57,775 nucleotides of DNA from a virus. Lineage: Duplodnaviria > Caudoviricetes. The DNA lies in the IMG/VR virus record IMGVR_UViG_3300033996_000257, positions 1 to 57,775 of that record; one strand, 5' to 3'. The notes beneath the pieces were generated by a model. That model was not told where the DNA came from. It made no database searches and saw only the letters and a list, made by a program, of their open reading frames with translations. This document shows positions 1 to 57,775 of this stretch, piece by piece. A program made the position numbers and the translations under genes. Within the stretch, counting starts at the first letter, position 1. Each line of letters opens with the position of its first letter.

Positions 1-302
1 CATTTTGCGCAACTTGCCACTCTAGTGGGTATCGGCATCTTCAATACTGGCGGGGTTTCAACCAATGTCCAGCCCACAATACCTATCTATATATAAGAGA
101 TAAAAAGATAAATATATATATATATACATACAAGTGGACACTTAAAAAGAAAAAAAAGAAAAAAGGTTGAAGCTTTCTGGAAATCAGATAGGTATCGAGG
201 GATGAAGTAGTAGAATTGCCAGTAAACATCGAGCATTCCCGATACCCACTAGTTTGTCCGACTCAGCAAAATGGTGGGTATGCTCGACCAACAAGTGGGT
301 AT
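1..302. repeat. Nested inverted repeats around an AT-rich core; candidate replication origin
   Basis: Arm pairs 1-8/266-273, 22-35/239-252, 45-51/218-224, 79-88/186-195; TA repeats and A-tracts at ~89-165; GTGGGTAT four times. Confidence 0.6.
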
Positions 303-329
303 TGTCTAGTGAAATGAAAGGTCTTTCTC

Positions 330-968
330 ATGCAAAAGGACTACAAAAAATGTAACAAGTGCGGCACAGAAAAGCCCGTTGCCCAATTCAAACGCCGCTT
401 ATCTCGTGCACAAATGCATGCTCGTGGCATGAAAGGTGAAGTGCTCATGACCATCACCTCAAAGAACTGCAAAGACTGCCAACCCAAGCGCAAGCCCCCG
501 AGCAAGCAAACGCCCAAGCAACTGCACAACATGGTGGTGAGTGGCGACATCAGCGAAGCGAGGGCGAAGCAGATACTGGCTGAACGCCAAAGGATGGCGG
601 TGTTGCTACAAAGCCGAGCACGCTACGAAGCGTGGGTAGATAAGTGGCGTAAACAACTCAAAGAAACCCTTGCACCCATGACATACGAAATCCACAAGGT
701 GAAGGCACAGATACGCTACGCCGCCCAAGCGGGGCATGGCGAGTACGAAGGGCTGTTGGAGAAGTACGAGTCGGTACTTAGAAGAGAGAAGGGACGCATA
801 CTGCTCGACTTCGAGGCAGACCCACACAAGTACAAAAGCATTAAAGAAAACTGGTGGGACTTGGTGTCCGAGTTCGGGGTCGAGTCTTTGCGTGACAGGT
901 GGATAAGCATAAGGAAGGAGGACAAAGCGAACATGAAAGTGCCCGAGCTACTGGCTCGGCGTAAGTAA
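330..968 (+). CDS. Hypothetical basic protein with N-terminal Zn-finger-like motif
   Basis: 212 aa; CNKC...CKDC; AAAGG upstream. Confidence 0.75.
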   Translation: MQKDYKKCNKCGTEKPVAQFKRRLSRAQMHARGMKGEVLMTITSKNCKDCQPKRKPPSKQTPKQLHNMVVSGDISEARAKQILAERQRMAVLLQSRARYEAWVDKWRKQLKETLAPMTYEIHKVKAQIRYAAQAGHGEYEGLLEKYESVLRREKGRILLDFEADPHKYKSIKENWWDLVSEFGVESLRDRWISIRKEDKANMKVPELLARRK

Positions 969-1008
969 CTGGCAGACATGGTGTCTGCGAGTTTCAGACG
1001 AAGTCTGA
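967..1008. promoter_or_regulatory. Two adjacent CAGAC/GTCTG palindromes (operator or hairpin)
   Basis: GCAGACA-TGG-TGTCTGC at 972-988 and TCAGAC-GAA-GTCTGA at 994-1008, intergenic. Confidence 0.55.
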
Positions 1009-1030
1009 TAAACAACTTTGGGAGAGAAGA

Positions 1031-1210
1031 ATGAATGATGACTTGTTTGCGTTGCCGTTCCATGAGTACATGGCGCGGCGTACCAAGTTTGCGGTGGACA
1101 GGATGCAGAGGGACAACCTGATTGACCCTGTCTACGCAAGCATTGCGTTACTCCAAGCGATGTGGGCGCGGGAGTATTGGTTTAAAAAGAATGAGGAGGA
1201 AACAGAATGA
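1031..1210 (+). CDS. Hypothetical protein, 59 aa (not in ORF track)
   Basis: MNDDLFALPFHEY...EEETE; GGAG SD; ATGA overlap with the next gene. Confidence 0.7.
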   Translation: MNDDLFALPFHEYMARRTKFAVDRMQRDNLIDPVYASIALLQAMWAREYWFKKNEEETE

Positions 1211-1386
1211 TTAAAGAACAAGAACACGATTGGCACATCGAGCTTGTGCACATAAGGGCGCAACTGAGCTATGCAGTGGACAACCTTGACAGCATCAGCA
1301 AACGCCACGAAGTAGCACTGAAGCTTGAGAATGTGCTGTACCGCATACATGAGCTGTGCGAACTAACCCAAGGAGAAAGCAAATGA
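1207..1386 (+). CDS. Hypothetical protein, 59 aa (not in ORF track)
   Basis: MIKEQEHDWHIEL...QGESK; GAGGAGG SD; ATGA overlaps at both ends. Confidence 0.7.
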   Translation: MIKEQEHDWHIELVHIRAQLSYAVDNLDSISKRHEVALKLENVLYRIHELCELTQGESK

Positions 1387-1736
1387 AAACAAGTGAACTG
1401 ACAAGACACGCCCTTAACTGGGCGGTGTCGCAGGTCGAGGGCATAGACCACGATACGGCTATTCTTAACATCACTATTGGTGATGACAACGGCTGGTTCC
1501 TCGACTACCTGACTTGGGAGCAAGGCGGGCCGATTATTGAGCGGGAGCTTATTGAGATTTACCCATTGTGCAATGTTGAATGGGGGGCGCGTAAAGTAAA
1601 TGATGAGGGTGACTTGATGCGCTTTTATGGCGACACCCCACTGATTGCCGCTATGCGGTGCTATGTAGCAAGCAAGCTTGGCGATGAAGTCGAGATACCA
1701 ACAGAGTTAACACAAGGAGAAGTAAATGAAGATTGA
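1383..1736 (+). CDS. DUF2591/NinX-like phage protein
   Basis: MKTSEL...LNWAV, W.QGGPIIERE, GDTPLIAAMRCYVASKLG; AGGAG SD. Confidence 0.8.
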   Translation: MKTSELTRHALNWAVSQVEGIDHDTAILNITIGDDNGWFLDYLTWEQGGPIIERELIEIYPLCNVEWGARKVNDEGDLMRFYGDTPLIAAMRCYVASKLGDEVEIPTELTQGEVNED

Positions 1737-1911
1737 AATTGATATTGATGAGTTGATTGAGGAAGCGGTCAAACACATGGAGGATGAAGATGATGTGCGT
1801 TGGTCTGTCGGCATGGCACTGCAAGTGCTGTACGAGGACAAGTGGCTGGAGGTACAGGAACGGCTAAACCAACTGTATCTTGAGCGGGTCAAAGAAAACA
1901 CGTTCTCGTAA
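1726..1911 (+). CDS. Small acidic hypothetical protein
   Basis: 61 aa, AGGAG SD. Confidence 0.7.
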   Translation: MKIEIDIDELIEEAVKHMEDEDDVRWSVGMALQVLYEDKWLEVQERLNQLYLERVKENTFS

Positions 1912-1926
1912 AGAGGGGGTAGCAGA

Positions 1927-2136
1927 GTGAACAAGGACATGTCGGAATTTATAAACAAACTTATTTTGGAGAGACGAATGAACCCAATAGACGAAAAAGA
2001 CTTAGAGTCAATCTTGCACCGCTTGGTTGTGGACATAGCCAAGAACAAGGAAGTGTTGTGTTACTTGGCAAGCAAGCAATCGTTTGCTGAATTGCTTCAC
2101 ATGATGGGACATTTATTTAACCCAAGGAAAGACTAA
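1927..2136 (+). CDS. Hypothetical protein
   Basis: 69 aa, GTG start, GAGGGG SD. Confidence 0.65.
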   Translation: MNKDMSEFINKLILERRMNPIDEKDLESILHRLVVDIAKNKEVLCYLASKQSFAELLHMMGHLFNPRKD

Positions 2137-2140
2137 CAAC

Positions 2141-2224
2141 ATGACCAACCTCACCTTTGTGCTTGTGTACACAGCCGCACTCGTAGTACTCCTCCTCGAC
2201 CTATTCGCATGGCGCATAGCGTAG
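2141..2224 (+). CDS. 27-aa single-TM peptide (not in ORF track)
   Basis: MTNLTFVLVYTAALVVLLLDLFAWRIA; AAGGA upstream. Confidence 0.55.
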   Translation: MTNLTFVLVYTAALVVLLLDLFAWRIA

Positions 2225-2243
2225 GGAACACTCATCGTAGAAA

Positions 2244-2270
2244 AACTCGCAGACATGGTGTCTGCCAGTT
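2244..2270. promoter_or_regulatory. Second copy of the GCAGACATGGTGTCTGC palindrome
   Basis: 17-bp core at 2249-2265 identical to 972-988, with AACT/AGTT flanks. Confidence 0.55.
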
Positions 2271-2315
2271 GCGTCGTTGGTGCGCTTCACCAACATTTTA
2301 AAAAGGAAAGCAATC

Positions 2316-2945
2316 ATGAACCAAGTAACTCAAACCGAAACGCAAGCTTTGGAACAAGCAACACAGCCCACCCCCGAGGTAGCCCCAACGCCTCAGCCCA
2401 AGCAAACGCTTATCCACACCCTGCTTCACGCCATCAATGAACACATCGACACGCAAGTCAACGAGAAGGTCAGCGCCGTCCTAGAAGCTCATAGTGCCGT
2501 GCGATATATCGACGAGTCGTTTAAAGACGCAATCCAAGAAATATCAGAGAACTGTGTGCGTGAGCATGAGGACAGTGAGGAACACCTGACTCAAGAAAGC
2601 GTGCGTGAAATCATGGACGACATGATTACCGAGCAAGTACGCAGAGAGGTGCGGGACACAGACATCAGCGACCAGATACACGACGCAATCACAGACTATG
2701 ACTTCGATGACAAGTTTGATGCGTACGATGTTGACGACAAGATTGAGATGTACCTAGACAACAACGACTATCCCGACGCAGACCGCGTGGAGGAAATGAT
2801 TACTGAAACTGTGGAGGAGATGCTTGACAAGAAATTAAAAGAAGCACTGAGCAAAGTGATAGACGAGTATGTTGAGAAAGCAATACACAAAGAAATGGAG
2901 GAATGGAATGTACGAGTCGTGTGGGACAGAAATCGTGGAATTTGA
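2316..2945 (+). CDS. Highly acidic helical hypothetical protein
   Basis: Start moved to the ATG after AAGGAAAGCAATC; D/E-rich pseudo-repeats. Confidence 0.8.
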   Translation: MNQVTQTETQALEQATQPTPEVAPTPQPKQTLIHTLLHAINEHIDTQVNEKVSAVLEAHSAVRYIDESFKDAIQEISENCVREHEDSEEHLTQESVREIMDDMITEQVRREVRDTDISDQIHDAITDYDFDDKFDAYDVDDKIEMYLDNNDYPDADRVEEMITETVEEMLDKKLKEALSKVIDEYVEKAIHKEMEEWNVRVVWDRNRGI

Positions 2946-3579
2946 AGACCTCGACCAACGAGCCAAGGACAACGCCATACACCTGTATGGCGAGCCGCCC
3001 GATGATTGGTACGAGTGTGTGTACGACAGCTTCAAAGAAGATGGACGCGCTAAGGGTTTCGTCATTGATGATATTCAATTTAGCGGGTTCTGTTCTCAAG
3101 GCGATGGTGCTTCTTGGACAGGGCATATTGAATTGATTCGCTTCATAGAAGCGTGTGTGCCACAAGACCATCCAGAGTTCTCAAGGTACACAGTACTGGT
3201 AGAGCTTATGCGTAATGCGTGGGTAGACCCAACGATGGGCGTGTCACGCAGGTCGTTCTACTACAACCACTCAGGGACGATGAGCTACGAAAGCATCAAA
3301 TCCCACGCATCTTTGGGTGAGGACTACGGCGACTTGATAGACAGAGGCATCTTGGAAGGTGCGTCAGTCTATGAACTAGAGCAAGCAATCGACACCGAGC
3401 GCTTGGTCTGTGAGCTTGAAGAGTTTGCGATTAGTCGGGCAAAGGAATACGCCGATGAAATCTATGACGCTTTGAGACAGGCGTATGAGGGCTATACGAG
3501 TGAGGAATCATTCAAAGAACTCATATACATCAATGGTTGGAGATTTAACAACAAGGGGGAGATGCAAGATGGGGTATAG
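2908..3579 (+). CDS. Conserved acidic protein resembling a family often labelled 'antitoxin of toxin-antitoxin stability system'
   Basis: F.DL..RAK..A N-terminus, FSGFCSQGDGASW motif, NGWRFNNKGE C-terminus; GGAGG SD. Confidence 0.6.
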   Translation: MYESCGTEIVEFEDLDQRAKDNAIHLYGEPPDDWYECVYDSFKEDGRAKGFVIDDIQFSGFCSQGDGASWTGHIELIRFIEACVPQDHPEFSRYTVLVELMRNAWVDPTMGVSRRSFYYNHSGTMSYESIKSHASLGEDYGDLIDRGILEGASVYELEQAIDTERLVCELEEFAISRAKEYADEIYDALRQAYEGYTSEESFKELIYINGWRFNNKGEMQDGV

Positions 3580-3958
3580 GTCAGATGTAGCGTATGTCAT
3601 ACGCTTTGAAACAGCAGAGCAACGAGACACATTCGTTGAGTTGGTCAGGCATCGCAACGATGGTATGTCAGAGGCAATCAAAGAATGCGAGACAAGGTAT
3701 GAGCAACCAATCATCACATTCGAGGTAGAGGATGTGAAGTGGTACGCAGACTACGACGATGTGAAAGCACACAACGCAATTCTGGATTGGTCAATCGAGC
3801 TTTATCCAGAGGCAGGCTACCGCATCACGCAGATGGGTGAGGATGGTGTAGAAGAGTCAAACCAAGGCGGTGATACAGACGACATTTGGGACTACATCTA
3901 CACATCGCACTCACTCAACACAGAGTTCCCCGCAATCAAATCAACAACACAGGAGTAA
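3569..3958 (+). CDS. Conserved phage hypothetical protein (MGYRSDV-type)
   Basis: Acidic, 129 aa; GGAG SD. Confidence 0.75.
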   Translation: MGYRSDVAYVIRFETAEQRDTFVELVRHRNDGMSEAIKECETRYEQPIITFEVEDVKWYADYDDVKAHNAILDWSIELYPEAGYRITQMGEDGVEESNQGGDTDDIWDYIYTSHSLNTEFPAIKSTTQE

Positions 3959-3963
3959 GCAAC

Positions 3964-4923
3964 ATGTTTGGAAACACAGTCAGAGCTTTACCTTGGGTGC
4001 GTGACTACGCCGAGGCAGAGAAGCAATTCAATGTACGCGGCGTAGTGCGTAGTAAGAAGTGGGCAGAGAACGAACGCCCTTTGTATAAAACGTACCACCA
4101 CTATCGTGTGGTCAAGCACGCCGAGTACTATGACTTGATGCTGTACCGCACAGTGATGGCAAGGTACTTCACACCGCAGACTATCGACGGCAAGCTACAT
4201 GAACGCTGTCTGTACATGGGCGACCAGTCCATAACAAGCAGAGACTTTATGTACCATGTGTTGGGTGTGGAGAGAGGGCTTAGAGAAGTCATGCCTGATG
4301 GGACAAAGGTGATAGCACCCATCTATCACAGGTCGTCGCTACACCACGATGGCAATGACTTCAGTGCCGACTACCTATACGTGGATGGCGTGTTGGACAC
4401 CAGCAAATCAGTGCACACAAGACACTACCGCAAAGTCTCAAGCAAAGACGACAAAGCACATCGTGCTAAGGTAGTCAAGATGTTCGAGCCATACATCATG
4501 ATGGCACAGATGCGTATGCCTGAGTTCCATGCAAACACAGAGGTCAACAAAAACTATGGCACACCCTTCAGTGGGGGCAGTGAACGCAGGTATCAAGAAT
4601 CAATAATTGATATGTCAGAAGGTAGCACCGACCAGATAGCTATCAATCACTTCTTTCAGATGTGTCAGAACGCATACGAAGTGCTTATATCCAAGCGGGC
4701 ATACGCGCAACCCAACTTCAACATGGGGTCAACGTACCACAAAAGACCCGCTGACTCCATCGACAAGCTTGAGAAACCAATAACCCCGCCTGAGTTTCGT
4801 TCCGCCATCATCGGGCGCATCAATAGGCTGACAGGTGCACACGAACGCACCGAGTTGGTAGAGATTCCACAATTCGTTGTGGAGAGTGATTACCCCCGCA
4901 CAAACATCGTGCTTAAAGGGTAA
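3964..4923 (+). CDS. Hypothetical protein
   Basis: 319 aa from the ATG after AGGAG. Confidence 0.8.
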   Translation: MFGNTVRALPWVRDYAEAEKQFNVRGVVRSKKWAENERPLYKTYHHYRVVKHAEYYDLMLYRTVMARYFTPQTIDGKLHERCLYMGDQSITSRDFMYHVLGVERGLREVMPDGTKVIAPIYHRSSLHHDGNDFSADYLYVDGVLDTSKSVHTRHYRKVSSKDDKAHRAKVVKMFEPYIMMAQMRMPEFHANTEVNKNYGTPFSGGSERRYQESIIDMSEGSTDQIAINHFFQMCQNAYEVLISKRAYAQPNFNMGSTYHKRPADSIDKLEKPITPPEFRSAIIGRINRLTGAHERTELVEIPQFVVESDYPRTNIVLKG

Positions 4924-4938
4924 TCCCTAGCTCTGTCA

Positions 4939-4972
4939 AAGCTGTCAAAGCTTTGACAGCTTGTGTTATAGT
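4939..4972 (+). promoter_or_regulatory. Perfect 24-bp palindrome next to an extended -10 promoter
   Basis: AAGCTGTCAAAGCTTTGACAGCTT at 4939-4962, then TGtTATAGT at 4964-4972. Confidence 0.65.
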
Positions 4973-4995
4973 GTTGAACATAACAGGAGAAGCAA

Positions 4996-6186
4996 ATGAG
5001 TTTCGAGAAGATGACCCTCAACCAACGCATACAAGCGGTCAACATAGACTGCATGCGGCATCCAAAATTTGCACTGCTCAGCGCAGTGATATGTATGGGC
5101 AAGTCTGAGGTATCAGACAAGGTGCCTACTGCATCAACCAATGGGCGTGACAAGAAGTACGGCTCAGCGTTCATCACCCCACTCAACCGCAAGCAACTGC
5201 GGTATCTAGCACTGCATGAGAACTTCCACGTTGCACTCAAGCATTGTGTGTTGTATCGCGCAGAGAACAAGCGCATGCCTAAGCTTTGCAACATTGCTCA
5301 GGACTATGTGGTCAATGCACTCATCGAAGAGCTTGACCCTAACTTCGAGTTTGTTGAACGTCCAACACCAAACCTGTTGATTGACCGCAAGTACTTCGGT
5401 TGGTCTTTCCCTCAGGTACTCAATGACCTCATCAAACAAGGGCGCAAAGAACCCGAAGATGGTGAGGGTGGCGATGACCACGGATACGATGAGCCCATCG
5501 ACGCGCATGAGGATGGTGAGTTTGCTGAGGACGAGAAAGAGAAGCTAGGCAAACAGATTGACGATGCCAATAGGCAAGGCGAGATGCTTGCGCGTAAGTT
5601 AGCAGGTCAAGGTGCAGGTGGTCGTGACATCTTTGGTCATGCCAAGGAACGCATCACTGACTGGATACCCTCCATGCAAGACTGGATAACCTCTGTGTCC
5701 CAAGGTGATGACAACTCACGCTTCTGTCCCCCCAACAAGCGACTGCTTGCGTCTGGCTACATCATGCCATCGCACTACACCGAGACAGTCGGTGAGTTGA
5801 TACTCGCACCCGACACATCAGGTTCTATGTATCCGCACTATCGTCTGCTCTTTGGTGAAATCTCTCGCATCTGTCAGCTAGTCAAGCCCGAGACTGTTCG
5901 CATCTTGTGGTGGGATGACGCTGTGTGTGGCGACCAAGTATTCAAACCAAATGAATATGAACTGATTGCATCTCTCTTGAAACCTCAAGGCGGTGGCGGC
6001 ACAACTCCGCAAGTTGTCGTTGACTACATTCGTGAGCACAAGATAGATGCCAAAGGAATCGTATGGCTGACCGATGGATACCTCGGTTGCGATACGCCTA
6101 GCACCCCGATGCCGTCACTGTGGGGTGTGGTGGACAACGACTCGTTCGTTCCCACTCACGGCAAGGTCTTGCATATCTCTCTTTAA
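4996..6186 (+). CDS. DUF2201-like metallopeptidase fused to a vWA domain
   Basis: TASTNG, HENFH (HExxH), N.A.D..VN; MIDAS DTSGS, GGGGT, LTDG. Confidence 0.88.
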   Translation: MSFEKMTLNQRIQAVNIDCMRHPKFALLSAVICMGKSEVSDKVPTASTNGRDKKYGSAFITPLNRKQLRYLALHENFHVALKHCVLYRAENKRMPKLCNIAQDYVVNALIEELDPNFEFVERPTPNLLIDRKYFGWSFPQVLNDLIKQGRKEPEDGEGGDDHGYDEPIDAHEDGEFAEDEKEKLGKQIDDANRQGEMLARKLAGQGAGGRDIFGHAKERITDWIPSMQDWITSVSQGDDNSRFCPPNKRLLASGYIMPSHYTETVGELILAPDTSGSMYPHYRLLFGEISRICQLVKPETVRILWWDDAVCGDQVFKPNEYELIASLLKPQGGGGTTPQVVVDYIREHKIDAKGIVWLTDGYLGCDTPSTPMPSLWGVVDNDSFVPTHGKVLHISL

Positions 6187-6206
6187 TCAACTCAAGGAAA
6201 GCAATC

Positions 6207-7331
6207 ATGAATCAATATCTCTCTTCTTCTCAAGTCATCGACCTAATCGCCGCTGTTGGTCACAAGCGCACCATCATTGTCGAGGGCGAGAACGGCATCG
6301 GCAAGACTGCGCTGTTCCACCAACTCAAGCGTATGCCTAAGTTTGCCAATCACATTGCCGTTGACCCTATCGACTGCACTCAGTTGTCCGATGGTTCTGT
6401 GTGGATGCCTGACCTTGACCGCGAGAACGGCGTGTCGCGTGAGCTTCCCAATGAACGCTTCGGTGTATCGAAGAACAATCAACGTGGTGTCAATGGTGGC
6501 AAACCAATCATCGCGTTCTTAGATGAGATTGCCAAAGCACCGCAGTTCATCAAGAACGTACTCGCGCCTATCGTGTACGAGCAACGTGTTGGCAACTACC
6601 ACTTCGTTGAGAACAGTATTGTCTTCGCCGCTACCAATCTATCGGTCGAGGGTCTTGGCGATTCCATTCAAGCTCACTTGCGTAATCGTCTTGTGTTCGT
6701 CAAGATGCGTAAGCCGACTGCTGTCGAGTGGGTGCGTTGGGCTACCGATGCGGGTATCAATCCTATGGTCATCGCATTCGTTGACAACAACCCGATGGTG
6801 ATGGACTCGTTCCTCGACTATGAGAAGGGCGGCAAGTATGAGGGCAAGACGTTATCCAAAGACAACGGACACATCTTCAATCCCAAGTCTGTGCAACTCG
6901 CGTATGCAACTCCTCGTTCACTCGCCGCCGCTGGTGATGTCTTGGATGAGGGCATGCACGTACTCGACGACGACACTCTTGAGCAAGCTCTAATCGGTAC
7001 TGTCGGTGTCGTTACTGCTGAGGCGATGGCATCGTTTGTTCGCTTCGGTCGTGACATCTGTGACTATGCACGCGTCATCGCTGACCCTGCTAAAGCACCG
7101 CTGTCCGACAACCCCACTGCGCAGTTGATTCAAGTCTTTCAGTTTGTGTCGCGTGCACAGACGAGAGAAGAAGCGGCGGCAGTTACTGAGTATGTGTGGC
7201 GCATGCGTGCAGAGATGCAGTCAATCTTCTGCAACACAGTGTCCACATCTCAGCGTGTAGGCGTGTTCGTTACCAACACTAACTTCGGCAAGATGTTGGC
7301 TGAGCACAAAATCTTTTTCGGCACCAAGTAA
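6207..7331 (+). CDS. MoxR-like AAA+ ATPase
   Basis: Walker A GENGIGKT, Walker B FLDE, ATN, LRNR, TPRS. Confidence 0.88.
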   Translation: MNQYLSSSQVIDLIAAVGHKRTIIVEGENGIGKTALFHQLKRMPKFANHIAVDPIDCTQLSDGSVWMPDLDRENGVSRELPNERFGVSKNNQRGVNGGKPIIAFLDEIAKAPQFIKNVLAPIVYEQRVGNYHFVENSIVFAATNLSVEGLGDSIQAHLRNRLVFVKMRKPTAVEWVRWATDAGINPMVIAFVDNNPMVMDSFLDYEKGGKYEGKTLSKDNGHIFNPKSVQLAYATPRSLAAAGDVLDEGMHVLDDDTLEQALIGTVGVVTAEAMASFVRFGRDICDYARVIADPAKAPLSDNPTAQLIQVFQFVSRAQTREEAAAVTEYVWRMRAEMQSIFCNTVSTSQRVGVFVTNTNFGKMLAEHKIFFGTK

Positions 7332-7352
7332 TCAACACAAAGGAAACCAATC

Positions 7353-8240
7353 ATGAATACAAACACCACTCCTCGTTACAACATTGACACATGCGCGATG
7401 CTTGTTGAATTCAATGCATCAGTATGGACAGCACGCAAGCTGGACAAGACAACAACCGATGAAGTTGTAGCAACTAAGCATGCCGCCGCCAAGGATGCGG
7501 CGCGTGTCAGCAAGCACCTGCTTGCAGGTCGCACAGAGTTGGAGGTTATCCAACAAGCTGTTGGTCGTGCGCGTCAGTATGTTTACGACAAAACATCGCC
7601 TTGGTCTGACTCCGGCTTGCGCTTGTTGCCAAACATATCGTTCATGGCGTTCACTGAGAAGCTCGATGACTTCGAGCATGAGTTCACTGCGTTGGTCAAG
7701 TCGTTTGTGACAATCTACCCCTCGTTGATTACTGCTCAAGCTATGGCTCTGGGTGATATGTTCAAGAGAGATGATTACCCAAGCGCGAATGAAATCATGA
7801 CCAAGTTCTCGTTCCGCGTGAACTACATGCCCGTACCCACATCGGGCGACTTCCGCGTAGACGTAGGCAATGCCGCACAAGCTGAGCTTAAAGCTAGGCT
7901 GGACAAGCTGACACAGGAACGCGTTGACAACGCTATGTCAGATGTGCGTGAACGACTTAGTTCCCACTTGAAGCGCATGTCCGACAGGTTGACTACTGAT
8001 TACGTACAAGGCGAAGCCAAGCCCCGACGTTTCCACGATACGTTGGTAGAAAGTGCATTGGAGTTGTGCGACCTGACCAAAGCACTTAACATTGTCAACG
8101 ACCCTGCATTAGAAACAGCGCGTCGTGACCTTGAGCAAGTGTTGGTTGGTGTTACGCCAACTGAGTTGCGTAAGAACGAAGCTGTGCGTCAAGACGTCAA
8201 GAAGAACGTCGATGCAATCTTAAGCAAATTTAGTTTCTAA
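7353..8240 (+). CDS. Helical protein accompanying the AAA/vWA pair (DUF3150-like)
   Basis: 295 aa; SKHLL, GLRLLP, DYPS motifs; gene context. Confidence 0.55.
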   Translation: MNTNTTPRYNIDTCAMLVEFNASVWTARKLDKTTTDEVVATKHAAAKDAARVSKHLLAGRTELEVIQQAVGRARQYVYDKTSPWSDSGLRLLPNISFMAFTEKLDDFEHEFTALVKSFVTIYPSLITAQAMALGDMFKRDDYPSANEIMTKFSFRVNYMPVPTSGDFRVDVGNAAQAELKARLDKLTQERVDNAMSDVRERLSSHLKRMSDRLTTDYVQGEAKPRRFHDTLVESALELCDLTKALNIVNDPALETARRDLEQVLVGVTPTELRKNEAVRQDVKKNVDAILSKFSF

Positions 8241-8255
8241 GAGGAGGGAACACTC

Positions 8256-8762
8256 ATGCCTGACATCCAGACTGCGCTGACCACCGCGCTTTCAGAGTGG
8301 GAAAAAGACGACCAAAAAATTCAACAGGAGAAACAAGTGCCAAAACATTTATTCAAATCAACAACCAACGTGACCCAAGAAACTTTCAACTACGTGCGAG
8401 ACAACCCTCGCCTGACGGGCGATAAGATACGCAAAGCTCTTGCAAAGAAAGGGTTGAACGAAGGGTCAGTGGGCTCATTGCTCACGCAGTTCACAAAGCA
8501 AGGGCAAATGGCTAAGACTGACGCAGGAGAGTACACAACACTTATTCCTGCTTATGCGCCGTTGAAGTCATCCAAAAAATTAAGAACCGAGGGTAAAAGC
8601 GTCAACAAACTTGTGCGCAAGCCAAAGAGTGTTGGCATTGCCGCGCTCAATGTCGGTACTACCCCAAAGGCTGCGCCTGATGTGGAAACCATGCTCAATG
8701 GTATGAGTATTGTGCAAGCACGCGCTATGTATGATGCCCTCAAGAAAATATTTGGAGGTTGA
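8256..8762 (+). CDS. Putative winged-HTH DNA-binding protein
   Basis: Basic; TFNYVRDNP.LT...SVGSLLTQF..QG pattern; GAGGAGG SD. Confidence 0.6.
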   Translation: MPDIQTALTTALSEWEKDDQKIQQEKQVPKHLFKSTTNVTQETFNYVRDNPRLTGDKIRKALAKKGLNEGSVGSLLTQFTKQGQMAKTDAGEYTTLIPAYAPLKSSKKLRTEGKSVNKLVRKPKSVGIAALNVGTTPKAAPDVETMLNGMSIVQARAMYDALKKIFGG

Positions 8763-8763
8763 C

Positions 8764-8883
8764 ATGTGGGATGTAATGGCTTTGATAGCTGTGCTGTTCA
8801 TCGGCCTTGGGCTTGGTGGTGTAGCCATAGCAGTGTTCTTGTACGCACTTGACTGGATGCAGAACGGAGGAAAGAATGATTGA
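8764..8883 (+). CDS. 39-aa single-TM peptide (not in ORF track)
   Basis: MWDVMALIAVLFIGLGLGGVAIAVFLYALDW...; GGAGGT SD. Confidence 0.65.
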   Translation: MWDVMALIAVLFIGLGLGGVAIAVFLYALDWMQNGGKND

Positions 8884-9079
8884 TGACCCCGAAGATGAAG
8901 CGTTCAACGAGATTGAACGGCAAGCACAGCAACGCAAGGAGGCTGTGAAAGCCAACGTATCGCTGAACCCATACCGAGCCCAAGTCATCGAGGAAGTGGC
9001 GCAAGCCATTGAGAAGATGCAAGGGTTTGGTCAGGACACGATCAATTCGTTTGCTATTTTTATCAGGGGATTGAAATGA
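8876..9079 (+). CDS. Hypothetical protein
   Basis: MIDDPEDEAFNEIE...; GGAGG SD. Confidence 0.7.
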   Translation: MIDDPEDEAFNEIERQAQQRKEAVKANVSLNPYRAQVIEEVAQAIEKMQGFGQDTINSFAIFIRGLK

Positions 9080-9501
9080 CACAAGATGAAATCATTGAGA
9101 TGGCTAGACAGGCTCGTCTTATGAGTGAGTACGATGAGGCTTCACCTTGGGTGGAAGATCACGAAATAACTCAATATGTTGAAGCCTTTGCCAAACTGGT
9201 AGCCGCCAAAGCCATTGCAGAATTGGAAAGCCAAGAACGCAACTTCTGCCCACGATGCGGCAAACGCACAAACGATATCCATACCTGCACACCACCACAG
9301 CGCACAGAGCAAGAGCCACAGATTGCAATTAACGCTCAAGTCGTTGGCTATGTTGAGCCACAGCGCACATGGGTAGGGCTGACGGATGAGGAGGTAGAAA
9401 GCTACTGGGGCTGGGAAGACTTTCAGTGCGGTTGCGGGAAGGGAACTTTGCTGGAGATGGTGCGTGACATTGAAGCCGCATTAAAAGAAAGAAACACATG
9501 A
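9076..9501 (+). CDS. Mosaic phage hypothetical protein with a CxxC...HxC knuckle
   Basis: MTQDEIIEMA, FCPRCGKR..DIHTCTP, RTWVGLTDEE modules. Confidence 0.75.
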   Translation: MTQDEIIEMARQARLMSEYDEASPWVEDHEITQYVEAFAKLVAAKAIAELESQERNFCPRCGKRTNDIHTCTPPQRTEQEPQIAINAQVVGYVEPQRTWVGLTDEEVESYWGWEDFQCGCGKGTLLEMVRDIEAALKERNT

Positions 9502-9710
9502 GTTGGAAAGATTCAACACTCAAGTACATCAAGGAACTGATGAAGCCAAAGCCAATCAGCGAAATCATCGAGAAAGAAATGCGTGAGGCCGTCATCAAGA
9601 AGTTAGAAGCTGAGAGCGCAGTGGAGTATGCGGCTTCAATCGTCACCTACAACGTCGAGCGTATAGCTCGGCTACAACGCAGACTTAAAGAACATCAGGA
9701 GGAAGAATGA
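9498..9710 (+). CDS. Hypothetical protein
   Basis: 70 aa, ATGA-coupled at both ends. Confidence 0.7.
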   Translation: MSWKDSTLKYIKELMKPKPISEIIEKEMREAVIKKLEAESAVEYAASIVTYNVERIARLQRRLKEHQEEE

Positions 9711-9919
9711 TATTTGACCGACTACTTGTCGCCGCCGTGTGCTGTTGGCTGGGCGTGACAGGTTTGTTTCCAGCTACAGCAGAACCAGTAAAGCCTCTGA
9801 CCCCAGCGCAGTTGCAAGCCAAGGCCAAACAGAAGTCAATCAGCAACGTATGCAAGGGCAAGCGCAAAAGCCAGACCGTGAAAGATTTGTGCAGAAGATG
9901 GGAGAACCAAAATGCTTGA
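9707..9919 (+). CDS. Small exported or membrane protein
   Basis: Hydrophobic N-terminus, basic C-terminus with a Cys pair. Confidence 0.6.
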   Translation: MIFDRLLVAAVCCWLGVTGLFPATAEPVKPLTPAQLQAKAKQKSISNVCKGKRKSQTVKDLCRRWENQNA

Positions 9920-10079
9920 GAAGATAAGAACGTTCTTTGGAAAAGTTCGTGGACAACACGCAGAGAAGCAAACCATAGTGGTTGAAGGCGACCTGTGGCG
10001 TTGCACAGAGTGCAAAATGCTTTTTCTAAATAGGGTAGTGGGGGAGCAGCACAAATGCCAAGACCAAAAAGTGAACTGA
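9912..10079 (+). CDS. 55-aa Zn-finger protein (not in ORF track)
   Basis: WRCTECKMLF...EQHKC; GGAG SD. Confidence 0.65.
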   Translation: MLEKIRTFFGKVRGQHAEKQTIVVEGDLWRCTECKMLFLNRVVGEQHKCQDQKVN

Positions 10080-10222
10080 CAGGTGTGGCTGTGAGCATCG
10101 GTGTGCGGTTAATCCCTGCACACTATGCAGAATGGAAACGCTTGGGTGGCCCAAAGTGGTTACGCCAAGAGCTATCAAAAAAGATCAAAGAAGCGCAAAC
10201 GCTTCAAAAGAACAAGGGCTAA
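10055..10222 (+). CDS. 55-aa putative ribbon-helix-helix DNA-binding protein (not in ORF track)
   Basis: MPRPKSELT...SIGVRL...EWKRLGGPKWLRQ; GGGGAG SD. Confidence 0.65.
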   Translation: MPRPKSELTGVAVSIGVRLIPAHYAEWKRLGGPKWLRQELSKKIKEAQTLQKNKG

Positions 10223-10376
10223 GCAGGTTTTTCAATTGTGATGTGTGCGAACCTAGTAGATGCGACCACAACATCACGAACAACAACAGCGCTTAGCCTT
10301 TGAGGAAACTGTTGTTGTTCGGCTTTCCAAACGCGAATTGAGGGGGCGCGTAATCTACTTGACCCCCTCACCAATT
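10213..10376 (+). ncRNA. Candidate multi-pseudoknot structured RNA
   Basis: Three hairpins and three loop-mediated pairings in a gap of an otherwise gene-dense arm. Confidence 0.6.
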
Positions 10377-10390
10377 ACCAAGGAAACTGT

Positions 10391-10693
10391 ATGGCATCGA
10401 CACCAGAAGTAAAAGTAAAAAAACAAATCAGGAAGTTGCTTGACGAGCTGGGCGTGTATTACGCCATGCCTATCGGCACAGGCTACGGCAACTCAGGGGT
10501 GCCAGACTTTTTGATATGTGCCAGCGGCATGTTCATTGGCGTAGAAGCAAAAGCGGGGAAGAACAAACCGACCCTGTTACAAGAGGAACACATGCGCCGC
10601 ATAAGAAGCGCAGGGGGTGTGGCAATGGTAGTAAACGAAGACAACATAAACGAACTTAGAGAGGCACTAACATGGAACAAGAACAAGCAATAG
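10391..10693 (+). CDS. VRR-NUC domain nuclease (resolvase-like)
   Basis: TPE..VK, GVPD, GVEAK, PT.LQ. Confidence 0.9.
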   Translation: MASTPEVKVKKQIRKLLDELGVYYAMPIGTGYGNSGVPDFLICASGMFIGVEAKAGKNKPTLLQEEHMRRIRSAGGVAMVVNEDNINELREALTWNKNKQ

Positions 10694-10944
10694 ACCTGTT
10701 GCTCAAGGCAATGTCGGACGAAGAGAAGGCGCACTTCAAAACCACGGTGTTGAAGTTCCTCACATGCTACGGCCCCAACGCAAACCAAGCAGTGCTCATC
10801 ATTAAGAACACAGGCGAAGACCGCTTGGAGGTAGCCACCATGAACCTAGACGAAATGGAGGCAGCGGAAATCATGATCGAAGCCAATGATTTTTTCGGAT
10901 TCTTAAACACTATCGACGCACCCCCTAAAGAGGCATTCAATTGA
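10672..10944 (+). CDS. Hypothetical protein
   Basis: 90 aa, GAGG SD. Confidence 0.75.
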   Translation: MEQEQAIDLLLKAMSDEEKAHFKTTVLKFLTCYGPNANQAVLIIKNTGEDRLEVATMNLDEMEAAEIMIEANDFFGFLNTIDAPPKEAFN

Positions 10945-12908
10945 GCAAACCATTTGACCGAATAATTTCCATCGACTTTGAAACTCGGTGGGACAAACAA
11001 AGTTACACCCTATCCAAGATGACAACAGAGGAGTACATACGTGACAAAAGGTTCAAAGCTTTCGGAGCGTGCATCCATGAATATGGAACTGACAACCCAA
11101 CTGAATGGGTTGGAGGAGATAGATTACGTGAGTACTTTTCTGGAGTGGACTGGGGACGAACCGCAGTGCTTGCGCACAATGCACAGTTCGATGTATCCAT
11201 TATGGAATGGGTATATAACGCCAGACCAACCTTCATCTTCGACACCCTATCAATGGCAAGAGCTTTACGCGGCGTGGAAGTTGGCAACTCCCTTGCGAAG
11301 TTGGCGCTCGACTTCGGACTTCGACCAAAGGGAACGGCAGTACACAGCACTGATGGCCTCACATCAATATCGCCAGAGATTGAAAGAGAACTTGCCGAGT
11401 ACTGCGCCCATGATGTGTACCTGTGCGAAGAAGTTTTCAGTCGGTTCATTAACGGATACCCCAAATCCGAACTGCGTCTGATCGACATGACGCTCAAGAT
11501 GTACACACGACCAACGCTTGAGCTTGACAGCAAGATGCTTATCAAGGCACTGACAGAAGAAGGAGAACTACGTGAAGGACTGTTACAAAGGCTGGGCATA
11601 CAAGAAGCTGAGCTCGCATCGAACCCGAAGTTTGCTGACGTACTTCAAAGCCTCGGGGTTACTCCCCCGACTAAGGTCAGTAAAACTACCGGCAAAGAAG
11701 CGTTCGCTTTTGCCAAGAATGATGCTCTCTTCCAAGCGTTGCTTAACGGTGAACGTGAAGATGTTGCCCTCCTTTGTGAGGCACGCCTTAAAGTTAAATC
11801 CACGACCGAGCGCACAAGGGCACAGCGCTTCCTCGACATATCTCAACGCGGCAAACTACCGGTTCCGCTCTCGTATTACGGCGCTCTCTCGGGTCGCTGG
11901 ACGGCGGCAAAAGGTTCAGCAATCAACATGCAGAACCTCAAGCGAGGCAGTTTCCTACGCAAAGCAATTATGGCTCCCGAGGGCTACCAACTCGTTGTGG
12001 GCGACCTCTCGCAAATTGAGCCGCGAGTACTCGCGTGGTTGGCTGACTATGCAGACATGCTCGACATCTTCAGGGCTGGAGGTGACCCTTATGCGGCCTT
12101 CGGTAGCCAGATGTTCAATATCCCCGGTCTCACCAAAGAATCCCATCCTGATCTGCGGCAGTCGGCAAAGAGCGCGTTACTGGGCTGTGGCTATGGACTG
12201 GGTTGGGCTTCATTCGCTTCGCAACTCCTCACAGGTTTCCTCGGTGCGCCGCCTGTACGGTACTCCAAGGACTTCGCCAAAGCGCTCGGCGTTAACTCTG
12301 AGTACGCGCAGGAGTTTGTCAAGTGGGACGGCAACGACTCCAAGCTGTTCGACATCCCACACACTTGTTCTGATAAAGAACTCCTGACCCATGCCCTTGC
12401 CGCCAAAGCAATCATTGATACATACCGCCGTACTGCTTGGCCTATTGTTTCTATGTGGGGGCTGTTCAATGAGCTTATACACAAGTCGCTGTATTTGGGC
12501 AAAGAGTACACGCACAAGTGTTTGACATTCCGCAAAGGCGAGATAGAATTACCAAACGGAATGAAGCTTCTGTACCCCAACCTACGTCTTGAACAAGATA
12601 CCAAAGGCAGACCGCAGTGGGTGTATGGAGAGCGTGCAACAAAGTTGTATGCAGGTAAGATAACGAACAATGTGACGCAAGCGCTTGCCAGAATCGTGAT
12701 GACGGATGGCATGTTGAGGGTATCGAAGAAGTACCCAATTGCTGGCACGGTGCACGACGAGTTGATCGCTGTTGTGCCTGATGATGAAGTTGTTGACGCT
12801 AAGACTTGGGTCTTGGCGCAGATGACTATGGAGCCGAAGTACATGCCGGGGATACCTCTGGCCGCTGACGGTGGTGCGCACCGTAGATATGGGTTAGCAA
12901 AATCATAG
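10941..12908 (+). CDS. polA: Family A DNA polymerase with 3'-5' exonuclease
   Basis: DFET, HNAQFD, YCAHD; motif A DLSQIEPR, motif B RQSAKSALLGCGYG, motif C VHDE; TTG start. Confidence 0.96.
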   Translation: MSKPFDRIISIDFETRWDKQSYTLSKMTTEEYIRDKRFKAFGACIHEYGTDNPTEWVGGDRLREYFSGVDWGRTAVLAHNAQFDVSIMEWVYNARPTFIFDTLSMARALRGVEVGNSLAKLALDFGLRPKGTAVHSTDGLTSISPEIERELAEYCAHDVYLCEEVFSRFINGYPKSELRLIDMTLKMYTRPTLELDSKMLIKALTEEGELREGLLQRLGIQEAELASNPKFADVLQSLGVTPPTKVSKTTGKEAFAFAKNDALFQALLNGEREDVALLCEARLKVKSTTERTRAQRFLDISQRGKLPVPLSYYGALSGRWTAAKGSAINMQNLKRGSFLRKAIMAPEGYQLVVGDLSQIEPRVLAWLADYADMLDIFRAGGDPYAAFGSQMFNIPGLTKESHPDLRQSAKSALLGCGYGLGWASFASQLLTGFLGAPPVRYSKDFAKALGVNSEYAQEFVKWDGNDSKLFDIPHTCSDKELLTHALAAKAIIDTYRRTAWPIVSMWGLFNELIHKSLYLGKEYTHKCLTFRKGEIELPNGMKLLYPNLRLEQDTKGRPQWVYGERATKLYAGKITNNVTQALARIVMTDGMLRVSKKYPIAGTVHDELIAVVPDDEVVDAKTWVLAQMTMEPKYMPGIPLAADGGAHRRYGLAKS

Positions 12909-12918
12909 GGAGAAGCAC

Positions 12919-13215
12919 ATGAAAATACCCAAACAATTCACAGTGGGGCCAACGACGTACAACGTTGAATGGCGTCAAACCATCCAAGACCCTGCCGCAA
13001 TGGGGCGTACGTACTACCGCAAGAAGTTGGTTGAGATGGCGCAGTACGACGAGTTTGGCAACAAGTTTGAGCAGTCAGAACTTGACGACACGTTCTGGCA
13101 TGAGTTGACGCACATCATTCTGCAAGACATGGGCAGCGACTTGACCGACAACGAGAACTTTGTTACCGCGTTTGCCAACAGATTAACGCAAGCAGTTAAT
13201 TCCGCCAAACTATGA
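12919..13215 (+). CDS. Small putative zinc metallopeptidase
   Basis: DTFWHELTH (HExxH) followed by NE.FV. Confidence 0.65.
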   Translation: MKIPKQFTVGPTTYNVEWRQTIQDPAAMGRTYYRKKLVEMAQYDEFGNKFEQSELDDTFWHELTHIILQDMGSDLTDNENFVTAFANRLTQAVNSAKL

Positions 13216-13877
13216 AAAAACAAGCATGGTCACACTCTTCCCTCAAAGACTTTGAGGGTTGTCAACGCCGTTACTACGAAGTCAAGGTACTTAAAAACTA
13301 CCCGTTTACAGAAACCGAAGCGACGCGGTACGGCAACCAAGTCCACGAAGCCTTGGAGATGTATGTCAAGGAGGGCACTCCAATCCCGCCTGCATACGCG
13401 CAGTTCCAACCTGTGGTGGACGCGTTGCTAAACAAGTCCGGACGTAAGCTGGCTGAGTATGAGATGGCGTTGACCACCGACCTATTGCCAACAAGTTGGA
13501 AAGCAGATAACGTATGGGTGCGTGGTATCGCAGACCTGTTAATTGTTGATGACGAAAACCTGACCGCATGGGTGGCAGACTACAAGACCGGCAACAACAA
13601 GTACCCAGACCGCGATCAGCTTGTGCTCATGTCTATTATGGTGTTTGCGCACTTCCCCCACATACGCAAGGTTAACTCGGCGTTATTGTTTCTTGTAAAG
13701 AATGACTTTGTAAAGATGTCAATGACAGCAGACGAGGCCAAGAAACATTGGTGGGACTACCGTGAACGCTATGCGCGACTTGAAGCATCTTTTTCAAACG
13801 ATGTGTGGAACCCAAACCAAACGCCTTTGTGCGGTTGGTGTCCGGTAAAAACATGCGAGTTCAATCCAAAACATTAA
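13212..13877 (+). CDS. PD-(D/E)XK RecB/Cas4-like nuclease
   Basis: WS.S, G..VH, RGIAD, DYKTG, QL, C..C....C. Confidence 0.9.
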   Translation: MKKQAWSHSSLKDFEGCQRRYYEVKVLKNYPFTETEATRYGNQVHEALEMYVKEGTPIPPAYAQFQPVVDALLNKSGRKLAEYEMALTTDLLPTSWKADNVWVRGIADLLIVDDENLTAWVADYKTGNNKYPDRDQLVLMSIMVFAHFPHIRKVNSALLFLVKNDFVKMSMTADEAKKHWWDYRERYARLEASFSNDVWNPNQTPLCGWCPVKTCEFNPKH

Positions 13878-13886
13878 GGAACACTC

Positions 13887-14147
13887 ATGCCTTACAAAAA
13901 CCCAGAAGACCGTCCTTCGTACGCAAAGTACGAACAGAAACCAGAGATCATTAAAAAAAGAACCGCTCGAAATAAAGCACGCGCAATGCTTATGAAAGAG
14001 GGTATCGTAAAAAAAGGAGATGGAAAAGATGTCGATCATAAACAACCCCTTTCAAAAGGCGGCGCAACAACAAGGAGTAACTTACGCGTTAAATCAGCAT
14101 CAGATAACAGGAGTTTCAAACGCAAATCTGACCACAGCATCAAGTAG
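13887..14147 (+). CDS. Small HNH endonuclease-like protein
   Basis: GDGKDVDH..PLSKGG...NLR.....NR. Confidence 0.8.
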   Translation: MPYKNPEDRPSYAKYEQKPEIIKKRTARNKARAMLMKEGIVKKGDGKDVDHKQPLSKGGATTRSNLRVKSASDNRSFKRKSDHSIK

Positions 14148-14406
14148 AAAACAGTTTGACAGCGAAATAACAACCGCCATGCAAATAACAATTGCCATGC
14201 TTGAATCCGAAGCGTTCAATATCCCTGTCAGCAGACTGATTGATGTGTGGGTAACACGTTTTGGAAACAAGTGGGTAGACCTAGAAACTTTAGAGGGCGA
14301 TGAGTTCTTTAACAGTGCGTTCAAGAGACTTAAACAACTCGGAGAAGTTGAAGTCCACTTTCTAACAGACAGAGCGCGGTACGTATGCCGCATGCCAGAG
14401 CAATAA
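14029..14406 (+). CDS. Hypothetical protein, paralogue of the next gene (start uncertain)
   Basis: EAFNIPVSRLIDVWVTRFGNKWVD; AGGAG 9 nt before ATG 14029. Confidence 0.65.
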   Translation: MSIINNPFQKAAQQQGVTYALNQHQITGVSNANLTTASSRKQFDSEITTAMQITIAMLESEAFNIPVSRLIDVWVTRFGNKWVDLETLEGDEFFNSAFKRLKQLGEVEVHFLTDRARYVCRMPEQ

Positions 14407-14418
14407 CAGGAGAAGCAA

Positions 14419-14769
14419 ATGGGAAAAATTAAATCGTTAGGCCAATCGCTAACAGAACACCTAGAGGCCGTATATGCGCAAGAAAACGCAAAACTACACA
14501 GCCAAATTTGGCAGGGAGGGGTACCACAAGCCAGCAAGAAAAATATACGCGTAGACAACCCCAATACGCGTGAAGCGTACGTCATTCCACTATCAAGACT
14601 GGCAGATATGTGGAGAGCAAAGTTTGGCGACTTGTGGGTAGACGTTTCAGAACTAGAAGAAGAGTTCTGGTGGGACGCATCAGCAAGACTTCACAGAAAC
14701 AACCTGATGGAAGAGATTGAATTTAGAGAAAGCAACACGCCGTGGGCTCGGTTGAAGGAAGATGCGTAA
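14419..14769 (+). CDS. Hypothetical protein, paralogue of the previous gene
   Basis: EAYVIPLSRLADMWRAKFGDLWVD; AGGAG SD. Confidence 0.75.
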   Translation: MGKIKSLGQSLTEHLEAVYAQENAKLHSQIWQGGVPQASKKNIRVDNPNTREAYVIPLSRLADMWRAKFGDLWVDVSELEEEFWWDASARLHRNNLMEEIEFRESNTPWARLKEDA

Positions 14770-16331
14770 TGGAAATAATTGACAACAAAGCACTGCTACT
14801 GCGCACACGCGACCCAAGTAAATACAGCATCATTCCAAAGCACAAAGTAGTTGGTGAAGAGGATGGCATATACCAAATTGCTGTGTACTGGGGCCTTGAT
14901 GAAAGTCGCGTGTTAAAAAATCTTGGTGTCAAAGATGTACCGTCCCCAATCAAAGGGCGCTATGGTTGGCCGGGCAAGTACAAGCCTATGGATCACCAAA
15001 TTGAAACAGCAGCATTCCTAACACTACACCGCAGAGCTTTCTGTTTTAATGACCCCGGCACTGGCAAGACGCTATCTGCTTTGTGGGCGGCTGATTATCT
15101 AATTGAGCGTGGTGAAGTTCGCAGGGTGTTGGTGCTATGCCCCCTATCAATCATGCACAGCGCATGGATGGGCGACATCATGAACAGCACCATGCACCGA
15201 AGCGCCATCGTTGCCCACCATCAGCAAGCATCACGCCGTATAGAAATGATTCAGCGTGACTACGAGATCGTAATTGCCAACTACGACGGACTGAATCTGA
15301 TTGCGGATGAGATACGCAATGATGGTCGCTTTGATCTTGTAATTATTGATGAGGCCAACGCATACAAGAACCCATCAACACGGCGTTGGAAGGCGTTGGC
15401 ATCTATCATCAAGCCTGAGACATACCTATGGATGATGACTGGTACACCCGCATCGCAGTCTCCTGTTGATGCGTATGGCCTTGCAAGACTTGTTAATCCA
15501 AGCGGCGTGCCCAAGTTCCAAACAGCGTGGCGCGATAAGGTGATGAACAAGATCAGCATGTTTAAGTGGACACCAAAAATAGATGCGCGGTCTATGGTGT
15601 ACGAAGCACTGCAACCGGCAATTCGTTTTACAAAAGGCCAGTGTCTTGACCTACCGCCGGTAATTACAGTGACACGCGAAGTGCCTATGACACCACAACA
15701 AAACAAATACTATCGGATGTTAAAAGAGCAGATGATGGTGCGTGCGGCGGGAGAAACAATCAGCGCAGTCAATGCAGGTGTTGCAGTAAACAAGCTGCTA
15801 CAAATATCATGCGGTGCCGCGTACACAGACGATAGGGAGGTTGTGGAGTTCGACGCATCTCCTCGACTGCATGTGCTGGAGGAAGTGTTGGAAGAAACAG
15901 AGCGCAAGGTAATCATCTTTGCGTTGTTCCGTTCCAGCATAGACACCATCGTGACGCATTTGGTGAAGCAGGGCTACGCCGTGGGACAAATTCATGGCGA
16001 CGTGACCGCAACAAAACGTGGGCAGATAATTGGAGACTTTCAGTCAACCGACAAGATACGCGTGTTGGTGATGCAGCCACAAGCAACAGCCCACGGGATT
16101 ACCCTAACTGCCGCAGACACTGTTGTGTTTTTTGGGCCGCTGATGAGCGTGGAGATGTACACGCAGTGTATTGCGCGAGCAGATCGCAAAGGTCAGAACT
16201 CCGACAAAGTTACTGTGGTACACATCGAGTCCAGCCCTATTGAGAAAAAACTATTCAAGGCAATGGCGGGTAAAGTTGACGACCACAAATTACTGGTAGA
16301 TATGTTTGACAGTGAAGTTAAAAATATTTAA
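14769..16331 (+). CDS. SNF2-family (SF2) helicase
   Basis: DPGTGKT, DEAN, TGTP, KLLQI, HGITL, ARADRKGQ. Confidence 0.93.
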   Translation: MEIIDNKALLLRTRDPSKYSIIPKHKVVGEEDGIYQIAVYWGLDESRVLKNLGVKDVPSPIKGRYGWPGKYKPMDHQIETAAFLTLHRRAFCFNDPGTGKTLSALWAADYLIERGEVRRVLVLCPLSIMHSAWMGDIMNSTMHRSAIVAHHQQASRRIEMIQRDYEIVIANYDGLNLIADEIRNDGRFDLVIIDEANAYKNPSTRRWKALASIIKPETYLWMMTGTPASQSPVDAYGLARLVNPSGVPKFQTAWRDKVMNKISMFKWTPKIDARSMVYEALQPAIRFTKGQCLDLPPVITVTREVPMTPQQNKYYRMLKEQMMVRAAGETISAVNAGVAVNKLLQISCGAAYTDDREVVEFDASPRLHVLEEVLEETERKVIIFALFRSSIDTIVTHLVKQGYAVGQIHGDVTATKRGQIIGDFQSTDKIRVLVMQPQATAHGITLTAADTVVFFGPLMSVEMYTQCIARADRKGQNSDKVTVVHIESSPIEKKLFKAMAGKVDDHKLLVDMFDSEVKNI

Positions 16332-16340
16332 AGAAAGGAG

Positions 16341-16383
16341 TTGCGTTTGGATCTGTTCCGTGTATGATGTTAAACGTTAGACA
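16341..16383 (+). promoter_or_regulatory. Sigma70-like promoter with an operator over the start site
   Basis: TTGCGT-16-TATGAT at 16341-16368; TGTTAAACGTTAGACA at 16368-16383. Confidence 0.55.
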
Positions 16384-16401
16384 AAATAACAGGAGAAGCA
16401 A

Positions 16402-16851
16402 ATGACTACAGCAGTCGATGATGACGCTCCCCCACAAGAGGAGAGCACGGAGTTAGCCAGCGTTCCAATGGACAAACTGGCAAAGGTGTATCGTAAGATG
16501 GCGGCTCGAATTCAAGAGCTGACTCAAGCGTACGAAAACGAAGTTGAGGAAATCAAGCGGCAACAAGATGTCGTGAAGATAGCACTCAAAGATCAGATGC
16601 TTGCACTGGGCATGTCCTCTGTGCGCACTGACCAAGGCACTGTGGTGTTGTCCACAAAGACACGCTACAACACACAAGACTGGGATTCATTCAAGACATT
16701 CGTGCTTCAACACGAAGCCGTTGACTTGTTGGAAAAGCGTATTGCGCAGACCAACATGGCAACATTTCTTGAAGAGAACCCCGGCCTCGTACCACCCGGA
16801 TTGAACTCATTAACTGAGTACGCAATCTCTGTTCGCAAACCAACCAAGTAA
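16402..16851 (+). CDS. Conserved coiled-coil replication-module protein
   Basis: 149 aa; SVRT..GT, DW..F, LLEKRIAQ, PPGL. Confidence 0.75.
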   Translation: MTTAVDDDAPPQEESTELASVPMDKLAKVYRKMAARIQELTQAYENEVEEIKRQQDVVKIALKDQMLALGMSSVRTDQGTVVLSTKTRYNTQDWDSFKTFVLQHEAVDLLEKRIAQTNMATFLEENPGLVPPGLNSLTEYAISVRKPTK

Positions 16852-16867
16852 TCAGGAGAAATATCAC

Positions 16868-17821
16868 ATGACTAATGTGACGCTTTTTAACAAAGCAAAC
16901 GTTCCAGCGTTTGCGAAAGGCCGTGAAGGTCTGTCCTCAGTTGCCAAAGCTTTGGCTGGTGGTAATGTTGATACCACCAAGCGTATCTCAATCAAGGGCG
17001 GCGTGTTTCGTTTGTACAGCGGCGGTAAAGAAATCGCTTCAATCGAAGAACGCTATCTGGACGTTGTGTTCGTTGCCGCCGCGCCAGACATTGGCCGCGT
17101 TTTTTATGCTAAGGCATACGATGGTGAGATTTCTGCGCCTGACTGCTGGTCTGCTGATGGCAAGACACCCTCTATTGATGCCGGCAACAAACAGCACTCC
17201 AACTGCAAAGACTGCCCACAAAACATTGCAGGGTCTGGTCAGGGTAATAGCCGCGCATGCCGCTACCAACAACGCGTTGCTGTAGTGTTGGCCAACGACA
17301 TGGAAGGCGACATTCTTCAGTTGACTCTGCCAGCCAAATCAATCTTTGGTGATGGCGAAGGTGAGAACCGCCCATTACAAGCATACATCAAGTGGTTGAT
17401 GGCGCAACAAGAACCAATCGACCCCAGCTTGGTTGTTACGCGCTTGAAGTTTGATACCAAGTCCGAAAGCCCCAAACTGTTTTTCAAAGAGATGCGCTGG
17501 TTGAATGACGAAGAGTTTGAGATTGTGTCCGTCAAGGCTGAGTCAGCAGAAGCCAAACGCGCTATTGCTATGACAATGCCCAAGCAAGCCGCTGTGTCTG
17601 CGCCTCTGGCAATTGCCGGTACACGCCCTGCCAAAGTTGAAGAAGCTGAGGAAGAAGAGCCACCAGCACCAGCACCAAAGGCAAAGAAAGCCAAAGCCGC
17701 GCCTGTTGCAGAGGATGAAGGCGAAGAGCCTACTGTGCGCAAGGAAGAGAAAAAGCCAAGTGCCGTGCCTGCCAAGAAGTCAAACTTGGCGGCGATGGTT
17801 GACGATTGGGACGAAACTTAA
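16868..17821 (+). CDS. Putative single-stranded DNA-binding protein
   Basis: RISIKGGVF, Cys cluster (PDCWS...C..C...C), flexible acidic tail ending DDWDET. Confidence 0.6.
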   Translation: MTNVTLFNKANVPAFAKGREGLSSVAKALAGGNVDTTKRISIKGGVFRLYSGGKEIASIEERYLDVVFVAAAPDIGRVFYAKAYDGEISAPDCWSADGKTPSIDAGNKQHSNCKDCPQNIAGSGQGNSRACRYQQRVAVVLANDMEGDILQLTLPAKSIFGDGEGENRPLQAYIKWLMAQQEPIDPSLVVTRLKFDTKSESPKLFFKEMRWLNDEEFEIVSVKAESAEAKRAIAMTMPKQAAVSAPLAIAGTRPAKVEEAEEEEPPAPAPKAKKAKAAPVAEDEGEEPTVRKEEKKPSAVPAKKSNLAAMVDDWDET

Positions 17822-17828
17822 GAAGGAG

Positions 17829-17842
17829 GGGGCTTCGGCCCC
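17829..17842 (+). promoter_or_regulatory. cUUCGg hairpin between SD and start codon
   Basis: AAGGAG-GGGGC-TTCG-GCCCC-TTACAGC-ATG; no U-tract. Confidence 0.55.
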
Positions 17843-17849
17843 TTACAGC

Positions 17850-18128
17850 ATGGCTTACTCTCAACAAACAATCAACATGGTCATGAAAGCGCCTAAGACG
17901 TTGGGCAACCAACTCGGGCGCTGGGCTGTTCATCACAACTTTTCTGTCGTAAGAATCTCTCAAGCACTTGGCGTTTCACGCCAATCTGTTTACAACTGGT
18001 TCGGTGGTGGTGAAGTTTTTGTGGCCTATCGTCCAACGGTAGACGCACTCCTCAAAATCCTACAAACATCAAGCACAGCCGACGAGGCTTGGAGAAAAAC
18101 ATGCAAAGCATTCAACCTCGACAACTAA
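17850..18128 (+). CDS. Cro/CI-like HTH regulator
   Basis: SVVRISQALGVSRQSVYNWF. Confidence 0.8.
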   Translation: MAYSQQTINMVMKAPKTLGNQLGRWAVHHNFSVVRISQALGVSRQSVYNWFGGGEVFVAYRPTVDALLKILQTSSTADEAWRKTCKAFNLDN

Positions 18129-18310
18129 ACGACAACGAGCTTCTTCGGTACATCTACATCATTGGTTTTGACAAGGTCACCCCTGATTGGATTGAAGTGC
18201 TTGTTGAGCGCACGGCTGCGCTAATTGATAGCAAAGAGAAGGCTTTTCAAGAAGGCTTTGAGGACGGTTTTGCCCAAGGCATAGACCACGCAACAGACGA
18301 CTTTAAATAA
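18101..18310 (+). CDS. Hypothetical protein
   Basis: MQSIQPRQLND...; GGAG SD. Confidence 0.7.
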   Translation: MQSIQPRQLNDNELLRYIYIIGFDKVTPDWIEVLVERTAALIDSKEKAFQEGFEDGFAQGIDHATDDFK

Positions 18311-18324
18311 ACCAAAGGACAGAC

Positions 18325-21234
18325 ATGACTCCGCTTGAGTTCCTAGCGGTGGTTTTGCCGTCTCCGGGTTTAGGCTCGTACTGCGCGGTAGAACTCACAA
18401 AAAGAAAACAGCATGTGTTCACGGACACGATTGAGGAACTACGCCCACACATAGACAACTGGAACAACGATCACTGCGACATCTTCTACGCCGTCTCCTG
18501 CTTTGAAGGTAAGAAACGCGAAGCTGACAAAGCAACGCACGTAAAGTCTTTCTTTATTGACTTGGATGGGTACGCATCAAAGAAGGATGCAGTACTGGCA
18601 TTGGATGCGTTCATGGCAAAGGTCGGGCTTGACGCGCTCGGTAAGCCGTGGATTGTTGGTTCAGGTGGAGGGCTCCACTGCTACTGGCCGATGGCACGCG
18701 ACCTGACGGTTGCTGAATGGCGACCTGTTGCGCAGAACATAAAGCTTCTGTGTAAACAAGAGGGTATGGTCATCGACATGGCAGTCACCGCAGATGCGGC
18801 ACGACTGATGCGTGTGCCGGGTACCATGAACCACAAGAAGAAGTATGTGCAACCTCTTCCTGTAAAGTTGTTGATGGAAGGCGACGTGTTTGACTTCGAT
18901 GCGTTTGCAAAAGTCATCAACGCCAACCTTAAAGAAAAAGCACCGCCGCAGGCTGACCCAATTCTGTTGCCGGGGGCGCGGCCAAAGAACGCGAAGAATG
19001 CCGCGCAAGTAAAGATGATGCAGAACAGCCGCACTATCTTTGCCGAATTTCAACCCCACTGCGCCCAGATTGCCGACTATGCCGCCACCGCTCAAGAGGA
19101 CGGCAAAGAACCTGTGTGGAGGGCGTTGTTGTCATGGGCTAAGGTTTGTGAGGACGGCACTGAGAAGGCTGTTTGGTTGTCGGAGTTACACCCATACACG
19201 CCGGACAGGATGCACCAGAAGCTGGCTGAGATCAAAGGGCCTTACTCCTGCGTGGCAATGGACTCCCTGAATCCCGGCATATGCACAAGTTGTCCACACT
19301 GGGGAAAGATCACAAATCCGCTGATCCTTGGCAGAGAAATCAAAGCCGACAACACTGAGAAAGTCATACCGCTGGCAACCGTGAGCGAAGACTTTGTTGA
19401 GGAAGAGTTTTTCGCACTGGAGGAACCAGATGACGGCAACGAACCAGAGCACATTGATGCAGTTAAGCGCCCACTACCACCACGCGGGTACAGCTACGGC
19501 GAGAACGGCGGCGTGTACTTTGTAAAGGTTGAGGAAGACGAGGACGGCAAGAAGTCTAAGAAAACTGTTCAGCTTGTTCCGTACGACTTGTTTGTGGTTG
19601 ATCTACTTAAGATGGAGAACGACCACTTGGTTCACATGGCCGCTGTACGTCCCGAGGGCGTGCTGACGCTTAACTTTCCACAGAAATCTATTGTGAGCAA
19701 AGACGAGACGCTCAAGTGGTTGGCAAGCCAGAACATTGTGTCTACGTTTGCTGGATTTGACAAGCAGCTATACGAATACGTACGCGCCTGTGTGGGCGAA
19801 GCATCTCAATCCAAAAAGCCAATCATCATTCCATACCAGTGCGGTTGGCAAGAAGATAACAGCTTCGTCTACAACAACCGGGTGTTTACCAAAGAAGGCG
19901 GGGAGACACGCATACCGATGCCCGGTCTTGAGAACATCAATCGCAACACCTCTGGGGCTGGCAGTCTGGAAAAATGGCGAAAGCTGTGGCAGACAATATT
20001 CGTGAACAAGCCCAACATGGAAACCGCCTTGGCTGTATGTCTGGACTCGTTTGGCTCATCCCTGATGCGGTTCACTGAGTACGAGGGTTTTGTGTGGCAC
20101 ATTGGTTCACGCCATTCTGGTACTGGTAAGTCATTGGTGCTTAGCGCCAAGGCTGGCGTATGGGGACACCCACTGCGTTACAGGACAGGTAAGGGCACGT
20201 CTCCGGTTGCAATGCAGCAACGCGCTGGTCTGCTCAACAGCATGCCGCTTCTGATTGACGAGATCACAAACACCCAGCGTGCAGACATGGAGTGGGCACC
20301 CACATTTATCTTTGACTTTGCAGAAGCGCAGGGCAAAGAGCGTATGGAGTCTGGTGTAAACAAAGAGCGCATCAACAACACGACATGGAAGACCACATGT
20401 ACCATGACTTCCAACGAAAGCCTGACGGACTACATGGCGGGGGCACGGAAGTTCAGTTCAAACGGCGAACTTCTGCGTATGCTGGAGTGGAATCCCAACA
20501 TCAAGTTGGAGTGGACTCCCCAAGAACGTGAAGTGCTGCTTGAGATGAAACGCAATTACGGCGTGGCTGGCGAGGCTTGGGTGCGTTGGTTGACAAAGAA
20601 CCAGCATATGGCAGAGGAGGTTGTCGCCAAGACGCATAAGCACCTCAAAAAGGTGCTGGATTTCAACGATGACGAACGCTATTGGCACGCCGGTTGCACC
20701 GTTATTGTTGCTGCTGCCATTCTTTTACGTAGAGATTACGCCAACATCCTTGACGTTGAAGTGCAAAAAGTCATAGACGCTTTGAAAGTGGTTGTGGAGA
20801 AAGCCCGGGGCATTATTCGCGGCAGTGTGCGCACTGCTGAGGACGTGTTGAACGCGTACACCGGAGACAACTACGGCAGTTTCATCATTATCAAGAAGGC
20901 TGAAGGCCGACTGATGGCCGCATGGGGGGATGGGGAGGCTGTTGATAAGTCGCTTACAAGGTCAAAGGTACTTGGACGTGTCGAGCACGGCACATTTGCT
21001 GAGGGGTTCAGGGAGTACTTCATTGAAGAACAACTACTCAGGCGGCACTGTGTGAGCATGAGCTTTAGCTACGACGACTTCAAGAAGCAGATGGAAAAGC
21101 TTTTCCGCGTCAAATACTCCAAGAAAGATATGCTCGGCAAGACCAACGGCCCATCAATGCGCGTTAACGCTATGCACATAACTTTTGAGGAAGAACATTT
21201 CAATGGAAATAATCTATCCGTGGGCGACACTTAA
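18325..21234 (+). CDS. Primase / DUF927 helicase-like replication protein
   Basis: N-terminal DLD, SGGGLHCYW, RVPGT (AEP/RepB-like); Cys cluster; GWQ; SGTGKS, IDE. Confidence 0.85.
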   Translation: MTPLEFLAVVLPSPGLGSYCAVELTKRKQHVFTDTIEELRPHIDNWNNDHCDIFYAVSCFEGKKREADKATHVKSFFIDLDGYASKKDAVLALDAFMAKVGLDALGKPWIVGSGGGLHCYWPMARDLTVAEWRPVAQNIKLLCKQEGMVIDMAVTADAARLMRVPGTMNHKKKYVQPLPVKLLMEGDVFDFDAFAKVINANLKEKAPPQADPILLPGARPKNAKNAAQVKMMQNSRTIFAEFQPHCAQIADYAATAQEDGKEPVWRALLSWAKVCEDGTEKAVWLSELHPYTPDRMHQKLAEIKGPYSCVAMDSLNPGICTSCPHWGKITNPLILGREIKADNTEKVIPLATVSEDFVEEEFFALEEPDDGNEPEHIDAVKRPLPPRGYSYGENGGVYFVKVEEDEDGKKSKKTVQLVPYDLFVVDLLKMENDHLVHMAAVRPEGVLTLNFPQKSIVSKDETLKWLASQNIVSTFAGFDKQLYEYVRACVGEASQSKKPIIIPYQCGWQEDNSFVYNNRVFTKEGGETRIPMPGLENINRNTSGAGSLEKWRKLWQTIFVNKPNMETALAVCLDSFGSSLMRFTEYEGFVWHIGSRHSGTGKSLVLSAKAGVWGHPLRYRTGKGTSPVAMQQRAGLLNSMPLLIDEITNTQRADMEWAPTFIFDFAEAQGKERMESGVNKERINNTTWKTTCTMTSNESLTDYMAGARKFSSNGELLRMLEWNPNIKLEWTPQEREVLLEMKRNYGVAGEAWVRWLTKNQHMAEEVVAKTHKHLKKVLDFNDDERYWHAGCTVIVAAAILLRRDYANILDVEVQKVIDALKVVVEKARGIIRGSVRTAEDVLNAYTGDNYGSFIIIKKAEGRLMAAWGDGEAVDKSLTRSKVLGRVEHGTFAEGFREYFIEEQLLRRHCVSMSFSYDDFKKQMEKLFRVKYSKKDMLGKTNGPSMRVNAMHITFEEEHFNGNNLSVGDT

Positions 21235-21421
21235 ACCGGGCACAGGGTTTTTTGTTCCCGGGCTGGATGTTGCAAAGATAAAGGAACTGGGGCTACGCGC
21301 CTCAGTTCCTTACAAGTACCGCACTCAAGCTTTCATTGGTATCAGAAAGGGGTTGATAGGCGTATGGTTTTATCGGAAGCCTCTCTCACCGTACGAGCTA
21401 CGGCGGTCTTTATCTTCCTAA
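21203..21421 (+). CDS. Small hypothetical protein, possibly DNA-binding
   Basis: YPW..LKPG.GFFVP...GVWFYR. Confidence 0.65.
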   Translation: MEIIYPWATLKPGTGFFVPGLDVAKIKELGLRASVPYKYRTQAFIGIRKGLIGVWFYRKPLSPYELRRSLSS

Positions 21422-24400
21422 TCTTGTCAAGTTGTTCGCGCTTAGCTTCTGGTGACATGTTTGATGCGGCAATTGCTCGTTCAGCTTGAGTCAACATGCT
21501 CATATCATTCTTAAAGCTTTGCGCCATTTCAGCCTGCATAAACTCGTTACCGCGTCTTTGCAACAGCGCCTTGGCTTCTGACATCCGCCCCTCTGCCACC
21601 ATTTTGTCGAACGTTTGTTTGACTTTGATATTTTCGTTCATGCGCTCGTACACGCTGTTGATGATGCCGCCAGCATCGTTGGGTTGGAATGCGCCACCAA
21701 GAATTGGGTACTCCGACAAACGTTTAACAGCTTTCTCAGGACTCTCACCCGTAGGCACACCCACACTCAGTGCGTGCATAAACGCAAGCCCCATAGTGCC
21801 GGTGTAACCACTGACCAACTGTTCAAACACAATAGGGGATATGCCAAGCGTCTTGCCAATGCCTTTGGCCAACTCTGATGTGTTGGCGCGGAACTGTTCT
21901 TCTGGCAACAACTCCTTTTCCCGCGCAGACAAGATGTCTCGACCTGTGTAAAACGACTTGCCCAACCCCGCCTCGATGGCCGGTTTCATTATCTGGGGTA
22001 TGCCATAAGACGAACCGCCGGGCACTGTCTGAAGCAAAATTTGTTTGAACGCTTTGACTGCTTCTTCGCTGCCGTGTTCGTTGAGCATGCTGTTAAGCAG
22101 TGCCTCAGGCAACGCCTTGAAAATGTATCCAATTTCAAAAGGCACAGGCAATTTGATTGGTTCATCCAAACCCGGCACACGAATAAACCAATTTCCGTAT
22201 TTCTGGTCAGGGTTAGCATTCTTGTATGCTTCATCGTCTTGCATTAAAGCGGCGTAGGCAAAGCTGGCCACAGCCATCAAAGCACCGCGTTGCATCATCT
22301 TTTCACGTATACGCAACTGCTCGTTGAACGGCATCTTGCCCGTAGCCGCTTTGTACAACACGTTCAGACCTTGAATCTGAGCGTTAAAGAACGGTATCAT
22401 CGAATTGGCTATGTGTATTGATGGTGACGCGCCGCGCTTGTTAAAGTTCATGGACTCCAGCGCCAGCAAAGTTGCCTCCATCTCAGACAGACCTTGCTGA
22501 ATGTAGCTGTTGTACTGGGCGCGACGTGTTGTGGCATCCGCTTCCATACTCATGGCTTCAAGTTTGCCAAGCGCGGTCATCCAGCCCGGCTTACCCTCAG
22601 ACACGTCACGCAGAATTTTGGTCAAGTCCTCAGCGCCACCCACAAACTGCTGGCCTCCGGTAACACCACGGCGCTCAAGAGTCTTTTTGGTAGCGGAGTT
22701 GATTTCTTTCAACGCACCAATGACCGGCATAAAGTCTGCGCCAGAAAGAATAGGCGCGGCCAAGGAATCACGGAACAACTGCTTTGCTGTGTACAAAGGG
22801 CTGAGGGTAATAGCTTTGCGTAATACCTGTGCTGGGAAAGCCATGACGCGCAACATTGCTGGCATCTGTGTTGGAATGCCCTCCATGCCTTTGACAAGTA
22901 TGTCAGCAGGTACGCCAGTATCAAACTCCTTGTTACCAATCTTGACCTTCTCGGTAGCAATCACAGCGTAACGATCTGCGCCATCATCGCGGAATTTAAC
23001 AACGTCAGGGCCAGCAGCCATCTTTACAAACTTAGCAGCCTTCAAGTCCACCAGTTCAAACACAGCGTTCTTGGTAGCCAAGTTACGCATACCCATGTCC
23101 ATTAACAAGTTGGTGTTCTGCACCGAGCTAGTCAAGAAATCAAGGATGGGCCTGTCGCCACCAACAAGTTCATGCAAGTATGGTTGCTCAGCAATACTAC
23201 CAATACGGATGGGGGACTCACCACCAATTAACAGTTCGGCTACGCCGTTGCGTTCACGATAAAACGGGATGTAATCGTTTTCTCTAAGCAAACGTTTACC
23301 AACTTCTTTGGACAGTGCGCCAGTACTGACAACAAAATCAATCAAGTTGCGGTTGTAAGCGTTGTACTCGTCTTTTGCACTTTTGAACACAGCCTCTAAA
23401 CCGGGCGTGGCCTCGATGGCGGCCATAGTTTTATCCAGCAGTTCCTGTGTAACATCCTCACCAAAATTTAGAGAGGACAAACCTTTGTTCTTTGCGCGAA
23501 TAGCAGCCATGTACGTAGTGAACATAGTGTTTACAGCTTCTGCATTGCCAACCATTGGTTGTGCGTCTCTTAGAATCTGCACCACGTTGTTAATGTTGGC
23601 GCTCTCTTTACTCTCCAACACACGCTCAACGCGTCCGTCTGGGCGCGTCTTCTCTACGATTGCCGGTGCGCCGTTGGAGACTGCCTGAGATACAAAGTTC
23701 ATGCGTTGGTCGTACATGCGCAAGTAGTACAGCATCTGGGTGCCTTTAAGCGGCTCCATGTATTTGGCCAAACGCTCGAAGCCTGCAAACCTGTCCACAA
23801 GCTGTGTCTCAAAAGCCAGACCTGTTAAGTTGGCTTTAAGTTTGTCCGTCCAGCTTCTGTCCTTGGCCACGATCTTGTCAACAAAATCGCTGTTCTTGGC
23901 GATTTCTGGATTGGTGTACGTGGCTTTGGTGCGATACAAAATGCCAGACTTGTCTACTTCACCTTCAGCGGCTTGCGTTCCCTCAATCACATACTTGCGT
24001 GCATTGGCAACAATCTGCTTGACCTCGTTGTCAGTCACATTCTCAATACCAAACGTATTGGCCAGCCACTGCTTAATGGCGTTATAGATTTGACGCAGTG
24101 CGCTCTCGTTTGCCGGAGTTGCACCAGTCTCTGCCATCTCTGCCAGCACTTCCTCAACGGCAGTGTTTCTGTCCAGATTGGGCTCAGCCTGCATCTTGGC
24201 GTCGGTTTGTTTACGCACAGCGCTGTTGCCTTCATACACACGGTTCATGGTGCTGGCGTATGTGCCGCCCAGAACTTCCCGCAGACCAAAGTGACCTGCA
24301 ACTTCGTGTGCCAAAGTCATAGCAACATCGTTGCCATTGCCCAAGTTAGAAGCGACCAAGTACACAATCTTGGTGTTGGGGTCGTACAGGCCGGGAATCT

Positions 24401-27400
24401 GACCAGTCTTTTCGTCGCGCTTGGCTTGATCTTGGATTTCCTGTGGCAGACCAGACTCGTTGTCAACAACTTGAATCTCAGGAACATTTGCCCAGTCCTG
24501 CACTATGCGGTTGGTGAGCCGCGTAACTTCCTCGGCCTTCATGCCGTTGCCAACATTCTTGGCAGTGCGGAATAAGCCACGCAGATCAGGAGCTTCATAG
24601 CCCTCGCCGTAAGTACCTTCCTCACGCTCAGCACGCAGGGCATCCGACGCTTGCTCCAAAGTCCTTCTCTGCGGGGCCTTCAATTTGAGGCGTTCTGTAT
24701 CAGCAGCTTTACCAGCGCCCGACCCAGTACGGAAGGGCTTAGCCGCTGCCAACGCAGTGGTGCTCGGCACAGTAGCGGCCTTGGGTGCTTTGGCTGGTTT
24801 GCCTGTAATGAACGCTTGTTTCTGTGCTTCCAGTGAAGCCAGCTTCTGCATAGCGCCCAGTTTGAGCGTTGCTTGCGCACGTTTAGTATTGGTTGCGTTA
24901 GGGTCGGCCATGATGTCGGCCAACTGATTCATGTCTTCTGGCCCTATTAACGCCTGCACTTCACCACGGGCGTCAAAGATCTCGTCATCAAACAGTTGCA
25001 GCTGTTTGTCTTTGACCCTTTGACGTACGGCGGCTTCATCAACCTCTTTTGCCGCCTGCATACCTTTATCGCGCAACTCATCAAGGCGTCTTTGTTCAGG
25101 CGTATTGATCTCCGCAACTTTGCGGCCTTTCTCAAACACTGCGCCGGGTAGGTCTTTGACGCTGAGGCCATCCTTCTTGAACGCCGCAGTAACTTTAGGC
25201 CACCAGACCTTCACATCTTTTTGGAATTCGTCAGCACGTTTTTGTGCTTCGTCAACTACCGCTTGCTGTGCCTTTACTTGCGACGCTATGCGTTGCGCAG
25301 AAAGTGGATACTTGAGTTTGCCCAGTTCGCCCGGTCTGCCGGTCTCAACAGCAGTCAATGGCTCCTTGCGCATGTCGGCCAGTTGACGTTCAAGAATTTC
25401 TAAGTACTCACGCTCTGTCTTGAGGTCTTTGTCAAGCATGGCTTCTGTGACAACAACGTCGTTCTCAATTTCACCAAAACGCAGTTCTTGCAGCTCAGTC
25501 AGTTCTGTTTCAGCGCTTTCAATGTTCTCAACAAGCCCTTGAACTTTCTGCAAGTTGTTAATCAGGTTTGGCGCTTGGCCAGTACCCTCAGTCATCTCTT
25601 TTTTAGCCGCTTCAATTTGTGACTCAACTGTGGCCAGACGTGTCTTGGCAGCTTTTAAAGAACGACGTGCGCGTTCAATCTCAGGATCAAGCAATTCACC
25701 CAACGTATCAGACAAGCGTTGACGGGCTTTGCCCATTGCCGTGGCCATAGCCTTTTGATACGCGTTACGTTGGTTCTGAAGCGCAACTTCTGAGTCAATC
25801 ATTGCGCGTTGACCTTCAGTCAACATAACGGAGGTACGCAAACTTGCTTTGATAAGTTTGAGCTTATCCATCAACGGCTCAGTAACTTTGTTGAGCGCGT
25901 CAGCTTGTTTACGTACAGCCGCATTGTTGTCTTGCATCAGTTCAACTAAACGGTTGTTTGCACCTTCAAGACGTTGGCCCAATGCAAGGGTTTGCAAAGC
26001 TTGCTGAACGTTTTTAGCGTACTCAGGAATTTTGTTTGTGTTGAAGTCTTTGATTAACTTGTCTACCCGCGTTTTTTCTTCCTCAGTAAACACGGACATG
26101 GCTTGTTCTTTTTGTTCTTTTGTTTTGCCAATGTTTTGTTTAGATACTTGCAAGTACCGATCCATCAGCCTCTTGTCTTCTTTGGTAACGCCTGATTCTG
26201 GATAAGACGCAAACATTTTTGCAATGTCTGCGTCCGAGTATTTACCAATGTTGAAGTCTCCCGGCTTAATCAGGAAAAACTGCATTTGGTTTTTAACGCT
26301 TTCAATATTTTCTTTTAGCGCTTCAATCTGTTCAAAGCCTTGTTTGTCTCTAGCAGAACGTGCTTTCTGGTTGGCTTCTGTTTTTGCTTTGAGCTTGCGT
26401 GCCTGATCCAGTGCTTCCCACACAGGTTTGATCTGTGGTGATTTGGCAAAGTTGGCAGGGGTGGCGCGGATATAACCGATGTCTTTGCGAGTCTCGGGAA
26501 ACAACTGACCTTGACCCGGCGCACCTTCACCAGCAATCTCACCTTCTTGGGCTGTACGTTCATACAGCTTTATGGCATCTTGAAGCTCACGCAGTGCGCT
26601 ACCCTCAGGGGCAAGCGCGGCCTCGTAACCCACTGCTTTATATGTGCGGCCACGTTCTCCAAAGCGTGTCTCAGCTTCTCTGCCGGGCACATTCTCAACA
26701 ACACGTTTGCCGGGCACAGCTTCACGGCGGGCATACACCTGAGTGCCAAGGTCTTCGCCGCGCAGGATGCGCTCGGCTTGATTCTGGGCTGCGTCCAACA
26801 ACGCTTTGCTTGCTTTGCCGTCGTCAATGATTGTCTTGACGCGCTCCAGCGCCTCTCTAATGCCTTGAGTGCGGATAGGGCCGTCTTCAGTTTCTAAGAC
26901 TGCGCCTTCTGGGATGTTCCGTGTCAGCGCTTTGTCAATCATGTTGCCCACGTACTCACGCAGGCGGCGCATCTCCCCGCCAGCCGTCTTGGCTGTCTCA
27001 CCTCTGGCTTCTGCAACTTTCTGCGCTTCTGTGGAAGCAAACTGCTGTTTAAGCAGAGGTGTCTCGCGGGTAGCGGTGAACGGCAACTGAGACAGGCTAT
27101 CAACAACGCTGGCAATCTGAGCTTTGAAGTGCTTAATTTCTTTATTGCTGGCGGGCATTTCTTTGATTTGCTCTGCCATAGGGCGGGTATCAACAAATTC
27201 CCAAACAAACGGAAGCGTACCTTTGTCCAGCAACTCTTTTATTTGTTTTCTGATAACCGCATTAGTCCTAACGTCTAGTGCAGCAGCGGCAGAATCCACA
27301 TTTGTCACCGGTTTAATTTGTGCTTCTAAAGCAGCAAACACTTTTGTAGGTTTTTTAACCCACTCACCTGTGCTGGGTGCACCCGCAGGAACTTTAGACG

Positions 27401-29792
27401 GCGGTGTCTCACTGTATCTACGTTCAGTGATTGCGCCTCGGATAGTCTTGCCTGCGCGTTTCTGCGCAGGTTGCACAATTACTTCTTCGTATTTGGGTTT
27501 TTCCGTAAATTTCTGTACGGGCTTTACTTTTGAACGATCAATCCATTCACCCACCACATCATGAATGCGCGACGCAGCTTTGATTGCTTCGTCATATGTC
27601 AGTGAGGGTTTACCCGCAACACGGCGGTGGATAGCGGCTTCTTCCAACACAGCGGAAATGTATTTACCACGGGCATCTTCAGCTTGTTTGGCCAACACAT
27701 CAGGGGTAGCAGCAGCCACACCTTTGCCGGGTTCTGCCTTTTCTTTACCCAGAGCATCACCACGACGCAGACGGTCAATCTTGTCTTCAATTGCGTTCAA
27801 AGCTGTGTTCTGCTCATTGCGAACACGTAGTACTTCTTTGGCGTAGATGCTGGCTTGTGGGCTTACCTTGGCGCTGGGGAAGCGGCCTTTTGTCAGCTCT
27901 CCTGCTGGGGCTTCCGCAGCAAAAGCGTTAATTTGTTCAAGCGCTTGGTTCTCTCTTTCAAACGCAGCAGTGGCGGCATCTTGATTGTTTGAACGCTGCG
28001 CAACATCTCTATCCGTATTTGCCTGATCTATTTCATCAAGCAACTCGTTAATCTTGGTGCGCACCCGTTCAGCTTGTTTGGGCTGCATAAACGGCATCAA
28101 CTGAGGATTCACCGCTACTACTGGGGGTTTACCCTCAGCAATCTTTTCCAGCTTTGGCTGAATTATGTAATCAAAGAACGAGTCATCCCCAACGTTGTTA
28201 CGTCGGTCTTTAAGCTCGTCCATGTAGGAAGTAAACGCCTGTACATAGGGCGATTCTGTTTCTATAGGTTTGGCGGCACCGAAAGCTGCTTTGCGTGTCT
28301 CCATCTCCTGCTTAAAGCCCGGAGCAATTTGTAACTTCAGTGCATCCAACACCGCAGAGTTACGCACACCGGCAGGCAAACCGGGCAACTGCATGCGCTT
28401 ATTTACAATCTGATCCGCCAACACTGGGTTACGCATCAAGTATTTAACGTAGTCGGCCACCGCATCGTTGGGAGATTTTTCACCAGCAAGCTGTTGTTCG
28501 TTGGCCAACTGAATACTCTGCGCAGCGTGTTGCGCTACAACATCTTCTACCTTCGGTGCCGCAGGCGGCGTGGCAATCTGCTGCTCATAAAACTCAGGCT
28601 CAGCCTGCGCTTGTGGCGCGGCTTGCTCCGGCTCCATGCCCAACGCATACTCGTATGGGGTCAACTTAGCAACCCTTGCTTCTTCCGCAGCACGTTTCAG
28701 AATAGGCTTGACACGCACATACTCGTCAGCCAGCGGTTTAAGTTCTTTGTTTATGGCATCAATCTGGCGATTGACTTCCCGGTTGTTTGCGTAGTCTGTT
28801 TCTGGTGATACGCCTTTCTTTATTGGTATCAACTGCTGTTTGAGCGCAGTGCGCTGAGCTTCCAAGTCCTGCGTCTTTTGAAACACTTCTTGTGCGTACT
28901 CGGGACTGTTCAGCCGAACCTTTTCTTCTTCCTGCTGTTTCTCTGCTTCAGCGCGGGCTTGTTTTACTTCGTCAGTGATTGGTGTTGTTGGGGCACGGCG
29001 ACCAATAGCCAAGTCCAAAAGACCTTGCGCCAACGCACCGACTGCACCGCCGTAAGCGGCGGATTCTCCAACCTGCTCAATAATTTCTTGTTCAGGCTTG
29101 TATATACCTTTGCTAATAATGTTCTGTGCGGCTTGCGATGCGGCTTCTTGCGCGGCTTCCTCACCGCCTGCCATCAACGCACGTTTTACGTAAGACGTAG
29201 CGCCATCAAGTACCGGCTCTCCAAGACGTTTCAGAATACGTGTGGGGGCAAACATCTCTGTCGCACCAACAGCGGCACCCAACAAAGTGGAGGCGGTTTG
29301 TTGTCCTTCAGTTGCCCCCTCAGCGGCAGACTTCTCTACCTGTGTGCCAGCACCAGCGCCAATACCAAGGCCGTAGCCTGCAACACGCCCAGCCATACCA
29401 AACGGGCCGGTGGCAACAAACGGCAAAAAAGAACCCGTAGCTTCACCAAACTTACGCCCCACCGTGTCCTCGTACCCCGGCGCAGCAGCAAATGGAGCTT
29501 TGGCTGCGGCGGCTTTTTCTTTGATGTACTGTTGTGCGGCTTTTTCTTGCTCATTGGGCAACAGCGCGGAAATACCAATACCGGCTTGCTCAGTGAGGCC
29601 AATGGCTCCGGGCACAAGCCCTTTAAAGAACTCTTTTGTCTGCCCGCCAAACGTAGTTTCTTGTGTTTTTTGTGCAGGCTGCGTAGCTATTTGCCGTTTT
29701 ACAGCAGCAACAATATCTTGTTCAGAAGCGCCAGCAGGCCCCTCCACATCGTAGATCCGTCCGTCCGGGCCTTGTACGCTGTAAATTGGCAT
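21342..29792 (-). CDS. 2816-aa polyvalent internal virion/ejection protein (metallopeptidase-like plus LPD38-like C-terminus)
   Basis: N-terminal Gly/Ala hydrophobic helices; long coiled coil; GLYDP...LAHEVAGHFGLR...EEVLAE; NFNKRG..IPFFNA.IQG, LPVPFEIG. Confidence 0.8.
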   Translation of the reverse strand: MPIYSVQGPDGRIYDVEGPAGASEQDIVAAVKRQIATQPAQKTQETTFGGQTKEFFKGLVPGAIGLTEQAGIGISALLPNEQEKAAQQYIKEKAAAAKAPFAAAPGYEDTVGRKFGEATGSFLPFVATGPFGMAGRVAGYGLGIGAGAGTQVEKSAAEGATEGQQTASTLLGAAVGATEMFAPTRILKRLGEPVLDGATSYVKRALMAGGEEAAQEAASQAAQNIISKGIYKPEQEIIEQVGESAAYGGAVGALAQGLLDLAIGRRAPTTPITDEVKQARAEAEKQQEEEKVRLNSPEYAQEVFQKTQDLEAQRTALKQQLIPIKKGVSPETDYANNREVNRQIDAINKELKPLADEYVRVKPILKRAAEEARVAKLTPYEYALGMEPEQAAPQAQAEPEFYEQQIATPPAAPKVEDVVAQHAAQSIQLANEQQLAGEKSPNDAVADYVKYLMRNPVLADQIVNKRMQLPGLPAGVRNSAVLDALKLQIAPGFKQEMETRKAAFGAAKPIETESPYVQAFTSYMDELKDRRNNVGDDSFFDYIIQPKLEKIAEGKPPVVAVNPQLMPFMQPKQAERVRTKINELLDEIDQANTDRDVAQRSNNQDAATAAFERENQALEQINAFAAEAPAGELTKGRFPSAKVSPQASIYAKEVLRVRNEQNTALNAIEDKIDRLRRGDALGKEKAEPGKGVAAATPDVLAKQAEDARGKYISAVLEEAAIHRRVAGKPSLTYDEAIKAASRIHDVVGEWIDRSKVKPVQKFTEKPKYEEVIVQPAQKRAGKTIRGAITERRYSETPPSKVPAGAPSTGEWVKKPTKVFAALEAQIKPVTNVDSAAAALDVRTNAVIRKQIKELLDKGTLPFVWEFVDTRPMAEQIKEMPASNKEIKHFKAQIASVVDSLSQLPFTATRETPLLKQQFASTEAQKVAEARGETAKTAGGEMRRLREYVGNMIDKALTRNIPEGAVLETEDGPIRTQGIREALERVKTIIDDGKASKALLDAAQNQAERILRGEDLGTQVYARREAVPGKRVVENVPGREAETRFGERGRTYKAVGYEAALAPEGSALRELQDAIKLYERTAQEGEIAGEGAPGQGQLFPETRKDIGYIRATPANFAKSPQIKPVWEALDQARKLKAKTEANQKARSARDKQGFEQIEALKENIESVKNQMQFFLIKPGDFNIGKYSDADIAKMFASYPESGVTKEDKRLMDRYLQVSKQNIGKTKEQKEQAMSVFTEEEKTRVDKLIKDFNTNKIPEYAKNVQQALQTLALGQRLEGANNRLVELMQDNNAAVRKQADALNKVTEPLMDKLKLIKASLRTSVMLTEGQRAMIDSEVALQNQRNAYQKAMATAMGKARQRLSDTLGELLDPEIERARRSLKAAKTRLATVESQIEAAKKEMTEGTGQAPNLINNLQKVQGLVENIESAETELTELQELRFGEIENDVVVTEAMLDKDLKTEREYLEILERQLADMRKEPLTAVETGRPGELGKLKYPLSAQRIASQVKAQQAVVDEAQKRADEFQKDVKVWWPKVTAAFKKDGLSVKDLPGAVFEKGRKVAEINTPEQRRLDELRDKGMQAAKEVDEAAVRQRVKDKQLQLFDDEIFDARGEVQALIGPEDMNQLADIMADPNATNTKRAQATLKLGAMQKLASLEAQKQAFITGKPAKAPKAATVPSTTALAAAKPFRTGSGAGKAADTERLKLKAPQRRTLEQASDALRAEREEGTYGEGYEAPDLRGLFRTAKNVGNGMKAEEVTRLTNRIVQDWANVPEIQVVDNESGLPQEIQDQAKRDEKTGQIPGLYDPNTKIVYLVASNLGNGNDVAMTLAHEVAGHFGLREVLGGTYASTMNRVYEGNSAVRKQTDAKMQAEPNLDRNTAVEEVLAEMAETGATPANESALRQIYNAIKQWLANTFGIENVTDNEVKQIVANARKYVIEGTQAAEGEVDKSGILYRTKATYTNPEIAKNSDFVDKIVAKDRSWTDKLKANLTGLAFETQLVDRFAGFERLAKYMEPLKGTQMLYYLRMYDQRMNFVSQAVSNGAPAIVEKTRPDGRVERVLESKESANINNVVQILRDAQPMVGNAEAVNTMFTTYMAAIRAKNKGLSSLNFGEDVTQELLDKTMAAIEATPGLEAVFKSAKDEYNAYNRNLIDFVVSTGALSKEVGKRLLRENDYIPFYRERNGVAELLIGGESPIRIGSIAEQPYLHELVGGDRPILDFLTSSVQNTNLLMDMGMRNLATKNAVFELVDLKAAKFVKMAAGPDVVKFRDDGADRYAVIATEKVKIGNKEFDTGVPADILVKGMEGIPTQMPAMLRVMAFPAQVLRKAITLSPLYTAKQLFRDSLAAPILSGADFMPVIGALKEINSATKKTLERRGVTGGQQFVGGAEDLTKILRDVSEGKPGWMTALGKLEAMSMEADATTRRAQYNSYIQQGLSEMEATLLALESMNFNKRGASPSIHIANSMIPFFNAQIQGLNVLYKAATGKMPFNEQLRIREKMMQRGALMAVASFAYAALMQDDEAYKNANPDQKYGNWFIRVPGLDEPIKLPVPFEIGYIFKALPEALLNSMLNEHGSEEAVKAFKQILLQTVPGGSSYGIPQIMKPAIEAGLGKSFYTGRDILSAREKELLPEEQFRANTSELAKGIGKTLGISPIVFEQLVSGYTGTMGLAFMHALSVGVPTGESPEKAVKRLSEYPILGGAFQPNDAGGIINSVYERMNENIKVKQTFDKMVAEGRMSEAKALLQRRGNEFMQAEMAQSFKNDMSMLTQAERAIAASNMSPEAKREQLDKIRKIKTAVARTVREASDKTIRLSTPF

Positions 29793-29810
29793 TGCTGCAC
29801 ATCCTAATTT

Positions 29811-31346
29811 TTACGGGGCTGATGGTCGTGACCCCAAGACTTTGAACTCACCTCCAGCATTGCCAGAGGAGCCTGCCATCATTCTAACGTAGTCTTCTAC
29901 ATTTGGGTACTGTGATTGCAGATACGGCGATTTAGCCCATGATTCTCTTATTGCTGTATCGCCTCGCATACCTGTTGCAGCCGTTTGCGCGTCAATGTGT
30001 TTTTTGTACAAAACAGGGTCACGGTATATGCGCTCCAAACCAGTTGGGGCATTGGCTTGAATGATTGTGCGTTTTGTTTGTTCGCCTTGCTCATACATTG
30101 AACGCAGGTTTTGATTGAGCTGCTCAGTCCCTGTCTTGTAAATGCCCAGTGCGTTTTCTTTATTTGTTTTAAACAGACTGGCAATGCCGTCAACAAACTT
30201 GCCTTCAGCAGCAGCGTTTCTGTCTGCGGCGCGGCTTTCCAGCTCCAGCTTGGTTTTTAAGTCCCCGCGCTGGTCTGCCAGACGTGCTTGTTCAATATCA
30301 GCAAACGCCTTGTCACGTTCACGTTGCGCCTTTTTAAACTCTTTAAGCGCTGCTTGCTGATCTTCCAAGCCAACCATTGCGCCTTTACCGATGTTTTCAA
30401 AAGCATTTTGGGATGTGCCCGACATCATGGCCAAGCCCGCCTTAAAGATAGACATGCCGAGGGCCTTGTCTTTGTCGGTTGCAGATTCGGCTTCTTCTTT
30501 TTGCAAACGCGCCTCGTACTTTTTGTACGCTTCTGGCAGTCCGGCAATACCCTTTTCAAAACTACCAACAGCTTCTTCGCCTATTTTCTTTTGGCGATCC
30601 ACATAACCTTGCAGTTCTTTGCGAACTTCTTTGTCGTCACCCAACGCAGCAGCTTGTTTAGCGGCGTCTTCGGCAGACATTGGCTTTGTGTTGAGCGCGG
30701 GTAAGCCAGCAGCGGGTTTAGCCGCAGGTACTGGTGGTGGTTTTTTATCCGGAGGAGGTGGGGGTGGAGGGGGTGGAGGGGGTAAGGGAGGCGGTGCAGC
30801 ACCAGAAGCTGCTGGTGCTGGTGCTGGTGCTGGTGCTGGTTTTGTTGGCGCAACGTACTGCGGGTTAAGCACATAACTCTTGGAGGCAGGGTCAAGAACG
30901 TACTGCTGTTTGCTTGCCTTGGGCGTACCGTCAGGCGCGTACGTTGCGCCGTACATGCGATCCCACTCAGCCGCAACAGGGTCACCGGGCATACGTTGAA
31001 CTGGGCGAGGGGGGACACCACCATTAAACATGCGAGGAACTTCACCGCCACCTTCAAACGCCACAATGCCGCCCTCGGCCATGTTCTGCATGTTCGGCGC
31101 GGGAAGCTGACCAATCCCGGTATCTTCTGGCATCGGCTGAGACATCTGGGCAAGCTCTTGGTCAACCACTTTGGGCTGCTGGGGCGCTTGCATCTGTGCG
31201 CCTTGGCGAATTTGCTTGCGGCGGTTGGACTCGGACAGCGCCAGTGCCATCACATACGGGTCGTTTTTGTGCATAGCCGCATACTGCTGCAACGCTTGGT
31301 CTGGCATGCTGGCCAATCGGGAGGTGATCTGGTTGACGTTAATCAT
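29811..31346 (-). CDS. Internal virion/ejection protein
   Basis: 511 aa; MAEGGIVAF motif, poly-Pro linker, central hydrophobic helix. Confidence 0.65.
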   Translation of the reverse strand: MINVNQITSRLASMPDQALQQYAAMHKNDPYVMALALSESNRRKQIRQGAQMQAPQQPKVVDQELAQMSQPMPEDTGIGQLPAPNMQNMAEGGIVAFEGGGEVPRMFNGGVPPRPVQRMPGDPVAAEWDRMYGATYAPDGTPKASKQQYVLDPASKSYVLNPQYVAPTKPAPAPAPAPAASGAAPPPLPPPPPPPPPPPDKKPPPVPAAKPAAGLPALNTKPMSAEDAAKQAAALGDDKEVRKELQGYVDRQKKIGEEAVGSFEKGIAGLPEAYKKYEARLQKEEAESATDKDKALGMSIFKAGLAMMSGTSQNAFENIGKGAMVGLEDQQAALKEFKKAQRERDKAFADIEQARLADQRGDLKTKLELESRAADRNAAAEGKFVDGIASLFKTNKENALGIYKTGTEQLNQNLRSMYEQGEQTKRTIIQANAPTGLERIYRDPVLYKKHIDAQTAATGMRGDTAIRESWAKSPYLQSQYPNVEDYVRMMAGSSGNAGGEFKVLGSRPSAP

Positions 31347-31355
31347 GGTTTTCCC

Positions 31356-32879
31356 TTACTGCATCTTCATCAGTGCCAACTCAGCCAGTCCGGCTGGGCG
31401 CTTCTTGATGTCTTTGGCCGAGCCGCCCTTTGCTCCGGGGGAACCAAATGTTTTGTACGCGCCATACGCAGTTGTGCCTGCTCCTGCCAACTGAGACAGT
31501 GCCGACGGAGGGGCTTGGTACGTCTGTACGGTGGAGGACTGCATGGGCAAACCGCGCAACAAGTTGTTCATATTGGCCAACTGCATCATTGGGTACTGCT
31601 GGGCAGTGCCGTAGTCTTGAACTTGCTGGTTGATCTTGGCCTGTTCCAACGCTTGCTGTTGACCACCCAACTGGTTCTGCAACTGGATGTTGCCAACACG
31701 TTGACCGTAAATGTTTTGACCAATATTGCCCAACTGACCTGCGCCAGACAAAGCAGTTTGTAGCCCTTGCATACCCAAACCCGCACCGTATTGGCGTGAC
31801 TGCTCGGCAGCTTGCTGACCGGCTAAGCCGTACTGAGCCCTCAACTGCGCCGCGTTCATCCCCTGACCTGCACCATACTGGCGAGATTGTTCAGCCATTT
31901 GCTGGGCATTCATGCCCATTTGCTGGTTGGCCAACTGCGCTTGGAGGTTTTGACCGGAGCCAAGCTGTTGAATGCCGAGGTTAGCCGCAAGGTTCTGCGA
32001 GCCTACGTTGTAGCCCATACCTTGATTGGCAAGAGCTGCCTGCATCCGCTGAGCTTGGTCGGCGTTGTACTGTTGTTGGGCTTGGCCGTAGGCTGACTGA
32101 AGCCCCTGCGCTTGGATGTCGCCCTGTTGTTGTGCCAGATTACGTGCAGCTTCGGCATCCAAAATGGCTTGACGAGCGCCACCAAACGCACCAGACTTAA
32201 CCGCTTGAGCCCCGCGCTGAGTACCAGCAATATCCGCCTGACGTTGCGCTTCCCGTTGCTGGATGCCAACCACCGACTGCATGTACGGAGACATGTACTG
32301 CTCGGCGGCTTGCTGACCAAACTGCTGAGACTGCACATCCTGCGGGCCTTGCATTTGATAATTTTGCAGTGCCGGGCCTTGTACATTCGCGGCGTTGAAT
32401 TGCCCTGTTTGATAATCGCCGGGGGCTTGGAACTGATTACCAAACTGCCCTGTCTGATACTGGGTGTTCATTGCCCGGTTCATAGCATCCGTGGTGGCGG
32501 TAGCCGCTTGTCCCATTTCTGGAGACACGCCCAAATTAGCAGCGCCATAGAAAGACTGCTCTTGCATGGGGCTGAACCCAGCAAAATACGCGTTGGGGTC
32601 TTGACTGAACGGGGTGTACGGCTTGATGCCGGTAGGTGTCATCTCCCCGGTTTCTGGATCGGTGTCGTAATTAAAAAGCTGTTGCTGGGCAGCGCCAAGC
32701 ATTGTCTCTACATACGGACGTGCGTACTCGGGGATGTTTGTCTGAGTAACTTCTGATTTTGTTGGGCCACCACCGCCGCCACCGCCATAAACAATGCGGC
32801 CAGCTTCTTTGCGCGTAACGGCTTCTCCAAGAGGCTCTCCCAAAGCATACAGTTCGCGTCGTGAATATTGGGTCTTCAT
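31356..32879 (-). CDS. Gln/Gly/Ala-rich DNA ejection (pilot-like) protein
   Basis: IPEYARPY, YMSPY, GAFGG.RQ motifs. Confidence 0.7.
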   Translation of the reverse strand: MKTQYSRRELYALGEPLGEAVTRKEAGRIVYGGGGGGGPTKSEVTQTNIPEYARPYVETMLGAAQQQLFNYDTDPETGEMTPTGIKPYTPFSQDPNAYFAGFSPMQEQSFYGAANLGVSPEMGQAATATTDAMNRAMNTQYQTGQFGNQFQAPGDYQTGQFNAANVQGPALQNYQMQGPQDVQSQQFGQQAAEQYMSPYMQSVVGIQQREAQRQADIAGTQRGAQAVKSGAFGGARQAILDAEAARNLAQQQGDIQAQGLQSAYGQAQQQYNADQAQRMQAALANQGMGYNVGSQNLAANLGIQQLGSGQNLQAQLANQQMGMNAQQMAEQSRQYGAGQGMNAAQLRAQYGLAGQQAAEQSRQYGAGLGMQGLQTALSGAGQLGNIGQNIYGQRVGNIQLQNQLGGQQQALEQAKINQQVQDYGTAQQYPMMQLANMNNLLRGLPMQSSTVQTYQAPPSALSQLAGAGTTAYGAYKTFGSPGAKGGSAKDIKKRPAGLAELALMKMQ

Positions 32880-33301
32880 ATTTTTACCTCTACGATTGCA
32901 TATCGTTCTACAAAGCCAAGCTTTTCACTCAGCCGCACCATCGACGGGCGCATTGCTCCTTGAAGTTTTGTGGCCCCAAAGCCTTTAAGGACTTGCTTAA
33001 AAGCGGACAAAACTTCCTCGTTGACCATCATGTTTCCACCCATTGTTGTGACAAATGCCACCCTGTCATTGGGGTAGTTTTGAAACAGCACAGTGGCCGC
33101 ACCCTGCACTACATTTTCCTCGTTCACTGCGGCAAACAATTGCCACAAGCCCTTGGCCAAATACACTTTTATCTGGTCAGTTGTGTAGTCGTCGCCCCCA
33201 AACTTTTCTGCGGAAGCAACGTGACTCTCTACCAGCGGCCATGTTTGCGCTACGTACTCGACGGGGATGTGCTGGATACTTATGGGCATATTGGTGCTCA
33301 C
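32876..33301 (-). CDS. Putative GNAT-fold virion assembly protein, paralogue 2
   Basis: W...GAATV.F..YP..RVA.V...GG pattern. Confidence 0.55.
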   Translation of the reverse strand: MSTNMPISIQHIPVEYVAQTWPLVESHVASAEKFGGDDYTTDQIKVYLAKGLWQLFAAVNEENVVQGAATVLFQNYPNDRVAFVTTMGGNMMVNEEVLSAFKQVLKGFGATKLQGAMRPSMVRLSEKLGFVERYAIVEVKI

Positions 33302-33705
33302 AGCGCAATGCGCATGACTTGGTGGGTGTTTTCCATGCCCATCTTTTCATACATCTGTACCAACGTACCTTTGGCCCAACACTGGGCCTTTGTAGCACCT
33401 TGCAGGCGCATCCATTGTTTGGCATCGTCAAAAACATAATCCCTGACAATACCTTTACCACCCATAAGATTCACATGCGCAACTCGTTCGCGGGGGTAGT
33501 CAATAAACTCCACAGTAACCGCGCCAGTAATGCCTTCCTCTGGCTCTTCCCACACCAAAAGAAACGTTTTCCCCGTGCGCACAGAGTACTCAACTTGATC
33601 TATCGTAATCAAATCAGGGTCTAAATCAATTGCCTTCTGAAGCATTGGGGCGGCAATAGGCCACACTTGTGGCAATTCATTTGGGCGGATTTGATACAGC
33701 GGCAT
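33298..33705 (-). CDS. Putative GNAT-fold virion assembly protein, paralogue 1
   Basis: W...GAVTVEF..YP..RVA.V...GG pattern. Confidence 0.55.
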   Translation of the reverse strand: MPLYQIRPNELPQVWPIAAPMLQKAIDLDPDLITIDQVEYSVRTGKTFLLVWEEPEEGITGAVTVEFIDYPRERVAHVNLMGGKGIVRDYVFDDAKQWMRLQGATKAQCWAKGTLVQMYEKMGMENTHQVMRIAL

Positions 33706-33706
33706 G

Positions 33707-35023
33707 TTATGCGGGCATCAGTTTGGACGCGTTAATCTGCTTGCCTTGGGCTTTCTTGCCTGTGCGGGCTTGGCGCACTCTGTCCATCATCTTGTACAAC
33801 TGCTTGGCTCCGGCTTCAGACGAGCCATTACCGAGGTGGGAAACCACGTCGGCAGGAATCACAAACTCTTCGTTGGCCAAGCGGGCGGGTTGCTTATTTG
33901 CAATTGTTGCGGGGATGTTGTCAGACATGCCATCGCCCGGGCCTTTGAGCATCCGGCCACCATCAGAGTAGCCGCCCAAATCAGCAATACCGCCACCAGC
34001 AAACTGCATCTCGCCAGTCATAGGGTTAACACCAGTATCCGATGCGCCGGTCAGCACGTTGCGGGAGATAGGTTGCTGGTAGGGGGTGGCGTATGCGCCT
34101 TTGTTGATGTCGGCCATTGGGTAGCCTGTGTTGGCTCCGATAGCGTTCTGGTCTGACATCAACTCAACCACACCACCACCCGCCATGCGGTAGTCTTTGT
34201 ATACGGGTTTGTACGGGGTCGGCGGTGTAACTGTGCCGGGCACATATCGGCTGGGGTCGTACTTAAACTTGCTCAGCGGGCCGTCGTATTCTTCGTCTTC
34301 ATCTTCGCCGCCTTTGCCTTTTTTGCCCTTGCCCAGCAAATTCATGGCGTTCATGCCCATCGACAGGGACTGCATTTTGTTGTTCTTGATGTAGTCCAGT
34401 GCCGTATCTAGCATGCCGGGCTTTGCGGCGGCGGGCGGGGCTGCTGCACTTGTGTATGCAGAACTGCCGCTAGGGAAAGCGGTTGGGGGTGCTGCTGAAG
34501 CTGCGTATGCGCTACTTGTTGCTTCAGGAACAAGTTGAGGCGCTTGCGCCACCAGCTCTTGGGCTACTGGCGCGGCTTGTTTGTATGCGTTAAACGCATG
34601 TTGCATCCCTGCGTCAGTGATTGGGGGCGCTGATGCTTGAGCAACCTGTCCTAAATTCTGGGCATTGGCCACAATATCTGTAGCGGGGTTGACCATTTGG
34701 GCAATTTGAGCTTCGCTAAGCATGCCCGGCATCGCGCTGTTTAACAATGATGTACCTTGCGCAGTGGTCAAGCCTGTCAATGCAGGCGTGACGGCAGGAG
34801 CTAAAGTGCCAGCCAAACTCGCTGCTTGTGGCAAAGCTGCCAAACCGTTCATTACTGTGGGGGTAATAGCCGCGCCCAGAGTGGGCAAGCCCATCATCAT
34901 GCTAGTGCCCGCAACTTCACTCAACAACGTGGCTGTGCCGATTTCCGCTCCAACAGAAGCAAGAGCGGCAGGAGCCACAGTTTCTGCTGCTGCGGCCATG
35001 AACATTGGTTCAAATCCAGACAT
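33707..35023 (-). CDS. Internal virion protein with conserved C-terminal GPGDGMSD domain
   Basis: Ala-rich N-terminus; GPGDGMSDNIPA..ARLA..EFVIPADVVSHLGNGSS.AGA. Confidence 0.7.
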   Translation of the reverse strand: MSGFEPMFMAAAAETVAPAALASVGAEIGTATLLSEVAGTSMMMGLPTLGAAITPTVMNGLAALPQAASLAGTLAPAVTPALTGLTTAQGTSLLNSAMPGMLSEAQIAQMVNPATDIVANAQNLGQVAQASAPPITDAGMQHAFNAYKQAAPVAQELVAQAPQLVPEATSSAYAASAAPPTAFPSGSSAYTSAAAPPAAAKPGMLDTALDYIKNNKMQSLSMGMNAMNLLGKGKKGKGGEDEDEEYDGPLSKFKYDPSRYVPGTVTPPTPYKPVYKDYRMAGGGVVELMSDQNAIGANTGYPMADINKGAYATPYQQPISRNVLTGASDTGVNPMTGEMQFAGGGIADLGGYSDGGRMLKGPGDGMSDNIPATIANKQPARLANEEFVIPADVVSHLGNGSSEAGAKQLYKMMDRVRQARTGKKAQGKQINASKLMPA

Positions 35024-35050
35024 ATTTACCTCGCGAACTGGGGGTGGTTG

Positions 35051-35079
35051 ATCGTATCATGTTGCCGCCTTGTGAACAA
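35051..35079 (-). promoter_or_regulatory. Sigma70-like promoter for the ejection-protein block
   Basis: Minus strand TTGTTC-17-TACGAT with an extended -10 TG. Confidence 0.55.
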
Positions 35080-35406
35080 CTAGACTTTAATGCGCAAGGG
35101 GTAGCTTGTAGCCGTGCCGCCAGAGGTGTCGTAGTACACATCGCCGGGGCGAAGATTGGCAAAATCAGCTTGGGTTGGCAGGCTGATTTTTGTTCCGCCG
35201 GGGGTTGCGGGGTCAGGTTGCGCAAAGGTCATTGCCGTCACAACCCCTGTAGTGCCGACACCTTGAGACGCAAATATGGCTGGAGATGCGTTGTTTAACT
35301 GGGTGAAATAAAGCCGGAGGACGTTTGCAAACTGCTCCATAAACCTAGCGTCGTACTCAACAGGCGCGGCAGGTAGGCGGGGTTGCGTTGTGTTCTTTAA
35401 ACCCAT
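35080..35406 (-). CDS. Small tail-associated structural protein
   Basis: PRLP.AP.EYD...LRLYF.QL; follows the tail tube gene. Confidence 0.65.
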   Translation of the reverse strand: MGLKNTTQPRLPAAPVEYDARFMEQFANVLRLYFTQLNNASPAIFASQGVGTTGVVTAMTFAQPDPATPGGTKISLPTQADFANLRPGDVYYDTSGGTATSYPLRIKV

Positions 35407-35408
35407 GC

Positions 35409-37610
35409 TTATCTCCGGCCATCAGGGCGTGTGTCAATTCGGGGGACGCCCAACTGCCAAGCTACACCCAAGTCGTTGGACACAATTTTGAACGCCATCT
35501 GACGGCCACGGATGCGCACAAACACCTGCTCAGTAAACTGCTGCACGGTAAAGTACCGCTGGTTCTGGTAGTTTTGTGTACTGGTTACAGTTGGAGCGTC
35601 TGCTGTGCCGTAGTTTGTACCGGGGAACTGGCGCGGGCGCACAGTGAAATCCAACGATGGGTTGTTCACCGTCGAGCCATCAAACGTCACATCGGGAATG
35701 ATACGAGTAACCAACCCAAAATTGTGCCCGTCACCAATGTCAAAGTCAGAGGACTGAACATAAGACTCAATAGCCGTCGGAGGGTTTGTTGTGCCATCAT
35801 CTGTGCCGTTCTCATGGTAGATCAGTTGGCCGTTGTAACCCGCCGCAATTGGCGTTGCCCGCAAGGGCGAGTCCAACCAGTATGTCCGCGCCAAAGTGCC
35901 GTAGTACCAAGTGCGCTCAAGGTGGTTGAAGATGACATACTTGTCCACAGTGGTTGAATTGGCAGAGCAGTAGAACCACCAGATTTCGTTGTAGCCCTCG
36001 TTGGTGCTGGCAAAGAACTGGAAAGACTGTGTGAGGTTGATGTCGTTGTACACATACTGGCGCAATGAGCAGGGCAGTGTCTCCACACGACCTGAGTACA
36101 TATAGAACTTGTCTGTACCCATCCAATAGGTCACGTTGTTGGCTGTAGCTACAGCATTTGGCCCGGCGATAGATATGTTGTTACCCATCAACTGGAAGCC
36201 CCACACATACGGTGGGCCAAGGTACTGCATGGAATAGATGGCGGAATCCGTTACCACCAAAATTTCTTGTCGTGTTTGTATAGCCGTAATTATTTGAGAC
36301 CCATCACTCAGGGTGTAGCTGCCTGCTTGGTTGGTGATTGCTGGAGCCCATGTGGCAATTGATTCTTGGTCAGACCAACGAATCAACATTGGATTTTGCA
36401 CAGTGCTGCCGTAGTCCGTGCAGCCAAAAGCAAGGACAAACCGCGACGAGTCGGACACCATCACAATGCTGGCAATAGTCGGGCAGGAAGAATCAATTGA
36501 AAGTGATCCTGCTTTGGTCACCACTGTGGCGCTTGGGCCAAGCAACTGCCCACGGTTAAATGTGTTTGGCGAAGCCGCATTGGCCCAGTAATACAGTGCG
36601 CCGCCGCGAGGATTGAACACCAAGTCCTCGCCAAAATTAGCCTGACTCCAAAGCCGCAGTTGTACCCCAACTCCTTGGCCAGCCGGTGCTGGAGAGCCCC
36701 AACCAGTGAAGGTAGTAGCCTGCACAACTGCTGCGTTATCAGCATGGGAAGCGGCTGCGCCTGAGCCCGGTGTACCACTGACACCGCGAGTACAGCCTGT
36801 AAATGTTGTGCCGGTTGTTCCGGTATAGGTGATTGTTTCTGAGTCAATCAACAGTGTGCCGGTCGGCGTAGAAAATCCTGCTGTTGAATCAACCGTGATT
36901 GTGGTGACGGCATTATTTATAGCCCCATTAAGCTGGTTTGTTGCAGTGCCCGTAATCAAACCGCCCCAAGTACCCGCGCCCCAGCCTACGTTCTGGGTAA
37001 ATATATCGTTGCCGGATGTAATCTGATACGTACCGACAACGGATGCCCCGCCATCCCCAGAGTCTCCTGCGGCAGCATTAACCGAAGCGGTGATGGTGTA
37101 GGTGTTGGAACTCAGGTACGTGATCTGAAACTCGGCGTTCAAAACGGTGGCGGTAATATTGCCACCCAAAGAAACTGCGCCGCTGTAGGTTACAAAGTCC
37201 CCAGTCTGAGCGCCGTGGCCCGGGTCGGTGACTGTAATCACTGGAGAACCATTGGTAGCGGCAAACGTAACTTCACCAGCAGTCGTGGTAGTTCGGATGG
37301 GGGTTACATCATAGACATTACCGCCTGTGCCGTTCTGGATGTAGTACTTGAGGTTGGTGCCCAGCGCCAGCAGGTTGTAGCCCGCCAGATTTAACCAATT
37401 CCACATGGCGCGACACACGCCCCAGTAGTCTCCGGCTGGCGGCTGCAAGGCAGATGCGTTTGCGCCGTTATCTAAAACCCAACCGCCGATTTTTTCGGGG
37501 TAGCCAGAACGAAACCGAACTTTGTCAGACTCAAACCATCCGCCCTCGTTGGCCAGTGTCGTGCCTTCGCGGTTGATGCCGGGTCTAAATTCAAGTTTCT
37601 GTAATGGCAT
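35409..37610 (-). CDS. Tail tubular / head stabilisation protein (P22 gp10-like)
   Basis: 733 aa beta-rich; KVRFRSG.PEKIGGW, IRWSDQE, DFDIGDG. Confidence 0.75.
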   Translation of the reverse strand: MPLQKLEFRPGINREGTTLANEGGWFESDKVRFRSGYPEKIGGWVLDNGANASALQPPAGDYWGVCRAMWNWLNLAGYNLLALGTNLKYYIQNGTGGNVYDVTPIRTTTTAGEVTFAATNGSPVITVTDPGHGAQTGDFVTYSGAVSLGGNITATVLNAEFQITYLSSNTYTITASVNAAAGDSGDGGASVVGTYQITSGNDIFTQNVGWGAGTWGGLITGTATNQLNGAINNAVTTITVDSTAGFSTPTGTLLIDSETITYTGTTGTTFTGCTRGVSGTPGSGAAASHADNAAVVQATTFTGWGSPAPAGQGVGVQLRLWSQANFGEDLVFNPRGGALYYWANAASPNTFNRGQLLGPSATVVTKAGSLSIDSSCPTIASIVMVSDSSRFVLAFGCTDYGSTVQNPMLIRWSDQESIATWAPAITNQAGSYTLSDGSQIITAIQTRQEILVVTDSAIYSMQYLGPPYVWGFQLMGNNISIAGPNAVATANNVTYWMGTDKFYMYSGRVETLPCSLRQYVYNDINLTQSFQFFASTNEGYNEIWWFYCSANSTTVDKYVIFNHLERTWYYGTLARTYWLDSPLRATPIAAGYNGQLIYHENGTDDGTTNPPTAIESYVQSSDFDIGDGHNFGLVTRIIPDVTFDGSTVNNPSLDFTVRPRQFPGTNYGTADAPTVTSTQNYQNQRYFTVQQFTEQVFVRIRGRQMAFKIVSNDLGVAWQLGVPRIDTRPDGRR

Positions 37611-37621
37611 TTTTGGCTCGC

Positions 37622-38086
37622 TTAAGCTACAAGACCGGGAAGATACTGTGTTTTACCAGCTACCTTGGTCGCAGTCAATTCTTGCTTTTTCAGGTTGTTC
37701 GGGTCGTACGACACATGAACCCACCCGCTATCAGGGATGCCGGGGGTGTAAAACTCCAGAATTAACTGCGTGTAGTCCAGATTATCCATGATCCACTGCG
37801 CCAAGTCAGCATTTGCGACACCGGGAATCTCAATATCGGCTGCTTGGCCCTTGCAGTGGTCAGAAGTCTTGGAGCCGCCCACAGCCGCATTTGACTCGGG
37901 ACTGCGGTAGCCTGAGTTCACCTTCACGCCCTTGCCGTAGTGGTCGCGCACGGGCTGAAGGACTTTCTCGCACAACAGGCGCAGGCTCGCAGTCTCGGCT
38001 TCGCCGGGGGTGTTATCCAAGTCCAGACGCAAAGCGGTCTCAGATTTGGTCAGTTCGTGGAGGGAAAAGTTAGCGGTCAGGTTCAT
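37622..38086 (-). CDS. Endolysin, peptidase M15A family
   Basis: SGYRS, SDHCKGQAAD, WVHVSY; no signal or SAR segment. Confidence 0.92.
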   Translation of the reverse strand: MNLTANFSLHELTKSETALRLDLDNTPGEAETASLRLLCEKVLQPVRDHYGKGVKVNSGYRSPESNAAVGGSKTSDHCKGQAADIEIPGVANADLAQWIMDNLDYTQLILEFYTPGIPDSGWVHVSYDPNNLKKQELTATKVAGKTQYLPGLVA

Positions 38087-38532
38087 TGGGCGCTCCTAGC
38101 GTTGTTGTAAAGGGTGATGCAGGCGTTGAGCTTTTCAATGGCTCGGTTGCCTTCGTCGGTTATGGCGACAAGAGCTTTAGCAGTCTCTCGGTCAAGTTCG
38201 GCTGATGCTTCTCCTCCACTATCTCCTGTGGGAGTGGCGGGATCTGGGGAGGCTGGTACGGGGCAGGTCGTTTTGACGCGCAGCTTGAGAGCGCCAGAAT
38301 CAATAGCAGCATCGCGCTGCTGTGTAGCAAGTTTGGCTTTTTCATGCGTCTTCCTCAATGCTTCAGCAGTGGTGGTTACGGCAGCGGCTAGAGCCTGTTC
38401 CTTGGCCCGTGCTTCGGTGTTCAGGCGGTCAACCTCGGCCTGTTGAATTTCTCTCTCAACATACTTGCCGTAGAAATACCCGCCGCCGAAGGTCAGCAGC
38501 AAGGCAATCAATCCAGAGAGTAAACCTTTCAT
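38083..38532 (-). CDS. Rz-like inner-membrane spanin
   Basis: N-terminal TM, coiled coil, LRV...C, L.AC. Confidence 0.85.
   Translation of the reverse strand: MKGLLSGLIALLLTFGGGYFYGKYVEREIQQAEVDRLNTEARAKEQALAAAVTTTAEALRKTHEKAKLATQQRDAAIDSGALKLRVKTTCPVPASPDPATPTGDSGGEASAELDRETAKALVAITDEGNRAIEKLNACITLYNNARSAQ
38160..38345 (-). CDS. Rz1-like outer-membrane lipoprotein spanin embedded in Rz
   Basis: Lipobox LSSC, Pro-rich mature part, alternate frame inside Rz. Confidence 0.8.
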   Translation of the reverse strand: MKKPNLLHSSAMLLLILALSSCASKRPAPYQPPQIPPLPQEIVEEKHQPNLTERLLKLLSP

Positions 38533-38852
38533 GGCTTGGGTGGCTCATCGTTGTCGTTAGCTTCGGCCTTGGCTACCGCATTGGCTACAGCTTTAATACC
38601 TGACCGACCTGCCACTCCGCCCAGAACGCCAGTGATGAACACCATGATGGTGCTAATCTGGCTTGTGTAAATCTTGTCGATTGGGGCCATGCCGGACATG
38701 GGTTGGGTGACGTAGGTCACCGAGTACAGGAACATGGCCATCGCTCCGAGCAGGATGCTGACCAGCACCACAATCACGAAAGCCCAGACACGCACCTCAA
38801 TCTCTTCGGCGGTCAGGCGGTTGTTTGTTTTGTAGGCAACAGTAGGCATCAC
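38529..38852 (-). CDS. Two-TM membrane protein, holin candidate
   Basis: Two hydrophobic helices; lies in the lysis cassette. Confidence 0.6.
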   Translation of the reverse strand: MMPTVAYKTNNRLTAEEIEVRVWAFVIVVLVSILLGAMAMFLYSVTYVTQPMSGMAPIDKIYTSQISTIMVFITGVLGGVAGRSGIKAVANAVAKAEANDNDEPPKP

Positions 38853-39031
38853 TTTTTCTCCTGTTCAGGTTTAACAAGTTGTTCGGGGCAAGTGCCAGTG
38901 GCAGTACAGATCGGGGGCTTGCACTCGGGGTTATTCCAGTTTGTCGGGTCTTGGCAAGCGTAACGGAAACGGTCTTCGCACCCGATCAAATACAGGGTTA
39001 TCAGAAATAGTATCGCTAGGCTTCTTTTCAC
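38849..39031 (-). CDS. Small Cys-rich lipoprotein
   Basis: GTG start, MKRSLAILFLITLYLIG-C lipobox, four further Cys. Confidence 0.7.
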   Translation of the reverse strand: MKRSLAILFLITLYLIGCEDRFRYACQDPTNWNNPECKPPICTATGTCPEQLVKPEQEKK

Positions 39032-39302
39032 GTTTTTCCCTTTCAATTTCACGCCTTAACCGCTCAAGCTTCTCAGTTTGCGTCTTCACTTCATGCTTGG
39101 CTTCCAAGATGTCCAAGTACAACATCCCGAGCACTGGGAGCATGAGGGCGACCAACACACAAGCAGCAATCCAGCCCATCACGTCTTCCCCAAACGACTG
39201 ACGAACAGGAGCCACAACCACAGGTAAAGGAGGAATAGGATAGTCGCTACGAGATACGCCGACTTTGCTTGGAAGTTTCTTTTTTCCTCCCGTCGTTGCC
39301 AT
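38931..39302 (-). CDS. Single-TM coiled-coil membrane protein
   Basis: WIAACVLVALMLPVLGMLYL followed by a coiled coil. Confidence 0.6.
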   Translation of the reverse strand: MATTGGKKKLPSKVGVSRSDYPIPPLPVVVAPVRQSFGEDVMGWIAACVLVALMLPVLGMLYLDILEAKHEVKTQTEKLERLRREIEREKREKKPSDTISDNPVFDRVRRPFPLRLPRPDKLE

Positions 39303-39874
39303 TGCTTGTACCTCTCCTGCGCCTCTTCCTTCAACCTTGCCTTTTCCTGCTCCTCCTGTATCACGCCACGCATCTCAAACACTTTGGAATACAGCGCACC
39401 CATTTCTGGTGGGGACTGATAAACCATCGTTTCCCTGATTGTCACTTCCAACGCAGCCATCTGGTCTTGAGCCATAACCCTCTTCAGGGCTGCTTCCATC
39501 AAGTTGGCATTGGGGTCGTAGACAGTCTGGCTCTTTTCTTCCTCCTGCCTTATGTGCGCCGCCAACTGCTCTTGCAGCTTGAAGAACTCAGTAAGCTGGC
39601 TGACAACATCCGCCATGACTTTGGATTCGTCAACAGCAACGTACTTTTCCTTCTTTTTCGCCACAGGCTTGGGCGTGGCAGGGGCGGGGGTTCCGCCAAA
39701 CATCTTGGCAAGTTTGCCCCAGAACCCATGAACTTCCTTGGCGATCCCAACAGCTTCATCAACTGTAGCCTTGACCTCCATGAAAGAAGTCTTGGCCTGC
39801 TTGTAAAGCTCGCACCCTTCCTTGATGGCGGCAACACAAGCATTTGCAGCAAAGAGGATGCTGATCGGATCAAT
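39179..39874 (-). CDS. Coiled-coil protein with C-terminal TM, probable ATT start
   Basis: GGAG-taagac-ATT GAT CCG ATC gives (M)DPISILFAANAC..., in frame with the 39179-39781 ORF. Confidence 0.65.
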   Translation of the reverse strand: MDPISILFAANACVAAIKEGCELYKQAKTSFMEVKATVDEAVGIAKEVHGFWGKLAKMFGGTPAPATPKPVAKKKEKYVAVDESKVMADVVSQLTEFFKLQEQLAAHIRQEEEKSQTVYDPNANLMEAALKRVMAQDQMAALEVTIRETMVYQSPPEMGALYSKVFEMRGVIQEEQEKARLKEEAQERYKQWQRREEKRNFQAKSAYLVATILFLLYLWLWLLFVSRLGKT

Positions 39875-39885
39875 GTCTTACTCCG

Positions 39886-41310
39886 TCAGGCGGTACGCTG
39901 CCACATGTAAACAACAATGTATGGCTGCAAGTTTGCGTTTGTTCCTGACACGCCAGATGATGTGACCGATGTTGATGCGGTAATGCCTGTGGTTGCTGAA
40001 TTTGTGCTGAAGGGGTTGCCCGGGTTTGAGTTTGAGAACATACCGTTTGCAGTCGTGCCGCCAGCATAGTTAACAGCAGTGGTGTGGAAGTGACCCGGAT
40101 CAGTAATTGAGGTGCTTGCCGTGTGAGTATGGCTAACAACAACTGCATCTGCGCTACCGCCTGTTGCGCCAGCAGAGAAACCGCCGCCGTTACCAATGAG
40201 CGTTCTGCCTGCGGCAAAGGCTGTCCATGTACCAAAGCCAAGGGACGTGCCGGGGTTGGTTGCAGATGTGCTGGAGTAGATTGCCCCAACAGGAAACAAC
40301 AAATTACCAACAAGCGTTGCAATTGCCGAAGCAGTGGTTACGCCTGTACCGCCTGAAGCCACTGCCAAAGTTGCAGACAGGCCAGCCGCTGTTCCAGTTG
40401 TATTTTGATTCAGCGTGGGGAATGTGCAGTTGGCGAGGTTGCCAGAGGCTGGCGTACCGAGCGCAGGAGCTGTCAGCACTGGGCTGGTCAAGGTCTTGTT
40501 AGTTAAAGTTTCCGAACCCGCCAAGGTCGCCAATGTGCCGGTTGTAGGCAATGTAATAGAAGTAGTGGCAGTTGAAGTCAGTGTTGTCGCAAACGCACCC
40601 GATGTGGTCAATGCCCCCGCAGTAGACACGTTTCCGCCAAGCGTAATTGTCCGACCGGTATTCGCTACGCCTGTACCGCCGTTTGCGCCGGGCAAAACAC
40701 CTGTGATGTCGCTGGTGCTGATGTCAACTTGATCCCAGCTTGTGTTTGTGCCGTCGGATTTCAGATACTTCCCGTTGGCGCTTCCTTGGCTCGGGGCCAA
40801 AGCATTGAAAGCCGTGTTGGCTGTAGTTTGCCCGGTGCCGCCGTTGGCAATAGCCAAAGTTCCAGTTAAATTTTGAGCTTGCAGCTCATTAAAGTTTGTG
40901 CCGTCAGACCACACCATGACTTTTGCGCCATTGGTCACCGTGACGCCTGTGCCCGCTGCGGTGGTGTTACCAATCACAGTCGAGTTGTAGAGGATCATCG
41001 AGTAACCGCTGTTGTTGTACACGATGTACTGCTTGGGCACCGGGGGAGCATAGACGTTGAACGCCGCGCCGGTAGTTGTTGTGAAGCGCAGCATGGCGTA
41101 CACAGACTGGTTCAATGCCGCAGTTGTGGTCGGGCCGTTCAAATAAGTCAGAGCTTGGCTGGCACTTGTGACACTGACGGTCTGATACCCGGCAATAGCG
41201 ACATCAAAAATGTTTGAAAAGTTGCCGTTTGTGGTTGCCCCCCACGCACCGGCTTGGTCTCCTGAACCAACTAACTCTACCCGAAGGCTGTTTGAATATG
41301 TGCTGCTCAT
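39886..41310 (-). CDS. Tail fibre-like protein with baseplate gp10-type C-terminal domain
   Basis: ANGGTG repeats, TLTNKTL, FPVGAIY...NP...GTW, NLQPYIVVYMWQRTA. Confidence 0.8.
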   Translation of the reverse strand: MSSTYSNSLRVELVGSGDQAGAWGATTNGNFSNIFDVAIAGYQTVSVTSASQALTYLNGPTTTAALNQSVYAMLRFTTTTGAAFNVYAPPVPKQYIVYNNSGYSMILYNSTVIGNTTAAGTGVTVTNGAKVMVWSDGTNFNELQAQNLTGTLAIANGGTGQTTANTAFNALAPSQGSANGKYLKSDGTNTSWDQVDISTSDITGVLPGANGGTGVANTGRTITLGGNVSTAGALTTSGAFATTLTSTATTSITLPTTGTLATLAGSETLTNKTLTSPVLTAPALGTPASGNLANCTFPTLNQNTTGTAAGLSATLAVASGGTGVTTASAIATLVGNLLFPVGAIYSSTSATNPGTSLGFGTWTAFAAGRTLIGNGGGFSAGATGGSADAVVVSHTHTASTSITDPGHFHTTAVNYAGGTTANGMFSNSNPGNPFSTNSATTGITASTSVTSSGVSGTNANLQPYIVVYMWQRTA

Positions 41311-41328
41311 AGCGTGTCCTTGATTGGG

Positions 41329-41700
41329 TTACGGCTTTACGGGCCATTCAATGGTTGAAGGAAATCCAAGTTGTTGAGGCACATCTCGCAACGCTTGGCG
41401 GTATGCGCCCCACTCAAGCGCTTTGGCACTACCCATTGCTGCTTGTGCATCTGCTAATTGTGACCAGTCTGATTCTGCCAAAAGACGGTCACGAGTAAAC
41501 CGCGCCTGTTCAGCAAGCTCAGTATCGCTTAAAGGTTCTGGGGCTACATACACCCAAGCGCCGTTTTCCCACTGATGGTTGGCATCTGGCCGCAAAGGTA
41601 CGGAAATAGTCCCTTCTGGATAGGAGTCCAATATTTCTTGGGGTACTTCACTGATTGCTTGCCAGTACCCTTGTTCTGGATGATAAAAACCGTACTCCAT
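41329..41700 (-). CDS. Tail fibre assembly chaperone
   Basis: RDRLLAESDWSQL.D, W..YRQALRDVPQQ.GFP..I.WP.KP. Confidence 0.88.
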   Translation of the reverse strand: MEYGFYHPEQGYWQAISEVPQEILDSYPEGTISVPLRPDANHQWENGAWVYVAPEPLSDTELAEQARFTRDRLLAESDWSQLADAQAAMGSAKALEWGAYRQALRDVPQQLGFPSTIEWPVKP

Positions 41701-44288
41701 TATCTTAACTCCGACACGAATTGAATACTTCCTGTACCTTGATAGTAGTGACTAGCAGGGACAACAAGAGTTACGTTGTATTGTTCGTACTGGCCTGCTC
41801 CGCCAGCGTTGTTTGCAGCAACGGTAATGAAGGATGACGTACTTGTTCCAACGTAAACACGGTTCTGACTTCCTTGCATGTTCCAAATAACAACTATTAC
41901 TCGACCTGTTGTATTTTGATACCACGTACCAGCCGCCCGTGACACGGTTTGCCAAGTTTGCCCAACACCCACACCTAAATTTTGCCCGGACAAAAATGTA
42001 GCTATTGCCGCTGCTGTACCTGAACGGTAGTAGTTATCCCCCGCCTTGACCATAACAGCGGAGACACCAGAACTTTGCGAGTTGTCGGTTGAGTTGAAAT
42101 AGTTGTTGAAGATGTAGCCGTTCGCATCAGTAGCAACGAGCCGATTGCCCACAATTGATGCCGTTGGCGTAAAGCCGTTAACGTTTGTGGTAGTGACGCT
42201 GCCTGAAAAATACGCGCTGCCGTTGCTAGTACAAAGCGCCCACTTTGGGGTGCCCGCCTCAAGACCAACGAAAGCCCACTGATCTGAAGGAATTCCCGCG
42301 ACGTTGCCCATTGGCCTTCCCGGGCCAGAGAAAGCATAGGCAACGCCGTACATGTTGTTGTAGCTTGTGGAAGTGGGAACGTAGACTCCACCAATACTGT
42401 AGATTACGCCCGTTGTGGAGATGCTTTCTGCGGAGGAGTAATCACCATTCAAATATCCTTGACCTGCGGCGGTGCGCTTGATTGCCCCAGCCACTGTCAA
42501 TGAACTGCGAAGAATATTTACAGCGCCATTGTGGTCAATGCTGATCGCCGTTTTTGCTCCAGTTGCATAACTGTCGGTTGTGGCAATGTACATCTTGGTT
42601 CCGTAAGCACCAGAACCTTGAACATAAATACCTGCTTGTGAGTTTGTACTTGTTGTACCGCCGTTCCATGTGATACCAGAGGCAAAATCTGCCGTAGTTT
42701 GCCCGTTGAAATGGATGCCGTAAGTGCCAAGTCCGGGAGTTGTTACGTTAAAAGCTGCTTGATATGCGGATTGAATACCGCTGGCCGCTGTTGCAGTTAC
42801 CGCTATTGCTGTTGTTGCAGTCGTTGCATTGCCAGTTGTATTTCCCGTGCCGCCATTGGCTACTGGGAGCGTTCCGCTGACATGCGTAGCCAAACCAATC
42901 TTGCCCCAGCTTGGAGCCGCAGCCACGCCGCCTGAGATCAGAGCGTTGCCAACAGCTACATCCGCGAGCTTGGCCAGAGATGTAGTCGTATCTGCGTATA
43001 GCAAATCTCCCACAGCGTAAGAGGACTGACCAGTACCACCATAAACAGCACCAATAGCTGTAGCGTTCCAAGTACCAGCAGTAAGAGTACCGACTCCAGT
43101 AACGCCCGTGTAGCTGCCAGACAGCCGAGAAGTGCCCAACGTACCAGAAGTAATGTTTGAAGCATCAGTTGTGTCCGTTGTTGCTGAAGCTGCCAAGCCT
43201 GAAACTGCCGCCGAAGAAATAGCAATACCTGTATTTGTGACCGATGTAACTTGGCCCTGCGCGTTGGTGACGAATACCGGGACGTTAGAGGCGGAGCCAT
43301 ACGTACCCGCCGTACCAGTGTTGGCAATATTGAATGTGTAGGACGGGGACTCACTCAGTCCTGTCCCTGCGGTATAGGTGATAGGGGCGGAAAACTGCTG
43401 GAAAATAATCGGTGTTGTGCCAATCGTTATGGGAGGAGCAGTCTGCTGTACCCAAGCGGTATTGACGTTAGCAGTTCCGCTGGTCACTAAGAAAAAGTCA
43501 CCCTCGTCAATCTGGTCAACGCCGGTTCCAACAGTATCCATGTCTGTTGATCGGGTCAGAATAAACGGCGCACCCGGCGATGAATTGCCCGCTTGAGTAA
43601 GCGTGTAAACGCCGTTGTGCGCTCCGTTTGCTTGATTCTTAATCAGAATCCGTGTTCCATCATCCGTGGGCGAAGTAAACGTATGGCCATCAACCGTCAA
43701 AGCGCCGTTAGCGTCTCCAGTCAGCGTGGCTCCTACCCCAGATGTGCCGTTGTTGTATGTACAGGCAGGTAACGCTGCGGTAGTTGCGTAGCCCACAGCT
43801 TCATGGAAGTGAATGCCGGATGCGATGGCGTCAGCGTATTCTTTGTTGACAATGTCGGTGTTGTTTACCGGGGTTGTGGTAATTGTGCCGGACGTGATAT
43901 TCGCAGTCGTGATGTTTGCAGTGCTTGCGCCCAGTGTGCCAATATCTAAAAGGGTTACAGCAGACCCTGCTGCATCTAAATACACCGCCCTTTCCGCTGG
44001 GTATGTACAAAACACATTTTTTGTTCCGGCGGCAAAATCAACCAAGCTGCCGGAATTGCTAGACTCAAAAACAGTGGTACGGCTTAATGTTGTGCCCGAA
44101 GCTGTGTATGTACCAACACCTACTTCCCAACTCCCCGTACCCGGGTCTGTAATTGCGTAATATGTGACGTTGCCGTCGCCAATAATTGCAAAAGTTTGAA
44201 AACCAAAAACCGCACCGTTAAGAGTCAGTGTTCCAGTGCCAGTTGTAGTGGTGGTTTCTTGAACTCTATCTTTGACTACGAGTGCCAT
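41700..44288 (-). CDS. Long tail fibre / receptor-binding protein
   Basis: MALVVKDRVQETTTTTGTG N-terminus, T/G/S-rich shaft, GVGQTWQ..R..GTWYQNTTGR tip. Confidence 0.85.
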   Translation of the reverse strand: MALVVKDRVQETTTTTGTGTLTLNGAVFGFQTFAIIGDGNVTYYAITDPGTGSWEVGVGTYTASGTTLSRTTVFESSNSGSLVDFAAGTKNVFCTYPAERAVYLDAAGSAVTLLDIGTLGASTANITTANITSGTITTTPVNNTDIVNKEYADAIASGIHFHEAVGYATTAALPACTYNNGTSGVGATLTGDANGALTVDGHTFTSPTDDGTRILIKNQANGAHNGVYTLTQAGNSSPGAPFILTRSTDMDTVGTGVDQIDEGDFFLVTSGTANVNTAWVQQTAPPITIGTTPIIFQQFSAPITYTAGTGLSESPSYTFNIANTGTAGTYGSASNVPVFVTNAQGQVTSVTNTGIAISSAAVSGLAASATTDTTDASNITSGTLGTSRLSGSYTGVTGVGTLTAGTWNATAIGAVYGGTGQSSYAVGDLLYADTTTSLAKLADVAVGNALISGGVAAAPSWGKIGLATHVSGTLPVANGGTGNTTGNATTATTAIAVTATAASGIQSAYQAAFNVTTPGLGTYGIHFNGQTTADFASGITWNGGTTSTNSQAGIYVQGSGAYGTKMYIATTDSYATGAKTAISIDHNGAVNILRSSLTVAGAIKRTAAGQGYLNGDYSSAESISTTGVIYSIGGVYVPTSTSYNNMYGVAYAFSGPGRPMGNVAGIPSDQWAFVGLEAGTPKWALCTSNGSAYFSGSVTTTNVNGFTPTASIVGNRLVATDANGYIFNNYFNSTDNSQSSGVSAVMVKAGDNYYRSGTAAAIATFLSGQNLGVGVGQTWQTVSRAAGTWYQNTTGRVIVVIWNMQGSQNRVYVGTSTSSFITVAANNAGGAGQYEQYNVTLVVPASHYYQGTGSIQFVSELR

Positions 44289-44292
44289 TTGC

Positions 44293-45516
44293 TCAACCCT
44301 GCGTTTTAATTACTTGCCATGTGTCAGTTTGACCGTCGTAGATGACTGTCCAACCAGCATTCTGGGCAGAATTGATGTCTTGCCAGCCGTTGGTCTGGGC
44401 TGTTCCAATCGTAGCCCAAGTCGTTGTCTGGGAAGCATTAATGTTGCCCCAATCTGCTGTTTGCGCATCGTTGATGATCTCCCAAAGCAGCCGTGCAATG
44501 ATCTGATCTGCGGCCACCGCACCTTCAGTAATGGTAGCAAAAAAGACCGCACTTGCAAAGACCGCATCTAACACCTGCGCCGTTTCGCTGACGGAGGCAT
44601 TAAAGGTGGAGGGGGCCACCAAAGTACTGTCGGAGCCAGCCGCAGCCTCAGAAACCGCAACACCAAACCCGGCGGCTGCGCTGGGTGTGTCCAGACCAGA
44701 AATAAGCTCGGCCACTGCGGCATTGAAATCTGCGTTTGAAGACGGTGTGTCCAGCCCTTGCGCCATCTCCGCAATAAACACCGCGTACACAAGACCTCCT
44801 AAAACCGTTTCAAAGGCTTGGGCAGTCTCGGTTATGGCCGCTGCAAAGTCAACCAAGGCAGACGCAACATCCCGCGCCGTTGCAGCTTCGGCTATGGCGG
44901 CGGCAAAATCCACCAACGCTGATGTGGCATCTGAGGCGGTTGCGGCTTCGGCTAGGGCTGCTGCAAAGTCAACCAAACTGGAAACCGTCTCCGAACCTGA
45001 ACTTTGTTCGGCAATTACTGCGTTGAAATTTGAAGCAGCTACGGCTACGCTATCGGCCCCAGTGGCGGTTTCCAAAATACTGCCTTGGAAGTCTGCGCTG
45101 GAAGCTACCGCATCCGCCCCGACAGCTTGCTCTTGGACATCTGCTATGAAGTCAACAAGTGCTGTTGTGTCATCCACGGCCACCGCAGTCTCAGTGATGT
45201 CCGCCAAGAAATCCGCGAGGGTTGATACCGCGTCTTCAGCAGTCGCACTTTCTTGTATATCGCAGGCGTAAATCGGTAGTGAAGATACAGTTTCACTACC
45301 CTGCGCAAACTCGTCAATTATTGTTGTAAATATGGACGGGGCAACTAGTACCGTTTCTGATGCCGTCGATGTTTCCGCAAGGGCAGACTGAAATATTGCA
45401 AGTACCGCTGCTAGATCAGCGGCTGTTGCCGATTCACTAATAGAACTATCAAGCACTTGCCCCCCTGCTGGCAATGCAGCATAGGGGGTTTCAGCAAATG
45501 CGGATGTTCCAAACAC
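44293..45516 (-). CDS. Acidic Ala-rich repeat structural protein
   Basis: MFG..AFAE.P start; 20-22-aa F....I.E.A...D repeats; Trp-repeat C-terminus. Confidence 0.75.
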   Translation of the reverse strand: MFGTSAFAETPYAALPAGGQVLDSSISESATAADLAAVLAIFQSALAETSTASETVLVAPSIFTTIIDEFAQGSETVSSLPIYACDIQESATAEDAVSTLADFLADITETAVAVDDTTALVDFIADVQEQAVGADAVASSADFQGSILETATGADSVAVAASNFNAVIAEQSSGSETVSSLVDFAAALAEAATASDATSALVDFAAAIAEAATARDVASALVDFAAAITETAQAFETVLGGLVYAVFIAEMAQGLDTPSSNADFNAAVAELISGLDTPSAAAGFGVAVSEAAAGSDSTLVAPSTFNASVSETAQVLDAVFASAVFFATITEGAVAADQIIARLLWEIINDAQTADWGNINASQTTTWATIGTAQTNGWQDINSAQNAGWTVIYDGQTDTWQVIKTQG

Positions 45517-45519
45517 TCA

Positions 45520-46095
45520 TCAAGCAGCGTCGAGGCTGAACGTGTAGGTCACATTCAAGGTGTCGCCAGACACAACGGTACGGTCGCCGGGAGACTGGAA
45601 GTCCGATTCAGAGAACAACACGCCGGACGTGCCGCTCGACACGGTACACAGGAATGCGCCAGCAATTACGCCACCTGCACCAGAAATGGCGAAAGAGGAA
45701 GGGGATGCTGAGTTGCTGATGACGGACGGGTCTGCGGTTGTAGCTGTACCAAATGTCACGGCCTTGCGTGAACCCGCGTAATCGGTGTACTCAGTCCATG
45801 CTTTGGAGGCCAGAGTATCAGCGGCGGCAAAGGTTGTACCTGAGCCGGGGCCAGTAATCAGGCCAAGAAAGAACGCAGCAGTGTAGGCAGAGCCTTTAAA
45901 AAACTCGGTGTTCATTTCTTGCAAGCCCTCGTTAACCACAAGGTTGTGCTCGGAAGTTTTCCACTTCAGGTTGCCGTCTTTGTCAAGGCACTCGACATGG
46001 AATACGCCGCCTGCACGAGCGCCAGAGTCAGCTCCAGTACGAGCGACAAGACCCGCGCTTACGGTGTCTGTTGAAGTTGCTTTTTCGTTAAACAT
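45520..46095 (-). CDS. Virion structural protein (tail/neck-associated)
   Basis: NLVVNEG, GAFL, GDTLNVTYTF. Confidence 0.7.
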   Translation of the reverse strand: MFNEKATSTDTVSAGLVARTGADSGARAGGVFHVECLDKDGNLKWKTSEHNLVVNEGLQEMNTEFFKGSAYTAAFFLGLITGPGSGTTFAAADTLASKAWTEYTDYAGSRKAVTFGTATTADPSVISNSASPSSFAISGAGGVIAGAFLCTVSSGTSGVLFSESDFQSPGDRTVVSGDTLNVTYTFSLDAA

Positions 46096-46104
46096 AGTCG
46101 CTCC

Positions 46105-46545
46105 TTATGCGATGCGGATGATTGCGGTTGTATCAGTGGCCGCAGGAAACTGCACCACAAATGTGTTGGCTGAAGTCTTGTCTGCGCCAAAGTCCAACAC
46201 GCAGACTGCGGGGTTGGTTGTGCCATTTGCCTTGTAGATCAGTGCGCCACGAGCTGTGAACGCACCAGTCCATGAGGCATTGGCAAAGGACAAGTATGCG
46301 GTTGTGTTAGGGGGATTGCCTGTAGTGGGGACTTGATTGATTACCAGAATCTCGCCACCTGCTGTATACCCAGAAGCCACAACTTCGCCCGTAGACGTAT
46401 AAGCTGCGGTAGCCGCATCAAGCGTGGCTGCATTGGTGTAGAGCGCAATTTTAAAAACGTCCGTTGTGCCTGTGCCGAAATCGTACAAGCCTTCCAGCAG
46501 GCCAGTGCGAAACACGTTGCAGGTGTAGTTGCCGGTAAAAGCCAT
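46105..46545 (-). CDS. Virion structural protein (tail-associated)
   Basis: FKIALYT, GYTAGG, ARGALIY, VLDFGADK. Confidence 0.75.
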   Translation of the reverse strand: MAFTGNYTCNVFRTGLLEGLYDFGTGTTDVFKIALYTNAATLDAATAAYTSTGEVVASGYTAGGEILVINQVPTTGNPPNTTAYLSFANASWTGAFTARGALIYKANGTTNPAVCVLDFGADKTSANTFVVQFPAATDTTAIIRIA

Positions 46546-47276
46546 CAACGCACCCCATTATTCTGAGGAAGCGGCGCTTCTCTGTACTGGCCACTTCGGT
46601 ACGCGTCGCTGCGCTCCAGACCATCGCCCAGACGTTTGGCCATTCCAAGTGCTTCCATGTATTTCTGGTTGTAGCCAGCAATAACATCTGGCTCACCCTT
46701 CATGAAGGTGTAAGCCTCAACCAAGGAGCCGTACAACAACACAGAGTCAAAGTTGTCGCCCAACCAAGTTTGGCCTGATGCCGCAGTGGTGATGGATTCT
46801 GGATAGTAGTAATAGTGCAACTCAACGTCGTAAGCGGCATCAGGAGTTGGGCCAAGAATAAAGCTCAACTCGTTTGTGATTACAGGGCTTGGGTCGTTGG
46901 TAGTCGTTGGGCCAAACAGCGCGTAGTACTTGGGGATGGCTGTATCGGTTGGCTGTGGGTAGGCTTGGCGGATGAAGTTGACATCCTTGTTCAGCAAATA
47001 CTCGTACGCGCCTGTAGCATCAATGACTGCCAACGAATACGAAGACAAAAAGTCTGCTGGACACGACAAGTATTTATTACCGCTGGAGGTTATCCCCGTC
47101 ACGTTTTTGCGCAACGAGGGGAACTGAACCGTGTTGAAAATGCGCTGCTCAGCCTGCTCAATGAAGGTATTCAACTGCGTCTGGGGAGACACAGTTGAAT
47201 TGTCATACAGGTACGTTGCCGGGAACGTGTTCTCGGTGTACGACTGAATAGCGGCAATCAACTCGGTGTAGGTCAT
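46545..47276 (-). CDS. Head-tail adaptor protein
   Basis: MTY.EL...I..Y.E, FI.QAEQRI, P.YY, GPTPD..Y, LLYGSL.EA. Confidence 0.75.
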   Translation of the reverse strand: MTYTELIAAIQSYTENTFPATYLYDNSTVSPQTQLNTFIEQAEQRIFNTVQFPSLRKNVTGITSSGNKYLSCPADFLSSYSLAVIDATGAYEYLLNKDVNFIRQAYPQPTDTAIPKYYALFGPTTTNDPSPVITNELSFILGPTPDAAYDVELHYYYYPESITTAASGQTWLGDNFDSVLLYGSLVEAYTFMKGEPDVIAGYNQKYMEALGMAKRLGDGLERSDAYRSGQYREAPLPQNNGVR

Positions 47277-47473
47277 GCCATTGGGCCCCTAGCCATTTTG
47301 CCTTTGGTCTGCGCTTTACCGCCGCGCACAACAATGCCGGAGGTTTTCATGGGCGGGTAGTCACCGCTGCGTACATTGGCCACAGAAACATTTGCTTCGC
47401 GCAGATATTCCTTATTTGGCTGGTTGTACACGTCAACGGTTGGGATTGTTTTGGGTTGGTTGTATTCAGCCAT
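47273..47473 (-). CDS. Small basic protein
   Basis: C-terminal KTSGIVVRGGKAQTKGKMARGPMA. Confidence 0.7.
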   Translation of the reverse strand: MAEYNQPKTIPTVDVYNQPNKEYLREANVSVANVRSGDYPPMKTSGIVVRGGKAQTKGKMARGPMA

Positions 47474-47474
47474 C

Positions 47475-47666
47475 TTAGCCTCCGCGACCAGAAGAACGCT
47501 GGTTCATGATCTTGGCCATGTTGCGACCATACTTCAGCATGTCGCTATTGGTCTTACCACCAGCCTTGAGCTTGGTGGGTTTTTTGCCGGGGTGCATGTT
47601 TTTTTCATGCTTGCCCACAGCAGATTTAATCATCTTTTTGTCTTGCGCTAAATCTTTCTTGTCCAT
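47475..47666 (-). CDS. Small basic protein
   Basis: LKAGGK motif; AAGGAG SD. Confidence 0.7.
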   Translation of the reverse strand: MDKKDLAQDKKMIKSAVGKHEKNMHPGKKPTKLKAGGKTNSDMLKYGRNMAKIMNQRSSGRGG

Positions 47667-47676
47667 GATCGACTCC

Positions 47677-48105
47677 TTATGTCGTTGCTACTGTAACTGT
47701 ACCAATTTCTACCGCAGAAACCAAGTCATTTGGGGTTAAACCTGCATCATTTGCCCGCGAGCCCCCAACTGGTGCCCAACCCCACTGAAATATCCGACTA
47801 CCGCCACCAACCACGCCTTGCGCATCAACACTTGGGCTGTTGGTCAGGACAACCTGCAAACCTGTGCGCCCAGAAACTTGGTAGCTCAGGTCGGGACGTG
47901 GGTCACGCACACCTTGGGGGTCATCCACCGGATACATGCCCAACTGCAATTGCGGCTGGTCAGGCTCCCAGCACTGGGGGCACACCTTCAGGTCATACGT
48001 CTTGGTCTTGACGACGAGCTTTTGCAAAACCGTCAGCTTGAACCGAAATCCACAGCGGTCGCACTCGGCAATCGAGTTTTTGCCAGAGGAAAACCTATTT
48101 CCCAT
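47677..48105 (-). CDS. Conserved Zn-ribbon structural-module protein
   Basis: CDRCG...VCPQCWEPDQPQL. Confidence 0.75.
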   Translation of the reverse strand: MGNRFSSGKNSIAECDRCGFRFKLTVLQKLVVKTKTYDLKVCPQCWEPDQPQLQLGMYPVDDPQGVRDPRPDLSYQVSGRTGLQVVLTNSPSVDAQGVVGGGSRIFQWGWAPVGGSRANDAGLTPNDLVSAVEIGTVTVATT

Positions 48106-49040
48106 CAGCCACCACCAATGAACATCTGTCTAGGCACGAGCCGCAGTGCGGCGCGTTCCTGATCTTCATCAGCCGCTGTCATCCAAGCCTCGTCGTACTG
48201 TTGTTTCAGCACTTGGAGCCTGTCCATGCCACCGGGCACTTTCAAAGCGATGTAGTAGGCCAGTCCAGCCACCATACAAGGGACAAACCGGAAGGGCACG
48301 TCCATGACGTTAACACCGCTGCCCGCATCCTGCACCCGGCGCATGCGCCAGTACACAAACTGGTACTGCTGGGAGCCGTCAGGCGTTGGCCACATGGTCA
48401 CGCGAGGGGTGTTATTGATGTAAATCTTGGCATTGACGCTGGCAGTATGAGAAGCGGCAGTCGTGCCGTTCTGGCCACGGAAGCAGTCCCCCAAAGTGTT
48501 GCCATCAATGTAGTTGTAGAAGATGGTTTCGTTGTCAAGGTTGATGTACCCGATGGCGGGCAAACCAACCACGTTGGACAGGACGATTGTGTTGTCCGTG
48601 GCGTTGATATTTGTGGCCAAAACCGCCGTGGTAGGAGTAATTTGGCCGTCCAAACGCTGATACCAGACCTGAATTGGTCTGGCTTGCGTGATTTTATTGG
48701 GGATGGTGGCGTAGGTCGAGACGCTGATGCGTGTGATTGTCAAATCCGACTGTGTTGCGGCCACATTTGCCTGTGTTCGGATGACGTGATCGAGCAAATC
48801 GACAGTATCTGTGGGGATTGCGTAGGTGTTCAAGCCTTGAGTTAGGGTAATCGTGCCCTGCTCGAACGTCCACATGTTGATACCGCGATTTGCCCAGTCA
48901 GCAAACAGCAAATTCAGCGACCGGCGAGCCGTTTTCAGGTCATATCCAGTGCGCAACTCTGAACCAGCTCGCTCAAACGCCTCCTCCACCAGTTCGGTGA
49001 GGTCTAAGGTAAAGCCTGTTTGTCCAGAGGTTGTTGCCAT
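48105..49040 (-). CDS. Head completion / tail tubular A-like protein (P22 gp4-like) with insertion
   Basis: EEAFER.G, ARRSLN, WANRG.N.W, WPTPD, GLAYY. Confidence 0.7.
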   Translation of the reverse strand: MATTSGQTGFTLDLTELVEEAFERAGSELRTGYDLKTARRSLNLLFADWANRGINMWTFEQGTITLTQGLNTYAIPTDTVDLLDHVIRTQANVAATQSDLTITRISVSTYATIPNKITQARPIQVWYQRLDGQITPTTAVLATNINATDNTIVLSNVVGLPAIGYINLDNETIFYNYIDGNTLGDCFRGQNGTTAASHTASVNAKIYINNTPRVTMWPTPDGSQQYQFVYWRMRRVQDAGSGVNVMDVPFRFVPCMVAGLAYYIALKVPGGMDRLQVLKQQYDEAWMTAADEDQERAALRLVPRQMFIGGG

Positions 49041-49043
49041 TTT

Positions 49044-50120
49044 TTACCGTCTATTTTGTTTTTTCGCCGCCAGCTTTTGAATGGCGCGGGCCACAGCCGG
49101 AGGAGTCTTGGGGGGCACAACAGAAGGCTTGGCCGCTGCTTTTGCCATTGGTGGTGCAACTGGTTTTGGTGCCACAGGGGCGGGTCGTGACACCGAAGGT
49201 TTTGCCATTGGTGTAGGACGTGCAGTTGGTACAGTCGTCATTGGAGGGGTGGGCTTGCCACCTAAAAGTGCTGCCAAACTTTCCAAGCCTGCTTGGGGAG
49301 CTTGTCCTAAACCCACTTGACCTTGCTGCATAGCTTGTTGCTGAGCCGCCTGTTGCATAGCTTGTTGCTGAGCCGCCTGTTGGGCCATCTGACCCATTTG
49401 TTGCCCATAAGGCTGTGCAAAACCGGGCATACCACCCTGTGTTTGACCGCCCTGTCCTCCGGGCATGCCAATCTCGGGTTGCGGAATGTTGGCCATATTA
49501 CCCAACTGGCCAAATCGGTTACCCAACTGGCCTAGTTGGTTGTTGTTGCCAGAGCCGCCGGGTTGCGGCATGGGATTTTGAGGTATCTGACCGTAAAGCT
49601 GATTTGGATCGGCAAGACCTTTGTATTTTCTGTAGGCAGCATCTTGTGCTCTGCCAACCGACCCGGAACCCATCTGTCCAAAGTACGGGGAGTTATACAT
49701 ATCTTGAGTGGCCATCATGTTTCGCGGGTCGTTTTGATATTCCTTGAACTCGGGCGATTGGAAAAACGCATCATCTGTGCCCACCATTTGGGCTGGGCCA
49801 CCTACTTGAGGTTGTCCACCGTATGAATCAATACCGGGCATATTAGGTGACGGTAGAGGTGTAAGTTGTCCACCCATATTGCCACCAAACCCACCGCCCA
49901 TGTTGGGTTGGTTTTGCATTGATCTCAAGTCGCCAAATGAGTGTTGACCCATGTTGCCACCAAACCCACCGCCCATGCTACCCATCGGGTTTTGAGGTTG
50001 TCCGCCCATGCCGCCCAAAGCTCCGCCAACGGCGTTGCCAATTTGCCCCATAGGGTTGGGAGGGGTTACCGCAGGGCTTTGTGCCCCGACGCCTCCAGTT
50101 GTTCCGCCGCCGCCTGCCAT
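49044..50120 (-). CDS. Low-complexity G/Q/P/M-rich protein
   Basis: 358 aa; GGAG SD; internal repeats; basic C-terminus. Confidence 0.7.
   Translation of the reverse strand: MAGGGGTTGGVGAQSPAVTPPNPMGQIGNAVGGALGGMGGQPQNPMGSMGGGFGGNMGQHSFGDLRSMQNQPNMGGGFGGNMGGQLTPLPSPNMPGIDSYGGQPQVGGPAQMVGTDDAFFQSPEFKEYQNDPRNMMATQDMYNSPYFGQMGSGSVGRAQDAAYRKYKGLADPNQLYGQIPQNPMPQPGGSGNNNQLGQLGNRFGQLGNMANIPQPEIGMPGGQGGQTQGGMPGFAQPYGQQMGQMAQQAAQQQAMQQAAQQQAMQQGQVGLGQAPQAGLESLAALLGGKPTPPMTTVPTARPTPMAKPSVSRPAPVAPKPVAPPMAKAAAKPSVVPPKTPPAVARAIQKLAAKKQNRR
49327..49380. repeat. 27-bp tandem duplication
   Basis: GCATAGCTTGTTGCTGAGCCGCCTGTT twice, encoding QQAAQQQAM twice. Confidence 0.85.
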
Positions 50121-50129
50121 AATGTTCTC

Positions 50130-50363
50130 CTATCTAAATTTTGCCGTTTTCTTGGCAATCACTTTGGGTTGTGCTACAAACTGCCTACCCGCCTTTTTAC
50201 CAGATCGCTTGGCCTTGGTTGTCGCAGCGTATTCGGCTGGCGACAAGGACTTGATAGCGGCTTCTGGCAGGTAACGCTCGCCCGTTTTAGATGAAGGCTT
50301 CCCTGACTTGGTGCGCCATTTCTGGTCGCCCCAGTTTTTAAGAGAAGCCTGCGGCGCTTTCAC
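50130..50363 (-). CDS. DUF5872-like protein, C-terminal half
   Basis: Q.SLK.W..QKWRTKSGKPS...ERYLP..A. Confidence 0.7.
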   Translation of the reverse strand: MKAPQASLKNWGDQKWRTKSGKPSSKTGERYLPEAAIKSLSPAEYAATTKAKRSGKKAGRQFVAQPKVIAKKTAKFR

Positions 50364-50686
50364 TTCATCATACCCCGCGTCTTACCGCGTTGCGCTATTC
50401 CGTCTGCACGAAATGAAGCTGACTTGACCGTGCCGCCTTTTTTCATGCCACGAGTTTCGCGTTGCAATTCGGAAGCATACTCTTTAGCTTTAGCGTCAGG
50501 CAGTGTAAGCCCCGGCCCAATAGTACGGCCTTTGCCGTTCTTTGTTCGGTAAATATAACTTTTCCCAGTTGGGACGCCAAAATCGTCGCTAGTTTGTCCT
50601 TGACTATCAGTCCCGCCAAGCGTTTCAGGCTCTGTAGTAAACCTAGCTGTACCGGTCTTTTTCTTTTCAGTCACGATATCCTCCAC
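50360..50686 (-). CDS. Small basic protein with GG and GKTRG tail
   Basis: MKKGGTVKSASFRADGIAQRGKTRGMMK. Confidence 0.7.
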   Translation of the reverse strand: MEDIVTEKKKTGTARFTTEPETLGGTDSQGQTSDDFGVPTGKSYIYRTKNGKGRTIGPGLTLPDAKAKEYASELQRETRGMKKGGTVKSASFRADGIAQRGKTRGMMK

Positions 50687-50942
50687 CTGCTGCCTTGTAC
50701 TTCTTGGCTACCAACTGAGCCTTACGGGCTGACCACTGGCCTGCACCGGTGCCGTGTGTTGCCGCTGCTTTCACTTGGCTGACTATACGTTTCCTGAGTT
50801 CCGGCTTGGTGTAGTTCCCCGCCGCGTTGACTTTCCCACCCTCTTTGTATTGGGTGAAATCGGTGTCATCGCGGCGCGGAGTCTTCACGCCTTTGGGCAT
50901 CTTTGAGGGGTTGATGTCCCCCATACCACGGCTGGACATCAT
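50667..50942 (-). CDS. Small basic protein containing the DUF5872-like N-terminal half
   Basis: YKEGGKV; YTKPELRKRI...GQWSARKAQLVAKKYKAAGGGY. Confidence 0.7.
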   Translation of the reverse strand: MMSSRGMGDINPSKMPKGVKTPRRDDTDFTQYKEGGKVNAAGNYTKPELRKRIVSQVKAAATHGTGAGQWSARKAQLVAKKYKAAGGGYRD

Positions 50943-50943
50943 G

Positions 50944-51306
50944 TCAGCAGTAGGCTTTGCCGCCAGACTTCATGGTGACCATCTTGCCTTTGGTTTTGCC
51001 TTTTACAGCAATACCATCTTTGCTTGGGGCAGCCGTTTTAACTTTGCCCATTGATGTCATGCCACCAGAAGCCATTTTCTTCATTGGCATTTCTTTCTTG
51101 CCTTTTGCCATGTCTTTTTTCTTGGCAATCATTTCCATGAAAGGGTTTGCTTTAGCCATATCACCACCTCTTTTAAAAGTTTTGCCTTTGTCGGCGTTTG
51201 AAAAATCCTTGCCCACAGACTGTGGGACTCCCACCTTCTTGGCAAACGATGGGTTGTTGGCCACCGCTTCCATGAAATTGTGCTGCTTCTTACTCGTGCT
51301 TGGCAT
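50944..51306 (-). CDS. Small K/M-rich basic protein
   Basis: MPSTSKKQHNFMEAVA; three xxxGG motifs; KDGIAVKGKTKG. Confidence 0.75.
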   Translation of the reverse strand: MPSTSKKQHNFMEAVANNPSFAKKVGVPQSVGKDFSNADKGKTFKRGGDMAKANPFMEMIAKKKDMAKGKKEMPMKKMASGGMTSMGKVKTAAPSKDGIAVKGKTKGKMVTMKSGGKAYC

Positions 51307-51478
51307 ACTTAGCCACCAAGTTTTTAACAGTTTCAGTTTCCCAGATGCGGATAGTCATCCACACAATGGTCAATACTCCACCAATGAGTGCTACAACAGG
51401 GGTCATCCAGCCCATGAAACCGCCAAGTCCAACAACCACAGCAGCGCCATCAGTCATTGTTTTTATGTCGTTGTTCAT
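51290..51478 (-). CDS. Small membrane protein, holin-like
   Basis: 62 aa, largely hydrophobic; IVW..IRIWE. Confidence 0.6.
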   Translation of the reverse strand: MNNDIKTMTDGAAVVVGLGGFMGWMTPVVALIGGVLTIVWMTIRIWETETVKNLVAKYAKHE

Positions 51479-51801
51479 ACCATCCGTCCTTTGGTTTTGC
51501 CTTTGACGGCACAGCCGTCAGCACGTTTGGAGGCACTAGAGACTTTTCCACCTTTGGCGTAGTCATCGCTCGTGCGCGGGGATCTGTCACTAGAATCAGA
51601 ACTTCTACCTCTGGGGGAGCCAAAACTCATTTCACCAGAAAACTCTGATTCTCGGTCAGCTTTTTCTTTGTAGTCTTTTGAAGAGCGGCTACCGGTAGGA
51701 CGAGGATTTAATGTCGAAGACGGGATGCTACGAAAGCCTCCGCCCCCACCGCCACCTTCAAGCATCTGGTCATCAGTAGGTTTTTTACCAATTTTTTTCA
51801 T
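51475..51801 (-). CDS. Small basic disordered protein with GG and GKTKG tail
   Basis: YAKGGKVSSASKRADGCAVKGKTKGRMV; GAGGT SD. Confidence 0.7.
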   Translation of the reverse strand: MKKIGKKPTDDQMLEGGGGGGGFRSIPSSTLNPRPTGSRSSKDYKEKADRESEFSGEMSFGSPRGRSSDSSDRSPRTSDDYAKGGKVSSASKRADGCAVKGKTKGRMV

Positions 51802-51808
51802 GTTTACC

Positions 51809-52063
51809 TCAACACTTCCAAGCCCGCAGGCTCTTGTTAATCCTCGAATTTGGATCCTTGGCGGTTTTTTCGCTCGTTAATTTCTTCTTCATCCCTTCCA
51901 TACGGGCGCAGAAGGAGTCGCGGCGTTTGCCGCCCTCTGGTTGAGGAGCTTTCAGCCCGGGCTTCCCGGGGTTCGCCTTGTTGTAGGAAGCCCGACCTTT
52001 GGCGTTCAAGCCTCCGCTCTCGGACTTCCCTTCCTTGCGCGTCCATGCTGGGGATTTAGCCAT
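51809..52063 (-). CDS. Conserved small basic phage protein (DUF6321-like)
   Basis: GGLNAKGR, RR.SFCARM, SRINKSLR.W.C. Confidence 0.75.
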   Translation of the reverse strand: MAKSPAWTRKEGKSESGGLNAKGRASYNKANPGKPGLKAPQPEGGKRRDSFCARMEGMKKKLTSEKTAKDPNSRINKSLRAWKC

Positions 52064-52337
52064 AGAAAATAGTCGCTTTTGCGGTTGCGGGCAATGTCAC
52101 ATGGATATCTGTTGTGAACAAAATACCTTCGCCGGGGATTGGCAACCCGATTGGTTGTGTACCAGTTCCAATATTAAACTGCAACCGGATAGTACCCGAA
52201 GCACCGCCGTCACGGAAAATAATATCTCCAGCTGTACCGCCAGAAATACACTGGTATCCTTTAAGGCGGTTGCGCCCAGACACCATTGTGCCTGTGGCTT
52301 CTGTATGCGCCGCCTTAACGTCATATTGCATCGTCAT
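52056..52337 (-). CDS. Small beta-rich virion protein
   Basis: IPGEGILF...IHV...TIFYG. Confidence 0.75.
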   Translation of the reverse strand: MTMQYDVKAAHTEATGTMVSGRNRLKGYQCISGGTAGDIIFRDGGASGTIRLQFNIGTGTQPIGLPIPGEGILFTTDIHVTLPATAKATIFYG

Positions 52338-52491
52338 TTTGTTGCTCCGGTTCTGGCGCTTCTAGCCTGTTTATGAGCATCTGGTACGCCTCAATTGTGC
52401 CCTGAGCTTTGAGGAGGAAGGCTTCCGCCCTCCCTGCCTCTTTTCTCAAATCAGCAATTTCTGCTTCCAGAAATTCCTTGGTAATCTGCAT
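52321..52491 (-). CDS. 56-aa coiled-coil protein
   Basis: MQITKEFLEAEI..., TAATG-coupled to the upstream gene. Confidence 0.65.
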   Translation of the reverse strand: MQITKEFLEAEIADLRKEAGRAEAFLLKAQGTIEAYQMLINRLEAPEPEQQNDDAI

Positions 52492-53069
52492 TATGAGTTG
52501 GTCGTAGTCAACATGATGTAGTACGCAGTACCTGCGCTGTCCACAATCTTCAACGAGTTTGTAGCTGCGCCTTGGGTGTTGGCCGTGACCATGCCTGATG
52601 GCACATTGAACAAGTTTGCAACAGTGCCTGTACCGCTGTTTGTAAAGCGGATGAACGAAGCATTTGTCCAAGTACCGCCAGAAGCAAAGTCAGAATCAGC
52701 TTGGATAGCTGCAATTGTGCCGCCGGGGTTTGTGGATGTACCACCCAAAGTAGCGCGAAGAGCGTTACCCGCACCAGAAATAGTGCCGGAACCGTTGATG
52801 CTCAAGCTAACGTGTGCACCGTTGACAGTACCGCCAGTAGCTGCATCAGCGCCTGTGACTCGTGTCAATGCGCGAATGGTTTCGCCAGAACCGGTGGAAG
52901 TAAATTCCAAGCGGTTGTACGACAGGCGTGTATCGCCAGTGGTAGCTGAAGTGGTGGCGTATGACTCGGAGATATTGCCCGCAGTAGTCTCAACGACGGG
53001 GCTGGAAGCTGTTCCGGAGATAAAGCCATTTTGTGATATGACTGGGCCGGAGAACGTGGTATTTGCCAT
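52491..53069 (-). CDS. Head-associated fibre or decoration protein
   Basis: MANTTFSGPV..NGF N-terminus, T/G/S-rich, directly after the capsid gene. Confidence 0.7.
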   Translation of the reverse strand: MANTTFSGPVISQNGFISGTASSPVVETTAGNISESYATTSATTGDTRLSYNRLEFTSTGSGETIRALTRVTGADAATGGTVNGAHVSLSINGSGTISGAGNALRATLGGTSTNPGGTIAAIQADSDFASGGTWTNASFIRFTNSGTGTVANLFNVPSGMVTANTQGAATNSLKIVDSAGTAYYIMLTTTNS

Positions 53070-53074
53070 GATTT

Positions 53075-53152
53075 TTTCCTTACATGCAAGTGGGGCGTAT
53101 CTGTCTGCATGTCGTCAGCCGGGACTGTCAGATACACCGGAAAACCCCGGAA
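53075..53152 (-). ncRNA. Candidate double-pseudoknot leader RNA
   Basis: Three interleaved helices ending next to the AAGGA SD. Confidence 0.55.
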
Positions 53153-53169
53153 TGGTTTGAATATACAGC

Positions 53170-53197
53170 AAAAGAAAAGGGGGCGCTAGCCCCCTTC
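53170..53197 (-). terminator. Rho-independent terminator after the major capsid gene
   Basis: AAGGGGGC-TAGC-GCCCCCTT then TTCTTTT on the minus strand. Confidence 0.85.
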
Positions 53198-53208
53198 CCT
53201 CAAGTCGC

Positions 53209-54138
53209 TTACGCGCCTGCTGAACCCCACATACCGAGAGGATCAGACCAGCCGAAGCTGTAACGCTCACGAGCTTTGTAACGGACGTTGCCGGTATCAA
53301 AGTCGCCGTCCATCGAGTTAGCCAAAGGCATACGCTCGAAATGCTTCATGCCGTTTGGAACGTCGGTAATCAAATACCAGCCGTTTGTATCGGTCAAGAA
53401 GTTGTTGACGGTATAGCCTTCTGGCACTACGCCCATTTGCTTCAACGCGTTGATGTCGTTGTCAGCAGTAGAGACGCGCAGTTCAGTGTCAAGCAAACGC
53501 TTGGCAACGAACATCAGTGAAGGAGGAATAACCATCTTGCGAGGCTTGGCGGCAATCAACAGACCACGCTCATCAGTCCATGCTGCGATTTGAATCACGG
53601 CATTTTCCAAAGAGGTTTCGTTCAAGTCCACACCAACGGAGGGGCTGTTGAAGTTCACACCACCGTTAACCAGTGGGTGGCCAACACGAGTGCTGGAGCT
53701 GTTGTTACCGAACAATGTGACACCGTCACCGCCCAAGTAAGAACCGTTAAAACCGTTGTTGATGACGGAAGCGGACTTAACTTGTTTGGTGAAGGCCATT
53801 GCACGGGCCAAGGCTTTGGTGTAGCGAGCAGACAAGCTGTCGTACAAGTTATCTTCAACCGCTTCTTCAGTGATTGAGAAACCCAAAGCAATGGTTTCGT
53901 GGTTGTAGCGGGCGGTGAATGCTTCTTGCGCATTGTCGTAAGCGATGGCAGAGCCTTCGTTCTTGACAGGTGCTGCACCGAAGCCAGCCAACTTGGTTTC
54001 TTCTTCAAAGCTACGCTCAGATTTCTCTGTTTCGTAGATCTCTTTGTGCTGTTCGCCGTAACGTGCATATTCCATGCCGAACAAAGCGTTCAGGCCGGGG
54101 AGCAGTTCTTTGAGTAGTTGTGCGCGTGAAATAGCCAT
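53209..54138 (-). CDS. Major capsid protein
   Basis: MAISRAQLLKELLPGLNALFG, K.EG.AI.YD, DFDTGNVRYKARERYSFGWSD; strong SD and downstream terminator. Confidence 0.9.
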   Translation of the reverse strand: MAISRAQLLKELLPGLNALFGMEYARYGEQHKEIYETEKSERSFEEETKLAGFGAAPVKNEGSAIAYDNAQEAFTARYNHETIALGFSITEEAVEDNLYDSLSARYTKALARAMAFTKQVKSASVINNGFNGSYLGGDGVTLFGNNSSSTRVGHPLVNGGVNFNSPSVGVDLNETSLENAVIQIAAWTDERGLLIAAKPRKMVIPPSLMFVAKRLLDTELRVSTADNDINALKQMGVVPEGYTVNNFLTDTNGWYLITDVPNGMKHFERMPLANSMDGDFDTGNVRYKARERYSFGWSDPLGMWGSAGA

Positions 54139-54149
54139 TTATGTGCTCC

Positions 54150-54752
54150 TTAGATGCCAACGGCGTTGGTGTAGGCGTGTGCGCCGGGGTTGAACTTAAC
54201 CAACACGTCTGGGAAGGCATCGGTAATTGGGGAAGCAAAACCAATGATCTTGAACGCGGCAGCGGCGGTTTGAGTGGTAGACTCCAATGCGCTGGTTGAG
54301 TTACCTGTACGGGTATTACCTGTAGAAGTGGACTGCACAGCAGCAAAGAAAGTGTTTGCACCGAGGTCTGACTGGTCAGCAACGCCGTCCAATTGTGCTT
54401 GGAAAGTCACATTGGGGTCGGTGATAACGTATGCAGTCACCACACCAGTTGTGCCAGATGGGTAGTATTGACCGTAGATTACTTGGCCCTGCGCGTTAAC
54501 GTAGGAGCAACCAACGAACACACCCCAAGCACCCAAGTTGTTGCCACCGAGGTTGTTGGTAGTTAAGTCTGCGCCAGTAGCGGTAGACAAAGCGATGTAA
54601 CCATCAGCGCCAATGATGACGACTTGCCCGTAAAACAGGTTTGTGCCTTCACCAGCGGGGTCAATCAAGAACTGACTCGTAGCGCCAGCATAGGGCATGC
54701 CGTCATTACGATTTACGGGGATTAGCCCGTAGGGGGTAGCTGTAGATGCCAT
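54150..54752 (-). CDS. Capsid-associated (cement/decoration) protein
   Basis: PYGL.P, GVFVGCSY, DP.V.F..Q; immediately upstream of the capsid gene. Confidence 0.65.
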   Translation of the reverse strand: MASTATPYGLIPVNRNDGMPYAGATSQFLIDPAGEGTNLFYGQVVIIGADGYIALSTATGADLTTNNLGGNNLGAWGVFVGCSYVNAQGQVIYGQYYPSGTTGVVTAYVITDPNVTFQAQLDGVADQSDLGANTFFAAVQSTSTGNTRTGNSTSALESTTQTAAAAFKIIGFASPITDAFPDVLVKFNPGAHAYTNAVGI

Positions 54753-54767
54753 TTAGAGACTCCTTGT

Positions 54768-55220
54768 TTACTTTGAACCTGAACCAAAACCCGCGCCGCG
54801 ACTGGTTGTTGACTTGCGGTCAGCAAACAAAGGCATACGCGAATCATTGTTTCGCATGAAGTGGTTATCCACTGATTCCATCTGGTTCTGAGCTTGCTGG
54901 TCGTAGTAGTCGTCCCGAGAACGCGCTTTTTCGGCAGACATCTTGCAAAGCATGAGTCCACCAATTTCGACGTTTCCTGTCTTTTCACTACCAGTAATCA
55001 TCAACTCAGGATGGTCTGCTGCTTTCACCGGCTCCCAGCCATCGCGAAACTTACGTGACACGTTGGTTGGTTCGTGCTGACCCAAGACATGTGTGGCTAC
55101 CCAACGGTAGACATATCCGGGTTCAGGTGTCGGATCGGGCAGTGCAGTCGGCGGTACGTATACAGCACGAGCTTGCTTATCGCGTGAGACGTTGTCACGA
55201 GGGGTACGGTTTTCAGCCAT
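54768..55220 (-). CDS. Conserved head-module hypothetical protein
   Basis: PGYVYRW, R.GWEPV, IGGLMLCK. Confidence 0.75.
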   Translation of the reverse strand: MAENRTPRDNVSRDKQARAVYVPPTALPDPTPEPGYVYRWVATHVLGQHEPTNVSRKFRDGWEPVKAADHPELMITGSEKTGNVEIGGLMLCKMSAEKARSRDDYYDQQAQNQMESVDNHFMRNNDSRMPLFADRKSTTSRGAGFGSGSK

Positions 55221-55221
55221 T

Positions 55222-56172
55222 TCAATTCTCCAATTTTGCTACTTGAGCAGCATACTGCTGCGGGGTTAATCCAAATTTCTTAGCCAGAGCTATCTGAGTC
55301 TGAGTTAATTGGATCTTTTTAGCTCCAGACGAACGTGTCGCTGGCGCTGCCACTGCCGCAGGCTTTCTTGGAGCATTGCCGTTCCTTGGCCTGTCTTCCG
55401 AACCACCGAACATTTCGGGGAACGTTGACTTCACGCGAGCATCAATCTGCTCGAAGTACTCATCGGTGCGAGGATCGACTCCTGAGTTGACTAGTTTTTG
55501 ATGCAGCCCTAGTGCAAAGCTGGTAACTTCTTCAAACCCGTTTGAGCCGAACCACTGGTTTTTGGCTTGCCAGCGCAAGGTTTTTTCGTCGGCTCGAACC
55601 TGTTGGGGTTCTTGGTAACGGGGTTGTACATCAACTTCTTGCGTTTGTAAAGGGGGTGGTCGGAAATTTTTTGTTTGCTCCACTTTCATCTTTGCTTCCA
55701 GCAACGCTTCTTGCGCGGCCAGAATAGCGTCCGTGTCAAACGCTTCCTGTGCAGCCTTGTACTCCCGCCGAGCTTTCTCCAACTCCGCACCTGCTGCGGT
55801 CTGAGCCATCTGGGTGTACTGCGCTGTCCCTGTATTGACGTATTGTTTGAGGCGTTGGTTTTCCTCTAACACTTGCTGTGCAAGACGCTCCAGCTCTTGC
55901 TTCTCACGAGCCAAGGACTCTTTAGCCCGACGCTCGTCGTGACGGGCATGGGTCAACTCCTTGATTCGATCCTGCGCACCTCTGGTGTAGGTTTCGATCT
56001 CATCGTCGGTTGGGTCTTCAACCTCTCTGTCCAATGGTCTACGACCACGGTCTTGGACGGGGGTATCGTCGATGACTTCAATTTCAACGTCATCCTCTTG
56101 TTCTGTCACATTGACATTTTTGCCATTGACATCAACTTCGGTTTCGTCGGGGAACTTATATGGTTCTGACAT
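55222..56172 (-). CDS. Putative scaffolding protein
   Basis: Acidic N-terminus, coiled coil, W..KN.WFG, LT..Q..LAKKFGL...QYA. Confidence 0.7.
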   Translation of the reverse strand: MSEPYKFPDETEVDVNGKNVNVTEQEDDVEIEVIDDTPVQDRGRRPLDREVEDPTDDEIETYTRGAQDRIKELTHARHDERRAKESLAREKQELERLAQQVLEENQRLKQYVNTGTAQYTQMAQTAAGAELEKARREYKAAQEAFDTDAILAAQEALLEAKMKVEQTKNFRPPPLQTQEVDVQPRYQEPQQVRADEKTLRWQAKNQWFGSNGFEEVTSFALGLHQKLVNSGVDPRTDEYFEQIDARVKSTFPEMFGGSEDRPRNGNAPRKPAAVAAPATRSSGAKKIQLTQTQIALAKKFGLTPQQYAAQVAKLEN

Positions 56173-56181
56173 TCCTACTCC

Positions 56182-56619
56182 TTATGCGCGGGTCAAGCCG
56201 CGAGGGTCTTGCACAACAGCGTCAATCTGATCGTCGTTAATCAGTCGAAACTCTTTTCCGAAAATCTTGAAGCGCGTACCGGAATATGTACGCACGAGCA
56301 CGAAGTCGCCTTCCTTGCACCACGGGCCACCGGGGAACTTGGTCTGGTCTTTGTACGCGTCTGGGCCAACCTTCAACACAAACAAAACGGTTGTGGCGCT
56401 TTCTTCTTGTCGCATGGTTGTGGCATCTCGAACCAAATCGAGACTTGTGCCAGCGATCTTTTCATCGACCTCTGGTACAGCACACAACAACTTCCAACCC
56501 GTAGGGGCTGGCAGCATCGTGGCTTTGGTTACATCGTCTGCATCTTGCTCGGGAGCGTCGATGGGTTGGATGGCTTCAGGCAGGGCGAACTGCCCCGGTT
56601 CTAGAACGAGTTCACTCAT
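56182..56619 (-). CDS. groES: GroES-like co-chaperonin
   Basis: P.GWKLL, VLKVGPDAY, WCKEGDFV, YSGT, RLINDD.I.AVV. Confidence 0.88.
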   Translation of the reverse strand: MSELVLEPGQFALPEAIQPIDAPEQDADDVTKATMLPAPTGWKLLCAVPEVDEKIAGTSLDLVRDATTMRQEESATTVLFVLKVGPDAYKDQTKFPGGPWCKEGDFVLVRTYSGTRFKIFGKEFRLINDDQIDAVVQDPRGLTRA

Positions 56620-56806
56620 TTGCTTTTTCCACTTTCTCAGCAAGGTCGATTAGATAGCGCTCTGCGGTGGCCAGACCCTGAATGACTCCGCAAAGTTTTT
56701 GGTACTCGTCAAAGTTGCGACACATCCCACCAGCCAAGTCATCGGCGTAGTTGTTCATGTCGGTGCGTATTTGTTCGCGCAATACGCGTGCGAATTCTGA
56801 AATCAT
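56612..56806 (-). CDS. Conserved small protein between portal and GroES
   Basis: L..G...FDEY..LCG.I.GL. Confidence 0.75.
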   Translation of the reverse strand: MISEFARVLREQIRTDMNNYADDLAGGMCRNFDEYQKLCGVIQGLATAERYLIDLAEKVEKANE

Positions 56807-57774
56807 TGTTTAGGCGTCTCCTTTGGGTTTTGTGCAGCTTGGTTTGCAAGCTGGGCTTTTTGCATCTTGTGTTGACCTGCTTTGTTCAGGGCATCCACTT
56901 GCAACTTCTTGTTCTCAAACTCTTGGCGAGCTTTGTCGTTCTTGAGTTGACCTGCTTTGGCCAACGCATCAAGCTGCATCTTCTTGTCGGCTTGTTTTGC
57001 TTGTTCCATCTTGGCCATGCCGTCCATCTGCAAGCGTTGTTGCTCAAGTTGCAATTTGCCTTGGACTTCTTGCTGACGAAGCTGCAACTCTTGTTGCTTG
57101 AGCTGCAACTCTTGCTGCTGCATCTGAACCATCGGGTCTTGCTGTTGCTGCTGCGCTTGCTGTTGAGCCGCTTGCGCTTGGCTCTGTTGAAGAACCTGCT
57201 GTGCAGCTTGGGCCATCATGGCCGACAACTGAATCTCGATCTCAGGTGGCATCTTCTCGTCTTCGGGAGGCAGGGGCATACCCAACTGTTGCTCGATCTT
57301 CAGCTTGTACGCGTAGCCAACGTGCTCAGCAACGTGGGCCATCATGGCTGCCTGAATCATCGGAGCCTTGGGGTTTTGGCCGATCAACTGCATCACGATG
57401 GGGTCTTGCATGGCGCTCATGTGCACCTTGATGTGTGACTCGTGGTCTTGGTAGAAGAACGCTTTGACCGGCTCGCCTTTGAGCACTGCCATGTTCTCGG
57501 CCACTGGGTCGCGGGGCTTCTGGTCGTCAGGCAGGGGCACGAGCTTGTCGGCATCCTTGATACCCAGCACCTCGAGCATCCCACGGTGTAGTTTGGGCAG
57601 GTCGTAAATCTCCGGAGCCATCTGCGCCATCTGGATCACGGCTTGGTACTGGACAACGCGTTGGCTCATGGTGGCCGCGTTGGGGTCGCTCACAGGGATG
57701 ATGTCGATGTGTGCGTAGTCTTCCCGTTTGGCTTTGCGTGGGGCATCGCTGTCTGGGTCGTAATCGTAGTCAGG
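56803..57774 (-). CDS. Portal protein, C-terminal part (5' end outside the window)
   Basis: Frame open to the window edge; DIIPVSDPN, DP..EN, QDH..HI..H, Gln-rich coiled-coil tail; gene position. Confidence 0.75.
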   Translation of the reverse strand, partial: PDYDYDPDSDAPRKAKREDYAHIDIIPVSDPNAATMSQRVVQYQAVIQMAQMAPEIYDLPKLHRGMLEVLGIKDADKLVPLPDDQKPRDPVAENMAVLKGEPVKAFFYQDHESHIKVHMSAMQDPIVMQLIGQNPKAPMIQAAMMAHVAEHVGYAYKLKIEQQLGMPLPPEDEKMPPEIEIQLSAMMAQAAQQVLQQSQAQAAQQQAQQQQQDPMVQMQQQELQLKQQELQLRQQEVQGKLQLEQQRLQMDGMAKMEQAKQADKKMQLDALAKAGQLKNDKARQEFENKKLQVDALNKAGQHKMQKAQLANQAAQNPKETPKQ

Positions 57775-57775
57775 G

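Follow-up and report, generated by a model that had tools for sequence, protein, structure and literature searches.

What kind of element fills the gap in front of the replication genes of this phage? The window, by which we mean the whole stretch of DNA that was analysed, is the entire IMG/VR virus record of 57,775 bases, and positions 10213-10376 within it lie between a 55-aa open reading frame (ORF) and a 100-aa ORF (Table 1). From its letters alone this stretch had been read as a compact RNA with tertiary pairings mediated by its loops (a ribozyme, riboswitch-like leader, or nuclease-resistant RNA), a reading that we followed up by a comparative analysis of related loci. The genes flanking the stretch are all encoded on the + strand. 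The upstream ORF has a single weak PHROG match of unknown function, and the product of the 100-aa ORF shares ~40% identity with phage proteins whose annotation is VRR-NUC or Holliday junction resolvase, while a Pfam search with this product gave no match at E 0.01. The nuclease gene is followed by a 90-aa ORF, the family A DNA polymerase PolA (10941-12908, + strand, with both Pfam and PHROG support), a PD-(D/E)XK exonuclease, an SNF2 helicase, and a DUF927 primase/helicase, all on the + strand. The gap thus lies directly before a VRR-NUC/polymerase operon, just where the sequence-only reading had placed it.

Table 1. Parts of the element and its neighbouring genes, with their positions in the window.
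Feature	Position	Strand	Remarks
Upstream 55-aa ORF	10055-10222	+	From ORF list; TAA stop codon at 10220-10222 within the P1 5' strand
P1, 5' strand	10213-10224	+	Conserved core 10216-10224; partner 10291-10302 in the H2 loop
H1 hairpin	10238-10277	+	10238-10247/10267-10277, plus loop-closing pair C10252-G10262
K, 5' strand	10255-10261	+	AGTAGAT in the H1 loop; partner ATCTACT at 10353-10359
H2 hairpin	10278-10320	+	10278-10289/10309-10320, perfect 12 bp in the window; loop holds the P1 3' strand
Linker	10321-10330	+	Conserved pyrimidine motif, TTTCC (10324-10328) in the window
S1 helix	10331-10351	+	ACGCG 10331-10335/CGCGT 10347-10351; encloses the H3 5' strand
H3 helix	10340-10369	+	GAGGGGG 10340-10346/CCCCCTC 10363-10369
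Tail and start region	10370-10393	+	ACC(A) tail, Shine-Dalgarno AAGGAAA (10380-10386), and ATG (10391) of the VRR-NUC-like gene
VRR-NUC-like endonuclease gene	10391-10693	+	Heads the replication operon; PHROG 93 'endonuclease', E 3.4e-15

Homologues were gathered by two routes. Querying IMG/VR with the nuclease protein, an approach blind to the RNA, returned 149 relatives, from which we retained 80 loci; blastn with the element found matches in 62 of these loci, and a covariance model added one more (L028). Together with the window, the 62 blastn loci comprise 38 distinct sequences, which differ in their stems but hardly at all in the H1 loop and the whole H3 region. The 80 protein-found loci form the unbiased set. 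All members beyond them were fetched with H3/loop-3 motifs, and this selection accounts in part for how little H3 and loop 3 vary. The strict motif scan yielded 85 stretches with one copy each. A looser scan gave at least 117, about half of them unrelated G+C-rich palindromes and the rest including divergent true members. Ten of the 99 unique regex candidates, G+C-rich palindromes lacking the loop-3 motif, were removed before alignment. The plain MAFFT alignment accordingly holds 89 distinct sequences from IMG/VR phage contigs, so that the family has at least 89 members. We then built a covariance model from H1, H2, and H3 only, leaving out K, S1, and P1, and realigned 91 loci to it; each gave exactly one match, with scores between 46.8 and 155.9 bits (144.5 bits for the window). 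The element is present once per contig in the strict scan (85/85) as in the model search (91/91), and likewise once in the window's own record, where the loop-3 8-mer has a second occurrence on the - strand at 40275 that is within chance.

Outside these metagenomic contigs the element was not encountered. No DNA match was found in cultured phages, and the nearest cultured phages by nuclease (Pseudomonas phage Rollin and Xanthomonas phage Xp15; 41% identity) carry loci without it. A motif scan of prokaryotes, covering one genome each of 185,579 species, returned five stretches, none of which is a member, because their match to the model is confined to the H3 hairpin (17.8-25.3 bits, model positions 133-170).

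The complementary stretches listed in the sequence-only reading (H1, H2, H3, P1, K, and the letters AACCT and AGGTT) are all present in the window, and the alignments separate those that are maintained as helices from the one that is not. Six helices are kept through compensatory change: P1, H1, H2, S1, H3, and K. In the model alignment, 79.6% of the cells of this six-helix structure are paired versus 65.3% in column shuffles, 833 cells are changed on both sides versus 340 in shuffles, and the covariation score of 0.376 (0.155 shuffled) was reached by none of 500 shuffles, all of these being figures whose nulls ignore relatedness and which kin sequences inflate. Sliding the partners by 1-3 columns, as a control, left 39-51% of cells paired, and the plain MAFFT alignment followed the same trend (73.8% versus 64.1% paired; 0/500 shuffles). 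Because the shuffles ignore relatedness, independent pair types weigh more than the shuffle figures, and it is these that we consider helix by helix.

The pairing of AGTAGAT with ATCTACT, which had been proposed as a contact between two loops and is here called K, is 99.0% paired and shows compensatory changes: four of its seven pairs covary (AU56/UA24/GC6; GC84/AU5; UA82/CG7; GC73/UA10), ten perfectly complementary 7-mer types occur among the 89 sequences with an eleventh in L028, and a single mismatch or wobble is found in eight of the 89. S1 is 98.9% paired with two covarying pairs (CG59/AU22; GC62/AU26), and L028 contributes an extra compensated variant. The seven pairs of H3 (G10340-C10369 to G10346-C10363) are 98-100% paired and nearly invariant; whereas these seven stand as originally drawn, an eighth pair that had been assigned to this hairpin, T10339-A10370, is unpaired in 76 of 88 sequences. 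The long-range pairing of 12 bp with one G-U that had been read across the upstream TAA, our P1, is conserved and covaries as well. In an alignment that was not fitted to P1, 80.4% of the cells in its nine core pairs are paired and every one of these pairs shows changes on both sides, while the outer three pairs (10213-10215/10300-10302) are weaker (57.5% paired).

The hairpins H1 and H2 were likewise found to be preserved through compensatory changes among the 89 homologues. All 12 pairs of H2 are changed on both sides, with 70.9% paired in an alignment that was fitted to H2, and the H1 pairs adjoining the loop covary (e.g., UA50/GC18/CG12); the columns of the two hairpins score lower (55-71%) because their register shifts between subfamilies. 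Swap tests, which are alignment-free and for P1 and H2 leave out L104 and L134, both of which are without that domain, gave the following energies: cognate P1 partners pair at -20.3 versus -12.4 kcal/mol for non-cognate ones (z below -2 in 73/87), cognate H2 arms at -19.4 versus -10.5 kcal/mol (best 10% in 75/87), and cognate H1 arms at -11.6 versus -6.4 kcal/mol (best 10% in 76/87). A mutual-information scan additionally revealed that C10252-G10262, which closes the H1 apical loop, is 100% paired (CG78/GC10/UG1).

One proposed helix did not survive: AACCT (10250-10254) with AGGTT (10225-10229) is paired in 52.7% of cells versus 51.2% in shuffles, and 60 of 500 shuffles reach as high, which is chance level. 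Thus, of the six helices that the sequence-only reading had counted, five are conserved, and S1 and the pair C10252-G10262 had been overlooked. A lack of conservation or covariation of the loop pairings among homologues had been named as one outcome that would speak against the fold; the check was run, and the loop pairings K and P1 proved to be conserved. A closing helix of the 5' flank with the 3' tail, by which stop and start would come to lie side by side, was rejected as well (mean z 0.03, 87 sequences). Read on the + strand, G-U cells exceed A-C cells by 306 to 198, and this excess together with the orientation of the genes therefore argues for an RNA of the + strand. Three metatranscriptome runs from the same study placed no reads on the stretch, a result that speaks neither for nor against its transcription.

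These helices assemble into a defined architecture. S1 and H3 form a classical H-type pseudoknot, because S1 encloses the 5' strand of H3, and the strand order S1a-H3a-S1b-H3b (10331-10335, 10340-10346, 10347-10351, 10363-10369) is that of this class. Its loop 1 comprises 10336-10339 and its loop 3 10352-10362, with no nucleotide between H3a and S1b, so that the 7 bp of H3 stack directly on the 5 bp of S1. P1 and H2 form a pseudoknot of the same topology. As loop 3 of the S1/H3 pseudoknot carries the 3' strand of K, and the apical loop of H1 (10253-10261) bears the other kissing 7-mer, the element is, as judged from covariation, a pair of pseudoknots linked by the kissing helix K.

The predicted folding energy of the + strand is -58.2 kcal/mol versus a shuffle mean of -46.0 +/- 4.0 (z -3.06; 1/200 shuffles as good), and the - strand gives a z of -2.38. 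The minimum-energy fold picks P1 over H2, a nested drawing being unable to hold both. Coexistence of the two requires a 6-nt loop that spans P1, and P1 and H2 may alternate instead. In L104 and L134 a plain hairpin replaces P1/H2, and H1 and the S1/H3 pseudoknot are retained. Because this simple hairpin stands in for P1/H2 in two members, the conserved core is, on comparative grounds, H1 plus the S1/H3 pseudoknot (~85 nt), and the P1/H2 domain is peripheral. About 40 nucleotides of the element are near-invariant; they lie in the flanks of the H1 loop, at the start of loop 1, in the G-tract helix, at the start of loop 3, and in the ACC tail. The pyrimidine motif of the linker is found as YTCC in 66/85 homologues. 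H3 is followed by RCC in 67/89 sequences and by ACCA in 23/89, and in 18/89 a U takes the place of the tail's second C.

The position of the element relative to the adjoining genes is conserved as well. The first base of the upstream stop codon falls within the 9-nt P1 core in 62 of 89 sequences, at the same column in 52 of them, and in a further 22 of the 89 the stop codon lies at most 12 nt before the core. The stop codon was chosen within a 47-nt search frame; the result is nevertheless meaningful, because an open frame of at least 40 codons precedes that stop in 84/89. The upstream ORFs belong to at least ten unrelated families (the largest with 23, 18, 12, and 6 members). Positions 2 and 3 of the stop codon vary between A and G, and these changes are compensated on the other strand of P1 (GC45/AU23; AU36/GC26), so that the bases concerned serve both the helix and the stop signal. 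On the downstream side, a Shine-Dalgarno site lies ~10 nt past H3, and the start codon follows 13-26 nt past H3 in 73/86 loci (median 21). The first downstream ORF is the nuclease in 60/86, small unrelated ORFs come first in the other 26, and the nuclease is within reach in 77/89 loci.

The element is missing from 16 related loci whose upstream sequence reaches far enough to tell (no match to the model at E 0.01), and there the start of the nuclease gene adjoins or is overlapped by the upstream ORF. Two of the element-free loci, L042 and L063, share their upstream protein family with the element-bearing locus L113; presence and absence therefore amount to a clean indel of ~190 nt. The comparison indicates that the element is part of a cassette of this size that comes equipped with a stop codon and a Shine-Dalgarno site of its own. 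Since close relatives do without it, the element is accessory. No specific partner protein was found to co-occur with it within 3 kb; the best positive-only cluster is present in 31/89 loci.

Does the element belong to a class that is already known? The sequence-only reading had recognised no family, and the Infernal search agrees: the 4227 models of Rfam 15, which include the known riboswitch and self-cleaving ribozyme classes, pRNA, ROOL, and GOLLD, gave no match at the gathering score in the whole window. Around the element only two chance-level matches appear (E 7.6 and 8.1), and 10 divergent member loci produced three matches at E 2.8-4.7, none of them common between loci. An ARAGORN scan of the window for tRNA and tmRNA returned 0 genes. 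The dismissal of an intrinsic terminator for want of a U-tract was also sound: the H3 loop measures 16 nt and is followed by ACCAATTACC, no U-tract comes after H3, and the terminator scan was empty on the + strand in 10213-10376. A protein-coding role for the ORFs at 10260-10412 (+) and 10219-10374 (-) was rejected, as the element lengths are spread 29/28/32 over the three classes modulo 3 and there is no Pfam match; a stop-free frame exists in 54/89 sequences, near the chance level that we estimated by hand for six frames of ~47 codons.

In our best explanation, positions 10213-10369 represent a single instance of a non-coding RNA of 157 nt, conserved and multiply pseudoknotted, that phages of this uncultured clade carry as a discrete cassette placed after an early gene and ahead of the nuclease/PolA operon, and that would act as a new cis-acting structured leader, riboswitch-like or factor-sensing; we hold the two parts jointly and with moderate confidence, the function being predicted from comparative sequence data. 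A leader in cis is favoured over a free-standing ncRNA gene because the upstream stop lies in P1, the ribosome-binding site follows ~10 nt after H3, and the element is on the strand of the operon. The element would be co-transcribed within the + strand operon mRNA. A ribosome finishing the upstream gene at 10220-10222 would melt P1 and halt short of H1: the ribosome footprint usually extends 12-15 nt beyond the A-site codon, and H1 begins 18 nt past the upstream stop codon. With P1 melted but H1 spared, upstream translation would end at the threshold of the fold. The compact core, in turn, would occupy the 30S landing site directly before the Shine-Dalgarno sequence and thereby set the translation of the replication genes. 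Its near-invariance implies recognition by sequence as well as by shape, and the effector, most likely, would bind this invariant core, be it a small ligand, a conserved factor of the host, or one of the phage's replication proteins.

A conserved aptamer-like fold with covariation, as expected of a riboswitch, was found in both alignments. Sequestration of the Shine-Dalgarno site by the element is in general unsupported, the tail pairing with the element no better than shuffled tails do: the duplex has a mean z of -0.40 and falls below -2 in 13/86 loci, concentrated in one subfamily, in which the 3' arm of H2 pairs with the Shine-Dalgarno region at -19.9 kcal/mol. Complementarity of the linker to the Shine-Dalgarno site is marginal (mean run 4.04 versus 3.62 in shuffled linkers). 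Metabolite riboswitches usually sit ahead of several gene families, and the observation that the element is bound to one operon type only counts against the leader reading.

That these tail and linker tests yielded no expression platform also speaks for another function, namely that of a self-cleaving ribozyme or of a processing or stability module that cuts itself or offers a site to a host RNase, a candidate role that would part early from replication transcripts or shield the 5' end of the downstream mRNA. A double-pseudoknot core with near-invariant nucleotides, as is present here, is typical of small ribozymes, and ribozymes are frequent in phage genomes. In a variant that we regard as a lead, RNase P would recognise the coaxial stack of 7 bp and 5 bp that is followed by ACC, much like the acceptor/T arm of a tRNA; the direct abutment of H3 on S1 and the RCC and ACCA frequencies given above favour it, but judged by RNase P substrate rules as generally known, the U that replaces the second tail C in 18/89 sequences does not. 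Neither Rfam nor ARAGORN matches a known ribozyme class or tRNA-like family, and a mere cutter needs neither a fixed distance to the start codon nor a built-in stop codon. A ribozyme or processing module thus fits the architecture equally well in principle but explains the stop and start spacing less well, and we consider it unlikely. Considered across both functions, the element is possibly, though we would say so tentatively, a candidate for a new class of functional RNA: either a riboswitch through which the phage would time its replication genes according to a host metabolite or the nucleotide pool, or a new self-cleaving or RNase P-directed mimic of a tRNA acceptor. In both cases a translation sensor would be built in, as the upstream stop codon is part of P1 and every terminating ribosome would open the fold.

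The constant linkage to the nuclease/PolA operon (77/89 loci) and the position directly before the ribosome-binding site would equally suit an autogenous operator, in which the operon's own nuclease or polymerase binds a fold that mimics its substrate and represses translation. There is precedent for this, as phage replication proteins bind their own leaders in T4 genes 32 and 43. Such a putative operator would be a special case of the leader reading with a phage protein as effector. As the sole function it appears quite improbable, however, for the core is invariant although the nuclease diverges to 68% identity, another ORF comes first in 26/86 loci, and a 157-nt triple-pseudoknot fold far exceeds known protein operators in size.

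Covariation is blind to whether K forms within one molecule or between molecules, and a trans-acting, self-assembling ncRNA could accordingly pair its H1 loop with loop 3 of a neighbour to build dimers or rings that serve replication or packaging in the manner of phi29 pRNA or ROOL/GOLLD. The pRNA of phi29 multimerises through kissing loops, and further phage RNAs that do so are on record (bioRxiv 10.1101/2024.12.08.627333). We deem this very improbable here, since no promoter or terminator signals of its own were found in the element, a stop codon and a ribosome-binding site flank it on either side, the length of the linker allows K to form within one molecule, and no pRNA, ROOL, or GOLLD model of Rfam matches. 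Finally, a DNA-level element (replication origin, single-strand initiation site, hairpin promoter, or protein operator), which the adjoining replication genes and the inverted repeats might suggest, has next to no probability given that pseudoknotted and loop-loop pairings covary, that G-U exceeds A-C on the + strand, that the GC skew makes no turn at 10.2 kb, which rules against an origin, and that the element is single-copy, which excludes a repeated promoter or terminator, and has no sigma-70-like site inside.

The element is situated where the DNA-replication module begins in an uncultured phage clade found in many metagenome samples, and it offers a possible handle on the switch from early to replication genes in these phages. 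As a portable cassette with a small and defined extent (157 nt, core ~85 nt), it is a convenient target for biochemistry and structure determination. Even if it were merely a structural insulator, it would still be a clean natural case of an RNA helix that also encodes a stop codon. No published description of the motif was found in the literature on VRR-NUC RNA motifs, riboswitches, and phage structured RNAs (for PMC10690425, its main text). The closest work is a survey of IMG/VR phages (Fremin, Bhatt and Kyrpides 2023, PMC10690425), the main text of which reports 879 candidates at most 25 nt upstream of genes with known domains; the survey draws on the data source used here and deals with objects of the same kind as our element. 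Leaders of nuclease, VRR-NUC, or polymerase genes are not mentioned in that main text, and the motif may already be an unnamed entry among the survey's 10,006 candidates. A further preprint, bioRxiv 10.64898/2026.09.22.753630, deals with RT-associated arrays and is unrelated to the element.

Among characterised systems, the element resembles the preQ1-II/III, SAM-II/V, and guanidine-III aptamers in that a compact H-type pseudoknot with a near-invariant core is placed near the ribosome-binding site and flanked by variable peripheral stems. Unlike these riboswitches, it matches no Rfam model, its loop 3 pairs with the loop of a separate hairpin, it has a second pseudoknot domain, and no general alternative that sequesters the Shine-Dalgarno site was found. 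With the operators of T4 genes 32 and 43 it shares the situation of a structured leader ahead of a phage replication gene, and the T4 gene 32 leader holds the gp32 pseudoknot (main text of PMC10690425). These operators, however, consist of one small pseudoknot or of a hairpin plus an unstructured tract, whereas the element has six helices in 157 nt.

In size, pseudoknotting, and placement from stop to start, the element is also reminiscent of the intergenic-region IRES of dicistroviruses, which spans ~160-190 nt, has three pseudoknot-type pairings, and separates the stop codon of one ORF from the start of the following one. That IRES, however, belongs to a eukaryotic RNA virus, replaces the initiator tRNA, and works with no Shine-Dalgarno sequence, whereas our element is followed by an ordinary Shine-Dalgarno site and ATG and matches it neither in sequence nor by model. 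Likewise, the 12-bp coaxial stack (7 + 5 bp) followed by A-C-C recalls tRNA-like structures with a pseudoknotted acceptor arm, and the hairpin loop predicted to dock at its far end resembles the elbow of a tRNA. In contrast to these structures, the ARAGORN scan is blank, the element is internal and not 3'-terminal, and a complete CCA is present in only 23/89 sequences. A structured, pseudoknotted leader is a known kind of element, and this architecture with its built-in stop codon is, as far as we checked, one that has not been described before. RNAs in which a covarying kissing helix joins two pseudoknots, and which have ~40 near-invariant nucleotides, are to our knowledge rare and have mostly proved to be riboswitches, ribozymes, or ribosome-directed elements.

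The loci related to the window in which the RNA element is absent (L042, L063 and L065-L079) share one form of gene junction: the stop codon of the upstream ORF overlaps either the Shine-Dalgarno (SD) site or the start codon of the VRR-NUC-like nuclease gene, which is the usual form of translational coupling. Where the element is present, this coupling is replaced by an untranslated gap of ~170 nt.

The final 2-4 codons of the upstream proteins, which are unrelated to each other, are encoded by the element itself (window 10216-10224 and the homologous columns), yielding the ends ...N-K-G-stop in the group of the window and ...S-K-D-stop in another group. Consequently, the cassette rewrites the C-terminus of any gene it lands behind. 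Moreover, a small protein with an MPRPK... N-terminus is encoded before the element in the window (10055-10222) and directly after it, as the downstream ORF, in locus L175; the order of gene and element is therefore not fixed.

Two minimal variants of the element, from loci L104 and L134, are listed in the table below together with features of the window. The terminator-like hairpin is located ~200 nt upstream of the element, and its region contains 4 such sites versus 2.0 expected, which is inside the shuffle range. The HNH endonuclease ORF shares 67 nt with the next, ATPase-like ORF (6120-7331), and the - strand arm opens with the LPD38 ORF.

Coordinates of the minimal element variants and of features of the window
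Feature	Coordinates	Strand	Remarks
Minimal element variant	L104:8797-8926		Simple 8-bp hairpin instead of the P1/H2 pseudoknot domain; hairpin H1 and S1/H3 pseudoknot retained
Minimal element variant	L134:993-1122		As for L104
HNH endonuclease, 396 aa	4996-6186	+	PHROG 1314, E 1.6e-57; among early genes
Terminator-like hairpin and T-run	10001-10024	+	6-bp stem, 3-nt loop; within ORF 9912-10079
ORF, 2816 aa	21342-29792	-	LPD38 'large polyvalent protein' domain, Pfam E 2.3e-30

In the subfamily of L095, L101, L153 and their relatives (SD AGGAGGT), the 3' arm of hairpin H2 is complementary to the SD region over ~12 bases, with a duplex energy of -19.9 kcal/mol (z about -3). The subfamily to which the window belongs shows no such complementarity. 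This pairing may constitute an expression platform specific to the AGGAGGT subfamily.

Follow-up and report, generated by a model that had tools for sequence, protein, structure and literature searches.

What function is served by a short basic peptide that recurs at the end of otherwise dissimilar small proteins encoded beside the head genes of an uncultured phage? We addressed this question in a stretch of viral DNA of 57,775 bases, analyzed over its whole length and hereafter called the window. A preliminary description had proposed that 3 of its proteins share a DGxAx(K/R)GKT(K/R)G tail, and this proved correct: in the six-frame translation of the whole window, the strict motif DGxAx[KR]GKT[KR]G was found exactly 3 times, in each case 3 to 13 residues before the stop of one of the 3 named ORFs (tail proteins A, B, and C, Table 1), and in no other frame. 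These proteins have in common a C-terminal module of approximately 28 residues with the consensus [MY]xKGGxVSSASKRADGxAx(K/R)GKT(K/R)GxM, and their tails align over 32 columns, 11 of them invariant. Because the corresponding DNAs carry many synonymous differences (mean column identity of 62%), the likeness is conserved in the protein sequence and does not stem from recent copying. With a tail profile built from relatives, the 3 proteins scored between 39.8 and 59.1 bits, and the 9 other proteins of the cluster 2.0 bits or less. All members of the small-protein run are basic (pI 9.8 to 10.8, net charge +5 to +19); the tail proteins carry net charges of +8 to +19, and their last 28 residues, as counted on the sequences, +6 or +7. 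The string GxxxxGK[ST] is present in all 3 window tails.

Table 1. Coordinates of the small-protein cassette, its borders, and associated features in the window.
Feature	Position	Strand	Basis
Major capsid protein, upstream cassette border	53209..54138	-	Pfam Phage_capsid_4 (E 3e-11), Mu-like_gpT
Terminator-like hairpin, 13 pairs then T run, just past capsid stop	53169..53202	-	consensus match only
DUF6321 protein, 84 aa, pI 10.5, first gene of run	51809..52063	-	Pfam PF19846, E 6e-19
Tail protein A, 108 aa, pI 9.9	51475..51801	-	tail profile, 59.1 bits
Small protein, 62 aa, hydrophobic stretch, inside run	51290..51478	-	sequence
Tail protein C, 120 aa	50944..51306	-	tail profile, 39.8 bits
p91, small basic, YKEGGKV box between two modules, without tail	50667..50942	-	phrog_17747
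Tail protein B, 108 aa from GTG start	50360..50686	-	tail profile, 44.6 bits
p77, small basic, pI 10.8, without box or tail	50130..50363	-	phrog_14910
Gly/Gln/Met/Pro/Asn-rich low-complexity protein, 358 aa, without tail	49044..50120	-	sequence
Adaptor 1, downstream border of main run	48105..49040	-	Pfam SU10_adaptor, E 4e-9
142-aa protein, CxxC...CxxC, between adaptors	47677..48105	-	sequence
p63, small basic, LKAGGKT box	47475..47666	-	sequence
p66, small protein, own conserved end ...SGIVVRGGKAQTKGKMARGPMA	47273..47473	-	tail profile, 2.0 bits
Adaptor 2	46545..47276	-	Pfam SU10_adaptor, E 6e-23

To follow the tail beyond the window, the profile was searched against protein clusters and against related contigs. 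It matched 5,683 protein clusters (clusters at 50% identity, E up to 0.001), all of them without annotation. In 80 related viral contigs there were 233 profile-positive ORFs, all encoded on the structural-gene strand; each locus contained one to seven of them, and 75 of the 80 loci at least 2. The tail lies no more than 5 residues from the C-terminus in 163 of these ORFs, 6 to 20 residues from it in 59, and further away in 11. The tail was constant, and 205 bodies fell into 117 BLAST groups, 97 of which were singletons; a constant tag with variable N-termini, as the preliminary description had expected from such a comparison, was thus obtained. No Pfam domain was detected in 98 of the 100 longest tail proteins, and the remaining 2 contained DUF6496. 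Some proteins are made up almost entirely of one or two tails (P0149, 48 aa; P0121, 73 aa; P0176, 49 aa). The tail is under purifying selection. In pairwise comparisons of 134 distinct tail DNAs, mean identity was 0.71 at the residue level, 0.74 over the first and second codon positions, and 0.38 at the third, and different codons lay behind 58% of the identical residues. Approximately 20 tail positions, including the Asp of the core, are nearly fixed, and the core GxxxxGK[TS] was found in 222 of 226 distinct tails, its Lys being substituted in only 3 (by Leu twice and by Arg once).

The tail-bearing phages form a large, recurrent, uncultured lineage of the type of Pelagibacter phage HTVC023P or related to it. 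Wherever the flank reaches the capsid gene (40 of the 80 viral loci and 8 of 21 loci from genome bins), the capsid family is the same, at 71% to 94% identity. The capsid protein of the window is 69% identical to that of Planktothrix phage Pag-Yong1, in which a 308-aa Pro/Ala/Arg-rich protein encoded two genes upstream of the adaptor ends in the tail, and 62% identical to that of HTVC023P. A search of 185,579 prokaryote species genomes returned 21 tail matches, all on phage-like contigs in metagenome bins assigned to several phyla, and none in isolate genomes. The tail was absent from 5 of 5 close capsid relatives (HTVC023P, DSL-LC04, CRP-902, Alcaligenes phage QDWS535, and Caulobacter phage RW), for which the positive controls worked.

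The location between the capsid and adaptor genes, also part of the preliminary description, was borne out by the Pfam capsid and SU10_adaptor matches, with p63 and p66 placed between the 2 adaptor genes. In the 80 viral contigs the cassette runs in the order capsid, DUF6321, one to seven tail genes, two conserved small basic genes, and adaptor; most tail genes precede p91 and p77, the few exceptions being located between or next to these two genes and adaptor 1. The same arrangement was observed in 20 of the 21 genome-bin loci, namely those that could be labelled. Homologues were present in 73 of the 80 loci for p91 (median identity 71%), in 59 for DUF6321, in 52 for p77, in 74 for adaptor 1, in 58 for adaptor 2, and in 64 for the CxxC...CxxC protein. 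The small basic neighbours are conserved like the capsid, since the median identity among loci is 83% for DUF6321 and 78% for p77 compared with 79% for the capsid protein; it is 60% for the adaptor and 41% for the scaffold-like protein. A 316-aa protein encoded upstream looks like a coiled-coil scaffold. In some relatives DUF6321 itself bears a tail, as in loci L008, L019, and L020, and ends of the form ...GGGCE[IV]RGKT[KR]GKMV were observed for such proteins. The hydrophobic stretch of the 62-aa protein, which has homologues at the same place in 9 of the 80 loci, may, from its sequence, span a membrane. The low-complexity protein encoded directly upstream of adaptor 1 has a Pro/Ala/Lys-rich basic end, matched no Pfam or PHROG family, and had no BLAST homologue in the 80 loci. 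The p63 protein of the window scored -2.3 bits with the tail profile, and its family begins in some relatives with the tail core ADGI[AT]KKGKT[EK]G. We rejected p66 as a tail member: the looser tail previously ascribed to it falls outside the profile, and it represents a separate conserved family, found in 27 of the 80 loci with the end ...IRGTGAATKGxMARGPM and with a counterpart at the same place in Pag-Yong1.

The 3 tail proteins of the window differ in what precedes the tail. Protein A has a polar body with a run of 7 Gly, followed by a YAKGG box and the tail (residues 81–108, positions 51478–51561); homologues were found in 51 of the 80 loci, and no Pfam or PHROG family was matched. In protein B, the MKKGG box and tail (50363–50449) follow a widely shared ...YASELQRETRG segment. 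Its true start is probably the ATG at 50674, four codons in, because database copies have the resulting length of 104 aa. Protein C is composed of a three-helix N-module (51175–51306), a FKRGG box, a linker, a KKMASGG box, a tail of a second type (50977–51066), and a MKSGGKAYC end, and has homologues in 58 of the 80 loci. Its N-module matches phrog_16759, phrog_22033, and phrog_25121, and PHROGs annotated as "virion structural protein" are among its matches; it also heads CBB_322, a "structural protein" of jumbo phage CBB. AlphaFold2 predicted the tail as a disordered coil (pLDDT 46–65), and in protein C the pLDDT was 78–91 over residues 1–40 and below 55 in the tail. No Pfam or PDB relative was found for the tail-profile-positive proteins, and PDB sequence searches with the tail and capsid profiles returned no relative either. 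Searches for a proteome or structure of a carrier phage likewise turned up none.

Based on the gene context and the sequences, we tentatively favor the idea that the tail proteins are internal proteins of the head with a shared docking or DNA-contact tail, alike in function to the internal proteins of phage T4 and unrelated to them in sequence. Just such a pattern, in which a near-invariant peptide is attached to more than 100 unrelated bodies within a variable cassette of the head operon, would be expected if the system packaged proteins or coated the genome. The run would be transcribed together with the capsid genes, and its products would be late, head-module proteins built as short linear motifs on disordered Lys/Gly/Met-rich chains. 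Their working part would be the basic terminal module of approximately 28 residues (GG, then V-SSAS-KRADG-x-A-x-(K/R)GKT(K/R)G-x-M), unstructured by itself and folding only on a partner; this peptide is probably a docking or DNA-binding handle for head-carried proteins. Packaged within the head, the proteins would be anchored by the tail to an internal ligand that does not vary, namely the conserved inner surface of the capsid shell in this lineage or the packaged DNA. The lysine-rich chains would lie along the DNA, and infection would release the proteins together with it. In that case the variable bodies would form an accessory payload that evolves fast. The fixed place, the variable content, the occurrence of one tail on many bodies, the selection on the tail, its association with a single capsid family, the basic charge of all run members, and the capsid-like conservation of the small neighbours speak for this proposal, as do the T4 precedent, the "structural protein" annotations of the relatives of the protein C N-module and the terminator-like hairpin past the capsid gene, with no promoter-like excess found inside the small-protein run. 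If head loading is correct, the tail offers a ready tag for bringing foreign proteins into environmental phages and marks a pool of probably injected, quickly evolving proteins.

The T4 internal proteins IPI, IPII, IPIII, and Alt are described as small, mostly basic, and highly diverse products of a variable locus; they share only a short terminal capsid-targeting sequence that directs them into the prohead, and their lysines contact the DNA phosphates (PMC3012670). The likeness to the present proteins lies in the single tag, the multiplicity of body groups, and the variable cassette at a constant genomic place. In T4 the tag sits at the N-terminus, measures approximately 10 residues, and is cut off by the prohead protease. 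The tail described here is longer, mostly C-terminal, and without apparent sequence likeness to that tag, Pfam and PHROGs searches of the head module revealed no prohead protease, and a tag of the T4 type was therefore rejected. Moreover, the carrier phage is short-tailed and its head module unrelated, and packaging is in this case presumed. A second parallel is the cargo-loading peptide of encapsulins, a short disordered C-terminal peptide of unrelated proteins that docks inside an HK97-fold shell. The Pfam families matched by the window capsid protein presumably have the HK97 fold, and the tail is likewise a short disordered C-terminal peptide on unrelated proteins. However, the encapsulin consensus is hydrophobic and rich in Gly, Ser, Leu, and Ile (GSLxIGSLKG-like), whereas the phage tail is rich in Lys and Arg, and its binding to the capsid is hypothetical. 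The T7 proteins gp6.7 and gp7.3 are also small, basic, Gly-rich, and encoded beside head genes, and are annotated in the T7 record as injected from the virion and required for infectivity, respectively; they did not match the tail profile (-1.2 and -5.8 bits).

The preliminary description had regarded the tail as a modular tag that loads variable cargo. The constant tail on variable bodies agrees with this in part, but the bodies are not recognizable cargo, lacking any enzyme or known domain, and a label without cargo is implausible, yet proteins of one or two tails only occur. Because of these proteins, a tail that acts by itself fits better than a pure address label, and the tail can be argued to be the working part. 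The tail is also not always terminal, the core being N-terminal in p63 relatives, and its absence from the 5 close capsid relatives is a further observation against the head-internal proposal.

There is hence some chance, which we put below that of the head-internal proposal, that the tail is itself the effector: a peptide that binds a polyanion such as the DNA backbone, in proteins that neutralize or cross-link the genome like protamines or adenovirus mu, with no addressing role. The site of action of these proteins could be the head, or else the cell, on DNA that is being replicated or packaged. Apart from the tail-only and tandem-tail proteins, this is consistent with the strongly basic tail proteins and their equally basic tail-less neighbours, with the predicted disorder of the tails, which is common in nucleic-acid-binding tails, with a phosphate-loop pattern in nearly all distinct tails, and with conservation out of step with the fast-evolving scaffold. 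The best Foldseek matches of the protein C N-module, all non-significant, were helix-turn-helix DNA binders. On the other hand, non-specific DNA-binding tails usually keep their composition, and near-invariance over 20 residues, including the core Asp, is odd for non-specific charge binding. The confinement of the tail to one capsid lineage also speaks against this reading, as does its position at the very C-terminus in 163 of 233 cases, which a plain DNA binder would not require. If DNA binding is correct, the tail constitutes a new small nucleic-acid-binding motif.

The resemblance of the tail core to Walker A (GxxxxGK[TS]) raises a related idea, which we consider improbable, namely a naturally occurring phosphate-binding loop that stands by itself: the tail would be a peptide of approximately 20 residues with a Walker A string as its core but without the rest of the fold, by which thousands of phage proteins would clamp the DNA backbone or nucleotide phosphates. 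Designed short P-loop peptides have reportedly been found to bind phosphate ligands and nucleic acids. Unlike P-loop NTPases, the tail has no strand before and no helix after the loop and no Walker B, and the protein ends 3 to 13 residues past the string; with the predicted coil, a P-loop NTPase fold was rejected. A Pfam scan of 11 proteins at E up to 10, which included the 3 window tail proteins and 4 tandem-tail relatives, gave no P-loop match; for these 7 proteins it listed only 4 rows, all at chance level and all for a single tandem-tail relative. The same scan contained no match to the PBCV-specific basic adaptor domain (PF08789) or the KGG stress repeat (PF10685), which are likewise short basic modules on unrelated small proteins, and identity with either was rejected. 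A free-standing loop, if real, would be a living counterpart of the laboratory minimal P-loop peptides that model the origin of the commonest protein fold, and also a transferable handle by which proteins are packed together with the DNA of the phage.

Not every member of the run need be a virion protein, given the protein with the hydrophobic stretch and the context of the p77 homologue gp59 of Puniceispirillum phage HMO-2011, which sits among non-structural genes. DUF6321 is found in cyanomyovirus P-RSM4 among auxiliary genes, between the terminase genes. These 3 observations would suit proteins that act late in the cell and not in the particle, for example as helpers of head or neck assembly or as binders of a universal host component, with the tail as their shared contact. 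The extreme conservation of the tail over contigs binned with several bacterial phyla would also fit a universal host target. We regard this as unlikely: the position within the capsid-to-adaptor operon is fixed in all loci examined, the tail is missing from all isolate prokaryote genomes, and bodies that turn over fast typify proteins facing the next host, which, if made late, would need to be packaged. The head-internal proposal remains our preferred one.

The preliminary description had also noted a GG motif, [YFML]xxGG, and its sharing among the small basic proteins was corroborated. We counted 9 boxes in 717 residues of 8 small basic proteins compared with 22 in 16,740 residues of the 51 other predicted proteins (odds ratio 9.7, p 3e-6); among GG occurrences alone, the box accounted for 9 of 20 and 22 of 110, respectively (odds ratio 3.3, p 0.02). 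The box was retained in 70 of 71 unique p91 homologues and in 14 of 14 unique p63 homologues, and its density in tail proteins was 14.6 per 1000 residues versus 1.9 in structural homologues. It is best read as a second conserved motif located at the joints between exchangeable modules. Such an arrangement (N-module, box, linker, box, tail, box, short Cys end) could also be that of mini-polyproteins cut after GG, which would release the basic tail as a peptide of approximately 23 residues together with other modules, in the way that the adenovirus protease releases mu and VII. This seems a long shot to us. The density of the box, the basic leader ending in [YF]xxGG with which 28 of 212 tail proteins open, and the different C-terminal module that directly follows the box in 2 of the p91 homologues displayed would be expected from it, but Gly-Gly equally suits a flexible joint, and no gene was seen to begin just after a box. 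Adenovirus VII and mu (from pX) are very basic, late, genome-packed proteins with Gly-Gly at their processing sites. The adenovirus-type cleavage consensus is (M/I/L)XGG-X, with a related LXGG rule and a hydrophobic residue at P4. In the [YFML]xxGG box this residue is at P5, one place further from GG, and there is no homology between the proteins. A virus-encoded cysteine protease, of clan CE or otherwise, was not found among 64 window proteins searched with Pfam, 31 of them also with PHROGs, no other fitting protease was detected in the head module or elsewhere, and a 150-aa protein encoded upstream carries one Cys that is invariant but no such His. Processing of the adenovirus type was rejected on both counts.

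Whichever reading holds, the tail and the box are 2 named and delimited motifs that annotation pipelines currently miss. The window stretch itself was detected in 18 lake-water metagenome runs, with 59% to 97% of the sampled words present, and 2 of these runs are possibly its source.

The tail, an approximately 28-residue basic module at the ends of proteins A, B, and C, and the box, a [YFML]xxGG motif in the small basic proteins encoded between the capsid and adaptor genes, form a real, widespread, and unannotated motif pair; together they define a cassette of basic mini-proteins that varies in content and lies in the head operon of an abundant lineage of aquatic phages. The preliminary description held that the three proteins share the tail, and the sequence bears this out: in all six frames of the window the strict tail occurs 3 times, solely at the ends of these ORFs, and a profile built from relatives gave 59.1, 44.6, and 39.8 bits for the three proteins. 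Nine other proteins of the run reached at most 2.0 bits with the same profile. A looser tail had been proposed for p66, a protein encoded further downstream; it is one of these nine and is therefore not a member, constituting instead a family of its own with the conserved end ...IRGTGAATKGxMARGPM. In the alignment of the three window tails 11 of 32 columns are invariant, and the tail DNA of the three genes is only 62% alike, with many synonymous differences. The tails reflect an old divergence under strong purifying selection. Pairwise comparison of 134 distinct tail DNAs, each 21 codons long, gave a mean identity of 0.71 for residues, 0.74 for codon positions 1 and 2, and 0.38 for position 3, and different codons were used at 58% of the identical residues.

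Coordinates of the features considered, in the window and in related loci (L-numbers)
Feature	Position	Strand	Description
Open frame running off the window end	56803-57774	-	homologues in relatives of 320-848 aa
Capsid gene	53209-54138	-	
Terminator-like hairpin	53169-53202	-	13 pairs, GC-rich core, T run, directly after the capsid stop
DUF6321 protein	51809-52063	-	
Tail protein A	51475-51801	-	
62-aa protein	51290-51478	-	hydrophobic stretch; amid the basic-protein run; position shared by 9 of the best 80 of 484 loci
N-module of protein C	51175-51306	-	42 residues, three-helix
Tail protein C	50944-51306	-	
p91	50667-50942	-	
Tail protein B	50360-50686	-	
p77	50130-50363	-	phrog_14910
358-aa protein	49044-50120	-	nearly all Gly, Gln, Met, Pro, Asn; GGFGGNMG-like repeat units
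Adaptor 1	48105-49040	-	
p63	47475-47666	-	
p66	47273-47473	-	
Adaptor 2	46545-47276	-	
2,816-aa protein	21342-29792	-	late operon
Tails in relatives, Cys examples	L052 3405-3947; L058 7331-7627; L062 3024-3539		
PA7 gp204	L116 3001-3177		58 aa, stand-alone
CBB_322	L117 3001-5544		847 aa
PRSM4_120	L118 4001-5098		365 aa
gp59 of HMO-2011	L084 10665-10904		

We searched databases with a profile that covers the C-terminal 44 residues of proteins A, B, and C and found 7,573 proteins at E ≤10 among 8,000 candidates scored (best 9e-21), and none of the 120 matches listed had a Pfam domain or a name beyond 'hypothetical protein'. Among 1.84 billion cluster representatives, 5,683 clusters matched at E ≤0.001 and 301 at E ≤1e-10. 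In a first tail type, recovered by the large profile search, the constant end ...RETRGMKKGGKVSSASKRADGIAQRGKTRGRMV is attached to unrelated N-terminal parts. The second type, ...KKMASGGMTSMGKVKTAAPSRDGVAVKGKTKGKMV, is often followed by MxxGGxxC and has a terminal Cys after the GG box; the capsid protein contains no Cys. The commonest residue directly after the DG of the core is Cys (106 of 211 distinct tails), and some tails have DGCC. Among the top 150 matches, P0123 was rejected as a WD40 false positive reached through 11 weak repeats, and a PDB sequence search with the tail profile gave just weak summed hits to designed and natural beta-propellers. We treated these hits as a chance likeness of the ...SASxxxDGxxxxxx... 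string to a propeller blade.

Viral contigs yielded 484 relatives, of which the best 80, many of them short contigs, were kept. All 80 loci present one syntenic cassette, with the order capsid, (p93), DUF6321, 1–7 tail genes, p91, (p77), adaptor 1, CxxC protein, (p63), (p66), and adaptor 2. Homologues of adaptor 1 were found in 74 of these loci, of p91 in 73, of the CxxC protein in 64, of DUF6321 in 59, of adaptor 2 and the protein C family in 58 each, of p77 in 52, and of the capsid protein in 40. A regular expression detected 219 tail ORFs, every one of them co-oriented with the structural genes; at least 2 were present in 75 of the 80 loci, one in 4, and only a cut match in 1. The profile of the three window tails alone detected 233, in which the tail ended at most 5 residues from the C-terminus in 163, 6 to 20 residues in 59, and further away in 11. 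The prediction of a constant tag on variable N-termini held in these best 80 of 484 relatives, where 205 distinct bodies formed 117 BLAST groups, 97 of them singletons; the sole large group (51 members) was the protein C family. Among 212 distinct tail proteins, the 100 longest include 98 without a Pfam domain and 2 with DUF6496. At E ≤10, Pfam returned only chance rows for 11 tail proteins, on which ground a relationship to the PBCV basic adaptor or KGG repeat was rejected. The ESM Atlas contained only unnamed viral clusters for tail proteins. With whole proteins A and B, tblastn gave no match in 50,697 phage records, probably due to the low-complexity filter and their short length; the profile search on whole phage records worked where this approach gave nothing. 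A search of 185,579 species genomes located the tail on 21 contigs, each from a metagenome bin, and the bins belong to several phyla. The same cassette was present in 20 of the 21 (all that could be labelled), and the 8 extending to the capsid gene had capsid identities of 74% to 81%. These are phage contigs binned with bacteria, so they give no host. In cultured phages, a profile search with the window and Planktothrix phage Pag-Yong1 as positive controls found a single copy of the tail in Pag-Yong1, where it closes a Pro/Ala/Arg-rich protein of 308 aa (UMO75986.1) encoded two genes upstream of the adaptor, and none in HTVC023P, DSL-LC04, CRP-902, Alcaligenes QDWS535, Caulobacter RW, or HMO-2011. 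DSL-LC04 and HTVC023P encode box-bearing basic mini-proteins at the corresponding place.

AlphaFold2 predicted the three-helix N-module of protein C with confidence (34 sequences, pLDDT 78–91) and the tail without structure (pLDDT 46–55); modelled alone (112 sequences), the tail was a coil (pLDDT 55–65). This suggests that the tail is a linear motif and would need a partner in order to fold. Foldseek comparison of the protein C model with the PDB gave no match at E ≤0.001, the best rows (E ~1) being helix-turn-helix repressors, and PDB sequence searches with the tail and the capsid protein found no related solved structure. Complex prediction of the capsid protein (32-row alignment) with a 44-residue tail (112 rows), run without controls, scored 0.00 and gave no answer, which weighs neither for nor against binding.

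One strongly conserved terminal peptide is thus found on many unrelated, fast-changing, basic bodies, in a variable cassette with a fixed place in the head operon, in one capsid lineage and in no cellular genome. On the basis of this pattern we rank first, tentatively, the reading that these proteins reside inside the head and share a tail for docking or DNA contact. Among known systems, the internal proteins of T4 would be the likest in working to the cassette, yet their construction differs: the window tail is at the other end of the protein, is three times longer than the T4 tag, is accompanied by no protease that could be found, and has no likeness to it in sequence. Membership in the T4 system was rejected on these grounds. 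T7 gp6.7 and gp7.3 were rejected because they did not match the tail profile. The main rival, which we consider rather doubtful, is that the tail is a plain binder of DNA or other polyanions and the proteins are genome-coating peptides. The whole run is uniformly basic, some proteins have little beyond the tail (P0149, 48 aa; P0176, 49 aa) or carry two tails (P0001, P0003, P0005, P0007, P0019, P0121, and P0141), and a phosphate-loop string is present in the tail, all of which would suit such a binder: the Walker A string GxxxxGK[TS] is in the core of 222 of 226 distinct tails, as DGxxxxGK[TS] in 217, and 3 of its 5 occurrences in the six frames of the window are in tails (the other 2 are in the AAA ATPase gene). 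However, non-specific binding would not explain why about 20 positions, an Asp included, are near-invariant, nor the C-terminal rule of the tail and its restriction to one lineage. The head-internal and DNA-binding readings can both be partly true. A P-loop NTPase was rejected, as the string stands alone and the rest of the P-loop fold is not present in the tail. A cytoplasmic role late in infection appears unlikely, and would be in keeping with the homologues that some neighbours have among non-structural genes in other phages.

Because the box is short, its proposed clustering was tested in three ways, and it stood up. In the window it occurs 9 times in the 717 residues of eight small basic proteins and 22 times in 16,740 residues of 51 other predicted proteins (9.7-fold, p 3e-6), and it is still enriched when conditioned on GG (9 of 20 versus 22 of 110, p 0.02). 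In relatives, its density per 1000 residues is 14.6 in tail proteins versus 1.9 in structural homologues. Nearly all unique p91 homologues (70 of 71) and all p63 homologues (14 of 14) keep the box, which is rarely kept in those of DUF6321 (1 of 57), p77 (6 of 51), and p66 (2 of 27). The protein C family aligns as beads on a string: the N-module, F-x-x-G-G, a variable linker with MKKGG or KKMAxGG boxes, the tail core, M-x-x-G-G, 1 to 3 residues, and a terminal Cys. At least two p91 homologues have a different C-terminal module directly after the box, a basic leader ending in a box (MKKxK[KR][FY]x[DE]GG) opens 28 of 212 tail proteins, and in some relatives the tail core is also on the ends of DUF6321 proteins and at the N-terminus of p63 homologues. 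Judging from these sequences, modules are evidently exchanged among the cassette genes, with the box marking the joints. Cleavage at the boxes is very unlikely: this architecture is the sole point in its favour, and against it no protease was found with Pfam or PHROGs, the 316-aa protein upstream of the capsid gene being coiled-coil and scaffold-like, and the 150-aa protein having a single Cys that is invariant but no such His.

Conservation of the small basic neighbours is like that of the capsid protein (median identity 83% for DUF6321, 79% for capsid, 78% for p77, and 71% for p91). The two adaptors, at 60% and 58%, are less conserved, followed by the scaffold-like protein at 41% and the 200-aa protein at 34%. 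The 358-aa protein, encoded directly before adaptor 1, has a Pro/Ala/Lys-rich basic end, belongs to no family, and has no BLAST homologue in the best 80 of 484 loci; it resembles a prion-like low-complexity protein, here encoded within the head operon. The strong hairpin downstream of the capsid gene suggests that the small-protein run may be read by read-through, below the capsid-gene level. Metatranscriptome contigs of four lake runs included window-identical pieces over much of the capsid gene, and those of run X20 covered 50746–51061, that is, p91 and the end of protein C. This cover is at most a hint of transcription, as such libraries can contain DNA and contigs cannot rank genes; window parts without cover say nothing on expression.

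Several of these proteins have relatives elsewhere. phiKZ-like Pseudomonas jumbo phages encode a free-standing counterpart of the N-module of protein C (PA7 gp204, 81% identity). The module also heads the 'structural protein' CBB_322 of jumbo phage CBB (HELQH string), and has matches in 129 phage records, mostly jumbo phages. The DUF6321 gene is approximately 72% to 79% identical in DNA to its counterparts in T4-like cyanophages. Prochlorococcus phage P-RSM4 has the domain as the C-terminal end of PRSM4_120, encoded between the terminase genes among auxiliary metabolic genes, and PHROGs includes proteins of as many as 928 residues that end in it. The p77 gene is 73.5% identical in DNA to that of gp59 of Puniceispirillum phage HMO-2011, which is flanked by genes for a lysozyme and an auxiliary oxygenase in a phage with a different, P22-type coat protein. 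The hydrophobic stretch of the 62-aa protein may span a membrane, an odd trait among head-operon products; at this place DSL-LC04 encodes a small protein whose N-terminus is hydrophobic.

The window, a viral contig of 57,775 bases with an estimated completeness of 90%, carries early genes on the + strand up to approximately 21 kb and late genes on the - strand from there onward. The order on the - strand is scaffold-like 316-aa protein, 150-aa protein, 200-aa protein, capsid, cement-like 192-aa protein, short coiled-coil protein, p93, DUF6321, A, 62-aa protein, C, p91, B, p77, 358-aa protein, adaptor 1, CxxC protein, p63, p66, and adaptor 2. The frame cut by the window end is probably the portal gene, from its position before a GroES-like gene, and the terminase is therefore missing from the contig. 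The 2,816-aa protein ends in a 'large polyvalent protein' domain, LPD38 (E 2e-30), and is a candidate giant ejected protein. The window capsid protein shares 69% identity with the capsid proteins of Pag-Yong1 and two other records of the same length, 62% with the protein of Pelagibacter phage HTVC023P, and 61% with the one from lake phage DSL-LC04. Nearly all of the stretch studied is contained in 18 metagenome runs from lake water, including 2 from which the window may derive. Judged by these runs and identities, the window phage is a recurrent freshwater member of a wider HTVC023P-like group. No mention of DUF6321, Pag-Yong1, or the tail strings was found in the literature searched; the main text of PMC9599517 (HTVC023P-type genomes) has no passage on hypervariable or internal virion proteins, and a search for HMO-2011 proteomics yielded nothing on the window's phage lineage. 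The records OQ594354.1, OL906435.1, and PP438419.1, named for different cyanobacterial hosts (Synechococcus MinM2, Planktothrix Pag-Yong1, and Planktothricoides Pra-JY27), are 65,014 bases each, with identical match statistics at permuted coordinates, and may be one genome deposited three times.

Follow-up and report, generated by a model that had tools for sequence, protein, structure and literature searches.

The locus downstream of the major capsid protein gene

The window, i.e., the whole 57,775-nucleotide stretch that was analysed, is an IMG/VR virus record with an estimated completeness of 90%. Its plus-strand genes extend up to about 21 kb, and the minus strand carries a structural block between the right end of the window and 21,342. 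On this strand, the region 5' of the capsid gene encodes a GroES-like protein, a 316-aa protein of coiled-coil appearance and two small proteins. The GroES-like co-chaperonin gene, ahead of the head genes, lies at 56182-56643 on the minus strand (PHROG 3188, E 3.1e-8), and the same head-gene order, including the GroES-like gene, is also annotated in Planktothrix phage Pag-Yong1, phage 023Pt_psg01 and phage DSL-LC04. The genes and signals around the 3' end of the capsid gene are:

53209 to 54138, minus strand: major capsid protein gene encoding 309 aa, matched by PHROG 371 (major head protein, E 1.2e-18) and by Pfam Phage_capsid_4 with 44.5 bits, the cut-off being 27
53202 to 53169, minus strand: intrinsic terminator identified by terminator scan and folding, in which GGGGGC (53194-53189) pairs with GCCCCC (53184-53179) around the loop UAGC, followed by a U tract
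53069 to 53067, minus strand: start codon ATG of the first post-capsid gene
52491 to 53069, minus strand: first post-capsid gene, 192 aa, with the N-terminus M-A-x-T-T-F-x-G-P-V followed by a variable, T/S/G/A-rich sequence

The capsid terminator is the sole convincing one on the minus strand of the structural module; the terminator scans returned 30 and 31 sites, versus 25.6 and 26.3 expected, i.e., a number at chance level.

The 192-aa protein belongs to no Pfam or PHROG family, and neither a PDB sequence match nor a tblastn match in 50,697 phage records was obtained. It has 3,884 relatives, the best 120 of which are all unnamed or annotated as "hypothetical protein". Its Atlas matches are unnamed viral clusters, and a Phage_cement_2 cluster at 0.78 is a lead only. 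An AlphaFold2 model, based on a 30-row alignment, has a pLDDT of 41.9. Complete copies of the downstream protein in related loci range from 62 to 233 aa and have in common the N-terminal M-A-x-T-T-F-x-G-P-V-x-S alone, after which they diverge. The syntenic gene was named "cement protein" by the depositors of DSL-LC04, and "minor capsid protein" by those of Pag-Yong1.

Further along the minus strand, a series of small, very basic open reading frames lies 3' of the post-capsid genes (50130-52063), several of them with a terminal repeated motif resembling S.RADG.A.KGKTKG. A 358-aa reading frame (49044-50120, minus strand) is of extremely low complexity, with G, Q, M, P and N repeats and an A/P/K-rich tail, and the structural block ends in a single reading frame of 2,816 aa (21342-29792, minus strand).

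Two interlocked pseudoknots fill the 5' untranslated region

Between the capsid terminator and the first post-capsid gene, the minus strand encodes a compact leader, with the following elements in 5' to 3' order:

53150 to 53145, minus strand: PK1 5' strand CCGGGG, which pairs with UCCCGG (53124-53119)
53144 to 53139, minus strand: U-rich linker UUUUCC, whose two C (53140-53139) are nearly invariant (at least 90%)
53138 to 53129, minus strand: P2 5' strand GGUGUAUCUG, which forms 10 bp with CAGAUACGCC, including one U.G
53128, minus strand: invariant A before P4
53127 to 53125 and 53118 to 53116, minus strand: P4 hairpin, CAG with CUG, 3 bp
53115 to 53113, minus strand: junction ACG, with the A nearly invariant and the C invariant
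53112 to 53105, minus strand: PK2 5' strand ACAUGCAG, core six 53112-53107
53104, minus strand: invariant, unpaired A between the PK2 5' strand and the P2 3' strand
53103 to 53094, minus strand: P2 3' strand CAGAUACGCC, partner of GGUGUAUCUG
53093 to 53090, minus strand: linker CCAC, variable, and 4 to 14 nt long in relatives
53089 to 53082, minus strand: PK2 3' strand UUGCAUGU, core six 53087-53082, ending at the Shine-Dalgarno (SD) sequence
53081 to 53077, minus strand: SD sequence AAGGA, whose first base directly follows PK2

The strands thus occur in the order PK1a, P2a, P4a, PK1b, P4b, PK2a, P2b, PK2b. The P4 loop, of six bases (UCCCGG, 53124-53119), is exactly the 3' strand of PK1. The resulting fold consists of two interlocked H-type pseudoknots, one formed by P4 and PK1 and the other by P2 and PK2, each of which is threaded through a loop of the other. 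P2 encloses one hairpin and one single strand, and the fold therefore has no three-way junction. Extending from 53150 to 53082 on the minus strand, roughly 75 nt, it occupies the entire 5' untranslated region of the first post-capsid gene. No supported helix accounts for the two near-invariant C that precede P2.

An initial annotation of this DNA had proposed a double pseudoknot between the capsid terminator and the next structural gene. P2, PK1, PK2, AAGGA and an upstream TATATT box were all recovered at the coordinates that it had claimed, on the minus strand, as was the location of the element; the P4 hairpin is an addition to that description.

Covariation supports the double pseudoknot

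The 103-nt leader alone has a predicted folding energy of -21.1 kcal/mol (z +0.56), and 134 of 200 shuffled sequences are at least as stable; because the folding-energy program cannot count pseudoknots, the energy was used neither for nor against the fold. The structure was assessed instead by covariation among related loci, in several alignments. In the first of these, a MAFFT alignment of 59 sequences (A1), 89.6% of cells are paired, versus 28.7-42.0% when the partners are slid against each other, and double changes are seen in 18 of 31 pairs. The second alignment (A2; 66 distinct rows) was derived from a covariance model that holds P2 and P4 only. Here 93.3% of cells form standard pairs (24.3-40.1% when slid), compensatory changes occur in 21 of 27 pairs, and none of 500 shuffles reaches the observed value for any of five measures. 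Resolved by helix, double changes affect 10/10 pairs of P2, 5/6 of PK1, 2/3 of P4 and 4/6 of the PK2 core. Since PK1 and PK2 are absent from the model, their support in A2 does not stem from fitting.

P4 is paired in 100% of cells in A2, and the PK2 core in 98.9%. The outermost pairs of PK2 are weak in this alignment: 35 of 63 rows lack the A-U pair, and the G.U pair, although present in all of its 62 rows, is without any double change. Likewise, 25 of 64 rows lack the sixth pair of PK1. The position of the SD sequence is conserved as well.

A second set of loci, fetched by a DNA pattern, gives a similar picture, with 92.9% of cells paired (24.0-49.0% when slid), double changes in 13 of 25 pairs and compensatory changes in 9 of the 10 pairs of P2. 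PK1 reaches just 76% by fixed columns in this set, owing to a register shift of one column. In a register-free test, at least five contiguous PK1 pairs can be formed in 98 of 99 distinct combinations of strand and loop, compared with 25.7% when the loops are shuffled. That is, the types of P4 loop co-vary with the 5' strands of PK1. G.U pairs are frequent, e.g., in 56 of 62 rows at one PK2 pair. The structure thus holds on the mRNA-sense strand only, which points to an RNA. Taken together, these patterns of substitution make it almost certain that the double-pseudoknot leader is a real and conserved RNA structure, much as the initial annotation had envisaged.

It is extremely improbable, by the same data, that the arrangement is due to chance or is a signal at the DNA level without any function as RNA, e.g., the target of a homing endonuclease. 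Several families of free-standing endonuclease genes are indeed inserted right beside the leader. An endonuclease target, however, would conserve sequence rather than pairing, and neither a DNA signal nor chance accounts for compensatory changes in four helices, for G.U pairs confined to the sense strand, or for a signal that 0 of 500 shuffles reach.

Two further pairings were evaluated in the same manner. Pairing of UCC (53141-53139) with GGA of the SD sequence is possible in 74% of cells in A1, with any double change in one of four pairs. The competing hairpin CCGG-GGUUUU-CCGG, which the initial annotation had put forward as an alternative partner for the 5' strand of PK1, with the CCGG before P2, is pairable in 90.8% of cells. 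Its covariation does not exceed that of shuffled alignments (77 to 340 of 500 reach the observed values), and by eye the hairpin is absent from several divergent members (L048, L055, L071 and DSL-LC04). It is thus unsupported as a competing fold.

The leader accompanies a capsid lineage and matches no Rfam family

The capsid protein, used as a query, matched more than 600 IMG/VR stretches, and the best 80 loci were taken for comparison. The covariance model was then scanned over 81 sources in all (452,332 bases, both strands), and the fold was detected once per contig in 71 of these 81 capsid-chosen sources, namely the window and 70 further loci. Two of the 71 copies are incomplete: that in L010 carries a deletion, and that in L060 is cut by the end of the contig. 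In L069 the element appears when the filters are switched off. L040 and L053 yield no element even with the filters off. Two further inserted genes run to the end of the L040 locus, and L053 ends 1,455 nt after the capsid gene; the lack of the element there does not establish its absence.

The deletion in L010 (L010:3436-3525) is clean, beginning directly behind the -10 box and ending midway through the fold. It removes the 5' half of the fold and retains the promoter box, the 3' strands of P2 and PK2, the SD sequence and the gene. Either the fold is dispensable in this virus, as a viable natural deletion would indicate, or the contig is misassembled.

The second set comprises 122 loci that were fetched by the DNA pattern, with no use of the capsid. 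Its pattern demands a 7-nt P4 loop and thus samples a sister variant, not matching the 6-nt loop of the window; the count of at least 120 matching contigs holds for the 7-nt-loop variant only. One copy per contig was found in all 100 of the 122 loci that were scanned (851,328 bases). A capsid homologue (37-89% identical) lies upstream on the same strand in 112 of the 122 loci, and nine of the remaining ten have less than 700 nt of upstream sequence. Over both sets of loci, the capsids upstream of the fold are 37-99% identical. The fold is always on the strand given by the orientation of the capsid match. Where the capsids are just 37-40% identical, the RNA core is still identical to the letter; i.e., the leader RNA is better conserved than the adjacent capsid protein. 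A frameshift or readthrough signal for the capsid gene was also considered and rejected: the core of the fold lies 73 to 1,695 nt past the end of the capsid match (112 loci), with the terminator in between.

A search of 185,579 species genomes with the pattern gave only two matches (L202 and L203), in metagenome-assembled contigs labelled Nitrosomonadales and Armatimonadetes. Both also carry the capsid gene; they may be phage contigs that were binned with bacteria, or they may offer hints as to the host. A divergent copy of the leader is found in DSL-LC04, where all six PK2 pairs differ from those in the window and yet still pair. This phage is described as a metagenome-assembled lake phage assigned to no known family (PMC10611076). 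The post-capsid spacer of Pag-Yong1 (L204:3403-3510) is rich in G+C. By eye, it allows a stem with the SD sequence as its 3' strand, plus two pseudoknot-like complements, and the model of the window's type of leader (class A, see below) does not detect this spacer.

A search of window positions 52500-53800 against Rfam 15, with E values up to 10, gave three weak matches, none of them on the leader. The nearest was ctRNA_p42d on the terminator, with 21.9 bits against a gathering score of 50. For eight related loci (40,527 bases; E up to 1), three sub-threshold matches were obtained, in the region of the capsid 3' end and the terminator. The fold is present in hundreds of contigs from uncultured lake and marine phages and absent from Rfam 15, and the leader could serve as a sequence marker of this phage lineage.

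The fold is tied to the ribosome-binding site

In leaders of the window type, referred to as class A, the SD sequence begins where the 3' strand of PK2 ends. The SD sequence itself is part of no supported, i.e., covarying, helix in the window class; the fold could therefore present the SD sequence rather than hide it. Other members place this boundary differently. In L025, L055 and L071 the SD sequence itself (UGAGG or UUGAGG) serves as the 3' strand of PK2, and by eye this strand overlaps the SD sequence by 3 nt in a sub-group of five loci (L217, L271, L225, L272 and L274) as well as in L263.

A further 80 loci were fetched with the capsid of Pag-Yong1. The same downstream gene family is found in 65 of them, together with two more leader architectures. 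Class B (10 loci) keeps PK1, P2 and P4, and its SD sequence lies, by eye, in a small local hairpin for which four different stem sequences occur. Class C (32 loci) is shorter, and its P4 is a plain hairpin. In this class RNAalifold, unprompted, pairs CCUG with CAGG of the SD sequence CAGGAG, and compensatory changes are seen in 7 of 11 predicted pairs. The junction segment of class C pairs, in addition, with UGG and codon 2. At least five contiguous pairs can be formed here in 25 of 32 loci, versus 20% with shuffled junctions and 17% with swapped partners; GCC always occurs with the codon GCU, and CCC always with the codon GGU.

The class A model detects 7 of the 10 class B loci and does not detect class C. 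All three classes have motifs in common, namely GAC after the P2 5' strand, CUGAC after P4 and AGAC before the P2 3' strand. From these junction motifs, the shared position and the same downstream gene family, we infer homology of classes B and C with class A. The three related architectures would thus represent one leader family that moves the ribosome-binding site in and out of its fold. This repeated re-wiring around the SD sequence and the start codon is most simply explained by a translational control element. The original proposal of a cis-regulatory switch is hence strengthened as to cis-regulation, given that the SD sequence and start codon lie inside the fold in the related classes; its "switch" component is unsupported, as the competing hairpin has no covariation above that of shuffles.

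A compact pseudoknot next to the SD sequence is also what could be expected of a riboswitch, i.e., an aptamer for a small molecule or ion whose ligand would fix the fold and alter access to the ribosome-binding site. Pseudoknots near the SD sequence are known from several small riboswitches, and the leader has invariant unpaired positions that could be read in this way (A 53128, A/C 53115-53114 and G/A 53105-53104). Such positions are few, however, and the controlled gene is structural rather than one for metabolism or transport. No alternative fold that could act as an expression platform is supported, nor does any Rfam riboswitch match. We regard a riboswitch as quite doubtful.

Transcription of the leader

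The initial annotation had also noted a -10-like box just upstream of the leader. The elements relevant to transcription are:

53188 to 53183, minus strand: TAGCGC at the -35 position, 17 nt upstream of the -10 box; weak, and situated in the terminator loop
53165 to 53160, minus strand: -10 box TATATT, which fits the type TAnnnT
53153, minus strand: predicted transcription start, an A, the seventh base after the -10 box

Among 64 distinct relatives, 51 have TATATT as the -10 box. The other 13 have deviating hexamers, 11 of which are directly preceded by TGn, as in an extended -10 element; in at least five of these 11 cases, the TG also belongs to the stop codon of an inserted gene. Of 64 distinct contexts, 51 have a TTG upstream of the box at a spacing of 16 or 17 nt, whereas other offsets account for zero to two cases each, apart from six at offset 20. 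In the relatives this TTG is often the loop of the capsid terminator (TTGTGC), and where genes are inserted, the 3' end of the insert provides the -35 element, as TTGACA or TTGCAC. On this evidence, TATATT is the predicted -10 element of a sigma-70-type promoter in most relatives. In the window itself, the -35 hexamer is weak: there is no TTGnnn at 16-18 nt, and a promoter scan calls no promoter. The earlier reading of the box is thus borne out for the family and less so for the window.

The A at 53153 is invariant in at least 90% of sequences amid a variable discriminator, and transcripts of most members are predicted to have about 3 nt ahead of PK1. The -10 box is missing from six class A relatives whose capsids are distant; there the fold directly follows a strong hairpin. 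The fold is thus the conserved core, and the promoter is a frequent companion.

The region of the promoter has two further peculiarities. The terminator (53179-53194 in the window) and the next promoter overlap in most relatives, the hairpin loop doubling as the -35 element. Secondly, at least three kinds of free-standing gene resembling those of homing endonucleases share a single insertion site, which lies between the -10 box and the capsid terminator (L001, L004, L008, L012, L022, L038, L049 and L064; also L040). Two kinds are GIY-YIG-like, with the motifs IYKIIN..KFY.GSS and FYVY.YRDP..VYVGKG, and the third is Cys-rich, with YYFTG.PC..GHIA.RKTKG.CVEC. Their stop codons abut or overlap the -10 box. 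Because the inserts are always upstream of this box, they do not separate the leader from the downstream gene. The inserted endonucleases may have the conserved leader DNA as their target site.

Nineteen runs recorded as RNA contain parts of the stretch, and all are lake-water libraries. Among RNA-library contigs from four of the runs, one bridges the capsid 3' end and the leader (53105-53532), while contigs of three runs stop at 53129-53132, within the 5' strand of P2. Assembled contigs of this kind cannot reveal starts, ends or strand. Their stops are, in addition, uninformative as to initiation or cleavage, since they fall in the most variable part of the fold, where the assembly graph would branch anyway.

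These observations bear on whether the leader could be a self-cleaving ribozyme, then probably of a new class, or a processing site, as the initial annotation had also suggested, at which the downstream message would be cut away from the capsid message and its 3' hairpin. Phage genomes often contain small ribozymes, and in the six relatives with a strong hairpin and no -10 box the leader would lie inside a longer transcript. The contig stops in the P2 5' strand are a weak hint at most, given that contig ends cannot show RNA ends and that these fall at the most variable part of the fold. Most members, moreover, have a promoter of their own directly upstream, which would make cleavage needless. 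The order of the helices is unlike that in hammerhead, twister, pistol, hatchet and HDV-like ribozymes, and no Rfam model, including those for ribozymes, matches. Cleavage is thus very unlikely to be the function of this RNA.

A position so near the predicted 5' end might also suit an element that protects the mRNA, in which the knot would shield the post-capsid message from decay that depends on the 5' end, or would block a 5'-to-3' exonuclease. PK1 starts about 3 nt after the predicted +1, the order of the helices resembles that of exonuclease-resistant RNAs (xrRNAs), and the fold is kept in the promoter-less relatives, where it would be internal to a longer transcript and a block to exonucleases would still make sense. 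Protection would leave unexplained, however, why the 3' edge of the fold tracks the SD sequence, and why classes B and C bury both the SD sequence and the start codon. A simple 5' hairpin would do for this purpose; the leader has no three-way junction, and no Rfam family matches it. We consider protection an unlikely primary role.

Finally, the leader directly follows a promoter and heads a long block of genes on the same strand (53069 down to ~21342, i.e., about 32 kb of late genes), as would be expected of a cis-acting RNA for processive antitermination, similar to put of phage HK022. Such an RNA would have little to act on, as there are no convincing terminators downstream on that strand, where the counts are at chance level. 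Antitermination would not explain the coupling to the SD sequence and start codon either, and some members are promoter-less. This function is, in our judgment, highly improbable.

Proposed role of the leader

Considering the position of the fold, its covariation and the variant classes, we favor, on balance, a cis-acting leader that gates initiation of translation of the cement-like gene. The folded RNA would decide the ease with which the 30S subunit gains access to the ribosome-binding site, and the output of the cement-like protein would be uncoupled from that of the capsid gene, which is heavily expressed. The fold might also, secondarily, affect mRNA stability.

A more specific proposal, which we put forward tentatively and as the less probable of the two, is that the double pseudoknot represents a new class of riboregulator, locked or released by a factor acting in trans. 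Candidates for this factor would be a small ligand and phage proteins, namely free capsid and the cement-like protein itself. If so, synthesis of a capsid-decorating protein would be coupled to the state of head assembly in very abundant uncultured aquatic phages. With translational gating as the working model, the leader provides a testable entry to the way in which capsid and capsid-associated proteins are balanced in these phages. It is also a natural case of two interlocked pseudoknots within about 75 nt, of use to work on RNA structure.

Comparison with known systems

No description of a double-pseudoknot leader of this kind was found in the literature. A published survey predicted 8,495 unnamed structured-RNA candidates ("DNAVirus_X") from intergenic regions of IMG/VR (PMC10690425), i.e., from the same data source and with the same covariation-based approach to detection as used here. 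The available text of that paper mentions candidates upstream of the major capsid protein, not downstream, and describes no such fold; the leader motif, being abundant, may already be among its candidates. New are the family as such, its architecture of two interlocked pseudoknots and the existence of three variant forms.

In kind, the leader would appear to belong with the pseudoknotted leaders at ribosome-binding sites. The rpsO (S15) and alpha-operon (S4) leaders of E. coli, the latter with a nested double pseudoknot, are pseudoknotted translational operators that hold the ribosome-binding site. As in these, a 5'-leader pseudoknot, here a double one, has a 3' part that reaches or includes the SD sequence and the start codon, and classes B and C bury both. 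Unlike in these, the controlled gene is a phage structural gene, not a ribosomal protein operon, the SD sequence in the window class adjoins the fold instead of being inside it, and there is no relation in sequence.

The small pseudoknots of preQ1-II, SAM-II and similar riboswitches are SD-proximal as well, with a 3' strand that touches the SD sequence; in contrast to these, the leader has neither an Rfam match nor a metabolic gene context. Flaviviral xrRNAs, whose families are among the Rfam models, have a double pseudoknot in which a three-way junction with ring-forming pseudoknots stalls a 5'-3' exonuclease. They share with the leader a 5' tail that pairs into the interior, and an interior that pairs with the 3' tail. 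The leader differs from them in having no three-way junction and no Rfam match, in its bacterial host and in its tie to the SD sequence.

Among phage RNAs, the leader of T4 gene 32 contains a single H-type pseudoknot, far from the SD sequence, that nucleates the cooperative binding of gp32. This leader is cited in PMC10690425 as well. In both systems a pseudoknot lies near the 5' end of a phage mRNA leader, and that of T4 is tied to translational control and to message stability. Here, by contrast, two interlocked pseudoknots end at the SD sequence, before a capsid-associated gene.
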